A stretch of 32,000 nucleotides of DNA from contig FP565575.1 in assembly GCA_000091165.1 (NCBI GenBank), forward strand, positions 1,470,001-1,502,000. Reading direction: 5' to 3'. Below, one piece after another: positions 1 through 32,000 of this stretch (within the stretch, counting starts at the first letter, position 1; the number at the start of each line of letters is the position of its first letter). The translations under genes and the position numbers were made by a program. Under the pieces are notes generated by a model. The model saw only the letters and a program-made list of their open reading frames with translations. It was not told where the DNA came from and did not search any database. Source of the stretch: Candidatus Methylomirabilis oxygeniifera. GTDB taxonomy: Bacteria > Methylomirabilota > Methylomirabilia > Methylomirabilales > Methylomirabilaceae.

Positions 1-256
1 CACGATGTCTGGCCAGGCGCACCTCGCCCACAGCCGGATCGAGGAGCCAGATCTCCCCGGCCTCCATCTCTGTGACCGTCAAGGTGGCATCGAGGACCCG
101 ATCGAGGACCTCGGTGAGGGCCAACGAGCTGCTGGCGGCTTGCCCAACCCTGCTGAGGGCCTCGAGTTGGTTCGTGCGTCGTCTGTATTGCTCGACCTGC
201 GCCTGCAACGCGGCGTCGGATCGGGCTTGCTCCGCGGAGAACGTCTCTTCCGGCAT
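1..256 (-). CDS. GAF-domain protein paralog, first ~85 codons only (gene runs off the window at coordinate 1; absent from the ORF track because truncated)
   Basis: Minus-strand ATG at 256. Translation MPEETFSAEQARSDAALQAQVEQYRRRTNQLEALSRVGQAASSSLALTEVLDRVLDATLTVTEMEAGEIWLLDPAVGEVRLARH aligns with the N-terminal GAF region of the 715..1461 protein (LEALRIVGQI...ILERILDVTVTILEMEAGEICLLDRIRGEV). Nucleotide similarity between ~30-110 and ~1240-1320 is visible. Confidence 0.6.
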   Translation of the reverse strand, partial: MPEETFSAEQARSDAALQAQVEQYRRRTNQLEALSRVGQAASSSLALTEVLDRVLDATLTVTEMEAGEIWLLDPAVGEVRLARHR

Positions 257-390
257 AACTATGCTCCACTCTCTCGACGGCGGACACCGTGGTCACAGAT
301 CCGCCTACGTGTCAGTTCCCCTATCCTGGTTGCACAATCGGTCACTCCGACCGGTATCCCCATGGATGATCCGCCCGCGTACCGACGAAC

Positions 391-407
391 ATGCAAAATC
401 AACGCCA
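391..407 (-). promoter_or_regulatory. sigma-54 (-24/-12) promoter candidate for the truncated GAF gene
   Basis: Minus strand reads TGGCGT-TGATT-TTGCAT. GG and GC are spaced exactly as in the TGGCAC-N5-TTGCW consensus, ~135 nt upstream of the ATG at 256. Confidence 0.5.
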
Positions 408-467
408 CACTGCTTCTCTCCGATCCTCATGCTTGAGAGGCCCGACAGGTAACGGCTCGTGTGTATC

Positions 468-510
468 CGGAAACACAAAAGCCTTTCATCGAAGATCCGA
501 TGAAAGGCTT
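468..510 (-). terminator. Intrinsic terminator T1 (module M1)
   Basis: Perfect 13-bp stem AAGCCTTTCATCG/CGATGAAAGGCTT (479-491 / 498-510) with a 6-nt loop, followed on the minus strand by TTTTGTGTTT. Confidence 0.75.
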
Positions 511-545
511 CATCGCCCTCTCTCACGACACCGCCATCAGCACCG
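504..545 (-). promoter_or_regulatory. Twin hexaloop hairpins P1/P2 of module M1 (candidate ANTAR-binding antiterminator)
   Basis: Minus strand: P1 is CGGTGCT[GATGGC]GGTGTCG (526-545), linker TGAGAG, P2 is AGGGC[GATGAA]GCCTT (504-519). The P2 3' strand plus loop are the first bases of the T1 stem. Confidence 0.5.
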
Positions 546-668
546 TTGGCAAGAGATCCACGCCCTGAGAGTGGTATCACCCTCAGGCCTCGATTGCCTG
601 AGAGCCGTCAACTACGAGTGTGCACAACTCGACCGCTTTGTCACCAACCTCGCGTCGAGTTGAACGAC

Positions 669-698
669 AGTATAGATGACATCGTGCGCGACTGTCAA
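669..698 (-). promoter_or_regulatory. sigma-70 promoter of module M1
   Basis: Minus strand TTGACA-N18-TATACT, starting 17 nt after the stop codon of the 715..1461 gene. The predicted transcript is ~190 nt up to T1. Confidence 0.6.
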
Positions 699-714
699 GT
701 TCCCGTCGCGCCGC

Positions 715-1461
715 CTAATTCACATTATAAGAGCTGAGCATCTGCAGCGCCCTTAACGCGTTGTGGCAGTCGCGGGCGATGCCGGTCTCCGGCTCGTCCG
801 TCGCCCGCAGTCGCGCTGTGGCGACTAACTGATTCTGGGTGCACTGCACCTGTTCAATCTTTGCCGTAAGCTGCTCGATAGAACGCCTGAGTTCCTCGTA
901 CAGGCAGGCGTCCGCCGCAACCATTCCCACGGCTGCTCCGATCGTGATCAGGAGGCGTAGATCTGCCTCTGTGAACGAGCGCGCCCGACACGCGGCGATA
1001 TCGAGGGAACCGATGACCTCCCCTTTGGCCCGCAGCGGGACGGCCACGAAGGTCTTGAAGCCGGCCGTGACCACGCTGCGCCGGAGAAAGCGAGGCTCTT
1101 CCGCCAGATCGGTAATGACCACGGGCTCCCCGGTCTCCACCACCAGCCCGGGAATCCCTTCACCGACGGCAAACCGCGTGCGTTCCAGGAAGGCCTCCTC
1201 GATAAGGCCGTAATGCCGCTCGACGCACACCTCTCCTCGGATCCTATCGAGCAGACAGATCTCCCCGGCCTCCATCTCCAGAATCGTCACGGTCACGTCG
1301 AGGATCCGCTCGAGAATTTGATGGATCGGCAGCGAACCGGTGATGATCTGGCCGACAATGCGAAGAGCCTCCAGGTGTCTGGTGTGGTAGAGGTGCTGTC
1401 TTACCATGGTCTCTACGTCAGCATACAACTTAGTCCCCTTCACCGTCGCCCCCTCCTCCAT
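715..1461 (-). CDS. GAF-domain protein ending in a HisKA_3-like H-box helix, with no kinase ATPase domain
   Basis: The ORF 715..1494 opens with GTG. An ATG at 1461 (or GTG at 1464) follows a GGAAGGAGG SD and is the likelier start. GAF-like core: ...LEMEAGEICLLD...FVAVPLRAKGEVIGSLDIA.... After a coiled coil the C-terminus reads GIARDCHNALRALQML, resembling the IARELHD..aQ.L phospho-acceptor helix; the protein stops 10 aa later. Confidence 0.7.
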   Translation of the reverse strand: MEEGATVKGTKLYADVETMVRQHLYHTRHLEALRIVGQIITGSLPIHQILERILDVTVTILEMEAGEICLLDRIRGEVCVERHYGLIEEAFLERTRFAVGEGIPGLVVETGEPVVITDLAEEPRFLRRSVVTAGFKTFVAVPLRAKGEVIGSLDIAACRARSFTEADLRLLITIGAAVGMVAADACLYEELRRSIEQLTAKIEQVQCTQNQLVATARLRATDEPETGIARDCHNALRALQMLSSYNVN

Positions 1462-1490
1462 CACGGCCCGCCTCCTTCCGGGGTATCCAT

Positions 1491-2261
1491 TCACGGCATC
1501 TCCCCGGCCTGCACAATGATCTGCGCAACCGCCGCCAGCCTGAGGTTGCGCGCCTGGCTCTCCCGCTGCAGTTTTCGCATCGCCTCGGCCTCAGATAGTC
1601 GCAGCCGCTCCATAAGGATCCCTTTCGCCTTCTCGACCAGCTTTCGCTCCTCGAGCGCCGTCTCCAGCTCCCGCGTCCGCTGTTCCAAATACCGGACCTT
1701 CGCCTGGAGCTGGCGCACCGTCGCCTCGGAGAAGCGCTCCGGTTGGCCGCCGGGCTCGGGGGCGGGGCCGCCCTGCGCCGGCCGGTCGACGGCGACGGCC
1801 CCCGTCTCGGCCTCCGCGGTGGGCTGCAGGTACAGCCGGACGTCGCAGCCCTCGCGCGCCGCCGTGTCCCGCGGCGCGACTACCACCTTGCCGTAGCCGA
1901 AGCGCTCCGCGGCTATCCGCCGGAGGCTCTCCCACCACAGGTGGCAGAGGGGCGCCGTCTGTCCGCCCTCGTCGCGGCATATCGTACAGGTGAAGCGGAT
2001 ATGATCGGGCGCCACCCGGTACTGCATCGCGCCGCCCAGTTGCTGCGCCAGTCGGACGACGGCCTTGGCGTAGGTGTCCGGGGTGAGGGGTGACGGCGCG
2101 TCCTCGCACGGCGCCTCCGCCATACGCAGGAGGCGGGCGGCGGCGCGCAGGGCCTGCTGCCGTCCCTGCGAGTTGCCCCACTCGTCCAGCAGGCCCGCCG
2201 TGTGCCCGATGAAGTCGCGCAGGAGCGGGACGCGCTTCCCAAGGATCTGCTCATTCACCAT
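1491..2261 (-). CDS. ANTAR-domain RNA-binding antiterminator with an uncharacterised Cys-containing N-terminal domain
   Basis: The C-terminal LEERKLVEKAKGILMERLRLSEAEAMRKLQRESQARNLRLAAVAQIIVQ matches the ANTAR signature (eRk.IeqAKGiLm...s..eAf..Lr..S...n.kl..vA..iv). It is preceded by a coiled coil. The N-terminal ~150 aa carry FTCTICRDEGGQTAPLCH. The stop overlaps the GTG at 1494 of the next ORF. Confidence 0.8.
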   Translation of the reverse strand: MVNEQILGKRVPLLRDFIGHTAGLLDEWGNSQGRQQALRAAARLLRMAEAPCEDAPSPLTPDTYAKAVVRLAQQLGGAMQYRVAPDHIRFTCTICRDEGGQTAPLCHLWWESLRRIAAERFGYGKVVVAPRDTAAREGCDVRLYLQPTAEAETGAVAVDRPAQGGPAPEPGGQPERFSEATVRQLQAKVRYLEQRTRELETALEERKLVEKAKGILMERLRLSEAEAMRKLQRESQARNLRLAAVAQIIVQAGEMP

Positions 2262-2280
2262 GCTCGCCTACTCCCTACCT

Positions 2281-2327
2281 CCACAAAGACAAAAGCCTCG
2301 CATCCAAGACGAATCGATGCAAGGCTT
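2281..2327 (-). terminator. Intrinsic terminator T2 (module M2) in the leader of the ANTAR gene
   Basis: Minus strand: 12-bp stem AAGCCTTGCATC/GATGCGAGGCTT (one G-U pair), 11-nt loop, then TTTTGTCTTTGTGG. It ends 20 nt before the ANTAR ATG. Confidence 0.7.
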
Positions 2328-2363
2328 CATCACCTTCCCCCCTTAGCCACCATCATCAGTACC
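2321..2363 (-). promoter_or_regulatory. Twin hexaloop hairpins P1/P2 of module M2
   Basis: Minus strand: P1 core ACT[GATGAT]GGT within GGTACTGATGATGGTGGCT (2345-2363; the stem extension is imperfect), linker AAGGGGGG, P2 is AAGGT[GATGAA]GCCTT (2321-2336) overlapping the T2 stem. Confidence 0.45.
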
Positions 2364-2443
2364 CCAGGGGACACACACGATTATATGCTTCCGGCAATCC
2401 GACCGGCTTACGGCTTGATGTTGATCTCACTTTCCTCACATAA

Positions 2444-2472
2444 AGTATAGACCCATGCGTCAGCGAGGTCAA
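2444..2472 (-). promoter_or_regulatory. sigma-70 promoter of module M2 / ANTAR operon
   Basis: Minus strand TTGACC-N17-TATACT in the only AT-rich patch of the 625-bp divergent intergenic region. It predicts a ~175-nt leader. Confidence 0.65.
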
Positions 2473-2547
2473 TATGCCGCCTGAGTCCATCGGGTGGAGG
2501 GTGAGGGATCGGCACATCACTTGCTTCTCATCACACGCGAATGGGGT

Positions 2548-2577
2548 TAAGCGGGGGACCGAAGCCGCCGATATACA
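2548..2577 (+). promoter_or_regulatory. sigma-28 (FliA/SigD)-like promoter candidate upstream of module M3 and the first MCP gene
   Basis: TAAG-N15-GCCGATAT compared with the consensus TAAA-N15-GCCGATAA/T: the -10 octamer matches completely and the -35 matches 3 of 4. The -10 overlaps TATACA, similar to the TATACT -10 of M1 and M2. Confidence 0.4.
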
Positions 2578-2733
2578 CAACAGCGCGTTGCGTCGGTCGA
2601 CGACGCGCCGCTGCTGCCGACCGGAAAGATTTGCCGCTCTGCGGATCGCTTTTTCCGGAGGAGCGCTCCTGGTCGAACGTAAGTCAGTCAGACCCTGATA
2701 GCGTCGGGACTATCAGGGCGGCGTAATCTCCCC

Positions 2734-2775
2734 GGCTACTGATGAGGGTGGCCAGGGACAGGGTGACGAAGCCTT
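2734..2775 (+). promoter_or_regulatory. Twin hexaloop hairpins P1/P2 of module M3
   Basis: P1 is GGCTACT[GATGAG]GGTGGCC (2734-2753; 7 bp including G-U pairs), linker AGGGAC, P2 is AGGGT[GACGAA]GCCTT (2760-2775) overlapping the T3 stem. Confidence 0.5.
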
Positions 2776-2810
2776 TCATCGAATGATCGATGAAAGGCTT
2801 TTATATTTTG
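2769..2810 (+). terminator. Intrinsic terminator T3 (module M3), 77 nt upstream of the first MCP start codon
   Basis: Perfect 14-bp stem AAGCCTTTCATCGA/TCGATGAAAGGCTT with loop ATGA, followed by TTATATTTTG. The U-tract is on the plus strand only. Confidence 0.75.
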
Positions 2811-2886
2811 TGGCGCAGTAGATCACAGCAAACGGAGCCGGATCCCGAAACGGGAGGTCAGGCTCGCACTATGAGAGGAGAGGATC

Positions 2887-4593
2887 ATGCAGCGGTTTAA
2901 GAATCTCAAGACCATGACCAAATTGTTGCTGGCGTTCGCGATCGTCAGCGTCATCGCAGGCGCGCTGGGCTACTTAGGCATCCGCAACATGGGCATCATG
3001 AACGCCGGCACCGAAAATATCTATCAGGTGCAACTCCTGCCCAGCCTTGAGTTGGCCAGAATGCGCGGCCTCTCGCTCCAGATCCGAGCCCGGGTATGGC
3101 AAGCCATCGCCGCCCCCACCCTCACTGAGGCCATGGATTCGATCGATCGAATCCATGACCTGCAGAAGGAACTCGACGAGGCGCGTGAACAGTTTGTCCC
3201 AACCATCCGGAGCCAGGAGGTACGGGAGACCTTTGAAACCTATGTGAAGGCCGACAAGGAATACGAGACCGTCAGAGAAGAGGGAACCATCAAGGCCATC
3301 CTGGCCGGTAACCGCGAAGCCACCATGACGGCGGCCAAGGTCGCCGGTGAGAAGCTCCAGGTCTCTAACCAGGCCCTCAACCACGTCATCGAGGTCAAAA
3401 AGGGCATCGCGACGAAAAAGTTTGAGGAGGCGCAGTCGGTGTACGCCTCAAGCCGGGTCACGATGATCGGCTTCGTCGTCGGCGGTCTACTGATCGGTCT
3501 GGCGCTGGGATACTTCATCGCGAACCTGATCGCTCAAGCGCTGAAGCGGATCATGGCGGCCACGGAGCTGGCTGCCTCCGGCGATCTCACGGTGCGGATT
3601 GCGGTAGACACCAAGGACGAACTCGGCCTGATGGGGGCGGCATTCAACCGGATGCTGGAGAGTTTCCACGACAGCATGCGGGAGGTGCAACAGGCCTCCA
3701 ACCATACCGCCGCCGCCTCCCAACAGCTCGCCGCCGGCAGCGAGGAGCTCTCCAGCGGCGCCCAGGAGCAGGCTGCCTCCCTGGAAGAGACGGCCGCCTC
3801 TCTGGAACAGATGACCTCGACCGTCAAGCAGAACGCCGACAACGCCCGCCAGGCCAACCAGATGGCGGTCAGCACACGGAACGAGGCCGAGCAGGGCGGA
3901 AGTGTGGTCCAGGCTGCCGTGGCCTCCATGGAGGCGATCAGCGCCTCCTCCAAGCAGATTGCCGCCATCATCACCACCATCGACGAAATCGCCTTCCAGA
4001 CCAACCTGCTGGCGCTGAATGCCGCCGTCGAAGCCGCCCGCGCCGGGGAGCAGGGCCGGGGCTTTGCCGTGGTGGCCAGCGAGGTCCGGGCGCTTGCCCA
4101 GCGATCCGCCGCCGCCTCCAAGGAGATCAAGGCGCTGATCACCGACTCCGTCGCGAAGGTCGAAGACGGGGCCAGGCTGGTCCATCAGTCCGGCGACACC
4201 CTGACCGAGATCATGGCCTCTATCAAGAAGGTGGCCGACCTTGTCGCCGAGATCTCGGCCGCCTCGCAGGAGCAGGCGCAGGGGATCGAGCAGGTCAACA
4301 AGGCCGTCACCCAGATGGATAGTGTCACCCAAAGCAACGCCGCCCAGACCGAGCAACTCAGCTCAACCGCGCAGTCGCTGGCAGCGCAGGCCGAGGAGCT
4401 GTCGGCCCAGGTGGCGAAGTTTAAGTTAGCATATGGGGCAGCGGTCGGCTCTCAGCCGTCCGCCGTCAGCCAGGAACCGAGGAGTAAGGTCGTGCCCTTC
4501 AAAGGCAAGGCGAGGAGCAAGAGCGACGCGCCCAAGGTTGTGGCAGCCGCCACCGGGACCGATGCCGCGTACGGCACGTTTGAGGAGTTCTAG
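2887..4593 (+). CDS. Methyl-accepting chemotaxis protein, four-helix-bundle (4HB_MCP-like) sensor + HAMP + signalling domain
   Basis: GAGAGGAGAGG SD before the ATG. N-terminal TM segment ([20 protein letters not shown]), a ~160-aa helical periplasmic region, a second TM and a HAMP domain. Canonical hairpin tip [42 protein letters not shown]-terminal sequence TFEEF. Confidence 0.9.
3574..4593 (+). repeat. Copy 1 of the duplicated MCP HAMP/signalling module (~1.02 kb)
   Basis: Colinear with 5788..6807 and of equal length (339 codons). By eye ~90% identity at both protein and nucleotide level, with long identical runs. Confidence 0.85.
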
Positions 4594-4601
4594 TAGGTAG
4601 A

Positions 4602-4655
4602 TAGGCTGAAGGCGGGAAGGCTGTTAGGCGACTTCAGTCCTCGGTCTTCAGCCTA
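4602..4655 (+). terminator. Terminator-like hairpin after MCP1, built from GGCTGAAG / CTTCAGCC motifs
   Basis: TAGGCTGAAG (4602-4611) pairs with CTTCAGCCTA (4646-4655). There is no clear U-tract. Confidence 0.35.
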
Positions 4656-4713
4656 AACTCCTGCTTGCAGGCTGAAGACTCACTGTTAAGAGACAAGAGA
4701 GGAATCGAAGATC

Positions 4714-6807
4714 ATGCGGCTACAGTGGTTTAAAAATCGTAACATTAAAACGAAGTTAATACTTGGCTTCGGCTTAGCGGGTCTGGCACTGGTAGCAACA
4801 CCATTGGCTGCGTACGTCATGCAGAGCAGCGGGGAAATTCGAACGGCACGTCTGGAGCTGACCGGGCTCGCGCCGTCCAAAGTGCTACTCAGGGTCGTTC
4901 AGTTGACGCAACAGCACCGCGGGCTCTCATCCAATGTGCTAGGCGGAAACACGGCGATGGAGGCGCAACGGGCTGCCAAGCAGGTCGAGGTAGACAAAGC
5001 GGTCGAGACATTCGACGCAATCGTGAAGTCCGAGATCCATGATTCCGCACTCGCGGGCGCCTGGAGCACAACGGTCGAGCGCTGGAGGGCGTTAGCGAGC
5101 AGCGTTTCGTCGCACGCGATCATCGGCAAAGAGAGTGTGGCCAAGCACACGGCGCTGATCGCCGACAACCTGAAGGTACTCGATCTGACATTGGATTATT
5201 TTGGTCTGTCGCTCGACCCGAGTGCGGATAGCTATCATCTGGTTATGGGAGTATTAGTCTATATGCCGGACCTCACCGAACTGCTCGGACAGGCGCGAGC
5301 GCGCGGTTCGCTCTATCTGGCGACCAAAAGTTTGACCGCTGAGGACCGCGTCGAGCTTGCCGCGATCATCGATACGGCGGACAGACAACACGAACAGGTG
5401 GTACGTGAAATCGATAAGGCGATGGCTCTGAACCCTCAGGTGAAGGCCGCGCTGGCCGGCCTCGTACAAAACGGTGCCGGGCTTGTACAAAAGGCAATGG
5501 ATCTCACCAGGACTCATGTAGTAGAGGCTAAGATCCTCAGCTATCCATCGACCGATTACTTTACGGTGTTTACCCAGGTGATTGACGATCAGTTCAAGCT
5601 GCTTTCTGCAGCGACGGAGGAGCTGGATGCGGCTCTCCAGACGCGCATCGCCGAGCTACGGAGCGGACAGGTCAAGATGCTCGGCATCATCGCGTTGGCG
5701 ATTGCGTTGGCGGTGTGGATGGGGACGGTGATTAGCCGTTCAATCAGCGGCCCGGTGCGCGAGGTGATGGGTGCGACAGAAAAGGCAGCGAGTGGCGACT
5801 TGACCGTTCGTGTCAGCCTCGACAGCAAGGACGAGCTCGGCCTGATGGGCGCGGCCTTGAACCGGATGTTGGATAGCTTCCACGACAGCATGCGGGAGGT
5901 GCAGCAGGCCGCCAACCATACTGCCGCTGCCTCCCAGCAGCTCGCCACCGGGTCCGAGCAACTGAGCAGCGGCGCCCAGGAGCAGGCATCTTCCCTGGAA
6001 GAGACGGCGGCCTCCCTGGAGCAGATGACCTCGACCGTCAAGCAGAACGCCGACAACGGCCGCCAGGCCAATCAGATGGCGGTCAGCGCCCGGGATGGGG
6101 CCGAGCAGGGCGGCGCGGTGGTCCGGGAGGCCGTGGCCTCGATGGAGGCGATTACCCAGTCTTCCAAGCAGATCAGTGCGATTATTACTACTATCGACGA
6201 GATCGCCTTCCAGACCAACCTGCTGGCGCTGAATGCCGCCGTCGAAGCGGCCCGCGCCGGCGAGCAGGGAAGAGGATTTGCCGTCGTGGCCAGCGAGGTT
6301 CGGGCGCTCGCGCAACGCTCGGCGGCGGCCTCCAAGGAGATCAAAGCCCTGATCACCGACTCGGTGGCCAAGGTGGAGGAGGGAGCCGCGCTGGTGAATC
6401 AGTCCGGCAACACCCTAACCGAGATCGTGGCCTCCGTTAAGAAGGTCGCCGACCTGATCGCCGAGATCTCGGCTGCCTCGCAGGAGCAGGCGCAGGGGAT
6501 CGAGCAGGTCAACAAGGCCGTCACCCAGATGGATTCGGTCACTCAGAGCAACGCCGCCCAGACCGAGCAACTCAGCTCAACCGCGCAGTCGCTGGCGGCG
6601 CAGGCGGAGGAACTATCGGCCCAGGTGGCCAAATTCAAGCTGGCAGAGGCAGCCGTCAGCGGTCAGCCGTCAGCGGTCAGCCGTACAACCTCCGCCAAGG
6701 TCATTCCACTGAAAGGCAAGGCCAGGGGCAAGGGTGAAGGGCCCCAGCCAGCGGTCGTGGCGGCCACCGGAACCGATGCGACGTACGGCACGTTTGAGGA
6801 GTTTTAG
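4714..6807 (+). CDS. Methyl-accepting chemotaxis protein with NIT-like (nitrate/nitrite-sensing type) periplasmic domain + HAMP + signalling domain
   Basis: N-terminal TM, then [44 protein letters not shown], which resembles the NIT-domain signature (..LQ.ERG.s...l.s.g......). A ~280-aa helical sensor, a second TM and a HAMP domain follow. The signalling domain is near-identical to MCP1, and the C-terminus is TFEEF. Confidence 0.85.
5788..6807 (+). repeat. Copy 2 of the duplicated MCP HAMP/signalling module
   Basis: See 3574..4593. Similarity continues into the 3' flank (CTTCAGCCTAAAC vs CTTCAGTCTAAAC). Confidence 0.85.
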
Positions 6808-6825
6808 GAAAGGCTAGAGGGAGAA

Positions 6826-6861
6826 AGACTGAAGGGGGAAGTACCTAAAAGCCTTCAGTCT
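6826..6861 (+). terminator. Terminator-like hairpin after MCP2
   Basis: AGACTGAAGG (6826-6835) pairs with CCTTCAGTCT (6852-6861). No U-tract. Confidence 0.35.
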
Positions 6862-6901
6862 AAACCCCTAACGGCTGAGAACGATGGGGAAAGGAGGCGC
6901 T

Positions 6902-7306
6902 ATGCGAACTGATTATAACCGCGTTGCGGTCGCGGGCTACCTTACGGCAGATTCCGTATGGCGGAAAACCCGCAACGGGCGCTCCGTCACTCATTTCTAT
7001 CTGACGACCCGTCATCACAAACCCACCGGCGATATTGAGACCTCGTCGTTCCAGATCACCGCATTCGGCGACCTCGCTGACCGCTGCGCCGGCCTGCGGG
7101 TGGGACAGGTCGTACGGGTTGAAGGGCGGCTGCACGAGGATCGCTGGATGGGGCCGGACGACCGACGACGCTCGAAGGTCGTGATCGTCGCCACACATAT
7201 GCATCTGGTGCGCGAGTCCACGGAAGCGAACCGCGGGGAGGGCGCTATCATGTCACAGCAAAGACCGGAGGATCATCCGAATGTCGTCGCATGCGCCGCG
7301 GCGTGA
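6902..7306 (+). CDS. SSB-like OB-fold protein lacking the acidic C-terminal tip
   Basis: The ATG at 6902 follows AAAGGAGG (the ORF track starts earlier, at 6884). NRVAVAGYLTADSVWRKTRNGRSVTHFYLT...FQITAFGDLADRCAGLRVGQVVRVEGRLHEDRW...KVVIVATHMHLV follows the SSB OB-fold pattern. The tail ends ...PNVVACAAA, not D-D-D-I-P-F-like. Confidence 0.6.
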   Translation: MRTDYNRVAVAGYLTADSVWRKTRNGRSVTHFYLTTRHHKPTGDIETSSFQITAFGDLADRCAGLRVGQVVRVEGRLHEDRWMGPDDRRRSKVVIVATHMHLVRESTEANRGEGAIMSQQRPEDHPNVVACAAA

Positions 7307-7341
7307 TAGAGGGGTAACCACAAGGCACGAAGACGGGCGTG

Positions 7342-7371
7342 GCGCTCGGGGCAGTGCAGCCCCCCGAGCGC
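7342..7371. terminator. GC-rich hairpin between convergent genes (possible bidirectional terminator)
   Basis: GCGCTCGGGG (7342-7351) pairs with CCCCGAGCGC (7362-7371). It lies between the SSB-like stop (7306) and the PilZ stop (7372). No U-tracts. Confidence 0.4.
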
Positions 7372-8037
7372 TCACACCGTTCCGATCCGCGTCTTGACTT
7401 GACATTTCGTAATGAACTGTCTCAGCTTTCTTTCATCCGCTCGCTGTAGAGCCATCATACGGAGTGCGATCCTGCTCTGGTTCTGTCCGAGATGCCTGAA
7501 AGACTCACTCCGGACGACCCTCGCGGCAGCATGAATGGGCGACTCGCCGCGGGAGAGCGTCATCGAGAGCTCGACGGCATCCTCCGCCTCGAGGCGCCCA
7601 CTGAATACGATGAGAAGTCCGCCACAACTGATGTTCACTGCTGTGGCTCGTTCTCGCTTCACCGGCGTCCGCTCGCCTTTCGGTAGAATCAATTCTACGT
7701 CGAACAGGCACGGCTGCCTCACGTCTTCTCTTCTCTGAACTCGGCGTACCTCTCCAGGGGGCGACAGATGCAGCAGGAGGCCGGACGAGTGGAGCAGCGT
7801 GGAGCGAAAACGATAGAGGGCATCGTCGGCTGTCGCTGATACCTGCACGTCTCTCGCCGAGTTCCGAGACGTTGTCGACACGCCCCCGTCTTTGTCATGA
7901 GTCAGCGACACGACGAGTGTCTGCGAATCGATGCGCACGATGGTCCCGATCATTGAAACGGGAGGATCGGCGAACTCAACCTGCACCTTGAGGCCGTTAC
8001 AGATCTTGCTCTCCACTTCGATCTCCCAACTCCGCAC
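7372..8037 (-). CDS. PilZ-domain c-di-GMP receptor, YcgR/MotI-like (PilZN + PilZ)
   Basis: RxxxR motif (QRREDVRQ) and D/NxSxxG motif (NISCGG) at the correct spacing, with an N-terminal beta-rich ~100 aa as in YcgR-type proteins. The ORF-track start (8037) is a GTG without an SD. The GTG at 8016, preceded by GGGAG, is more likely. Confidence 0.75.
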   Translation of the reverse strand: MRSWEIEVESKICNGLKVQVEFADPPVSMIGTIVRIDSQTLVVSLTHDKDGGVSTTSRNSARDVQVSATADDALYRFRSTLLHSSGLLLHLSPPGEVRRVQRREDVRQPCLFDVELILPKGERTPVKRERATAVNISCGGLLIVFSGRLEAEDAVELSMTLSRGESPIHAAARVVRSESFRHLGQNQSRIALRMMALQRADERKLRQFITKCQVKTRIGTV

Positions 8038-8878
8038 TTCTTAGGTCCGGATCGATAGGGTGGCCGTCTTTTCGAACCTCAAAGTGCAAGTGTGTCCCCG
8101 TCGCCTTTCCTGTGGCGCCAACGATTGCAATGGGCATCTCCCGGTCCACAACAACCCCAGCCGGAATCAGGTTGGACGCGTTGTGGCCATACGAGGTCGT
8201 AAACCCGTCTGCGTGCGCCAGCACGATCAGATTGCCGTAGCCGAGGGTGCGACCACTGAAGATGACCCGGCCAGGCGCCGCCGGATAGATGAGCGATCCG
8301 GTCGGCATCCTGATGTCTACGCCGGCATGAAAGGCTCTCAACCCTGTCACCGGATCGGTTCGAGGGCCGAACGAGGAGGTGAATCGGCCCGCAAACGAAC
8401 GCATGAAGGCCTTCAGGCCATGCGGAATGCCGACAGTAGACTCGCTTACTCCCGCAACCGTGTCATCGTGGCGGAACCCGACATTCTGTTCGCTCGGCTT
8501 CGCGCCGGGGATGACGGCGGACAGATCGATGGCCTGGCCGGGACGGATGCGATCCGGATCCGCAAGCCGATTGGCCTTCGCGACGATGCCGACGGCGCGG
8601 TAGAGGGTATCGGCACCTGCCGATTTGCCGGTTTCCCGCAGCGTCGCCTGAACCAGGTGGGATAGCGTATCGCCTGTGCGGACTATGCGGATGGCCTGCG
8701 CGTTATTCTCCGCAGCAATACCGGGCGCATTCGCAGTCGTGCGCAACTGATGGCTCACCTCTGTCAGAAGACGCGGAAACGTCGGCGTACTCGATTCCTC
8801 CTTCGCCTGATCCGGCGTCCCACGATGGCCGGTCGCACTCGCCACCCCCGCGTGGCGCTCAGCCCACTTGACGTCCAT
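7997..8878 (-). CDS. LysM + M23 (LytM-type) peptidoglycan endopeptidase with no recognisable signal peptide
   Basis: LysM-like segment VRTGDTLSHLVQ...ANRLADPDRIRPGQAIDL. M23 motifs HAGVDI ... GATGKATGTHLHFEV. The N-terminus MDVKWAERHAGVASATGHRGTPDQAKEE is hydrophilic. Confidence 0.8.
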   Translation of the reverse strand: MDVKWAERHAGVASATGHRGTPDQAKEESSTPTFPRLLTEVSHQLRTTANAPGIAAENNAQAIRIVRTGDTLSHLVQATLRETGKSAGADTLYRAVGIVAKANRLADPDRIRPGQAIDLSAVIPGAKPSEQNVGFRHDDTVAGVSESTVGIPHGLKAFMRSFAGRFTSSFGPRTDPVTGLRAFHAGVDIRMPTGSLIYPAAPGRVIFSGRTLGYGNLIVLAHADGFTTSYGHNASNLIPAGVVVDREMPIAIVGATGKATGTHLHFEVRKDGHPIDPDLRSAELGDRSGEQDL

Positions 8879-9434
8879 CCCCGTGTCCCTCGATCGGTCG
8901 GCCGTTACTCTTGCCGTTTCCGCCGATCACCTCATCCGCCGACTCCTCTGCTCCGATCGACGACATCTCTGGGAGGTGAAGCGTCGACGCTTTGACCTTC
9001 CGGAGATTCATGAGCAGCGCCACCTCCCCCATAGTCATCCCGGTCGCCCGAGCCGCTTCGGCTGGTGTCAGCCCGAGGTCAAGAAGCTGAAGGGCCGCCC
9101 CGCCCGCCTCAGGCAGCCTTGGCAGCGCCTGATTTCGGTCGACCGTTCGCAGTACCTGCGCCGCCAGCACTGAAAACTCCCGAACAAGTTCTCGAAGCTC
9201 CGCCTGGGCCGCCGCCACGTCGCTTACGCGTTGCGCCACCTCTTCGGATGGCTCGACGTCGTTTCCCGACGGCTGTGGTGTCGTCCCTTGGGGCCGTCTT
9301 CTCAACAGGACAAACACCAGACAAAGGCTCACCAACGACACGATCAGCGCAGCGATCATGGCACCCTCTTGTACTCCGAGATCGACAAAAAAGGTATCCA
9401 CGTCCTTGACGATTGACGCACTCCAATCGCTCAT
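8859..9434 (-). CDS. Single-pass membrane protein with C-terminal HTH-like motif (DUF2802-like flagellar-cluster protein)
   Basis: Strong SD (AGGAGGAAGGAG) before the ATG. TM segment AMIAALIVSLVSLCLVFVLL, a coiled segment, then LLDLGLTPAEAARATGMTMGEVALLMNL. As I recall, DUF2802 proteins of proteobacterial flagellar/che clusters look like this. Confidence 0.45.
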   Translation of the reverse strand: MSDWSASIVKDVDTFFVDLGVQEGAMIAALIVSLVSLCLVFVLLRRRPQGTTPQPSGNDVEPSEEVAQRVSDVAAAQAELRELVREFSVLAAQVLRTVDRNQALPRLPEAGGAALQLLDLGLTPAEAARATGMTMGEVALLMNLRKVKASTLHLPEMSSIGAEESADEVIGGNGKSNGRPIEGHGDGRQVG

Positions 9435-9521
9435 CTCCTTCCTCCTCTGATCACGATCACTCTTCAGATTGCGATATCGATGAGCCGACCTCCGGACCGA
9501 CTGCTGGTCGTCCCCGCCGCA

Positions 9522-10901
9522 TCATCGAAAACTCTCCACCAGCCTCCGTACCGCCATACGGGTGGCGTGCTCAAATGACCATCCGACCGTCCCGGCGCTC
9601 CCCGGCGCGATCTTCCCGGCCCACAGCAGCGCTCCGGACGGCAGGGCGATGAGCCTCGCCTCTACCCCGACTCTCGTCACCCTGACCGTTCCCTCCCAAT
9701 GCTGATCCACGCCATATAGATTGACCATCATGACCCGCCGTACCCCAAGCGCTTCCCAATTGACCCCGCCCATATCGAGTGTTGAGTGCTGAGCGTTGAG
9801 TGCTGAGTCGCCGCGTGAAAGCCGTTGGTCGGCGAGCCAATCCCAGCCGCGCGATCGAGCCTCCTCCCGTACCCAATCGGGTCCCCGCGCGTCGATCCCG
9901 GCGTGCGACAGCTCAAGGACAAAGAGCCTGGCCACCTCCTCGACCAACGGTCGATCCTCAACGGACACGCGCGCCGGCAGGACTGCGGTCCGACCCTCCC
10001 TGGAGATGACAACCGGCTGGAGTGCGGGCGGAGCAGCCGGCGATGCGCATCCTCCGACCAACACACCCACGCTCAGGAGAACGGCCAACACCAGCTCGCG
10101 AAGGGTGAAGGTTGCGCTCTCTTCTGCGATGAGGTCGTCCCGGTGGAGCTTGATCTGAAGAAGTCTGGCCCGCATTCGAAGAATGGCCGAGGTATGGATC
10201 TGTGAGACGCGTGATTCCGAGACCTCCAGCACCCGGCCGATCTCTTTCATGGTCAGTTCCTCAAAGTAGTATAAGGTGAGCACCAGCCGCTCTTGAGCCG
10301 GCAACGCCTCGATAATTCCGCCGAGGAGTCGGACCCGCTCCCTACGGGCCGCTTCAGTAGACGGATCTCGACCAGCCCGGTCCGGCAGCTCCCATATAAG
10401 CCGGTCGCTCTCCGTACCGTCGGCCTCAACGCCGGGCTCATCGAGCGACACCAACACCATCCCCCTGATCTCGCCAAGCGTGCGCCAGTAGGTCTCCCGA
10501 TCCATGCCGAGCGCCGCAGCAACCTCGTCATCGCTGGGCTCCCGTCCGAGGTCGACCTCCAGCCGCACCAGCGTCTGCTGGATCTCCCGCGCCTTCGCTC
10601 GGAGTGAACGTGGCGCAAAATCCTGCGCTCTGAGATCATCCAGAATAGCGCCGCGGATCCGGTATTGGGCATAGGTCGCGAACTCCGACGGCTGATCCGG
10701 GTCATAGTGCTCGACGGCGCTCACCAGACCCACCGCACCGGCACTCTCCAGATCGTCCAACTCGACACACGACGGCAGTTGCAACGAGAGCCGCCCGGCG
10801 ACCTGGCGCACAAGGGAGATGTTCGCCGTAATCAACCGATCTCTCAGCCCGGGGTCCTTCGTCTGTCGGTAGGCTTTCCAGTCTTCCCGCGTGATCTCCA
10901 T
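9522..10901 (-). CDS. fliA: Flagellar sigma-28 (FliA/WhiG family) fused in frame to a TM/lipobox segment and a ~175-aa extracytoplasmic domain
   Basis: Residues 1-250 show sigma-70 regions 2-4 (DLESAGAVGLVSAVEHYDP..FATYAQYRIRGAILD ; LPAQERLVLTLYYFEELTMKEIGRVLEVSESRVSQIHTSAILRMRARL). Residues 269-285 are LVLAVLLSVGVLVGGC. Residues 286-459 are a globular-looking domain. The frame has no stop and no plausible internal start. Confidence 0.8.
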   Translation of the reverse strand: MEITREDWKAYRQTKDPGLRDRLITANISLVRQVAGRLSLQLPSCVELDDLESAGAVGLVSAVEHYDPDQPSEFATYAQYRIRGAILDDLRAQDFAPRSLRAKAREIQQTLVRLEVDLGREPSDDEVAAALGMDRETYWRTLGEIRGMVLVSLDEPGVEADGTESDRLIWELPDRAGRDPSTEAARRERVRLLGGIIEALPAQERLVLTLYYFEELTMKEIGRVLEVSESRVSQIHTSAILRMRARLLQIKLHRDDLIAEESATFTLRELVLAVLLSVGVLVGGCASPAAPPALQPVVISREGRTAVLPARVSVEDRPLVEEVARLFVLELSHAGIDARGPDWVREEARSRGWDWLADQRLSRGDSALNAQHSTLDMGGVNWEALGVRRVMMVNLYGVDQHWEGTVRVTRVGVEARLIALPSGALLWAGKIAPGSAGTVGWSFEHATRMAVRRLVESFR

Positions 10902-10959
10902 TTTTCCTCAGAACATAGGCGATTAGGCTGAAGGGTGTGAGGGCCTATCTACCTGCCTC

Positions 10960-11820
10960 TTACAGTTGCGACGTCCAGTACATTATTCGATCCCAGAAGG
11001 GCTCCGATTGCGGGGCCCGACCGCTCGACGTCGTGAGCGTCTTTGCCAGATCGACAAGCGAGCGCGAGGCTTTCGCGTATGGGAAGCAGACCGAGAACGG
11101 CTTCTGCTCGCAGACTGCGCGTCCAACGCACTCATCCCGAAGCACATGGCCCACAAACCCGACCTCCACCTTCAGGAAGTGCCGGATCACCCGCTGCAAC
11201 TGTTCGAACAGCTCTTCGGCTTGAGAGGCCCCTTCCACCATGTTGATCAGGATCCCCGCACGCGGATCGGCGCGATGGCGCGACAGAACCTTGATCACCG
11301 CGTAGGCATCGGTGATGGCGGTGGGCTCCGGGACGGTGACGACGATCGCCTCGTCGGCCGCCAGGATCAGACTGAGGACGTTGGGCGAGATTCCGGCCGC
11401 GGTATCCAGCAGCAGGATATCGACCAATCCCTCCAGTTGTCCCAGCCGCCCAAGCAGCCTGGCCTGGTCCGCAGGCGCGAGGTTGGCCATCGCTTCGACC
11501 CCTCGGCTCGCCGGGATGACGTACAGGCCATTGGGCCCTCGGAGCATGATGTCGTGAAGCTCCTTCTGTCCTTCGACGACATGACGAAGCGTAAACTTCG
11601 GCGCCAGCCCCAACAGCACATCGACGTTCGCAAGACCCATATCGCCGTCGAGGAGGGCTACGCGGTGGCCTTCCCCGGCCAGTAACAGGCCGAGATTCAC
11701 GGCCAACGACGTCTTGCCGACGCCTCCCTTCCCGCTGGTGATCGCAATCGTCCGGAGCCCTCGTTCGGTCGCGATCGCGCTGCCGCGGAGCTTCGATGCC
11801 TGATCCTGCATCTGTCTCAT
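10960..11820 (-). CDS. flhG: Flagellar number/placement ATPase FlhG (MinD/ParA family; FleN/YlxH)
   Basis: Deviant Walker A SGKGGVGKTS. Position directly after flhF with an ATGA overlap. C-terminal amphipathic tail. Confidence 0.85.
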   Translation of the reverse strand: MRQMQDQASKLRGSAIATERGLRTIAITSGKGGVGKTSLAVNLGLLLAGEGHRVALLDGDMGLANVDVLLGLAPKFTLRHVVEGQKELHDIMLRGPNGLYVIPASRGVEAMANLAPADQARLLGRLGQLEGLVDILLLDTAAGISPNVLSLILAADEAIVVTVPEPTAITDAYAVIKVLSRHRADPRAGILINMVEGASQAEELFEQLQRVIRHFLKVEVGFVGHVLRDECVGRAVCEQKPFSVCFPYAKASRSLVDLAKTLTTSSGRAPQSEPFWDRIMYWTSQL

Positions 11821-12983
11821 CTCTCCTTCCCGCCCTCTGACTCACCGACCAGACGCCACGCCAGCCGTAACGGCTGCGCCTCTTCGATGTCGTCCGGAAC
11901 TTCCTGACCCGTTGTCAGATATGAAATGGGAACAGCAGCCGTCAGTGCGGCCTCGCACACCGGCCCCACGGTAGCGGTTTCATCGAGTTTGGTGGCGATA
12001 ATGGAACTGAAGCCCAGCGGCCTGTACGCCTCGACGGCCTGCAACAGGTCAGCCCGCTTGGTCGTTGCGCTCAACACCAGGTGCACCTCGTATCCGTCGT
12101 CGCTGCCGGCATAGGTCGCCAACTCCTCCAATTGATCCTTCCGCCTCGCACTCCGTCCGACCGTATCAATGAAGATCACATCGGCGTCCCGATCGCCCGC
12201 AAGCGCCCGCTTCAGGTCCGCCGGAAGCGGCGCCACACAATAGGGCAGTCCGATCAGTTCGGCGTAGTTCTTCAGTTGCTGGGCGCCGGCGATCCGATAC
12301 GTGTCGGTAGTAATCAGCGCAACTCTTTTTCCCTCGCGGAAACGACACCCGGCCGCCAGCTTTGCGATGGTCGTCGTCTTGCCGACGCCCGTCGGCCCGA
12401 CCAGCGCCACGACCCGTCGCCCATTTCCGGCCTTGGGAACGGGCAGCCCGACGATCTCACGAGCCAACACCTCGGCGAGCAACGCCGATACCGGCGTCGA
12501 ATCGGGTGATGCCGCCTCTCGAAGTCTGTCCCGCACGGAGACCACCCACCGACGGGCTACGCCCTCTTCCACCTCCTGGGAGAGCAGCGCCCAGTAGATC
12601 CGGCCGAGCGACTGGGGCAGATCGGGCGGCAGGTGCCCTCGCCCGTACAGACCGGACACCATCCCTTTGACCTGCTCAAGCTCCCGTTGCAACGCTCCCA
12701 GATCGATTGAGGAATCGGGCAAATTCCCCCCAGACATTCGCGCCTCGGATCTCTGAAGTCCCCCCATCCCCCCTTTAACAAAGGGGGGCGAGGGGGGATT
12801 TTGGGCCGGCGGATCACCGTCCAGCGCTGCCACGACCTCCACACCCTGCCGCTTCGCAAACGGCATGGCACCGGCAAGCGGAATACTCTTGGTGTGCAGA
12901 ATCACGGCCTCAGGACCTAACTCTTCCCCGATCTGCCGCAACGCGTCATCCATGGTCGCCGCGCGGAATCGCTTAAGATGCAT
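11817..12983 (-). CDS. flhF: Flagellar SRP-type GTPase FlhF
   Basis: G-motifs LVGPTGVGKTTTIAKLAA, DTVGR, TKLDE. Located after flhA. Confidence 0.9.
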   Translation of the reverse strand: MHLKRFRAATMDDALRQIGEELGPEAVILHTKSIPLAGAMPFAKRQGVEVVAALDGDPPAQNPPSPPFVKGGMGGLQRSEARMSGGNLPDSSIDLGALQRELEQVKGMVSGLYGRGHLPPDLPQSLGRIYWALLSQEVEEGVARRWVVSVRDRLREAASPDSTPVSALLAEVLAREIVGLPVPKAGNGRRVVALVGPTGVGKTTTIAKLAAGCRFREGKRVALITTDTYRIAGAQQLKNYAELIGLPYCVAPLPADLKRALAGDRDADVIFIDTVGRSARRKDQLEELATYAGSDDGYEVHLVLSATTKRADLLQAVEAYRPLGFSSIIATKLDETATVGPVCEAALTAAVPISYLTTGQEVPDDIEEAQPLRLAWRLVGESEGGKER

Positions 12984-15066
12984 CGCTGAGCTCCACCGTC
13001 CTGAGGACCTTCACCGACACGCGAGGTCCGATCTCGTTATACGACAGCACCGTCACCTGCGGCAGATACCGTTCGATCAGGCGTCGCAGATGCGGGCGGA
13101 CCGCAGCGGTGCAGAGGAAGACCGGCTGTCCCAAGAGCGGCAGACACTGCTCCACCCCCTTCGCAACGGCTTCGACCACCTTCTGCGCAAGCCTGGGCTC
13201 CAGCGCCAGGTAGCTCTCCTGATCATTCTGTATGATCGCTTCCGCCAACGTCTGTTCCACAGACGGTCCGAGCGTCAGCACCGCCAGTCCTCCATCAGGC
13301 GCCATGAGCGATCGGCAGATCGATTTGGCCAGCGCCTGCCGCGCATGCTCGGTCAGCAAGATCGGATCTTTGGTATACGGCACATAATCGGCCAGCGCCT
13401 CGAGGATCGTCGGGAGGTCCCTGATCGAGACCCCCTCCATCAGCAGCCCCTGCAATACCCGCTGTACTGCGCCCAAAGAGAGCTGAGCCGGAATGATCCC
13501 GTCTACCAACGCGGGATGGGTTTGCTTCAGGTGGTCGAGGAGCGCCTGCACCTCCTGCCGACCCACCAGCTCCCGCGCCTCTCGCCGTATAACCTCCGAC
13601 AGATGAGTCGCCACGACTGACGAGGGATCGACGACGGTATAGCCAAGGACCTGCGCGCGCTCCTTCAACGCCGCATTGATCCACCGTGCCGGCAGACCAA
13701 AGGTCGGCTCCTGGGTCTCAATCCCATCCACCGGCTCCTGAGCCGTCCCAGGATCCATAGCCAGAAAGTGCCCCACCAGGACCTCTCCCTGGGCGACCTC
13801 CACGCCTTTCATCTTGACACTGTAGCTGTTGGGCCTGAGCGAGAGGTTGTCCCGGATTCTGACGGGCGGGACCACAAACCCCATATCGAGGGCGAATTGG
13901 CGTCGGATCAGCTTGATCCGTTCCAGGAGGTCCCCACCTTGACTTGCGTCCACCAGCGGGATCAGACCGTACCCTACCTCCAACGTCAACAGATCCAGCG
14001 GCAGGAGCGTCTCCACCTTTTCCGGACCGGAGGGCGCCAACGGAATATCCTCTCCCTCCTCCCCGGTCTTTCGCCCACCTCCTGACGGCCCGGTCTTGAC
14101 CCTGGAATATGCCACCGTACCGATGACGGCCGCTACCATGAAGAACGGAAAGAACGGCATGCCAGGAATCAACCCGACAAACAGGAGCACGCCCGCCGTG
14201 ATGCCGAGCGGTTTCGGGTAGAAGAGTATCTGGCGGCCAAGAGTGGCGCTGAGCTCTGCCTCCGATGCCGCCCTCGTCATCACGATGCCGGCCGCCGTGG
14301 AAATAGCCAGGGCCGGAATCTGCGCCACCAGACCGTCGCCGACAGTGAGAAGCGTGTAGGTTTGCACCGCCTCCATCAGATCCATCCCGTTTTGAAGCAC
14401 GCCGATGGCGAGTCCCCCCAGAATGTTGATGGCGATAATGATCATTCCGGCAATCGCATCGCCCCGGACGAACTTACTGGCGCCGTCCATCGCCCCATAG
14501 AAGTCGGCCTCCCTCGCGATTTCCGACCTGCGAGCCCTGGCCTCCTGCTCGTTGATCAACCCGGCGTTCAACTCGGCATCGATTGAGAGTTGTTTCCCGG
14601 GCATCGCGTCGAGGGTAAAGCGAGCGGACACCTCGGCGATCCGCCCTGAGCCCTTGGTAATGACCATAAACTGGATCACCGCCAGAATGGCGAATACGAC
14701 AGCGCCCACGATGTAGCTGCCGCCCACCACGAAACTCCCGAACGCATTGATGATACGACCCGCTGCTGCGGTGCCCTCGTTACCGTGTAGCAGGACCAGG
14801 CGCGTTGAGGCCACGTTCAACGAAAGGCGGAACAACGTCAGCACCAACAGCAGCGATGGAAAGACCGAGAGATCGAGAGGGCGAAGGATGTACAGTGAGA
14901 TCACGAAGATCAAGAGCGCGATCGTGATGTTGGCAGCGAGCAATAGGTCGAGAAGAAGCGGCGGGATCGGCGCCAACATCGCGAGGAGGATACCGATGCT
15001 GGCCAGCGCCACCAGGACATCACCCTGCAGCAATGATGCAAGAGGCGTAGTCTGGGTCGTTTTCAT
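12973..15066 (-). CDS. flhA: Flagellar export gate protein FlhA
   Basis: 697 aa with an N-terminal polytopic membrane domain containing FHIPEP-like stretches (FPSLLLVLTLFRLSLNVASTRLVL, SRFTLDAMPGKQLSIDAELNAG) and a large cytoplasmic C-domain. Confidence 0.95.
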   Translation of the reverse strand: MKTTQTTPLASLLQGDVLVALASIGILLAMLAPIPPLLLDLLLAANITIALLIFVISLYILRPLDLSVFPSLLLVLTLFRLSLNVASTRLVLLHGNEGTAAAGRIINAFGSFVVGGSYIVGAVVFAILAVIQFMVITKGSGRIAEVSARFTLDAMPGKQLSIDAELNAGLINEQEARARRSEIAREADFYGAMDGASKFVRGDAIAGMIIIAINILGGLAIGVLQNGMDLMEAVQTYTLLTVGDGLVAQIPALAISTAAGIVMTRAASEAELSATLGRQILFYPKPLGITAGVLLFVGLIPGMPFFPFFMVAAVIGTVAYSRVKTGPSGGGRKTGEEGEDIPLAPSGPEKVETLLPLDLLTLEVGYGLIPLVDASQGGDLLERIKLIRRQFALDMGFVVPPVRIRDNLSLRPNSYSVKMKGVEVAQGEVLVGHFLAMDPGTAQEPVDGIETQEPTFGLPARWINAALKERAQVLGYTVVDPSSVVATHLSEVIRREARELVGRQEVQALLDHLKQTHPALVDGIIPAQLSLGAVQRVLQGLLMEGVSIRDLPTILEALADYVPYTKDPILLTEHARQALAKSICRSLMAPDGGLAVLTLGPSVEQTLAEAIIQNDQESYLALEPRLAQKVVEAVAKGVEQCLPLLGQPVFLCTAAVRPHLRRLIERYLPQVTVLSYNEIGPRVSVKVLRTVELSDAS

Positions 15067-16142
15067 CGAGCTGCCTTTCGTTTCCCGCTCATCTGATAGA
15101 CGTAAGCCAGGATCTCCGCCACCGCCTTATACAGGTGGATCGGAATCGGACGGCCTATAGAGACGGCTTTATAGAGAGCACGGGCCAAGGGGGGGTCCTC
15201 TACGATCGGAATCCCGTGCGCCTTGGCCATCGCCACAATCCGCTCGGCCACCAGTCTGGCCCCTTTCGCCACCACCGTCGGCGCCTCCATCGAGGTCGAA
15301 TCGTACCGCATGGCGACGGCGAAGTGGATCGGGTTCACTATGACCACATCCGCCTTCGGGACATCCGTCATCATCCGGTGCATGGCCGCTTGCCGCTGCA
15401 GGCCCTTGATCCGTCCCTTAACGGCAGGGTCGCCTTCGGTCTGCTTCATCTCCTCCTTCACCTCTTCCTTCGTCATCCGGATCGATTTCTCGAACTGCCA
15501 CCGCTGCCAGCCGTAATCCAGGGCGGCCAACGTCAGAAACGCCAGACCGACTCGAAGGGCGAGTTGAAAACAGATCTGACCCAGCCAGGTCAACGTCTGC
15601 ATCGGCGTCATATCCATGAGGAGGGGGATCTCCGATAGATGGCCGCTCAAGGTTCGATAGACGAGAAAACCGACCAGAGCAAACTTCAGGATTGACTTAA
15701 TCGTCTCTATAAGCGTTCGCCCAGGCGCAAAGAGCCGCTTGAAGCCTGTAGCCGGGTTCAGCCGTTCCCACTTCAGCGATAAGGCGCTGGAATTTGTCAG
15801 GAAGCCGACCTGCGCCACACTGGAGACGTAGGCAACGACAACCAACGTGCCCATCAACGGCGCCAGCATCGTCGCCATCCGCAACGAGGCGCTGAACATC
15901 GTCTGCTGAACACGCGGCACCGTCAGCTCTCCGCCGAGACCTTGCCCGAAGTAAAAGCGCATCAACCCTACCAGATCGGCGACCAGCGAGCCGCCAAGCA
16001 CGTAGAAGGTCAGGATGCCGCTGAGCATCAGCAACGCCGCGTTGAGATCTTGGCTGCGAGCGACCTGGCCCCGCCCTCTGGCCTCCTGGCGGCGCTTACT
16101 CGTCGCGGATTCGGTCCGGTCCTTGGCGTCATCTGACGGCAT
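15063..16142 (-). CDS. flhB: Flagellar export switch protein FlhB
   Basis: N-terminal TESATSKRRQEARGRGQVARSQDL, four TM segments, and the autocleavage region VIVNPIHFAVAMRYD (NPIH in place of the usual NPTH). Confidence 0.95.
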   Translation of the reverse strand: MPSDDAKDRTESATSKRRQEARGRGQVARSQDLNAALLMLSGILTFYVLGGSLVADLVGLMRFYFGQGLGGELTVPRVQQTMFSASLRMATMLAPLMGTLVVVAYVSSVAQVGFLTNSSALSLKWERLNPATGFKRLFAPGRTLIETIKSILKFALVGFLVYRTLSGHLSEIPLLMDMTPMQTLTWLGQICFQLALRVGLAFLTLAALDYGWQRWQFEKSIRMTKEEVKEEMKQTEGDPAVKGRIKGLQRQAAMHRMMTDVPKADVVIVNPIHFAVAMRYDSTSMEAPTVVAKGARLVAERIVAMAKAHGIPIVEDPPLARALYKAVSIGRPIPIHLYKAVAEILAYVYQMSGKRKAAR

Positions 16143-16935
16143 ATGAGAGACTCCGCAGCAGCGTAAACAGTTCCAGACGAACCTGGCCGGTGCTCACCCC
16201 GATCAGGTGGGTAAGAAGCGGCAAGGAGACCAGCAGGACCAGTAAGCCGACGATGAAGGTCACAGAGAGGCCGAAGGCAAAAAAGTTCAACTGCGGCGCC
16301 ACCCGCGCCAGCAACCCCATGGCAACATTCGTAATCAGTACCGCCACCATGATCGGAGAGGAGAGCCTGAGAGCCAGGACCAGGCTCTTACCGAAAAGGG
16401 CGACCAGGACCGAGGCTGCCCCCGCAGCCGCCGCTCCGGAGAACGTTCCGAGTGGAATCGATTCAAAGCTTGCCCAGACCGCCTCCAGGAAGGCGTGGTG
16501 TCCATGGAGCGTCAGAAACGTGAGAATGGTCATGAGTTCCAGAAACTGCGCCACTATCGAGGCTTGTTGCGGGAACTGCGGATCGACGACGTTCGCGATC
16601 CCCAGGCCCATCTGTACCCCGGCAAGCTCCCCCGCAAGGCTGACGCCGACGAATAACAGTCGCGCAGCCAGTCCGATCACCACTCCGACCGCCACCTCTC
16701 CCACGATACTCAGCGCCAACGAGAACGGCTCCATGCCGCGTGCGAGAAGAGCGCTCTTGCCGAGCAACGGGTAGAGACTGACGGTGAGGCTGAGCGCCAG
16801 GCCGATCTTGAAGGGAATAGGAAGATGACTGCCCGCAAAGATCGGCGCGGTCAGGAACAAGCCCCCAAGACGAAAGAGGATCAGCAGAAATAACGGTGAA
16901 CTCCAGGCGGACAGCACCACCGTATCCACAGTCAT
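16129..16935 (-). CDS. fliR: Flagellar export apparatus protein FliR
   Basis: 268-aa polytopic membrane protein located between fliQ and flhB. Confidence 0.9.
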   Translation of the reverse strand: MTVDTVVLSAWSSPLFLLILFRLGGLFLTAPIFAGSHLPIPFKIGLALSLTVSLYPLLGKSALLARGMEPFSLALSIVGEVAVGVVIGLAARLLFVGVSLAGELAGVQMGLGIANVVDPQFPQQASIVAQFLELMTILTFLTLHGHHAFLEAVWASFESIPLGTFSGAAAAGAASVLVALFGKSLVLALRLSSPIMVAVLITNVAMGLLARVAPQLNFFAFGLSVTFIVGLLVLLVSLPLLTHLIGVSTGQVRLELFTLLRSLSYAVR

Positions 16936-17011
16936 GCTCCTCCCACGTTCATGGCGTTTCTTGCGTTCATCGCGTTTGTGGCGTCAAGTACCCGACGCGC
17001 TGGACGCATCG

Positions 17012-17281
17012 CTACCGCCCGTACAACGGCAAGTTGATGAGCAGCGACGTGGTGAACGACAGCATCGTTCTCATCATCCACGGCAAAAAGAGTATCAGCG
17101 CCACAAACACCACCACAATCTTCGGGACAAAGGCGAGCGTTTGCTCCTGGATTGAGGTTACGGCCTGAAGAATACTGATCAGCAATCCCACGATAAGACC
17201 GGCGGCAAGGATCGGAGCCGCGAGAAGCAGGATGAGCTGCAGAGCCTGCGAGCCCAGATCGATCACGACCTGTGGGTTCAT
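17012..17281 (-). CDS. fliQ: Flagellar export apparatus protein FliQ
   Basis: 89-aa two-TM protein. GGAGG SD. Located between fliP and fliR. Confidence 0.9.
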   Translation of the reverse strand: MNPQVVIDLGSQALQLILLLAAPILAAGLIVGLLISILQAVTSIQEQTLAFVPKIVVVFVALILFLPWMMRTMLSFTTSLLINLPLYGR

Positions 17282-17294
17282 ACGATCCTCCGCC

Positions 17295-18026
17295 TCACTG
17301 GAACCCTATCACCAACGAGCGCACCACCAGATGCCACCCATCAGCGAGGACGAACAGCAACAGCTTGAATGGAAACGAGATGACCGGGGGCGGCAGAAAC
17401 AGCATTCCCATCGAGATGAGTACGCTCGAGACAACCATGTCGATCACAAGAAAGGGGATGAACAGGACAAATCCGATCTGAAAGGCGGTCCGCAATTCGC
17501 TGATGGCGTAGGCCGGGACCAGCACGTGGGTCGGGACCGCTGCGCGGTCTTTCGGTCGCTCCAGCCGTGCCAAGTGGACCATAAGGGCCAGGTCCCGCTC
17601 CCGCGTCTGCTTGAACATGAACGTCCGGAGCGGCTGGAGCGCGCGCTCCAGCGCCGCCTCCTGGGCAAGTTGCCGGCTCAGGTAGGGTTGGAGAGCTTCC
17701 CGATTGATCTGCTCGCCCACCGGCGCCATAACAAAGAAAGTGAGGAACAGTGTGAGCCCGATCAAGACCTGGTTGGGCGGCATTTGCTGGGTCCCCATTG
17801 CCGTTCTCAGGAAGGACAGCACGATGATGATCCTGGAGAACGAGGTCAGCATGATCACGAGCGCAGGCGCCATGGCCAACAGCGTCAGCAGGATAACGAG
17901 CTGCACCGCTACCGTCGGCTCTGCGCTTCCTGCCCCGCCCGCGACCAATGGCAGTTGCGGAATGGGGACAAACGATGGTCCTACGGCGAGCGGAGACGCC
18001 GCGACGAATGTTCCGATCCCCATCAT
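17295..18026 (-). CDS. fliP: Flagellar export apparatus protein FliP
   Basis: Conserved stretches SFSRIIIVLSFLRTAMGTQQMPPNQVLIGLTLFLTFFVM and FLVIDMVVSSVLISMGM. Confidence 0.95.
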   Translation of the reverse strand: MMGIGTFVAASPLAVGPSFVPIPQLPLVAGGAGSAEPTVAVQLVILLTLLAMAPALVIMLTSFSRIIIVLSFLRTAMGTQQMPPNQVLIGLTLFLTFFVMAPVGEQINREALQPYLSRQLAQEAALERALQPLRTFMFKQTRERDLALMVHLARLERPKDRAAVPTHVLVPAYAISELRTAFQIGFVLFIPFLVIDMVVSSVLISMGMLFLPPPVISFPFKLLLFVLADGWHLVVRSLVIGFQ

Positions 18027-18787
18027 TCCGAGGCCCCCGTTCCCCAGAGCTTGTTCAGTCGTCTCAACCGACCCTCCAGCCCGGTCAGAGCCGCCGCACG
18101 CTCCCGCGCAAACCCAGACGGGGAGCGATTTTCAGATCCGCCAATCCCGCCGATCGTCGCGTCATCAGCTCCTGTGTCGGAGGACACCGCGGAGGTGTTC
18201 GACGGAAGCGTGTGCAGCAGCGTAATTCCGGAACCCGTCTGGCCAAGCAGCAGGATATCGGTCCCCACCTGCACAAGACACAGCGATTCCTTCGGACCCA
18301 GATACGTCCGACTCAGGATCCGGATAGTCCCGTCCCGGTTCATACCCCGCGGCCCGCGCAATCCGAACCGTTTATAGAGGTAGACCCCAAGCGCCAGCAC
18401 GCCAAGCACCGTCCCGAGCGCGGTGAAGACCTGCGAGGTGACGCCGGCGCCTGGTAACGGGATCTCGGGATCGCGATAACTCGGCAAATCGAGCCGCTGA
18501 GAATCGGAGACCGGCGCCGGCTCACTCACACCAGGCTCTTGCGGTGACTCGGCGATCGCTATACACGGCATTGCCCCAACAAGCCAGAGTGTAATGGCAA
18601 GGCGCGCACACCAGAGTGGCCGGGGTGGACGGGGGTTGGCGACGCGTCGTCGATGGCAGGCGAAGCATGGACAGCGCAGCCTGCCGGCGCCGATTCGAGC
18701 CGTACATGGACGTACGGCGAGATTAAGCGGAGTCAATCGCCGTCCACCTATGACCCACAGGGCTCGTACTTCGCACCACGTACTCAT
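18023..18787 (-). CDS. fliO: FliO/FliZ-type flagellar export protein with a long Arg/Cys-rich N-terminal extension (start uncertain)
   Basis: TM segment VFTALGTVLGVLALGVYLY followed by IRILSRTYLGPKESLCLVQVGTDILLLGQTGSGITLL (FliO signature region). ATGA overlap with the fliN stop. Confidence 0.7.
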   Translation of the reverse strand: MSTWCEVRALWVIGGRRLTPLNLAVRPCTARIGAGRLRCPCFACHRRRVANPRPPRPLWCARLAITLWLVGAMPCIAIAESPQEPGVSEPAPVSDSQRLDLPSYRDPEIPLPGAGVTSQVFTALGTVLGVLALGVYLYKRFGLRGPRGMNRDGTIRILSRTYLGPKESLCLVQVGTDILLLGQTGSGITLLHTLPSNTSAVSSDTGADDATIGGIGGSENRSPSGFARERAAALTGLEGRLRRLNKLWGTGASE

Positions 18788-19791
18788 CGCAGATTCTTAA
18801 TCCGATCGGCCACGCTGGTGATGCTGGTCAGCCGCACCCCGAAGTTTTCGTCGATGATGATCACCTCACCCTTGGCGATCGGCTTGTCGTTCACAAGAAT
18901 GTCCACCGCGTCGCCGGCCTGCTTGTCCAGCTCGACGATCGATCCTGGCCCAAGTTGGAGGATATCTCGAATTTGAAGCCGGGTCCGCCCGAGCTCCACG
19001 CTGACCTGAAGATTGACGTCGAGCAGCATATCGATACCGTTGTTTGGTCCGACCCGTTCCCCTCCGGTCAGGGGAACGAATGGCGCTTGAGCTGAGGCAG
19101 ACGTTGCAGACACTGTATCCTCCTTCGCAACCAAAGTGTCGTTATGGGGCTGAGCCTTATCAGTTTCCGGCAGCAGAGACGGGGAGACGATCAGCGCCAC
19201 CTCTCCGGACGCCAAGCCTTCACGTGTGAGACTGGCTACGCAGAGCAACGGGGTGGACGCCTCTTCGCGGAATACCGCAAGGCAGACCCCGGCCTCGGTT
19301 AAAGCGGTCACGGTCCCCGCTTCAACAGTGACCGGCTTCCCCAACGCTGCTCGCAGCGCCGTCCCGAGACTTCCGCCGATCTGATTCGCGGCTTCCGAGA
19401 GCGCATCAAGATAATCCGCAGACAACTCCGATCCTGGCGTAGGCTCCTCTCCCAGAATGAGTTGTGCCAAGCCGATGGCGTCGTCCGCCCTCCAGACCAA
19501 GTGCTCGGCGCCGACAAGGCCCTGACTCGCTTGCATCGCCATACCGACACATGGCCCGGGCAGGAGAGCGAGCAATGTCGAGGGCGATACCGGAACAATC
19601 CGATCGAACCTAAGCCGCACCGGGCGACCACAGAGTACCGAGAAGACCTGGGAGGAGGCCTCGAAAACAAGTTGTCCGTGCCGCTCCAATGCTGAAGACA
19701 CCGTCTCAACTTCGGCTAAAGATGCTGACTGGTTGCGTCGATCAGTGGCGTGCGCCATGCGCTGACTTCTCCTCTGAGATATCGGCCACAA
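18784..19791 (-). CDS. fliN: C-ring protein FliN with a CheC-like N-terminal domain (FliY-type)
   Basis: C-terminal SpoA domain LLDVNLQVSVELGRTRLQIRDILQLGPGSIVELDKQAGDAVDILVNDKPIAKGEVIIIDENFGVRL. The N-terminal ~230 aa have two CheC-like half repeats. The ORF-track start is TTG at 19791; the ATG at 19758 is an alternative. Confidence 0.85.
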   Translation of the reverse strand: MWPISQRRSQRMAHATDRRNQSASLAEVETVSSALERHGQLVFEASSQVFSVLCGRPVRLRFDRIVPVSPSTLLALLPGPCVGMAMQASQGLVGAEHLVWRADDAIGLAQLILGEEPTPGSELSADYLDALSEAANQIGGSLGTALRAALGKPVTVEAGTVTALTEAGVCLAVFREEASTPLLCVASLTREGLASGEVALIVSPSLLPETDKAQPHNDTLVAKEDTVSATSASAQAPFVPLTGGERVGPNNGIDMLLDVNLQVSVELGRTRLQIRDILQLGPGSIVELDKQAGDAVDILVNDKPIAKGEVIIIDENFGVRLTSITSVADRIKNLR

Positions 19792-20743
19792 TCTGGACAG
19801 CCCTTTTCCTGTGCGACGTACCGACCTTTACCACGTATTTCGGCACCCCCTCTACCTCGAGCACGCCGAGAGACGACGCTCCAATATCCAGGCGCACGAT
19901 ATCGCCCGCCTTGAGAAAACTCAGTTCATGGACGGTCAGCGGGATCGAACCGAGCAACGCCCGAACACTGAGACCGACAGCCGGCATGGCCTTGGCGATT
20001 TCAGCAGCCCCCACCTCATCCGTTTCCTCTCTGTGCCCGGCGATCCATCGTCTCAGCGACAGATTCGGAATAACAGGCTCAAGCATGGAGAACGGAAAGC
20101 AGAGACTCATCATTCCTTCAACGTCGCCTATCTTGACGTCAAAGCCGATCAGGATCACCATATCGGTGGGCGCCGCAAGCTGGAGGAAGCCCGGGTTGAC
20201 CTCCAGATTCAGCAGTTCAAACTGGAAGAGGCTGACGCGGCTCCAGGCGTTCCGGAGGTCCTCGAGCGTGCGCCGAAGCAGCTTCGACACCAGTGCCCGC
20301 TCAATCTCGGTCAGTTCTCGCGCCACATCGGATATCCGTCCCGCACCCCCGAGGATCCGATCGATAATATAAGAGATGAGCCGCGGCGGAAGTTCGACAA
20401 TGGCGCCACCCTTCAGCGGCTTCATCCCGAAGATACCCAGGCAGGCGGGATAAGCGACCGATGCGATATATTCGGCATACGCCATCTGCTCTACCAGGGT
20501 CGGCCGGATCTCAACAAATGTTCTCAGGAGCGGCGAGAGGGTACCTCCCATCTGTTTCGCGAAGCGGTCGTGAAGCATCTGAAGGGCTTGGAGCTGTTCC
20601 TTGGAGATCCGATTGGGCCTGCGAAAATCGTATCGGATGAATTGTCGCTTGACCTGGGTCGGCGCGCCGACCGCCGGTACCGCGCCCTTTGCGGCCGCCG
20701 ACAACAGCGAGTCGATCTCTTCCTGTGTCAGAATCTCACTCAT
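19742..20743 (-). CDS. fliM: Flagellar switch protein FliM
   Basis: N-terminal CheY-P-binding peptide MSEILTQEEIDSLL. FliM middle domain and C-terminal SpoA-like domain. Confidence 0.95.
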   Translation of the reverse strand: MSEILTQEEIDSLLSAAAKGAVPAVGAPTQVKRQFIRYDFRRPNRISKEQLQALQMLHDRFAKQMGGTLSPLLRTFVEIRPTLVEQMAYAEYIASVAYPACLGIFGMKPLKGGAIVELPPRLISYIIDRILGGAGRISDVARELTEIERALVSKLLRRTLEDLRNAWSRVSLFQFELLNLEVNPGFLQLAAPTDMVILIGFDVKIGDVEGMMSLCFPFSMLEPVIPNLSLRRWIAGHREETDEVGAAEIAKAMPAVGLSVRALLGSIPLTVHELSFLKAGDIVRLDIGASSLGVLEVEGVPKYVVKVGTSHRKRAVQIVADISEEKSAHGARH

Positions 20744-20823
20744 CAGATGATCTCGCTCGGTGGTTTATGATCGGTGATCGGTTTTTACTGATTGGTGAAA
20801 GTTGACCGCGACTCATGGAGGTA

Positions 20824-20840
20824 TAGCAAGTGTAATGCCA
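20824..20840 (-). promoter_or_regulatory. sigma-54 (-24/-12) promoter upstream of fliM
   Basis: Minus strand TGGCAT-TACAC-TTGCTA, matching TGGCAC-N5-TTGCW with exact GG/GC spacing. It lies ~80 nt upstream of the fliM ATG inside an AT-richer 370-bp gap. Confidence 0.65.
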
Positions 20841-21112
20841 GTAGAAGCAGAACGCTTTTGTCACGATTGGAGCGATTTTCAATCGGATGAGAAGAGCGGA
20901 TACGACCCCTTACCTCTCGGCGTGACCAATACCTCACCACCTGATTCGTAGCGACCCGGGGAACCGCGTGATCATCAGCAGATAGCGGAGATGATGAAAT
21001 TTGATCGGATGGAAAAAAATTAGCCGTACAGGTATAAGGGGCGTAAGGGGCGAGTGTGAAGTTCGTGGTGTGAGGGATAAAATATAGGGTGGGTGTAGGG
21101 TATGGATGAAGC

Positions 21113-21664
21113 TTACTGGATTACGAACTCGGTAAGATAGACATTCTGCAGTCGATCGGCTCCCAGTTCCTTACCGAACTGATCCGCGATCTGCTGCTTC
21201 AGGGCCTGCAGACTCCCCGCACTCGTCACCTCTTCCAGCGGCTTACCGGAAAGAATCTGGATCAACCGATCACTTAACAGGGCTTTGCGTGCCTCTACCT
21301 CTTTGACCAGTTCCTCTTCTTCCGGAATCTCGATCTGAACGGTCACCTTCAGATAGCGACGTCCATTTGTTCCGGCGATGTTGACGATAGCGGGATCAAG
21401 AGGGAGGATCTTGCCGGCGTGATGCTCCTTCTTCGCCTCGGGCTCCGACTCCTTCGCCTGCTCCTTCCCATTTACGACAAGCATCGGCTTCAGCACATAG
21501 ATGTTGATGCCAAAGGCAGCACCGGTCAGAGCGATCACGATCCCTGCCTGAACGGCCATCGCTACGAGCTTCCCGCGGCCCGCGGCTGAGGTCTTCTTCT
21601 CCTCGCCGCCGGGCGATTCCGAACCTCCGACCTCACGGATCTCAGCTTTTGCGTCGTCAGCCAC
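21113..21664 (-). CDS. fliL: Flagellar basal-body-associated protein FliL
   Basis: GTG start after a GGGAGG SD. Single TM, then ILPLDPAIVNIAGTNGRRYLKVTVQIEI...LLSDRLIQILSGK...LKQQIADQFGK (FliL pattern). Confidence 0.9.
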   Translation of the reverse strand: MADDAKAEIREVGGSESPGGEEKKTSAAGRGKLVAMAVQAGIVIALTGAAFGINIYVLKPMLVVNGKEQAKESEPEAKKEHHAGKILPLDPAIVNIAGTNGRRYLKVTVQIEIPEEEELVKEVEARKALLSDRLIQILSGKPLEEVTSAGSLQALKQQIADQFGKELGADRLQNVYLTEFVIQ

Positions 21665-21688
21665 CTGTCGCCTCCCGCATTCCCCTCA

Positions 21689-21883
21689 TCAACGGAGGCG
21701 CGTTGCGATCATACGTCGATAGGCCATGACCTTCTCGACCACCTGATCCACGCTCTCCACAACCATCAGTTTCTTCCCCGTGGTGAGTGAGACGATCGTA
21801 TCGGGGGTTGCCTCGATGATCTCGATCAGCTCCGCATTCACCGTTACCTCAGCGCCGTTTATTCTGCTCAGCTTTACCATCAT
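21689..21883 (-). CDS. flbD: FlbD family flagellar protein (SwrD-like)
   Basis: MVKLSRINGAEVTVNAELIEIIEATPDTIVSLTTGKKLMVVESVDQVVEKV matches the FlbD pattern (MIKLTRLNG..f.lNaelIe.IE.TPDT...L.nG.K..V.ES). Confidence 0.9.
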   Translation of the reverse strand: MMVKLSRINGAEVTVNAELIEIIEATPDTIVSLTTGKKLMVVESVDQVVEKVMAYRRMIATRLR

Positions 21884-21955
21884 TAGTCCGAGTGTCCAAT
21901 GAACTGCCCCGGGGCAAGCCGCGGGGGATGAACCCTCAGAGGATTCACGCCAACC

Positions 21956-23113
21956 TCAGCAGACAACTCCCATTTGAGCGCCCTCGAGCACGCGGTCCAT
22001 CGATCCCACCCCTTTGGGCGTCGAGATCGCCGTTCTGCCGGATCCACGGTGAAGACTCCTGTAAAGATCCAACCACTGTCGGACATTGGTCTTCAGATGA
22101 AATCTCTCTCGTACTGTCGCATAGGCGTTGCGCGCCAATCGCTCCCGCTCCGCTCTGTCCTCTACCAGCCTCGTCAACTGTCTCAGCCACTCCTGATGGC
22201 GATTCTTTTTCACCAGGATGCCGTTCTCTCCGTCAGTGATCGTGCGAGTATACGGATAGACGGGAGAGGCCACAGTCGGTACCTTGAACATACTGTACTC
22301 GAGATATTTCAGATTGCTCTTCGCCTCATTGAAACGGTTATCACGCAGCGGCGTCAGGCCGATGTCCAGCCGGAGGGCCGCCATGGCATGGTAGTAGCTG
22401 TTGGTCGGCACGAACGGATGAACCTCGAGCCTGTCCGCGGGCACCTCTCGTCGAATCCGCTCCGGTACCCAGCCGAAGAAGACCAACTGTACGTCGGGAC
22501 GCTTCGCCATCGTGATGAGGGCGTCGACCGCGCAGTCGAGATCGCCCTCGTGAAAATTCGATCCGGACCAGCCGATCCTCACCATCGCATTGCGACAGGT
22601 TTGCCGCCCCAAGCGGCTTCCGACAATCGTATCGGCGAGATCGGGATCGACCGCGTTGGGCAGTACGACGACATGGTCATGCACGGCGTCAACCACCCGC
22701 TTGAGCGGCTCCGTCGACACCGTGACGACGTCGGCCACCCGGATGAATCGGGTCAGCCTCGAGAGCCCACCAGCCTGATAGTACCGATAGACCGGATTCT
22801 TGACCGGAAGATGCCAGAAGTCATCGTCGAGCTCATAGACGATCTTCTTACCCATCGCCTTCTGCTCATGTATGAACTCCAGCATACTATCAGAGAGCTG
22901 TCGCTGACAGACCAGAATATCGGCGCCCCTCGCAAACGTCCTCACCTCGTCGGTTAAGGAAGTACCGGCTCTCGTATCAATTCCGTAGAGGTTGCGCAGG
23001 TAGATCCCAGGCAGCAGACACCGGTACCACCCACACCCCGTCTGATCGGCCAGCAGGTAGAGGACTCTGAGACTCCCTGGCGGAATTTCTTTTTTAACTG
23101 AGATCAGCGGCAT
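21956..23113 (-). CDS. GT-B fold glycosyltransferase (family 1/4-like) embedded in the hook operon
   Basis: 385 aa. The C-terminal half, DIGLTPLRDNRFNEAKSNLKYLEYSMFKVPTVASPVYPYTRTITDGENGILV...ARNAYATVRERF, resembles the nucleotide-sugar-binding half of GT1/GT4 enzymes. The family call is from memory only. Confidence 0.6.
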   Translation of the reverse strand: MPLISVKKEIPPGSLRVLYLLADQTGCGWYRCLLPGIYLRNLYGIDTRAGTSLTDEVRTFARGADILVCQRQLSDSMLEFIHEQKAMGKKIVYELDDDFWHLPVKNPVYRYYQAGGLSRLTRFIRVADVVTVSTEPLKRVVDAVHDHVVVLPNAVDPDLADTIVGSRLGRQTCRNAMVRIGWSGSNFHEGDLDCAVDALITMAKRPDVQLVFFGWVPERIRREVPADRLEVHPFVPTNSYYHAMAALRLDIGLTPLRDNRFNEAKSNLKYLEYSMFKVPTVASPVYPYTRTITDGENGILVKKNRHQEWLRQLTRLVEDRAERERLARNAYATVRERFHLKTNVRQWLDLYRSLHRGSGRTAISTPKGVGSMDRVLEGAQMGVVC

Positions 23114-23152
23114 CCGACACCCTACACCTCATACCCCGCATTTCTCTCCCTA

Positions 23153-24391
23153 CTACCGCAACAGGTTGAGGGTGGTCTGTTGAATCTGATTGGCTACAGA
23201 GATTACCTGGGCGTTGGCTTCATACCCCCGCTGGGCGATGATCAGATTGACCAGCTCCGTCCCCAGATCAACATTCGATTGTTCCAGGGCGCCTGCAACG
23301 ATGGTGCCCCTCCCACCGGTCCCGGCAACACCATATTGCGCCACCCCGGAGTTGGGGGTCTCCGCAAACTGTCCATTGGCCAGTCGCAGCAGACCGGCGG
23401 GATTCGAGAAGCTGGCCAGCTTCAGTGTGTCCATTTCCGTGACCAGCCCGTTGCTGTAGATCCCATTGACCATGCCGTCGTTGCTGACGGTAAAGGATGT
23501 GAGACTGCCTGGTGGCACCCCGTCCTGCTGCTTCATCGAGACGCTCGATAGGGCCGCAAATCCGGTAAGCGCGTCGAAGTCGATAGAAAATTCCTGAGCG
23601 GAGGCCGCGGCGTTGCCGGGATTAAAGGTAAAGATGCCTCCCCCTGAGCCCGGCCCCGTAATGCTGAGGACATTGCCGCCGCTGGCAAACTGAATTTGTC
23701 CTGCCGAGGCGCCGGTAAAGACGCCGGTATCGTTACTCGCGGCCGAGACCGCATAGTCCCATAGGCCCGTATTAGCCGACCCCGGCACCGAGAATGTTAC
23801 GTTCACCTGGTGCTTACCACCTAGAGTATCGATGATAAAAAAGCTCGTCTCAAGGGTGGACTCGTTCTCCGTTAACGTTATCGGATCATCCGCGTCGCTC
23901 GCATTGAGGTTACCGACCAGTTCGACCTCTGTAGTTCCGGCAGCCTCATTGCTTCCCAACGGGATATGGATGTCGCCATCGATCCCCTGGACCTTCAGGC
24001 CGGTCCCGGCATCGACCAGATTACCGTTAGCATCAAGCTCGAAGCTACCGACCCGCGTATAGATCTGACTCTCGCCGTTACTCAGGACATAGAAGCCCTC
24101 GCCCTGGATAGCAAGATCGGAGGATCGCCCGGTCGGCTCGATCGCCCCCTGTGTCTGAATATTCAGAATGCCGCCCACGATGACCCCGGCGCCGATCTGC
24201 ATCGGATCGATTCCACCGGTTGAGTCCGACGGCGGCGTCGCCCCTTCAATAGTCTGAACTAACAGCTCGGAAAACTGTGCCCGGCTCGCTTTATAGCCGG
24301 TCGTATTCGCGTTCGCGATGTTGTTGCCGATGACACCCAGGTCGGTCTGATAGGCTTTTAACCCGGTGATAGCCGTGCTGAATGTACTCAT
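23153..24391 (-). CDS. flgE: Flagellar hook protein FlgE
   Basis: MSTFSTAITGLKAYQTDLGVIGNNIANANTTGYK N-terminus and C-terminal LEQSNVDLGTELVNLIIAQRGYEANAQVISVANQIQQTTLNLLR. The ATG at 24391 follows AGGAGGGAGAAG; the ORF-track start at 24436 lies inside the structured spacer. Confidence 0.95.
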   Translation of the reverse strand: MSTFSTAITGLKAYQTDLGVIGNNIANANTTGYKASRAQFSELLVQTIEGATPPSDSTGGIDPMQIGAGVIVGGILNIQTQGAIEPTGRSSDLAIQGEGFYVLSNGESQIYTRVGSFELDANGNLVDAGTGLKVQGIDGDIHIPLGSNEAAGTTEVELVGNLNASDADDPITLTENESTLETSFFIIDTLGGKHQVNVTFSVPGSANTGLWDYAVSAASNDTGVFTGASAGQIQFASGGNVLSITGPGSGGGIFTFNPGNAAASAQEFSIDFDALTGFAALSSVSMKQQDGVPPGSLTSFTVSNDGMVNGIYSNGLVTEMDTLKLASFSNPAGLLRLANGQFAETPNSGVAQYGVAGTGGRGTIVAGALEQSNVDLGTELVNLIIAQRGYEANAQVISVANQIQQTTLNLLR

Positions 24392-24475
24392 CGCTTCTCC
24401 CTCCTGTTGTGTAGGGGCAGGGCTTGCCCTGCCCAAATAGGGCGCAGCAAGCAGCGCCCCTACGTCTTTCTGCGC

Positions 24476-25180
24476 TTACCCCTGTGATGCGAGCGACACC
24501 TGGGAGATGGCGCCCAAGGAGACCATGCTTCCGTCCACGATCAGGAACGGCTGTGTCCCCTCGAAGTGAATGCCTGTCACCTGTCCGGATGCGGTATTCG
24601 CGCCGATAACCTCCCCGCCGGCGGCATTCGTGGCCACCACCTTATACAAGTAGCGTCCTGCAGGTATCGGCCGTCCATCGTCGCCAAGCCCGTCGAAGGT
24701 AAGCTGGTATGCTCCAGCCTCCTGTGTCCCCAACGGAACCGTCCGGAGCGGATTCCCCTGAAGGTCCTGGATTTGGAGCTGAACCGACGCGGCGTCGCTC
24801 GGCAGGCTATAACGCAGCGTAGTCGAGCCAACCCCAGCCTGTTCAAAGATGGTGCCGTTCGCCGTTACGACCTTTCCGATGTAGCTTGAGGCCAGGACCG
24901 CATCAAGCGAATTGCTTCCGCTGGTGGCGGCAGAGGAGGCCGAGAGCTGGGCGATCGAGGCATTGATCTGCTGAAGCTGCTCCAGTGAGGTGAATTGAGC
25001 AGTCTGCGCGATGAAGTCAGTACCCTGCAGCGGATTCAACGGATTTTGATTGCGTAACTGGGCGACCAGCAGCTTCAGGAAGGCATCCTTCCCAAGGCCT
25101 CTATCGAGTGCAGAACTGGTCGCAGCGCCCGCACCCTGCGGGCTTTGCACGGTGGTGGTGCTCCCGTTTGTGATCTCCAT
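24476..25180 (-). CDS. flgD: Hook capping/assembly protein FlgD
   Basis: FlgD N-domain KDAFLKLLVAQLRNQNPLNPLQGTDFIAQTAQFTSLEQLQQIN plus a C-terminal Ig-like/tudor region. Strong AAGGAGGG SD. Confidence 0.9.
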   Translation of the reverse strand: MEITNGSTTTVQSPQGAGAATSSALDRGLGKDAFLKLLVAQLRNQNPLNPLQGTDFIAQTAQFTSLEQLQQINASIAQLSASSAATSGSNSLDAVLASSYIGKVVTANGTIFEQAGVGSTTLRYSLPSDAASVQLQIQDLQGNPLRTVPLGTQEAGAYQLTFDGLGDDGRPIPAGRYLYKVVATNAAGGEVIGANTASGQVTGIHFEGTQPFLIVDGSMVSLGAISQVSLASQG

Positions 25181-25237
25181 CGATCATCCCTCCTTTCTTA
25201 AGCGTTCAGCTATCAGCAGTCAGCTATCAGCTAAAGG

Positions 25238-26023
25238 CTACCGCTGATCGCTGCTGACCTCAAAAATGCCCGTAAGCGGCACCAGCGCGCTTCCAACGTG
25301 AAGAAACGGCTGCCCGTTCTCGAACTGTACCCCCATCACTCGCCCAAATGCAGTACTGACGCGAGCCATCGGTTGACCTGCCGCATCGGTGGCGATGACC
25401 CTATACGTGTAAAGGCCGGACTGAAGCCCTCGCCCATCGAACATCATCTGATGGAATCCTCCCGGCTGCGGCCCGAGTTGGACGGTCCCGACTATCGTCC
25501 CCTGGAGGTCCCGCACCTCAATCCGGACCGATTCGGCAGCGGTGGGGAGGCGATACAGAAGAGTCGGTGGGACTGACCCGCGCAGTTCGATGGCCGAGCC
25601 GTTCGCCGCTATCTTCCGACCGATCAGATCCTGGGCCGCGCGGCTACGCGCGGCTGAAGGCTGAAGGCTGAAGGCTGAAGGCTCAACTGCAATCGGCCTC
25701 CGAGAGACTGCGGGTAGAGCTGTCGCCGGGGCAGACGTCCGTCCGGTCGCAAGCTGGGCCGTCAGCAGACCAACAGAGGTATCATCGGCAGAGCCGCTGA
25801 TGACGGTTGGCGCCGAGCCCTGGGATGAGGGAGAACCGACACGTCTCACGTCCGATCGAGTCGATCTCATAGACTGGCTCCGCTCCAGGATTGTATCGAA
25901 TGATCTTTCGGTGCGATCGGCCGCCGTACTGCTATCGAGACCTCGCTCAATAAGAGCGGTGACGGTCTTCCCTGCCAGTGCACCCAGCAGCCTGATCCCG
26001 ACGGCGGCAAGCACAGGTATCAT
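25238..26023 (-). CDS. FlgD Ig-like-domain paralog without the FlgD N-domain (hydrophobic N-terminus, S/T/A-rich linker)
   Basis: The C-terminal TLLYRLPTAAESVRIEVRDLQGTIVGTVQLGPQPGGFHQMMFDGRGLQSGLYTYRVIATDAAGQPM...GVQFENGQPFLHVGSALVPL parallels FlgD 24476..25180 (TLRYSLPSDAASVQLQIQDLQGNPLRTVPLG...YQLTFDG...GRYLYKVVATNAAG...GIHFEGTQPFLIVDGSMVSL). Confidence 0.7.
   Translation of the reverse strand: MIPVLAAVGIRLLGALAGKTVTALIERGLDSSTAADRTERSFDTILERSQSMRSTRSDVRRVGSPSSQGSAPTVISGSADDTSVGLLTAQLATGRTSAPATALPAVSRRPIAVEPSAFSLQPSAARSRAAQDLIGRKIAANGSAIELRGSVPPTLLYRLPTAAESVRIEVRDLQGTIVGTVQLGPQPGGFHQMMFDGRGLQSGLYTYRVIATDAAGQPMARVSTAFGRVMGVQFENGQPFLHVGSALVPLTGIFEVSSDQR
25652..25684. repeat. Heptanucleotide tandem repeat (GGCTGAA) x4.7 inside the FlgD-Ig paralog CDS
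   Basis: GGCTGAAGGCTGAAGGCTGAAGGCTGAAGGCTC read directly. It encodes EPSAFSLQPSA on the minus strand. Confidence 0.95.
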
Positions 26024-26074
26024 CTTAGGTCCCCCTTTTTTGTGAAGCAGTCAGCCGATCGCTGAAGACTGCTC

Positions 26075-28345
26075 TTAGACAGTGATATCGATCAAGCTGT
26101 CCGGTCCCATCACGGGGACCATCGGCGGCATCGATCCTCGGTCATGCCGGAGCATCACCTCCGGATGGTACCCGATCGCACGCGGGTCTTGAGATCCGTT
26201 CCCCGCATAGCTCCACTGGCGAAGGTCCAACTCGACCTGAACGCCGAGATCGGAAATCGGAATCCCCTGCTCCACAAGGGCTGTCCTGAGGCGATCCAAA
26301 TCGTTGGCCAACAGCTCACCAGCGACGTGATGTTGGGCCTTGATAGCTGCCACAATTCCGCTGTCTTTCCACGACACCTCGATCACAAGTTCGCCAAGCG
26401 TCTGGGGATGAAGACGGAGGTGCACATACTCCCCCTCCTTCCGTGGGCTCATACGGACCGTCGCTACGATCTGTTCGGCTACCTGATCGATGAGCGCTCT
26501 GGGGCGTAAAGGCGGAGCGGCGGATTCCGAGCGAAGTTGCTCCCCCCTTGGAGCAGCCGTAAGCGCTGAATCGGAGAGATGCTGTCGTTCGTCGCCAAAT
26601 GAAGGCGATGAGCGGTCAGGTGAAGGACGTCCACTGTCCGGGTCCGAAGCTGATCGATCCTGCTGCATGTCTTGTGTAGTCTCGACACTCACACTCTCTT
26701 GCGGCAAGGCAACCCGACCACGATCCGTCTGTCCCGCCTGTACGCGTTCGACAAGCACTGCGCCCTCAAAGAGTTCGGATCCTGGCGCTTCCGCCCTATC
26801 GGACCACATTCCGATTCCGACCGTTGGGCGCGGCGGGAACACCAAGCGGTCCGGGATCTTCTGAGAAGACGTGCCTGCGGCTTCGGCCTGGCCTTCCACC
26901 GATGCTACCCATCGCGACGGATCGGCAATCCGCTCGGTAACCTGACCGCCGCCTACGCGACTGATACGATCCTGGACCTCTCGCGCTGAGGTTGCGGCGG
27001 GGAACGTACGTCGAGTCAGACGAGGATCATCGCTTCGAATGTCTCCTTCGCCGCCGTCATGGCGAGAGAGCGCAGCGATCGACGCAATCTCACCGTTCGT
27101 CGCACCCTCAAGAACACTGAGATTGCCGCGCTCTCGTTGATCGCTCGCCATGACACCCGCAACTCGGGAGTCTCGACCCTCGACTTGTATACCCATGGGC
27201 GCGCTATCGGCGTAGGCGAAGCGAATCTCTGTATCGGCGATCGGAGCCGTGGCACGCAACCCTTGCTGAGGAATTGTGGTTCTAGGAGTTACAGCAGAAG
27301 CTCCGGTCCCTTGGCTCACAACACTCGGCGCAAGGTGCGGCTCGATCTCAACCGGGATACGTGCCGCTGTGTCGGCCAGACGCGCCGCGTCCGCGACACG
27401 GTCGAAGTCGGATCGGATTGCGGCTCGATCGATCGGGACGACCTCCTGAGCGCTTCGCAACGGTCCCGCCGGTTGTTCCGCCAACCGAGGATTATTAATT
27501 ACGATGTCCCCGTTACCGCCGTCATTGCGAGGGAGCGCAGCGACCGAAGCAATCCCACCGTTCTTCGCACCCTCAAGCGCGCTGAGATTGCCGCGCTCTC
27601 GTTGATCGCTCGCAATGACATCCGCGACTCGGGAGTCCTTGTCTTCAACGTGCACACCTGCTGGTGCACCATCGCCATATACAGTGTGGATCTCGACATC
27701 GGCCGACGGAGTCGTGTTACGGGGCCTTTGCGGAACAATCGTCGGTTCGAGAGCCACAACCGACGCTCCGGCCTCTTGCCTTATCGCTTCAGGCTGAAGA
27801 CGCGGCTTGATCGTAACCGGGATAAGTCCCACTGACCCGGTCGGCTGCGCCGTCGCAAGGGGACCACCTGCCCCGATACCAGCAGGCTCGATCATGGAGC
27901 CGGCTTCCCGGGTAAAGAGGGGTTGCGTAGACATCCCCAAGAAGGTTGCGGCAGCAGGCGCGTCGGCCATAGTCGGAGACACAAGGTCCGCGACGCGATC
28001 GAGGCCGGGTGAGGGCTCTAACGAAGCGCTCTGCGTGGATTGGCTGAGGGTAGCCATGAGCATAGCCATGGCGGGATCGATGCGAGGCTGTGCGTCACCC
28101 TTCTCACCGCTTCCGTCTGAAGGGAACTGAGACACTATGGGACTCTCCCCACCTATTGGAGCATCGCCGATCCCGATCGGACTCTCTGCAACAGACACGT
28201 CGTTGAACCCAGTCGAACCACCGATCCCCATCGCCCGCTCGAACAGTAACAGGAAATCGGCCGTCCCCTGTGAACACACCGTTCCTGCTGGAATGCCCTG
28301 AGGCGCGCTGACAACGGCCGCGTCGGCAACCTGCAGTGGGATCAT
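26075..28345 (-). CDS. fliK: Flagellar hook-length control protein FliK (756 aa, long form)
   Basis: C-terminal switch-domain region YVHLRLHPQTLGELVIEVSWKDSGIVAAIKAQHHVAGELLANDLDRLRTALVEQGI. Low-complexity ruler region. Located between the ylxF-like gene and flgD. Confidence 0.85.
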   Translation of the reverse strand: MIPLQVADAAVVSAPQGIPAGTVCSQGTADFLLLFERAMGIGGSTGFNDVSVAESPIGIGDAPIGGESPIVSQFPSDGSGEKGDAQPRIDPAMAMLMATLSQSTQSASLEPSPGLDRVADLVSPTMADAPAAATFLGMSTQPLFTREAGSMIEPAGIGAGGPLATAQPTGSVGLIPVTIKPRLQPEAIRQEAGASVVALEPTIVPQRPRNTTPSADVEIHTVYGDGAPAGVHVEDKDSRVADVIASDQRERGNLSALEGAKNGGIASVAALPRNDGGNGDIVINNPRLAEQPAGPLRSAQEVVPIDRAAIRSDFDRVADAARLADTAARIPVEIEPHLAPSVVSQGTGASAVTPRTTIPQQGLRATAPIADTEIRFAYADSAPMGIQVEGRDSRVAGVMASDQRERGNLSVLEGATNGEIASIAALSRHDGGEGDIRSDDPRLTRRTFPAATSAREVQDRISRVGGGQVTERIADPSRWVASVEGQAEAAGTSSQKIPDRLVFPPRPTVGIGMWSDRAEAPGSELFEGAVLVERVQAGQTDRGRVALPQESVSVETTQDMQQDRSASDPDSGRPSPDRSSPSFGDERQHLSDSALTAAPRGEQLRSESAAPPLRPRALIDQVAEQIVATVRMSPRKEGEYVHLRLHPQTLGELVIEVSWKDSGIVAAIKAQHHVAGELLANDLDRLRTALVEQGIPISDLGVQVELDLRQWSYAGNGSQDPRAIGYHPEVMLRHDRGSMPPMVPVMGPDSLIDITV
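27008..27358. repeat. FliK internal repeat, copy B (aa 330-446)
   Basis: Colinear with 27473..27823 at a 465-nt offset. Includes a 30+ nt identical run (CTGAGATTGCCGCGCTCTCGTTGATCGCTCGC). Confidence 0.85.
27473..27823. repeat. FliK internal repeat, copy A (aa 175-291)
   Basis: IPVTIKPRLQP...DSRVADVIASDQRERGNLSALEGAKNGGIASVAALPRNDGGNGDI..NPRL compared with IPVEIEPHLAP...DSRVAGVMASDQRERGNLSVLEGATNGEIASIAALSRHDGGEGDI..DPRL. Confidence 0.85.
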
Positions 28346-29106
28346 GGTGTCGCCTCGCCGGCCTTTCCCTGACTGATCGTCCGGCCTGCTCCCGCATCTT
28401 CAAGCCGTTCACTCAGTTCTTTCGCCTTCTGTCCAGTCATCGCGGCCAGCACTTTCGAGGCCTGTCGATCCTTCATCGCAGCGAGTACCTCCGTCGCCAT
28501 CTCCCGCTTCAGCTTGCTCAGAATCGACGCCGCAGCCTCCGGCTCCATTCCCTCGTAGAGTGTCGCCAGCCTCTTTACTCCGGCTTCTCGCCTGGCATCT
28601 CGCTCTTTCGTGAGCTTCGCGCCGGTCGCCTTTAACTCGGCGAGCCATTTCTCCTCGATCTGGTTCTCCTCCTTCCGCTTGCGGATCTGCTCCTCCAGCC
28701 GGAGCAGCTCCGCTCGTTTCTCCGCGAGTGCCTTCTCCTGATCGCTGATCACCGGTCGCTGTTCGTTTGACAGCGGTGGCGGCGTCCCTGTCGCGGCAGC
28801 AGTCTGCTGAGGTGGATGTGATGCGCTCGCATCGGACTTCTGCGGCGCCGGCTGTGCCGAAGGCGTCTCCTCCCGCGGCTGCAAGGAGGCCTGATCTTTG
28901 GGCGCCGATCCCGTGTCGTGAGCCTGGTCTGACTCCTGCACGGTCGACGGCTGATCGCTGATTGCCGACTGCTCATCCTGTTGAGGGGCAGCGGCTTGAC
29001 GGCCAAATCGCGGGAGAATTCCCTGCTGCAGGACGCCCGTCAGGTAGGAGGCAAGCAGCAGCATCGCGACGAAATATCCGGCATACAGCGCGATTCGACT
29101 CTTCAC
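28342..29106 (-). CDS. YlxF/MotE-like flagellar protein (MgtE_N-like C-terminus, COG3334-type)
   Basis: GTG start overlapping the fliJ stop. N-terminal TM, a P/Q/S-rich linker, a coiled coil, then LATLYEGMEPEAAASILSKLKREMATEVLAAMKDRQASKVLAAMTGQKAKELSERL. Same position as B. subtilis ylxF (between fliJ and fliK). Confidence 0.7.
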   Translation of the reverse strand: MKSRIALYAGYFVAMLLLASYLTGVLQQGILPRFGRQAAAPQQDEQSAISDQPSTVQESDQAHDTGSAPKDQASLQPREETPSAQPAPQKSDASASHPPQQTAAATGTPPPLSNEQRPVISDQEKALAEKRAELLRLEEQIRKRKEENQIEEKWLAELKATGAKLTKERDARREAGVKRLATLYEGMEPEAAASILSKLKREMATEVLAAMKDRQASKVLAAMTGQKAKELSERLEDAGAGRTISQGKAGEATP

Positions 29107-29567
29107 GACACAGACCCCCTGGACGCGTTCGCCGCCCTTCGTCCGCCCGCCACCTCGTCGATCTCAGCCTGTTGCTCACGAGCCATCTCACTGCGAAATA
29201 CTCTGATCTTCCGCTTCTTCAGGTGCTCAACGATCTGTTCGTCTCTCGATCGTTCCAGCAACACGCGCCGGAGTCTGGCCGTCTCCGCCTGTTCGGCGAC
29301 GAGCGTCGCTTCGAGCGCCCTGATCTGTTGCCCAATGCCCAGCAGGTAGGCGCAACGAACCGCGAGTGAGGATGATTCAGGTTGAGCGATGTTCTGTCCC
29401 ACCGCCAGTTCAGCCAGTGCTTCCGCTTCGGCATCCCTGAGTGTCGCCAGCCGTTCGCGTAATGCGCTGCAGGCTCGCTGTCGCTCAGCCAATGCAGCCT
29501 CCGCCTGATCTGCCTTCGCCTCTCTGACGGCGAGAACCGACTGAAGGGAAAATCGAAATCGCTTCAT
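29103..29567 (-). CDS. fliJ: Flagellar export chaperone/stalk protein FliJ
   Basis: MKRFRFSLQSVLAVREAKADQAE... coiled-coil protein of 154 aa, directly after fliI. Confidence 0.85.
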   Translation of the reverse strand: MKRFRFSLQSVLAVREAKADQAEAALAERQRACSALRERLATLRDAEAEALAELAVGQNIAQPESSSLAVRCAYLLGIGQQIRALEATLVAEQAETARLRRVLLERSRDEQIVEHLKKRKIRVFRSEMAREQQAEIDEVAGGRRAANASRGSVS

Positions 29568-29582
29568 CGTTTTCGTCCTCTA

Positions 29583-31022
29583 CTATGCGACCGCTTGAGT
29601 CGCCGCCACACCGGTTCCGGCCATTGACGCAGCGGCCAGATACGACGCCTCGACCCTGGGGTCCGGTTTCTTGCGCCGCGGCGGCGCCGCGGCGTCGGTT
29701 TCCGGCGCGAACAGGGTCACCAATCGCTCCACCATTCCCGGAAAGTCTGATCGTTCGTCGGACGATTGCCGAAGAAACGCCTCGATCGGCGTCATGTACC
29801 GTAAGGCTTCGTCCACCTTCGGATTGCTTCCGGACACATACGCCCCGATGTTGATGAGATCCTGGGCTTGTCGATGAGCCGCCAACAACTCCCGAAGCTT
29901 GGATGCCGCAGCTCTCACCTCCCGGGGTGCCACCACCGACATCAACCGGCTGACGCTCCCGAGAAAATCGACCGGGGGGTAATGATTCCGCTCGGCAAGC
30001 TCCCTGGTGAGAACAATGTGGCCATCCAGGATGGCCCGAGCGTGATCGGCCACCGGCTCGTTCATGTCGTCTCCCTCGACAAGAATGGTGTAGAGCCCCG
30101 TAATGCTCCCGCCATGATCGGCGGTACCGGCCCGCTCTAAGAGTCCAGGCAACATGGCAAATGCCGAAGGCGGATATCCGCGCGTCGTCGGAGGCTCTCC
30201 CACCGACAGGCCGATTTCCCGCTGAGCCAGCGCGAACCGCGTGAGGCTGTCCATCATCAGGAGAACATGCTTGCCCTGATCCCGAAAATATTCGGCAATC
30301 GCCGTCGCAACGTACGCCGCCTGTCGTCGCAGCAGGGAGGGCTCATTGGAGGTGGCCACGACCACCACCGAGCGCCTCAGCCCATCCTCTCCCAACTCCT
30401 TGGTAATAAACTCCCGGACCTCCCGTCCCCGCTCTCCTACCAGAGCAATGACGTTCACATCGGCCTCGGTATAGCGGGCGATCATGCCGAGGAGGGTGCT
30501 CTTCCCGACGCCGCTCCCTGCAAAGATACCGACGCGCTGTCCCTTACCGCAGGTGAGCAGTCCATCGATCACCCGAATCCCGGTCGCCAGCGGCTCGATG
30601 ATAGGGGCGCGCGTCATAGGCGAAGGGGGCTGACGGTGAACAGAACAGCGGGCCTCGACCTCCACCGGAGCCTTCCCGTCGATAGGACGGCCAAGACCGT
30701 TGACGACGCGGCCCAGCATCGATCGTCCCACCGGCACCTCAAACGGCCGTCCGGCCGCGACCACCTCGCTTCCCGGACGGATCCCGTGGATCTCGCCCAG
30801 CGGCATTAAGAGCAGGATCTCCCCGTGAAACCCCACCACTTCAGCCCATACATCGTGCCTCCCCGCCGAACGGATTCGGCACAGCTCGCCGATGAACGCC
30901 TCCTGCCCCACCGCCTCTATCACCAGACCGACCACCTTGGTCACCTTTCCAAGCGATCGAATGAGGTTCGCCTTGTCCATGCGAGCGCGCGCGCGACCCC
31001 AGTCGAATCCGGCGTCGCTCAT
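29583..31022 (-). CDS. fliI: Flagellum-specific ATPase FliI
   Basis: Walker A GSGVGKST, Walker B LLMMDSLTR, F1/T3SS ATPase fold throughout. A ~45-aa Ala/Pro-rich C-terminal extension. Confidence 0.95.
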   Translation of the reverse strand: MSDAGFDWGRARARMDKANLIRSLGKVTKVVGLVIEAVGQEAFIGELCRIRSAGRHDVWAEVVGFHGEILLLMPLGEIHGIRPGSEVVAAGRPFEVPVGRSMLGRVVNGLGRPIDGKAPVEVEARCSVHRQPPSPMTRAPIIEPLATGIRVIDGLLTCGKGQRVGIFAGSGVGKSTLLGMIARYTEADVNVIALVGERGREVREFITKELGEDGLRRSVVVVATSNEPSLLRRQAAYVATAIAEYFRDQGKHVLLMMDSLTRFALAQREIGLSVGEPPTTRGYPPSAFAMLPGLLERAGTADHGGSITGLYTILVEGDDMNEPVADHARAILDGHIVLTRELAERNHYPPVDFLGSVSRLMSVVAPREVRAAASKLRELLAAHRQAQDLINIGAYVSGSNPKVDEALRYMTPIEAFLRQSSDERSDFPGMVERLVTLFAPETDAAAPPRRKKPDPRVEASYLAAASMAGTGVAATQAVA

Positions 31023-31708
31023 GAGATCTCATCCCTTCCGAGCAGGCGAGCGGCCTCATGAAGTTGGCTCTCCACGCGCGCATCCACAAGACCGGACTCA
31101 ACCTCCACCACGCAGCCCCAGGAGGAGATCGCGGGATCGGGGATGATCCGGGCCGACTCCGGCGAGCCGAGCAGTTCTCCCCGATGCTCCATCAACAGTT
31201 CGTAATCGCCGGGATTGACCCGAATAGCCATAATCTTTCGGCTCCCGGCGACTTCCAGGGCGGCCCTGACAAACTGTACGGCCGCATCTCGGCGGGCCCC
31301 GAGTTCGGATCGGAGCACTCGCTCCGCAACGGCAACCGCCAGGCGGACCAACTCCTCCTCCGCATTCGTGATAACGGCTTGGCGAGCGGACGCAACCTGT
31401 CGACAGGTCTCCTGCAGCAACGTCTCCAACGGCTCGCACCGACGCCGCATCTCGTCCATCGCGTCCTGTCGGCCCCTGGCGCGACCCTCCCGTTCGGCCT
31501 CGCGCTCGATCTGTTGCGCCGCCTCACGAGCCGAGAGTATGATCGCCTCAGCCTCGCGCTCGGCCGCTCGGATCGACTCATACCCCGACTGTGCAGACTC
31601 GTGCTCTGTCGCCCACGCCCCGCCGGCCGATCGGCCCGCGCTATATACCAACTCTTCAAAGGAGACTCGCTCCCATCCACCAACTCCGGCCGTCACAATC
31701 TTAGACAA
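31019..31708 (-). CDS. fliH: Flagellar export protein FliH (start re-assigned)
   Basis: E/R/A-rich coiled region and a C-terminal FliH domain (IRVNPGDYELL...GCVVEVESGLVDARVESQL). TTG at 31708 follows GGAGGAGATCA and overlaps the fliG stop; GTG at 31696 is an alternative. The ORF-track N-terminal 51 aa are Arg-rich and overlap fliG. Confidence 0.8.
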   Translation of the reverse strand: MSKIVTAGVGGWERVSFEELVYSAGRSAGGAWATEHESAQSGYESIRAAEREAEAIILSAREAAQQIEREAEREGRARGRQDAMDEMRRRCEPLETLLQETCRQVASARQAVITNAEEELVRLAVAVAERVLRSELGARRDAAVQFVRAALEVAGSRKIMAIRVNPGDYELLMEHRGELLGSPESARIIPDPAISSWGCVVEVESGLVDARVESQLHEAARLLGRDEIS

Positions 31709-32000
31709 TGATCTCCTCCGCGCCGCCACCGCGCCCCTGCACAATAATCTCACCCGCCTCATCGAGACGCCGTACGATCGCAACAACCTTCTGCTGGGCC
31801 GCCTCCACATCCCGAAGCTTGACCGGTCCCAGATATTCGATCTCCTCCTTGAGCAGGGCACCCGCCCGCTCCGACATATTTCTGAAGAGTTTGTCCGCTA
31901 CCTCGGAGCCGGCTGCCTTCATCGCAAGGGCAAGTTCCTTCTGTTCCACCTCCTTGAGGACGCGCTGGATACCACGATCGTCCACCAGGACGACATCATC
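31701..32000 (-). CDS. fliG: Flagellar motor switch protein FliG, C-terminal 99 codons (partial; continues beyond the window)
   Basis: DDRGIQRVLKEVEQKELALAMKAAGSEVADKLFRNMSERAGALLKEEIEYLGPVKLRDVEAAQQKVVAIVRRLDEAGEI is the torque-helix C-domain signature. The frame is open to position 32000. Confidence 0.9.
   Translation of the reverse strand, partial: DDVVLVDDRGIQRVLKEVEQKELALAMKAAGSEVADKLFRNMSERAGALLKEEIEYLGPVKLRDVEAAQQKVVAIVRRLDEAGEIIVQGRGGGAEEIIV

Follow-up and report, generated by a model that had tools for sequence, protein, structure and literature searches.

The window analysed here, a stretch of 32,000 nucleotides from Ca. Methylomirabilis oxyfera, encodes an ANTAR regulator of 256 aa (CBE68782.1; 1491..2261, minus strand). 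The ANTAR domain (PF03861, 66.5 bits) occupies residues 198-250, and the N-terminus is a Cys-containing domain related to MetOD1, which is found in 10 of the 19 members of the family. At the positions equivalent to the RNA-contacting residues Tyr164 and Met172 of EutV the protein has Met and Gln, variants that are common among ANTAR domains. A GAF-domain gene (715..1494, minus strand) follows immediately downstream, overlapping or abutting the ANTAR gene. This gene pair is kept in related loci, and the GAF protein is possibly the sensor partner of the regulator. The 5′ part of a second GAF gene, read from the sequence (1..256, minus strand), runs off the window; at this position the Logan contigs and the related contig L068 hold a GAF gene of about 230 aa. 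A chemoreceptor gene of 4HB_MCP-HAMP-MCPsignal type (2887..4593, plus strand) is followed by a second chemoreceptor gene (4714-6807), and a sigma factor gene named FliA/WhiG by the source records lies at 9522..10901 (minus strand).

Exactly three copies of a leader module of ~80 nt are present in the window, namely M1 (466-545, minus strand), M2 (2280-2364, minus strand) and M3 (2734-2813, plus strand), and the positions and sequences quoted for these copies near the ANTAR gene in the initial annotation were confirmed. All three share one architecture, with a first hairpin (P1), a second, small one (P2) and an intrinsic terminator of 13-15 bp, the 3′ strand of P2 being also the 5′ strand of the terminator. 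In M3 the upper stem of P1 pairs 2734-2740 with 2747-2753 around the loop GAUGAG (2741-2746), P2 pairs 2760-2764 with 2771-2775 around GACGAA (2765-2770), and the terminator pairs 2768-2782 with 2787-2801, the U-tract then running to 2810. The corresponding elements of M2, the leader of the ANTAR gene, are P1 at 2358-2364/2345-2351 (loop GAUGAU), P2 at 2332-2336/2321-2325 (loop GAUGAA) and the terminator at 2316-2328/2292-2304, with a U-tract to 2281. In M1 they are P1 at 539-545/526-532 (loop GAUGGC), P2 at 515-519/504-508 (loop GAUGAA) and the terminator at 497-511/478-492, with a U-tract to 468. Each copy has the orientation of the gene that it precedes, as had been proposed: M2 ends 20 nt ahead of the ANTAR ATG (2261), M3 lies 77 nt ahead of the chemoreceptor ATG (2887) and M1 ~210 nt ahead of the ATG of the second GAF gene (256). 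M1 also resembles a partial duplicate of the chemoreceptor leader.

A covariance model trained on the three copies, and used to scan the 32 kb with filters off, scored its own source copies at 85-98 bits (M3, 98.1; M1, 97.3; M2, 85.3) and gave no further copy above 13 bits in the 32 kb, barring antisense readings of the palindromic terminators. With a second model restricted to P1 and P2, the three modules scored 55-68 bits and the next match 13 bits. Against Rfam, nothing in the window reached the gathering threshold, and within 1-3200 the matches were at chance level only (E between 0.8 and 8).

Each module in the window ends in a G+C-containing hairpin followed by UUUU(G/A)U(N)UUU. The initial annotation placed this terminator stem over P2 and gave it 12-14 bp; here the stem has 13 pairs with an internal bulge in M2, and in each of M1 and M3 it has 15 and is followed by a T-run. 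When the M2 and M3 transcripts are cut at the 3′ side of P2 the minimum-energy fold is P1 plus P2, and the predicted fold of the full-length modules is P1 plus terminator. The predicted energies are -7.7 to -15.6 kcal/mol for P1 plus P2 versus -28 to -39.5 kcal/mol for the terminator fold. Since the terminator fold is far more stable, read-through would need a stabilising factor. In M1 the P1 hairpin is thermodynamically weak (-2.4 kcal/mol); in M2, where an earlier caveat had called the stem imperfect, it contains a G-G mismatch.

P1 of M3 extends below its upper stem (2728..2758, plus strand), with UCCC (2729-2732) pairing with GGGA (2755-2758), and a lower stem of this kind is predicted in most of 29 copies examined. 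The GGGA/GAGA stretch previously described as a linker between P1 and P2 is thus mostly paired with upstream YCCC/UCUC. P2 lies 6-8 nt from the upper stem of P1 or, if the lower stem forms, 2-3 nt from P1, the latter being at the short end of published hairpin linkers (5-12 nt in eut and 2-25 nt in an actinobacterial survey). Upstream hairpins had also been claimed for M1 and M3, and both exist. That of the chemoreceptor leader (2693..2718, plus strand) has CUGA/UCAG conserved at its base, and its upper stem covaries, pairs 206-219 and 207-218 staying paired despite changes on both sides; that of the M1 leader (564..588, minus strand), with a 10-bp stem and an AUAC loop, resembles it.

We then assembled 31 copies from 14 DNA stretches, comprising the window plus 13 contigs related to it, which come from Ca. 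Methylomirabilis relatives and from metagenomes. All 31 are 5′ leaders co-oriented with the downstream gene, which encodes an ANTAR, GAF, GAF-kinase, dCache-kinase or chemoreceptor protein. Where this gene is not itself an ANTAR gene, it neighbours one in every contig long enough to show it. Wherever a related contig includes an ANTAR gene along with the DNA upstream of it, an ANTAR gene directly follows a module, in most loci with its start codon 15-25 nt past the U-tract. The module is retained at orthologous loci where the ANTAR proteins are 40-94% identical to that of the window. A DNA-pattern scan of metagenomes, which was independent of ANTAR genes, gave true copies in four contigs, including two in tandem in one leader; these precede genes for ANTAR proteins, kinases and chemoreceptors, as well as an unnamed ORF at the head of a string of GAF/PAS-ANTAR genes. 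Furthermore, 20.8 kb of a related genome contain five good matches and one weak match, all within the ANTAR cluster.

The initial annotation had taken compensatory differences among the three copies as evidence for a real RNA structure and predicted covariation at orthologous loci, and both expectations hold. In the 7-bp upper stem of P1, six of the seven pairs show changes on both sides, and none of 500 shuffles reached the observed score. Pairing across the 31 copies reaches 94% in the 5-bp P2 and 99% in the terminator helix, and sliding the partners by 1-3 columns lowers it to 34-60%. Two tandem stem-loops, each with at least 3 bp as in ANTAR-target dual-hairpin RNAs, are hence present. P2 and the terminator, which had been proposed to be mutually exclusive, have GCCUU in common, and one shared column covaries with each of its partners: in the order P2 5′ strand, shared strand, terminator 3′ strand, the three columns read G-C-G in 11 copies, A-U-A in 8, G-U-A in 6 and G-U-G in 3, with A never facing C (Fisher p = 0.005, without phylogenetic correction). 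This is as expected for mutually exclusive P2 and terminator folds, and the energies and a terminator scan agree. The terminator stem is unusually conserved (GCCYUUCAUC/GAUGRARGGC, with 6 of 13 pairs never varying), which an antitermination model does not require. All copies but one carry an intrinsic terminator, the exception (L068:17910-17969) having P1 and P2 without a recognisable terminator.

Both loops read G-A-Y-G-N-N, sharing G1 A2 Y3 G4. The G at position 4 is invariant in both loops (31/31), G occupies position 1 in 27 of 31 first loops and in every second loop, and A occupies position 2 in 30 of 31 and 31 of 31, respectively. The canonical A1 is thus replaced by G1-A2, so that an earlier caveat on the loops (A2/G4 instead of A1/G4) is real, and no alternative loop register giving a consistent A1/G4 was found among the 31 copies. 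In EutV, base-specific contact is made to G4 alone, with A1 left uncontacted (PMC8934654). Loop length is constant at 6 nt in P2; in P1 it is 6 nt in 21 copies and 7 nt in 10, the longer loop belonging to the most distant copies.

The sigma-70 promoters claimed upstream of M1 and M2 were located on the minus strand at 698-669 (TTGACA-N18-TATACT) and 2472-2444 (TTGACC-N17-TATACT), and 1-7500 contains no other sigma-70-like site. TTGAC-N17-TATAnT is retained in most orthologous ANTAR leaders. The M3 leader has a sigma-28 (FliA/SigD)-type promoter (2548..2574, plus strand; TAAG-N15-GCCGATAT), which was absent from the initial annotation. The sigma-28 consensus is TAAA-N15-GCCGATAT; by sequence, the elements and spacing of the M3 promoter are of this type, and TTAAG and GCCGATA are invariant in eight orthologous chemoreceptor leaders. 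A fliA gene is present, and the FliA/WhiG gene product is the likely reader of this promoter, from which the leader is predicted to start at about 2582.

Compensating base changes in relatives that have kept the element make it very probable that the module is a genuine on/off switch, its type being known and its loop sequence unusual. We consider it probable that the modules are ANTAR-type transcription-attenuation leaders forming an autoregulated antitermination regulon wired to signalling genes, with binding of the ANTAR protein being predicted. In this model transcription would start 155-230 nt upstream, from the sigma-70-like promoters for M1 and M2 and the sigma-28-type promoter for M3, and by default the 13-15-bp terminator would form and the transcript end at the U-tract. 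On sensing its presumed signal, the locally encoded ANTAR protein (MetOD1-like sensor domain, coiled coil and ANTAR domain) would bind as an active dimer to the GAYGNN loops of P1 and P2 and stabilise the weak 5-bp P2, thereby sequestering GCCUU, with which the terminator stem begins on its 5′ side. With the terminator blocked, RNA polymerase would enter the downstream gene. The regulator would thus act on its own ANTAR-GAF operon (M2), on the second GAF gene (M1) and on the FliA-dependent chemoreceptor operon (M3), and in relatives also on paralogous ANTAR genes and hybrid histidine kinases.

The modules could instead be attenuators answering a small ligand, i.e. riboswitches, or another RNA-binding protein, with the ANTAR, GAF and chemoreceptor genes merely their targets. 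Such an explanation gains from loops that break the A1/G4 rule, from a lower P1 stem, G-rich 3′ flank and terminator sequence conserved beyond the needs of an ANTAR site, and from a chemoreceptor leader conserved over about 370 nt with additional hairpins. However, only P1, P2 and the terminator are common to all copies, the upstream leaders of the M1/M3 type and the M2 type differ, and the same four-base motif in two loops fits a dimeric protein rather than a ligand pocket. Furthermore, no Rfam riboswitch was matched, and no gene for another RNA-binding regulator is kept nearby, whereas every contig of sufficient length carries an ANTAR gene. We therefore regard a ligand or another protein as an improbable trigger.

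It is still less likely that the modules are the 3′ ends of stand-alone trans-acting small RNAs of about 155-230 nt. Each copy does have its own promoter and a strong, on this account constitutive, terminator, and the next start codon is distant in M1, but co-orientation with the next gene in 31 of 31 copies is against this, the short interval between U-tract and ANTAR start in most loci leaves no space for a separate promoter, and the conserved alternative pairing of the terminator 5′ strand would be pointless in a constitutive terminator. Least credible of all is that the module lacks a regulatory role and is a REP/MITE-like repeated or mobile element, or a recent duplicate homogenised by gene conversion, since against the duplicate-like M1, the tandem pair on one metagenome contig and the near-identical terminator sequences stand the low copy number and confinement to the ANTAR cluster (three leader copies in 32 kb, and relatives likewise), an orientation that always follows the downstream gene, a P1 that diverges freely with its pairs preserved, the lack of terminal inverted repeats or target duplications, and retention at orthologous positions even where protein identity is only 40%.

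If the modules are ANTAR-controlled antiterminators, as we favour, an unannotated cis-regulatory RNA family that matches no Rfam entry would join the ANTAR class, and an A1/G4 search rule would miss real ANTAR targets. The variant loop and the variant ANTAR domain offer a natural pair for studies of RNA specificity. Antitermination, besides sigma-28, is suggested to control chemoreceptor and signalling-gene expression in Ca. Methylomirabilis oxyfera. To our knowledge this organism cannot yet be genetically manipulated, hence the value of regulatory maps derived from sequence. The mechanism itself is already known and the advance is incremental. More speculatively, and on balance doubtfully, a lineage-restricted small ANTAR subfamily (MetOD1-like or PAS sensors; Met/Gln at the EutV Tyr164/Met172 positions) may read G1-A2-Y3-G4, not A1/G4, on a long-stemmed P1 and a short P2, and may link several paralogous antiterminators with GAF partners and hybrid kinases in an autoregulated cascade gating elongation of a sigma-28-initiated chemoreceptor transcript in this nitrite-dependent methanotroph.

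The system can be compared with EutV and the eut leaders of Enterococcus faecalis (Ramesh et al. 2012, PMC3369931; Walshe et al. 2022, PMC8934654), which likewise have two tandem small hairpins with similar loops and G4, a P2 that lends its 3′ strand to an intrinsic terminator as the 5′ base, an ANTAR gene in the locus and several leaders there that share the motif. In contrast to eut, where the loops are A1-x-x-G4, those described here are G1-A2-Y3-G4, and P1 forms a long helix of 10-14 bp with interruptions, leaving 2-3 unpaired nt to P2. The proposed regulator, with its own gene behind a module, is a one-component protein (MetOD1-like or PAS-ANTAR), whereas EutV is a REC-ANTAR response regulator, and the proposed targets are signalling and chemotaxis genes rather than a catabolic operon. 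NasR with the nasF leader (Klebsiella) and AmiR with the amiE leader (Pseudomonas) similarly combine a one-component or partner-controlled ANTAR antiterminator with a leader hairpin before a terminator, and the GAF gene that here adjoins the ANTAR gene is reminiscent of the sensor partners in AmiC-AmiR and NasS-NasT; by this analogy, the GAF and ANTAR proteins may conceivably interact. These systems differ from ours in their targets and in the sensor, which here is a MetOD1-like domain with a conserved Cys and a GAF partner. Finally, the actinobacterial ANTAR-target RNAs of the PdtaR class are also dual stem-loops recognised by a lineage-adapted covariance model, and phylum-specific variants are known to escape general models (Mehta et al. 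2021, PMC8164766). For the most part these actinobacterial RNAs overlap ribosome-binding sites and act on translation, and they keep A1/G4 (PMC8164766), whereas the modules described here have an intrinsic terminator in all copies but one and an A at position 2.

The first 7000 positions of the window hold five genes, namely the 5' end of a second GAF gene (<1-256, minus), a GAF gene (715-1494, minus), an ANTAR gene (1491-2261, minus; PF03861, 66.5 bits) and two chemoreceptor genes (2887-4593 and 4714-6807, both plus). By exact-sequence look-up the ANTAR protein is CBE68782.1 of Ca. Methylomirabilis oxyfera/oxygeniifera, labeled 'protein of unknown function' in its record, and flhA and a FliA/WhiG sigma factor gene (9522-10901, minus) lie farther along the window. 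This sigma factor is longer than usual (459 aa) with an N-terminal extension, and one source labels it a 'modular protein'. The longest GAF reading frame has a GTG start and shares 4 nt with the ANTAR stop codon (1491-1494); in related contigs the gene callers put the GAF start 30 nt past the ANTAR stop. The ANTAR and GAF genes form an operon under either start.

An initial annotation, made from the sequence alone, had quoted three copies of a leader RNA module of ~80 nt, in which hairpins P1 and P2 are followed by an intrinsic terminator whose 5' base is the 3' strand of P2. All three are present: M1 before the second GAF gene (466-545, minus), M2 before the ANTAR gene (2280-2364, minus) and M3 before the first chemoreceptor gene (2734-2813, plus), with a mean column identity of 83% when aligned. 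A covariance model of P1 and the terminator, built from these copies, scores them at 85-98 bits, and with all filters off it finds no other match above 13 bits in the 32 kb, barring the antisense of the palindromic terminators. With a model of the dual hairpin only, the three copies score 55-68 bits and the next best match in the 32 kb 13 bits. Rfam returned nothing relevant, either for the window with gathering cut-offs or for 1-3200 when E-values were relaxed. A consensus scan detected 15-pair terminators for M1 and M3 and just two sigma-70-like promoters in 1-7500, both of them those already named for M1 and M2.

Full-length modules fold as P1 and the terminator (-28 to -39.5 kcal/mol), and the P1+P2 state lies at -7.7 to -15.6 kcal/mol. 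P1+P2 is the minimum-energy fold of M2 and M3 transcripts stopping at the 3' side of P2. The P1 of M1 is weak (-2.4 kcal/mol). The stretch between P1 and P2 (GGGA; GAGA in M1), earlier taken as a linker, finds a partner in YCCC (UCUC in M1) farther upstream, so that P1 becomes a 10-14-bp interrupted helix that leaves just 2-3 nt before P2. Most copies are predicted to form this lower P1 stem, and 14/29 beat 95% of flank shuffles.

The structure was tested on a MAFFT alignment of 31 module copies, drawn from the window and 13 related contigs. P1 shows changes on both sides in 6/7 pairs (for example GC/CG/AU/UA at one pair and CG/UG/UA/GC at another) and its covariation score was matched by 0/500 column shuffles, which bears out the earlier view that compensatory differences reflect a real RNA structure. 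When the 3' partners were slid by 1-3 columns, pairing fell from 89-94% to 34-60%. P2 is 94% paired in the 31 copies and the terminator main helix 99%, the latter with two-sided changes in 4 pairs and 6/13 pairs invariant. Alignment column 47 keeps its pairs both with column 34 in P2 and with column 71 in the terminator, the triplets at columns 34-47-71 being G-C-G (11), A-U-A (8), G-U-A (6) and G-U-G (3). A is never seen opposite C at columns 34/47 (Fisher p = 0.005, uncorrected for the relatedness of the copies). One nucleotide pairing with two different partners is as predicted for mutually exclusive helices, and the proposed exclusion of P2 and terminator is upheld. A third fold, between the P2 loop GAUGAA and the following UUCAUC, was rejected, as the third base of the loop changes (U 19, C 9, G 3) opposite an A that is invariant and does not compensate. 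An anti-antiterminator in the chemoreceptor leader, where RNAalifold pairs an upstream CGCYC with the P2 5' strand, is unsupported, with 0 pairs showing two-sided changes. The terminator stem (GCCYUUCAUC/GAUGRARGGC) is conserved far above the need of a terminator; its CAUC/GAUG (columns 50-53 and 65-68, GAUG on the 3' strand) is invariant in 31/31 copies, giving three GAUG-like motifs per module.

All 31 copies lie in intergenic leaders in the same orientation as the next gene, extending the co-orientation first noted for M1-M3, and a module precedes the ANTAR gene in every related contig that holds this gene with its upstream DNA. Other genes downstream of modules encode GAF, GAF-kinase-receiver and dCache-HAMP kinase proteins and the divergently transcribed chemoreceptor. 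Genomic context was taken for eleven relatives of the ANTAR protein, and metagenome contigs were scanned with a DNA pattern of the P2 loop and terminator only, which has no dependence on any ANTAR gene; 27 contigs matched, with true copies in 4 and chance matches in the remainder. In the metagenome contig L079 a module precedes an unnamed 197-aa ORF, for which Pfam gave no match, at the head of a string of GAF and PAS-ANTAR genes; the ANTAR gene lies ~2 kb from the nearer module and encodes PAS domains instead of the MetOD1-like domain, with an unchanged ANTAR subtype. In the close relative GCA_040960765.1 the models detected five good copies plus a weak match, all inside a cluster containing three ANTAR paralogs, and no module in its flanking flagellar genes. 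A P1-loop/P2-loop DNA pattern run on genome contigs, with the source genome and its close relative not among the genomes returned, gave 58 hits, each of them an isolated chance match within a coding sequence and not followed by a terminator. Collectively our data demonstrate that the RNA structures exist, that the alternative ones are mutually exclusive, and that they are conserved and linked to ANTAR genes. The module is a conserved, real cis-regulatory RNA that was previously unannotated.

Some module-like sequences stand apart. A weak model match in contig L086 (2837-2933) is similar in its terminator only and was not counted as a member, nor was a degenerate sequence in the metagenome contig L103 (1140-1231, plus; 21 bits), which has a TTGACA-N17-TAGATT promoter ahead and an MFS transporter gene after it and may be a diverged member. 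L103 also bears a tandem module pair (231-439, minus), a direct repeat of ~129 nt, ahead of a chemoreceptor gene. Contig L068 (17910-17969, minus) has a copy whose P1 and P2 are good (29 bits, dual-hairpin model) but with neither terminator nor U-tract recognisable; a dCache-HAMP-GAF kinase-receiver gene begins ~120 nt downstream.

Conservation of the chemoreceptor leader extends over all of its ~370 nt in eight loci. It starts at TAAG-N15-GCCGATAT (2548-2574, plus), of which TTAAG and GCCGATA are invariant in the eight orthologous leaders. The element fits the sigma-28/SigD consensus, and the FliA/WhiG gene (9522-10901, minus) probably encodes its cognate factor. Since this fit coincides with a FliA/WhiG gene in the window, M3 would be under two controls, sigma-28 at initiation and the attenuator at elongation. 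Structure and conservation reach well past the module (2580-2890, plus), with hairpins at ~2590-2625, 2623-2660 (CCGGAAA...UUUUCCGG around GCCGC...GCGG), 2693-2718 and, past the terminator and just ahead of the ribosome-binding site, 2835-2865 (all plus). The M1 leader (256-700, minus), seen only in this species and GCA_040960765.1, resembles the chemoreceptor leader in its upstream hairpin, whose sharing by M1 and M3 had been recognized before, and in its module and a remnant of the post-terminator region, with a sigma-70-like promoter ahead. It looks like a partial duplicate of that leader, which would explain the apparently non-coding ~210 nt between M1 and the GAF ATG. In most loci the ANTAR leaders keep a TTGAC-N17-TATAnT promoter ~150 nt upstream, and the ANTAR start codon lies 15-25 nt past the U-tract.

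With so large a share of the leader conserved, an attenuator that senses a ligand or responds to another RNA-binding protein is possible; against it, the shared core consists of the twin-loop hairpins and terminator only, and other RNA-binding regulators do not co-occur with the modules. Stand-alone small RNAs do not fit the strict co-orientation with the next gene or an ANTAR start codon so close by. A REP-like repeat does not fit either the copy number (three in 32 kb) or the orientation (related copies are all co-oriented leaders), and P1 covaries freely.

Classical ANTAR antitermination is the best reading of the modules, as judged from sequence. By default, transcription would terminate at the leader terminator. 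An active ANTAR dimer, the candidate binder, would engage the two GAYG loops and stabilize P2, leaving the terminator stem without its base so that transcription goes on. Because M2 precedes the ANTAR-GAF operon, the circuit would be autoregulatory, with the second GAF gene and the chemoreceptor operon as further targets and, in relatives, paralogous ANTAR genes and hybrid kinases.

The ANTAR protein has ~20 full-length relatives (40-94% identity), all other protein matches being generic REC-ANTAR proteins aligned over the ANTAR domain alone. The subfamily is small, since only 14 of 1.84 billion cluster representatives matched the ANTAR domain at E < 1e-10, after which scores fall to the generic ANTAR level. 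The first 190 residues give a Pfam MetOD1 match in 10/19 family members and have conserved Cys and His. The ANTAR domain can be aligned to EutV, Rv1626, NasR and AmiR; residues 228 and 236, invariant within the subfamily, are Met at the position of EutV Tyr164 and Gln at that of Met172, both RNA-contact residues of EutV, of which Tyr164 stacks on G4 (PMC8934654). Met occurs in 32 and Gln in 50 of the 153 nearest ANTAR domains, among which the two together are confined to this subfamily. As each residue is common elsewhere we did not rely on them as a specificity signature; their combination may offer a lead, not evidence.

Both module loops read G-A-Y-G-N-N, with G1 in 27/31, A2 in 30/31 and G4 in 31/31 copies of loop 1 and all three in 31/31 of loop 2, confirming an earlier caveat that A2/G4 rather than A1/G4 are conserved. 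The P1 loop has seven bases (RAYGKUU) in 10 of the more distant copies. Other loop registers were examined and none restores A1/G4; a consistent GGA or (G/U)AG repeat pattern, as in CsrA- or TRAP-type sites, was not found in loops and linker. The module appears to work like an ANTAR target, showing every defining feature tested except A1. It is restricted to a narrow lineage and represents a novel form of an already known type, which should be moderately interesting to those who study RNA regulation or Methylomirabilis biology.

Published ANTAR targets are defined by two hairpins with hexaloops bearing A1 and G4 (PMC3369931; PMC8164766), whereas A1 is absent from the modules. In the crystal structure of EutV with RNA, G4 is the sole base contacted specifically, and A1, which does not touch the protein, probably aids loop folding (PMC8934654). 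As the modules keep G4 in both loops of every copy, they retain the recognition feature of EutV targets while departing from the A1 rule. By analogy with AmiC-AmiR and NasS-NasT, to which we infer a likeness in this respect, the adjacent GAF protein may serve as a sensor partner beside the ANTAR protein.

Follow-up and report, generated by a model that had tools for sequence, protein, structure and literature searches.

A lineage-specific fusion of the sigma-28 gene fliA with the following lipoprotein gene in the Methylomirabilis clade

A 459-aa ORF in the 32,000-nucleotide stretch of Candidatus Methylomirabilis oxygeniifera DNA analysed here (the window) joins the flagellar sigma factor FliA, the switch for late flagellar genes, to a C-terminal lipoprotein domain. 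Comparison of related sequences shows that the gene is a fusion of fliA with the next gene downstream, which encodes a lipoprotein, and that this fusion is specific to one small lineage of methane-oxidising bacteria and maintained there by selection. Such a fusion is far beyond chance, since it recurs in 21 protein clusters and in eight distinct DNA copies with purifying selection acting through the junction. The sigma-28/FlgM pair is the textbook morphogenetic checkpoint by which gene expression is coupled to the assembly of an envelope machine, and the fused gene suggests another manner of coupling sigma-28 to the envelope, namely a cis fusion to an exported lipoprotein through its signal peptide. 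A literature search retrieved no membrane-anchored or membrane-tethered FliA (sigma-28), in agreement with the original prediction that none had been described.

Layout and genomic setting of the fused gene

The ORF at positions 9522-10901 is encoded on the minus strand and begins with an ATG codon preceded by GAGGA, as read from the ORF list and the sequence. It is composed of the following segments.

9522..10901, minus strand: whole fused gene, 459 codons, stop codon at 9522-9524
10143..10901, minus strand: sigma-28 (FliA/WhiG) module, residues 1-253, with regions 2, 3 and 4 (TIGR02479, Pfam)
10098..10142, minus strand: linker, residues 254-268, RDDLIAEESATFTLR, homologous to the tails of unfused FliA (alignment)
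10047..10097, minus strand: putative internal lipoprotein signal, consisting of Glu269, the 15-residue h-region LVLAVLLSVGVLVGG and the lipobox Cys285 (codon 10047-10049)
9993..10046, minus strand: Pro/Ala-rich spacer, residues 286-303 (pLDDT below 50; dN/dS 0.52)
9525..9992, minus strand: predicted alpha/beta lipoprotein domain, residues 304-459, 156 aa (AF2 and Foldseek)

The strand of the ORF had not been given in the original prediction. The frame is open throughout 9522..10901, as had been claimed, and the count of 174 residues after Cys285 was likewise correct. Twenty residues lie between Q249 ('...ILRMRARLLQ') and LVLAVLLSVGVLVGG-C, which spans residues 270-285 (nt 10047-10094), and a variable loop occupies residues 356-381 of the alpha/beta domain.

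The N-terminal part is a complete FliA/WhiG sigma-28. Residues 5-251 match the FliA/WhiG family and Pfam models, with 240.7 bits for TIGR02479 against a cutoff of 189.6 and 225.6 bits for the FliA/WhiG model NF005413 (residues 9-249 covered) against a cutoff of 201. Regions 2, 3 and 4 are complete, PF04542, PF04539 and PF04545/PF08281 all scoring above their gathering thresholds, and the best sigma models are those of FliA/WhiG and not of ECF factors, with region 3 present. In the AF2 model, the helix of region 4.2 ends near residue 253. Membership in the FliA/WhiG group 3 is also reflected in the location within a flagellar cluster, with fliH...flhA-flhF-flhG upstream and PilZ and MCP genes downstream. 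No match to the strict sigma-28 consensus TAAA-N15-GCCGATAA was found in the window; typical late genes such as flagellin lie outside it.

The genes flhF and flhG, which directly precede the fusion, constitute the end of a large flagellar cluster that reaches fliH at 31019-31861. The immediate neighbours are listed below.

11817-12983, minus strand: flhF, SRP54 domain, directly upstream and in the same orientation
10960-11820, minus strand: flhG, ParA/MinD-type domain, directly upstream and in the same orientation
9467..9496, minus strand: relic (GRLIDIAI and stop) of a gene for a ~100-aa disordered protein (tblastn and translation)
8859..9434, minus strand: 191-aa protein with a single TM segment, a coiled coil and an HTH-like C-terminus, a conserved downstream partner
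7997..8878, minus strand: M23 (LytM) peptidoglycan peptidase with a faint LysM match (PF01551, E 2.6e-27), conserved downstream
7372..8037, minus strand: PilZ-domain protein (PF07238, E 6.7e-12), conserved downstream

The gene for the ~100-aa protein follows the fusion at L099, L101, L102 and L103, is absent at L104 and has been deleted in the window. This protein was considered as a candidate FlgM and rejected, having no match to FlgM or any other family. The gene for the 191-aa TM protein follows the fusion at L099 and L101-L104, and its product has a faint DUF2802 match below the cutoff (PF10975, E 0.01). By NCBIfam models, the M23 peptidase resembles MepM/ActS/NlpD. At L006, a similar TM protein with an HTH-like C-terminus was seen by eye after a stand-alone pair (2111-2530). 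As stated in the original prediction, no flgM was detected: FlgM (PF04316) gave no match in the extension, in the scanned window ORFs or in the ~100-aa protein of the relatives, with small intergenic ORFs inspected by eye. Because flgM is usually located elsewhere, its absence from a 32-kb window says little.

Conservation, selection and origin of the fusion

Using the full-length protein as query, the same architecture was found in 21 protein clusters of 429-466 aa, and the aligned orthologues, of 455-466 aa, share 61-93% identity. At the DNA level, eight distinct intact copies were compared (window, L003, L083, L099/L100 and L101-L104), and the intact fused ORFs come from independent NCBI, JGI and Logan assemblies, built from unrelated samples with unrelated assemblers, with the common context flhF-flhG-fusion-TM protein-M23-PilZ. 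An exhaustive profile search showed that the fusion is limited to one 50%-identity cluster. A protein search with the C-terminal part alone had returned three stand-alone proteins and no fused one, as the word index does not retrieve every match to this query; the full-length query and the exhaustive profile search recovered the fused proteins so missed. Purifying selection is equally strong on the sigma module, on the h-region with the lipobox Gly-Cys and on the folded domain, with dN/dS values of 0.17, 0.17 and 0.17-0.18, respectively, followed by 0.28 for the linker region (residues 246-268) and by the relaxed constraint of the spacer (0.52). Synonymous divergence (pS) is 0.51-0.59 across the whole gene and 0.55-0.58 around the junction, and hence nowhere suppressed there.

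The closest unfused relatives, among Rokubacteria and other Methylomirabilota, have fliA and then a separate gene for a lipoprotein of ~205-215 aa. At 12 stand-alone loci, the start of the lipoprotein gene overlaps the stop codon of the directly upstream fliA (ATGA/GTGA), and in the closest unfused relatives L105 and L106 a 14-nt overlap precedes a homologous lipoprotein of 214-215 aa. Such overlapping ancestral genes were probably translationally coupled. The Methylomirabilis clade has both frames joined into one, the FliA tail running straight into the former lipoprotein signal peptide, and the overlapping gene pairs of the unfused relatives thus mark the fusion as a derived merger. In turn, L001 and L004 encode the domain as a stand-alone lipoprotein whose N-terminus carries a relic of region 4.2 (MTRLLRMRARLQRDDLRK-LVLAV...GGC), with the linker deleted and Arg-Lys in its place, and the same hydrophobic segment and lipobox now occupy the conventional N-terminal position of a signal peptide. 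L004 is a second locus in MAG bin48, where an unfused 281-aa FliA is also present, and this copy looks either like a rearranged offshoot of a fused gene or like a sign that the bin contains a second strain. Related genomes thereby present a clean evolutionary series from overlapping genes to fusion and on to a secondary fission, with a relic of region 4.2 left behind.

With overlaps of 4 or 14 nt between the ancestral genes, a 1-nt error would suffice to fuse them, and one related assembly, L002, is full of frameshifts. However, the same in-frame junction recurs in the 21 protein clusters and the eight DNA copies, the junction of L002 itself lies in one frame, and the protein sequence of the linker is kept despite many synonymous differences; an assembly or sequencing artefact that merged fliA with a downstream lipoprotein gene was therefore rejected, with a negligible probability left to it. 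The original prediction of a genuine fusion is upheld. It is also improbable that the fusion is merely tolerated, neutral or degenerating, with an inactive or degraded sigma part, sigma-28 supplied from another copy and the gene kept for its lipoprotein. The unfused FliA in MAG bin48 and the restriction of the fusion to a single 50%-identity cluster would fit such a state, but the sigma part is a full FliA above NCBIfam and Pfam cutoffs, its dN/dS equals that of the lipoprotein domain among sequences down to 61% identity, the gene sits where fliA canonically follows flhF-flhG, closing the main flagellar cluster, and the L004 copy has the appearance of a fused-gene derivative or of a second strain, as described above.

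Two products could in principle arise from the single ORF, either by internal initiation at Met243 or at a GTG/TTG codon of the h-region, or by programmed frameshifting or termination yielding a FliA of ~255-275 aa. In favour of this are the ancestral overlap with its probable translational coupling, the start of the re-split protein P0001 a few codons upstream of the Met243 equivalent, and the in-frame GTG/TTG codons in the h-region of the window. However, Met243 is the sole in-frame ATG in the vicinity of the junction, lying within region 4.2 and without an upstream SD, which agrees with the original claim that no ATG with an SD lies between the two parts; codon 243 is GTA in L104, and an SD-like sequence precedes it in none of the eight genes. 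The GTG/TTG codons are not conserved among the relatives, would drop the n-region and part of the h-region if used as starts, and no conserved in-frame start was found within the h-region in the eight genes compared. FliA itself would still be without a stop codon, and the unsuppressed pS near the junction argues against a conserved RNA signal. Internal initiation or a hidden RNA signal was accordingly rejected as a conserved feature, and the production of two primary products is regarded as highly improbable. As no conserved internal start exists, synthesis of the lipoprotein domain has to proceed through FliA, with the domain as the C-terminal part of one polypeptide.

The junction and the C-terminal domain

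The linker derives from the FliA C-terminal tail, judging by its homology to the tails 'KLQPEDLHVED...' of unfused relatives. It is net acidic and disordered in the AF2 model, with Asp256 and Arg268 invariant. The segment ending at Cys285 is the most hydrophobic 19-residue window of the whole protein (KD 2.19), and the fused h-region can be aligned with the signal peptides at the N-termini of the stand-alone homologues. It measures 15 residues in 20 of the 21 fused proteins and 16 in P0015, most stand-alone signal peptides having 13-15 aa. A lipobox [VIL][GA]GC (VGGC, IGGC or LAGC) is found at the same position in 21/21 aligned sequences, with Gly284 and Cys285 invariant, so that the lipobox-like VGGC noticed originally is well founded. 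Most members have Gly at lipobox position -2, where this residue is permitted but uncommon. Pro/Ala-rich spacers like the one after the Cys typically serve mature lipoproteins as flexible tethers.

When judged as a lipoprotein precursor, the fused protein has the lipobox [LVI][ASTVIG][GAS]C at the end of the h-region; its signal starts at residue ~268 of 459 instead of lying at the N-terminus behind a short positive n-region. The flank before the h-region is net acidic (DDLIAEES...RE), against the rule of a positive n-region, with Arg268 as its only conserved basic residue. The stand-alone homologues do have an N-terminal signal with a positive n-region. The invariance of the Gly-Cys pair could also have a different cause. 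For the best 19-mer of the fused proteins, the Hessa dG lies between -0.7 and +4.4 kcal/mol, with positive values in most. Based on these sequence properties, the hydrophobic stretch appears signal-peptide-like and marginal as a stable TM anchor; of the membrane segment originally predicted, hydrophobicity and lipobox are retained, and a stable anchor is disfavoured by a length of only 15-16 residues and the mostly positive dG.

Modelling of the C-terminal domain by AF2 gave a pLDDT of 80, with the core above 90, and the model points to the GNA1162/DUF799-PelC-CsgG-FlgT fold of ring-forming outer-membrane lipoproteins. Foldseek returned significant matches, with GNA1162 (4hrv) on top at E 2.7e-7, a probability of 1.00 and TM scores of 0.44/0.56, followed by PelC (5t0z/5t10/9h80, E 2.5e-6 to 1e-4), CsgG (4uv2, 1.9e-5) and FlgT (3w1e, 1e-4). 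The proteins matched (GNA1162, PelC, CsgG, CT253, FlgT and HpaA) are all exported and mostly lipoproteins. A transitive sequence bridge leads in the same direction, as the family profile finds P0199 at E 6.8e-5 and P0199 finds PF05643 at E 7.9e-10, passing the Pfam thresholds for GNA1162-like and CsgG proteins (PF05643/PF03783). Weak PF05643 matches occur in 7/16 family members (best E 0.016), and the window domain itself remains below threshold with 11.7-11.8 bits versus a gathering score of 25.9. The original guess of DUF799 is thus supported at the level of fold, by 4hrv and the P0199 bridge, and fails at the Pfam threshold. A profile search of the PDB with the C-terminal domain gave no significant match, and a match to FliH in this part (E ~0.1) was treated as chance. 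P0199 (368 aa) was considered as a second type of fusion and rejected, being a tandem GNA1162-like lipoprotein and not a sigma fusion. The full-length AF2 model is poor (pLDDT 60, pTM 0.36), and interdomain contacts are not readable from it.

By exhaustive profile search, the C-terminal domain defines a small, previously unnamed lipoprotein family of ~65 clusters at 50% identity. A family member lies directly after fliA in every examined locus with upstream sequence, except the re-split L001 and L004. Given this position, the family is a candidate new flagellar accessory component in Methylomirabilota, a candidate role based on strict synteny and fold resemblance.

A possible maturation route and its relation to known systems

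With a likelihood that we put slightly above even, the sequence features are read as those of a pro-sigma-28 with an internal lipoprotein signal, which would be split by Lgt and Lsp at the invariant Cys before a protease that clears signal peptides frees FliA. The FliA part would be translated first and stay cytoplasmic, while the internal signal would target the nascent chain to SecYEG and insert N-in/C-out, with export of the C-terminal domain. Cys285 would then be lipidated by Lgt, and signal peptidase II (Lsp) would cut between Gly284 and Cys285. Of the two products, one would be a 175-residue mature lipoprotein of the GNA1162/PelC/CsgG/FlgT-type fold that probably associates with the flagellum in the periplasm, as a scaffold or part of a ring, and the other FliA(1-284), held at the membrane only by the short h-region of the signal peptide. 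This remnant could be cleared like other signal peptides by S2P/RseP or SppA, with the Lsp cut serving as 'site-1', or it could slip out, in either case yielding active sigma-28. Two net effects would follow, an obligatory 1:1 synthesis of FliA and the lipoprotein, and the birth of sigma-28 as a pro-protein bound to the membrane, which would need envelope export and lipoprotein maturation to become active. Among the proteolytic routes suggested in the original prediction, release by signal peptidase II is the one favoured by the evidence. Among demonstrated Lgt/Lsp substrates, none known to us carries a large folded domain in the cytoplasm ahead of its signal; literature searches on internal lipoboxes behind cytoplasmic domains and on Methylomirabilis flagella retrieved nothing relevant.

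A more far-reaching proposal, possible but held only tentatively, is that lipoprotein maturation activates sigma-28, with FliA as a giant n-region, Lsp as the site-1 and S2P/SppA as the site-2 protease, so that late flagellar transcription would be gated in cis by export and lipidation of a flagellum-associated outer-membrane ring lipoprotein, supplementing or replacing the FlgM checkpoint. We consider it rather unlikely that sigma-28 is instead uncleaved and stably tethered, with a permanent type-II anchor, FliA inactive or acting at the membrane, and a periplasmic domain that senses, for example, completion of an outer flagellar structure before a site-1 protease and S2P release the factor in place of, or besides, FlgM export. 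The order of an N-in sigma factor, a hydrophobic helix and an exported domain would suit such a tether, as would the precedents of IutY and the ECF48/52/53 hybrids and the lack of a detectable flgM in the window, and the linker is conserved, differs from a free n-region and was swapped for Arg-Lys upon re-splitting in L001/L004. Against it, the hydrophobic stretch is short, with a marginal or unfavourable insertion energy for most 19-mers, and a plain anchor has no need of the invariant lipobox Gly-Cys. The original notion of FliA as its own anti-sigma device with a periplasmic sensor or plug finds no backing either: the C-terminal domain is no anti-sigma domain, its counterpart in every unfused relative is an ordinary, independent and fully exported lipoprotein that cannot contact FliA, and the ~15-20 residues from region 4.2 to the hydrophobic stretch hold no anti-sigma, zinc-finger or FlgM-like domain.

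If the maturation-gated activation were true, the fused protein would be a first in two respects, as a membrane-born group-3 sigma factor with a C-terminal pro-domain and as a transcription factor set free by signal peptidase II. The Lsp cut followed by clearing through S2P would, if true, mean that the lipoprotein pathway also accepts proteins carrying large N-terminal domains in the cytoplasm, add a non-ECF example of a membrane-released sigma factor and provide a portable design from nature for gating transcription by export.

Canonical FliA, of ~240-260 aa, is soluble, and its inhibitor FlgM acts in trans and exits the cell via the flagellar type III export apparatus. The fused protein belongs to the same sigma family and holds the same position at the end of the flhF-flhG-fliA cluster, and the availability of sigma-28 would be export-coupled in both; however, canonical coupling operates in trans, whereas that of the fusion would operate in cis via Sec/Lgt/Lsp, with no FlgM-like sequence in the extension or the window. 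GNA1162, PelC, CsgG and FlgT are ring-forming, outer-membrane-associated periplasmic proteins, mostly lipoproteins. The GNA1162/DUF799, PelC, CsgG and FlgT families share with the window family the predicted domain fold (Foldseek E 2.7e-7 to 1e-4) and the lipoprotein signal peptides of stand-alone homologues, and FlgT shares in addition the encoding in a flagellar cluster; none of these families is fused to a sigma factor, and the window family stays below the Pfam thresholds for all of them.

The nearest precedent is provided by ECF hybrids such as IutY of Pseudomonas putida (ECF243), a sigma/anti-sigma hybrid whose activity needs proteolytic release by Prc and then RseP (PMC8999054; PMC10202637). 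IutY and the ECF48/52/53 proteins (e.g., SCO4117) combine in one polypeptide a cytoplasmic N-terminal sigma factor, a single membrane segment immediately behind region 4 and a C-terminal domain that is exported, a topology that the FliA fusion would share. However, they are group-4 ECF factors with regions 2 and 4, whereas the fusion contains a group-3 sigma-28 with region 3; they carry an anti-sigma domain (FecR-like or ZAS) between the sigma factor and the membrane, where the fusion has ~15-20 linker residues with no Pfam/NCBIfam match; and they possess a true TM helix in place of a 15-residue h-region ending in an invariant lipobox. The exported part of the fusion, with its predicted GNA1162/PelC/CsgG fold, likewise sets it apart from them.

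Pro-sigma-K and pro-sigma-E of Bacillus subtilis are inactive membrane-associated precursors activated by membrane proteases, of which SpoIVFB is an S2P (PMC10202637 and, in part, general background). Like the proposed pro-sigma-28, they are group-3 sigma factors made as membrane-associated precursors, yet they have a short N-terminal pro-sequence and no exported domain, whereas the FliA fusion has a C-terminal extension comprising a whole lipoprotein. Regarding clearance of the remnant, one account describes the removal of signal peptides by RseP in E. coli (PMC8144685), and in the case of the enterococcal sex pheromones, Lsp and then S2P (Eep/RseP) process lipoprotein signal peptides into active products (PMC10202637). 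There, the cut by Lsp at the lipobox Cys comes first, an intramembrane protease acts on the remnant, and the remnant, not the lipoprotein, is the regulatory product, which is the order proposed for the FliA fusion. By this analogy, in place of an exported pheromone of 7-8 residues derived from an N-terminal signal, processing at an internal signal would free a cytoplasmic transcription factor of 284 residues.

Architecture and conservation of the fused gene

The original prediction described the open reading frame accurately, leaving out only its location on the minus strand:

9522..10901, minus strand: fused fliA-lipoprotein gene, 459 codons, ATG start preceded by GAGGA
10047-10094, minus strand: hydrophobic stretch LVLAVLLSVGVLVGG with Cys285, the top hydrophobicity window of the protein

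A complete FliA/WhiG sigma factor occupies residues 5-251 (TIGR02479, 240.7 bits with a cutoff of 189.6), with Pfam sigma regions 2, 3 and 4 each scoring above threshold. No stop codon follows region 4.2 (...ILRMRARLLQ), and the same frame continues into a short acidic linker, the hydrophobic stretch and, after Cys285, 174 more residues. A full-length protein search revealed 21 clusters with the fused architecture (61-93% identity), 19 of them 455-466 aa long and two truncated at the N-terminus; they derive from numerous independent assemblies in Logan, JGI and NCBI. A word-indexed search with the C-terminal 206 residues yielded three stand-alone matches and none of these 21, some of which are 93% identical; negatives from that search hence do not mean absence. 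Eight distinct intact DNA copies were found (the window, L003 from Ca. Methylomirabilis bin48, L083, L099/L100 from GCA_041491025.1, L101, L102, L103 and L104), sharing the gene order fliR-flhB-flhA-flhF-flhG-fusion-TM protein-M23 peptidase. Wherever the contig reaches that far, a PilZ gene comes after the M23 peptidase, except in L104, where flhB-like and fliK-like genes 3' of M23 replace it, and some fused loci have a small additional gene after the fusion.

In the frameshift-riddled locus L002 (GCA_027493695.1), one frame still runs from region 4.2 through the linker and hydrophobic stretch to GGC. Its fused orthologue (JAOSKH010000010.1, 5151-6526) carries at least three frameshifts, at about query residues 147, 291 and 430, one piece being annotated as a hypothetical protein (P0002), and flhA is uncalled; these frameshifts and the uncalled flhA suggest an error-prone long-read assembly.

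Among the aligned fused proteins, Gly284 and Cys285 never vary, and neither do Asp256, Arg268 and Ala273, which belong to the linker and hydrophobic region. Codon-level comparison of the eight fused genes gave the following values.

dN/dS by segment of the fused gene
Sigma module: 0.17
Tail and linker: 0.28
Hydrophobic region and lipobox: 0.17
Spacer after the Cys: 0.52
Folded C-terminal domain: 0.17-0.18
Variable loop, residues 356-381: 0.64

Because dN/dS is low while synonymous differences are near saturation throughout (pS 0.51-0.59), the junction is translated in the fused frame and is under purifying selection equal to that on both domains. Searching related genomes for the fusion, as had been proposed, recovered it in 21 clusters and eight DNA copies, and the recurrence of the in-frame junction in independent assemblies, under selection, excludes an assembly artefact.

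Relation to stand-alone lipoprotein genes

Homologues of the C-terminal part also occur as stand-alone proteins of about 205-215 aa. At the N-terminus all of them have a classical lipoprotein signal peptide, for example MKARAKALVVLLAMGLAANGC, which lines up with the hydrophobic stretch and Cys of the fused protein. In the 12 loci with sufficient upstream sequence, which are Rokubacteria-type and include several near-identical copies, fliA lies directly 5' in another frame; the fliA stop and the lipoprotein start overlap in an ATGA or GTGA, as is usual for translational coupling. The nearest unfused FliA relatives (55-56% identity), in L105 (labelled Ca. Methylomirabilis sp.) and L106, belong to the same gene pair with an overlap of 14 nt; the lipoprotein is homologous to the window domain (41% identity over a 61-residue core, E 3e-15), and the fused linker (...KLQRDDLIxEE...) has its counterpart in the FliA tails of L105 and L106 (...RRRKLQPEDLHVED...). 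A one-base frame change near the overlap is enough to make the fusion, which evidently arose once, on the branch to the clade of 61-93% identity. In an exhaustive profile search covering 1.84 billion representatives, the domain family came to just 65 members, with a single sigma fusion among them (P0004). The 368-aa protein P0199 was considered as a second fusion type and rejected, being a tandem GNA1162-like lipoprotein.

In two loci inserted DNA splits the fused gene again; the insert in L004 holds fliG-fliH, that in L001 genes for IscB-like and TnpB-like proteins. The lipoprotein left by the split begins with a region 4.2 relic (MTRLLRMRARLQRDDLRK-LVLAVLVSLGLLVGGC) and has the same hydrophobic stretch and lipobox, now at the ordinary N-terminal signal-peptide position, with Arg-Lys in place of the acidic linker. 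Both L004:6001-9227 (bin48, JANGEZ010000081.1) and L001:3696-4325 look like secondary fission of the fused gene. L004 encodes in order an unfused 281-aa FliA that keeps part of the linker (...RDDLIGDERAAW...), fliG, a fliH-like gene, the stand-alone lipoprotein domain with its region 4.2 relic (MTRILRMGASLQRDDLRK...GGC) and an MCP gene. Over about the first 95 residues, this FliA is almost indistinguishable from fused-type proteins, P0012 for instance. Since the bin48 MAG also holds the intact fused gene of L003, L004 may be a paralogous locus or rearranged copy, or may stem from a second strain in the bin. In L001, positions 509-3579 directly 5' of the lipoprotein gene encode a 504-aa RRXRR+HNH (IscB-like) protein and one of 487 aa that matches weakly to a Cas12f1/TnpB-like TNB domain, and IS200/605-type elements may have caused this split.

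The C-terminal domain and neighbouring genes

An AF2 model from a mixed alignment (mean pLDDT 80, core above 90) predicts that the hydrophobic stretch is helical, that the Pro/Ala spacer is disordered and that the domain beyond it is a compact alpha/beta fold. Its Foldseek matches in the PDB form a coherent set, headed by GNA1162/DUF799 (4hrv, E 2.7e-7) and including PelC (5t0z, 5t10, 9h80), CsgG (4uv2), CT253, HpaA and FlgT, a protein of the Vibrio flagellar H-ring (3w1e, plus one chain of the LPHT-ring entry 8z5n). All are exported, mostly as lipoproteins, and several make rings beneath the outer membrane. A PDB profile search with the domain gave no significant match, and it shows no similarity to FlgM or anti-sigma domains. 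The earlier guess of DUF799 is supported by the fold and by the match of the family profile to P0199, a bona fide PF05643/PF03783 member, but not by direct scores, which lie below the Pfam GNA1162-like cutoff. Because of these sub-cutoff scores and the link through P0199, the domain is best labelled a predicted distant relative by fold, outside the Pfam family. A putative flagellar association of the lipoprotein family is suggested by this modelled fold and by fliA synteny in all stand-alone loci with upstream sequence.

Directly after the fusion, several relatives encode a highly charged, probably disordered protein of ~100 aa ending ...YGRDKT...KGRLIDIAI, with no Pfam or NCBIfam match and not recognisable as FlgM; the gene is missing from L104:

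L099:7381-7695, L101:7412-7732, L103:3290-3586 and L102:~3237-3551: gene for the ~100-aa protein
Window 9467-9496, minus strand: last ~9 codons, all that is left of it

In all fused loci examined, the fusion is followed by a gene for a single-TM protein with a coiled coil and HTH-like C-terminus (window 8859-9434, minus strand, 191 aa; faint DUF2802, E 0.01), a candidate partner of FliA or the lipoprotein; judged by eye, the stand-alone pair of Rokubacteria locus L006 has a comparable protein after it (2111-2530). Elsewhere, on the minus strand, the window contains two adjacent FlgD-like genes (24476-26023 and 21956-23113), one with N-terminal, Ig and Tudor domains and the other with Ig and Tudor only, and, between fliK and fliJ (28342-29106), a 254-aa protein with MgtE_N/FliG_M-like matches and a weak, sub-cutoff match (27.7 bits) to the spirochaete flagellar collar protein FlbB. 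A group-1 glycosyltransferase gene lies within the flagellar cluster between flgE and flbD/fliL, and overlapping genes for GAF-domain and ANTAR-domain proteins at the window edge (715-2261, minus strand) are unrelated to the fusion. The strict sigma-28 promoter consensus has no match in the window, which holds no typical late genes.

Proposed processing of the fused protein, and known systems

Since neither codon 243 (Met in most fused genes, GTA in L104, and without an SD sequence) nor the GTG/TTG codons within the hydrophobic stretch, which are not conserved in the eight genes, are supported as starts, the lipoprotein domain can be synthesised only as the C-terminal part of FliA. Of the 21 fused proteins, 20 have a hydrophobic stretch of 15 residues and one has 16, most stand-alone signal peptides having 13-15; Hessa energies for inserting the best 19-mer are for the most part marginal or above zero, and the invariant lipobox Gly-Cys closes the stretch before a flexible spacer. 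By these sequence features it retains the properties of a signal peptide, not those of a stable anchor, which is supported by the N-terminal reuse of the same stretch in the re-split lipoproteins. Under the processing model, the FliA part would fold in the cytoplasm, the internal signal would insert via Sec with N-in/C-out topology, and Lgt and Lsp would act at Cys285, separating a mature 175-residue lipoprotein from FliA(1-284), whose short hydrophobic tail would be cleared by signal-peptide proteases or dissociate, giving free sigma-28. Precedents exist in enterococcal pheromones, where Lsp cuts first, S2P second and the remnant is the active product (PMC10202637), in the clearance of signal peptides by E. 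coli RseP (PMC8144685), and in the RseP-mediated freeing of the fused sigma/anti-sigma protein IutY (PMC8999054). We lean slightly towards the whole reading, fusion origin plus lipoprotein-type processing; we are nearly sure of its evolutionary and architectural side and have moderate confidence in the proposed Lgt/Lsp cut and sigma-28 release.

The permanently tethered sigma-28 of the original prediction, freed by regulated proteolysis on a periplasmic signal, could account for the conserved acidic linker, which is unlike a signal peptide, but is unlikely given the short hydrophobic region, the invariant lipobox, the lack of an anti-sigma domain and an ancestral lipoprotein that was an ordinary stand-alone protein. 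Still less probable is that the fusion is neutral or decaying while another copy provides sigma function: one MAG does have a second, unfused fliA (L004), but this could stem from rearrangement or from another strain in the bin, and the fused sigma module is strongly constrained and at the canonical position. Separate products from internal initiation or recoding are slightly less probable again, the eight genes having no conserved signal at the junction.

The original prediction knew of no described membrane-anchored FliA; our literature search likewise turned up no FliA that is anchored in the membrane or fused to a lipoprotein. To our knowledge, sigma factors with a fused C-terminal membrane and exported extension are known among ECFs only. 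Of these, IutY/ECF243 has been characterised by experiment, and ECF48/52/53 are predictions (PMC8999054). Such ECF hybrids combine an anti-sigma domain with a genuine TM helix, whereas the fused FliA has no anti-sigma domain; in the membrane-associated group 3 pro-sigma factors sigma-K and sigma-E, the pro-peptide is N-terminal. The fusion, of putative regulatory meaning, occurs only in one narrow clade, whose bacteria are mostly uncultured. Because such extensions are known from ECFs and our search found no FliA case, the FliA fusion is a cis-acting membrane extension in a new sigma group, with a release chemistry that would be different and possibly new.
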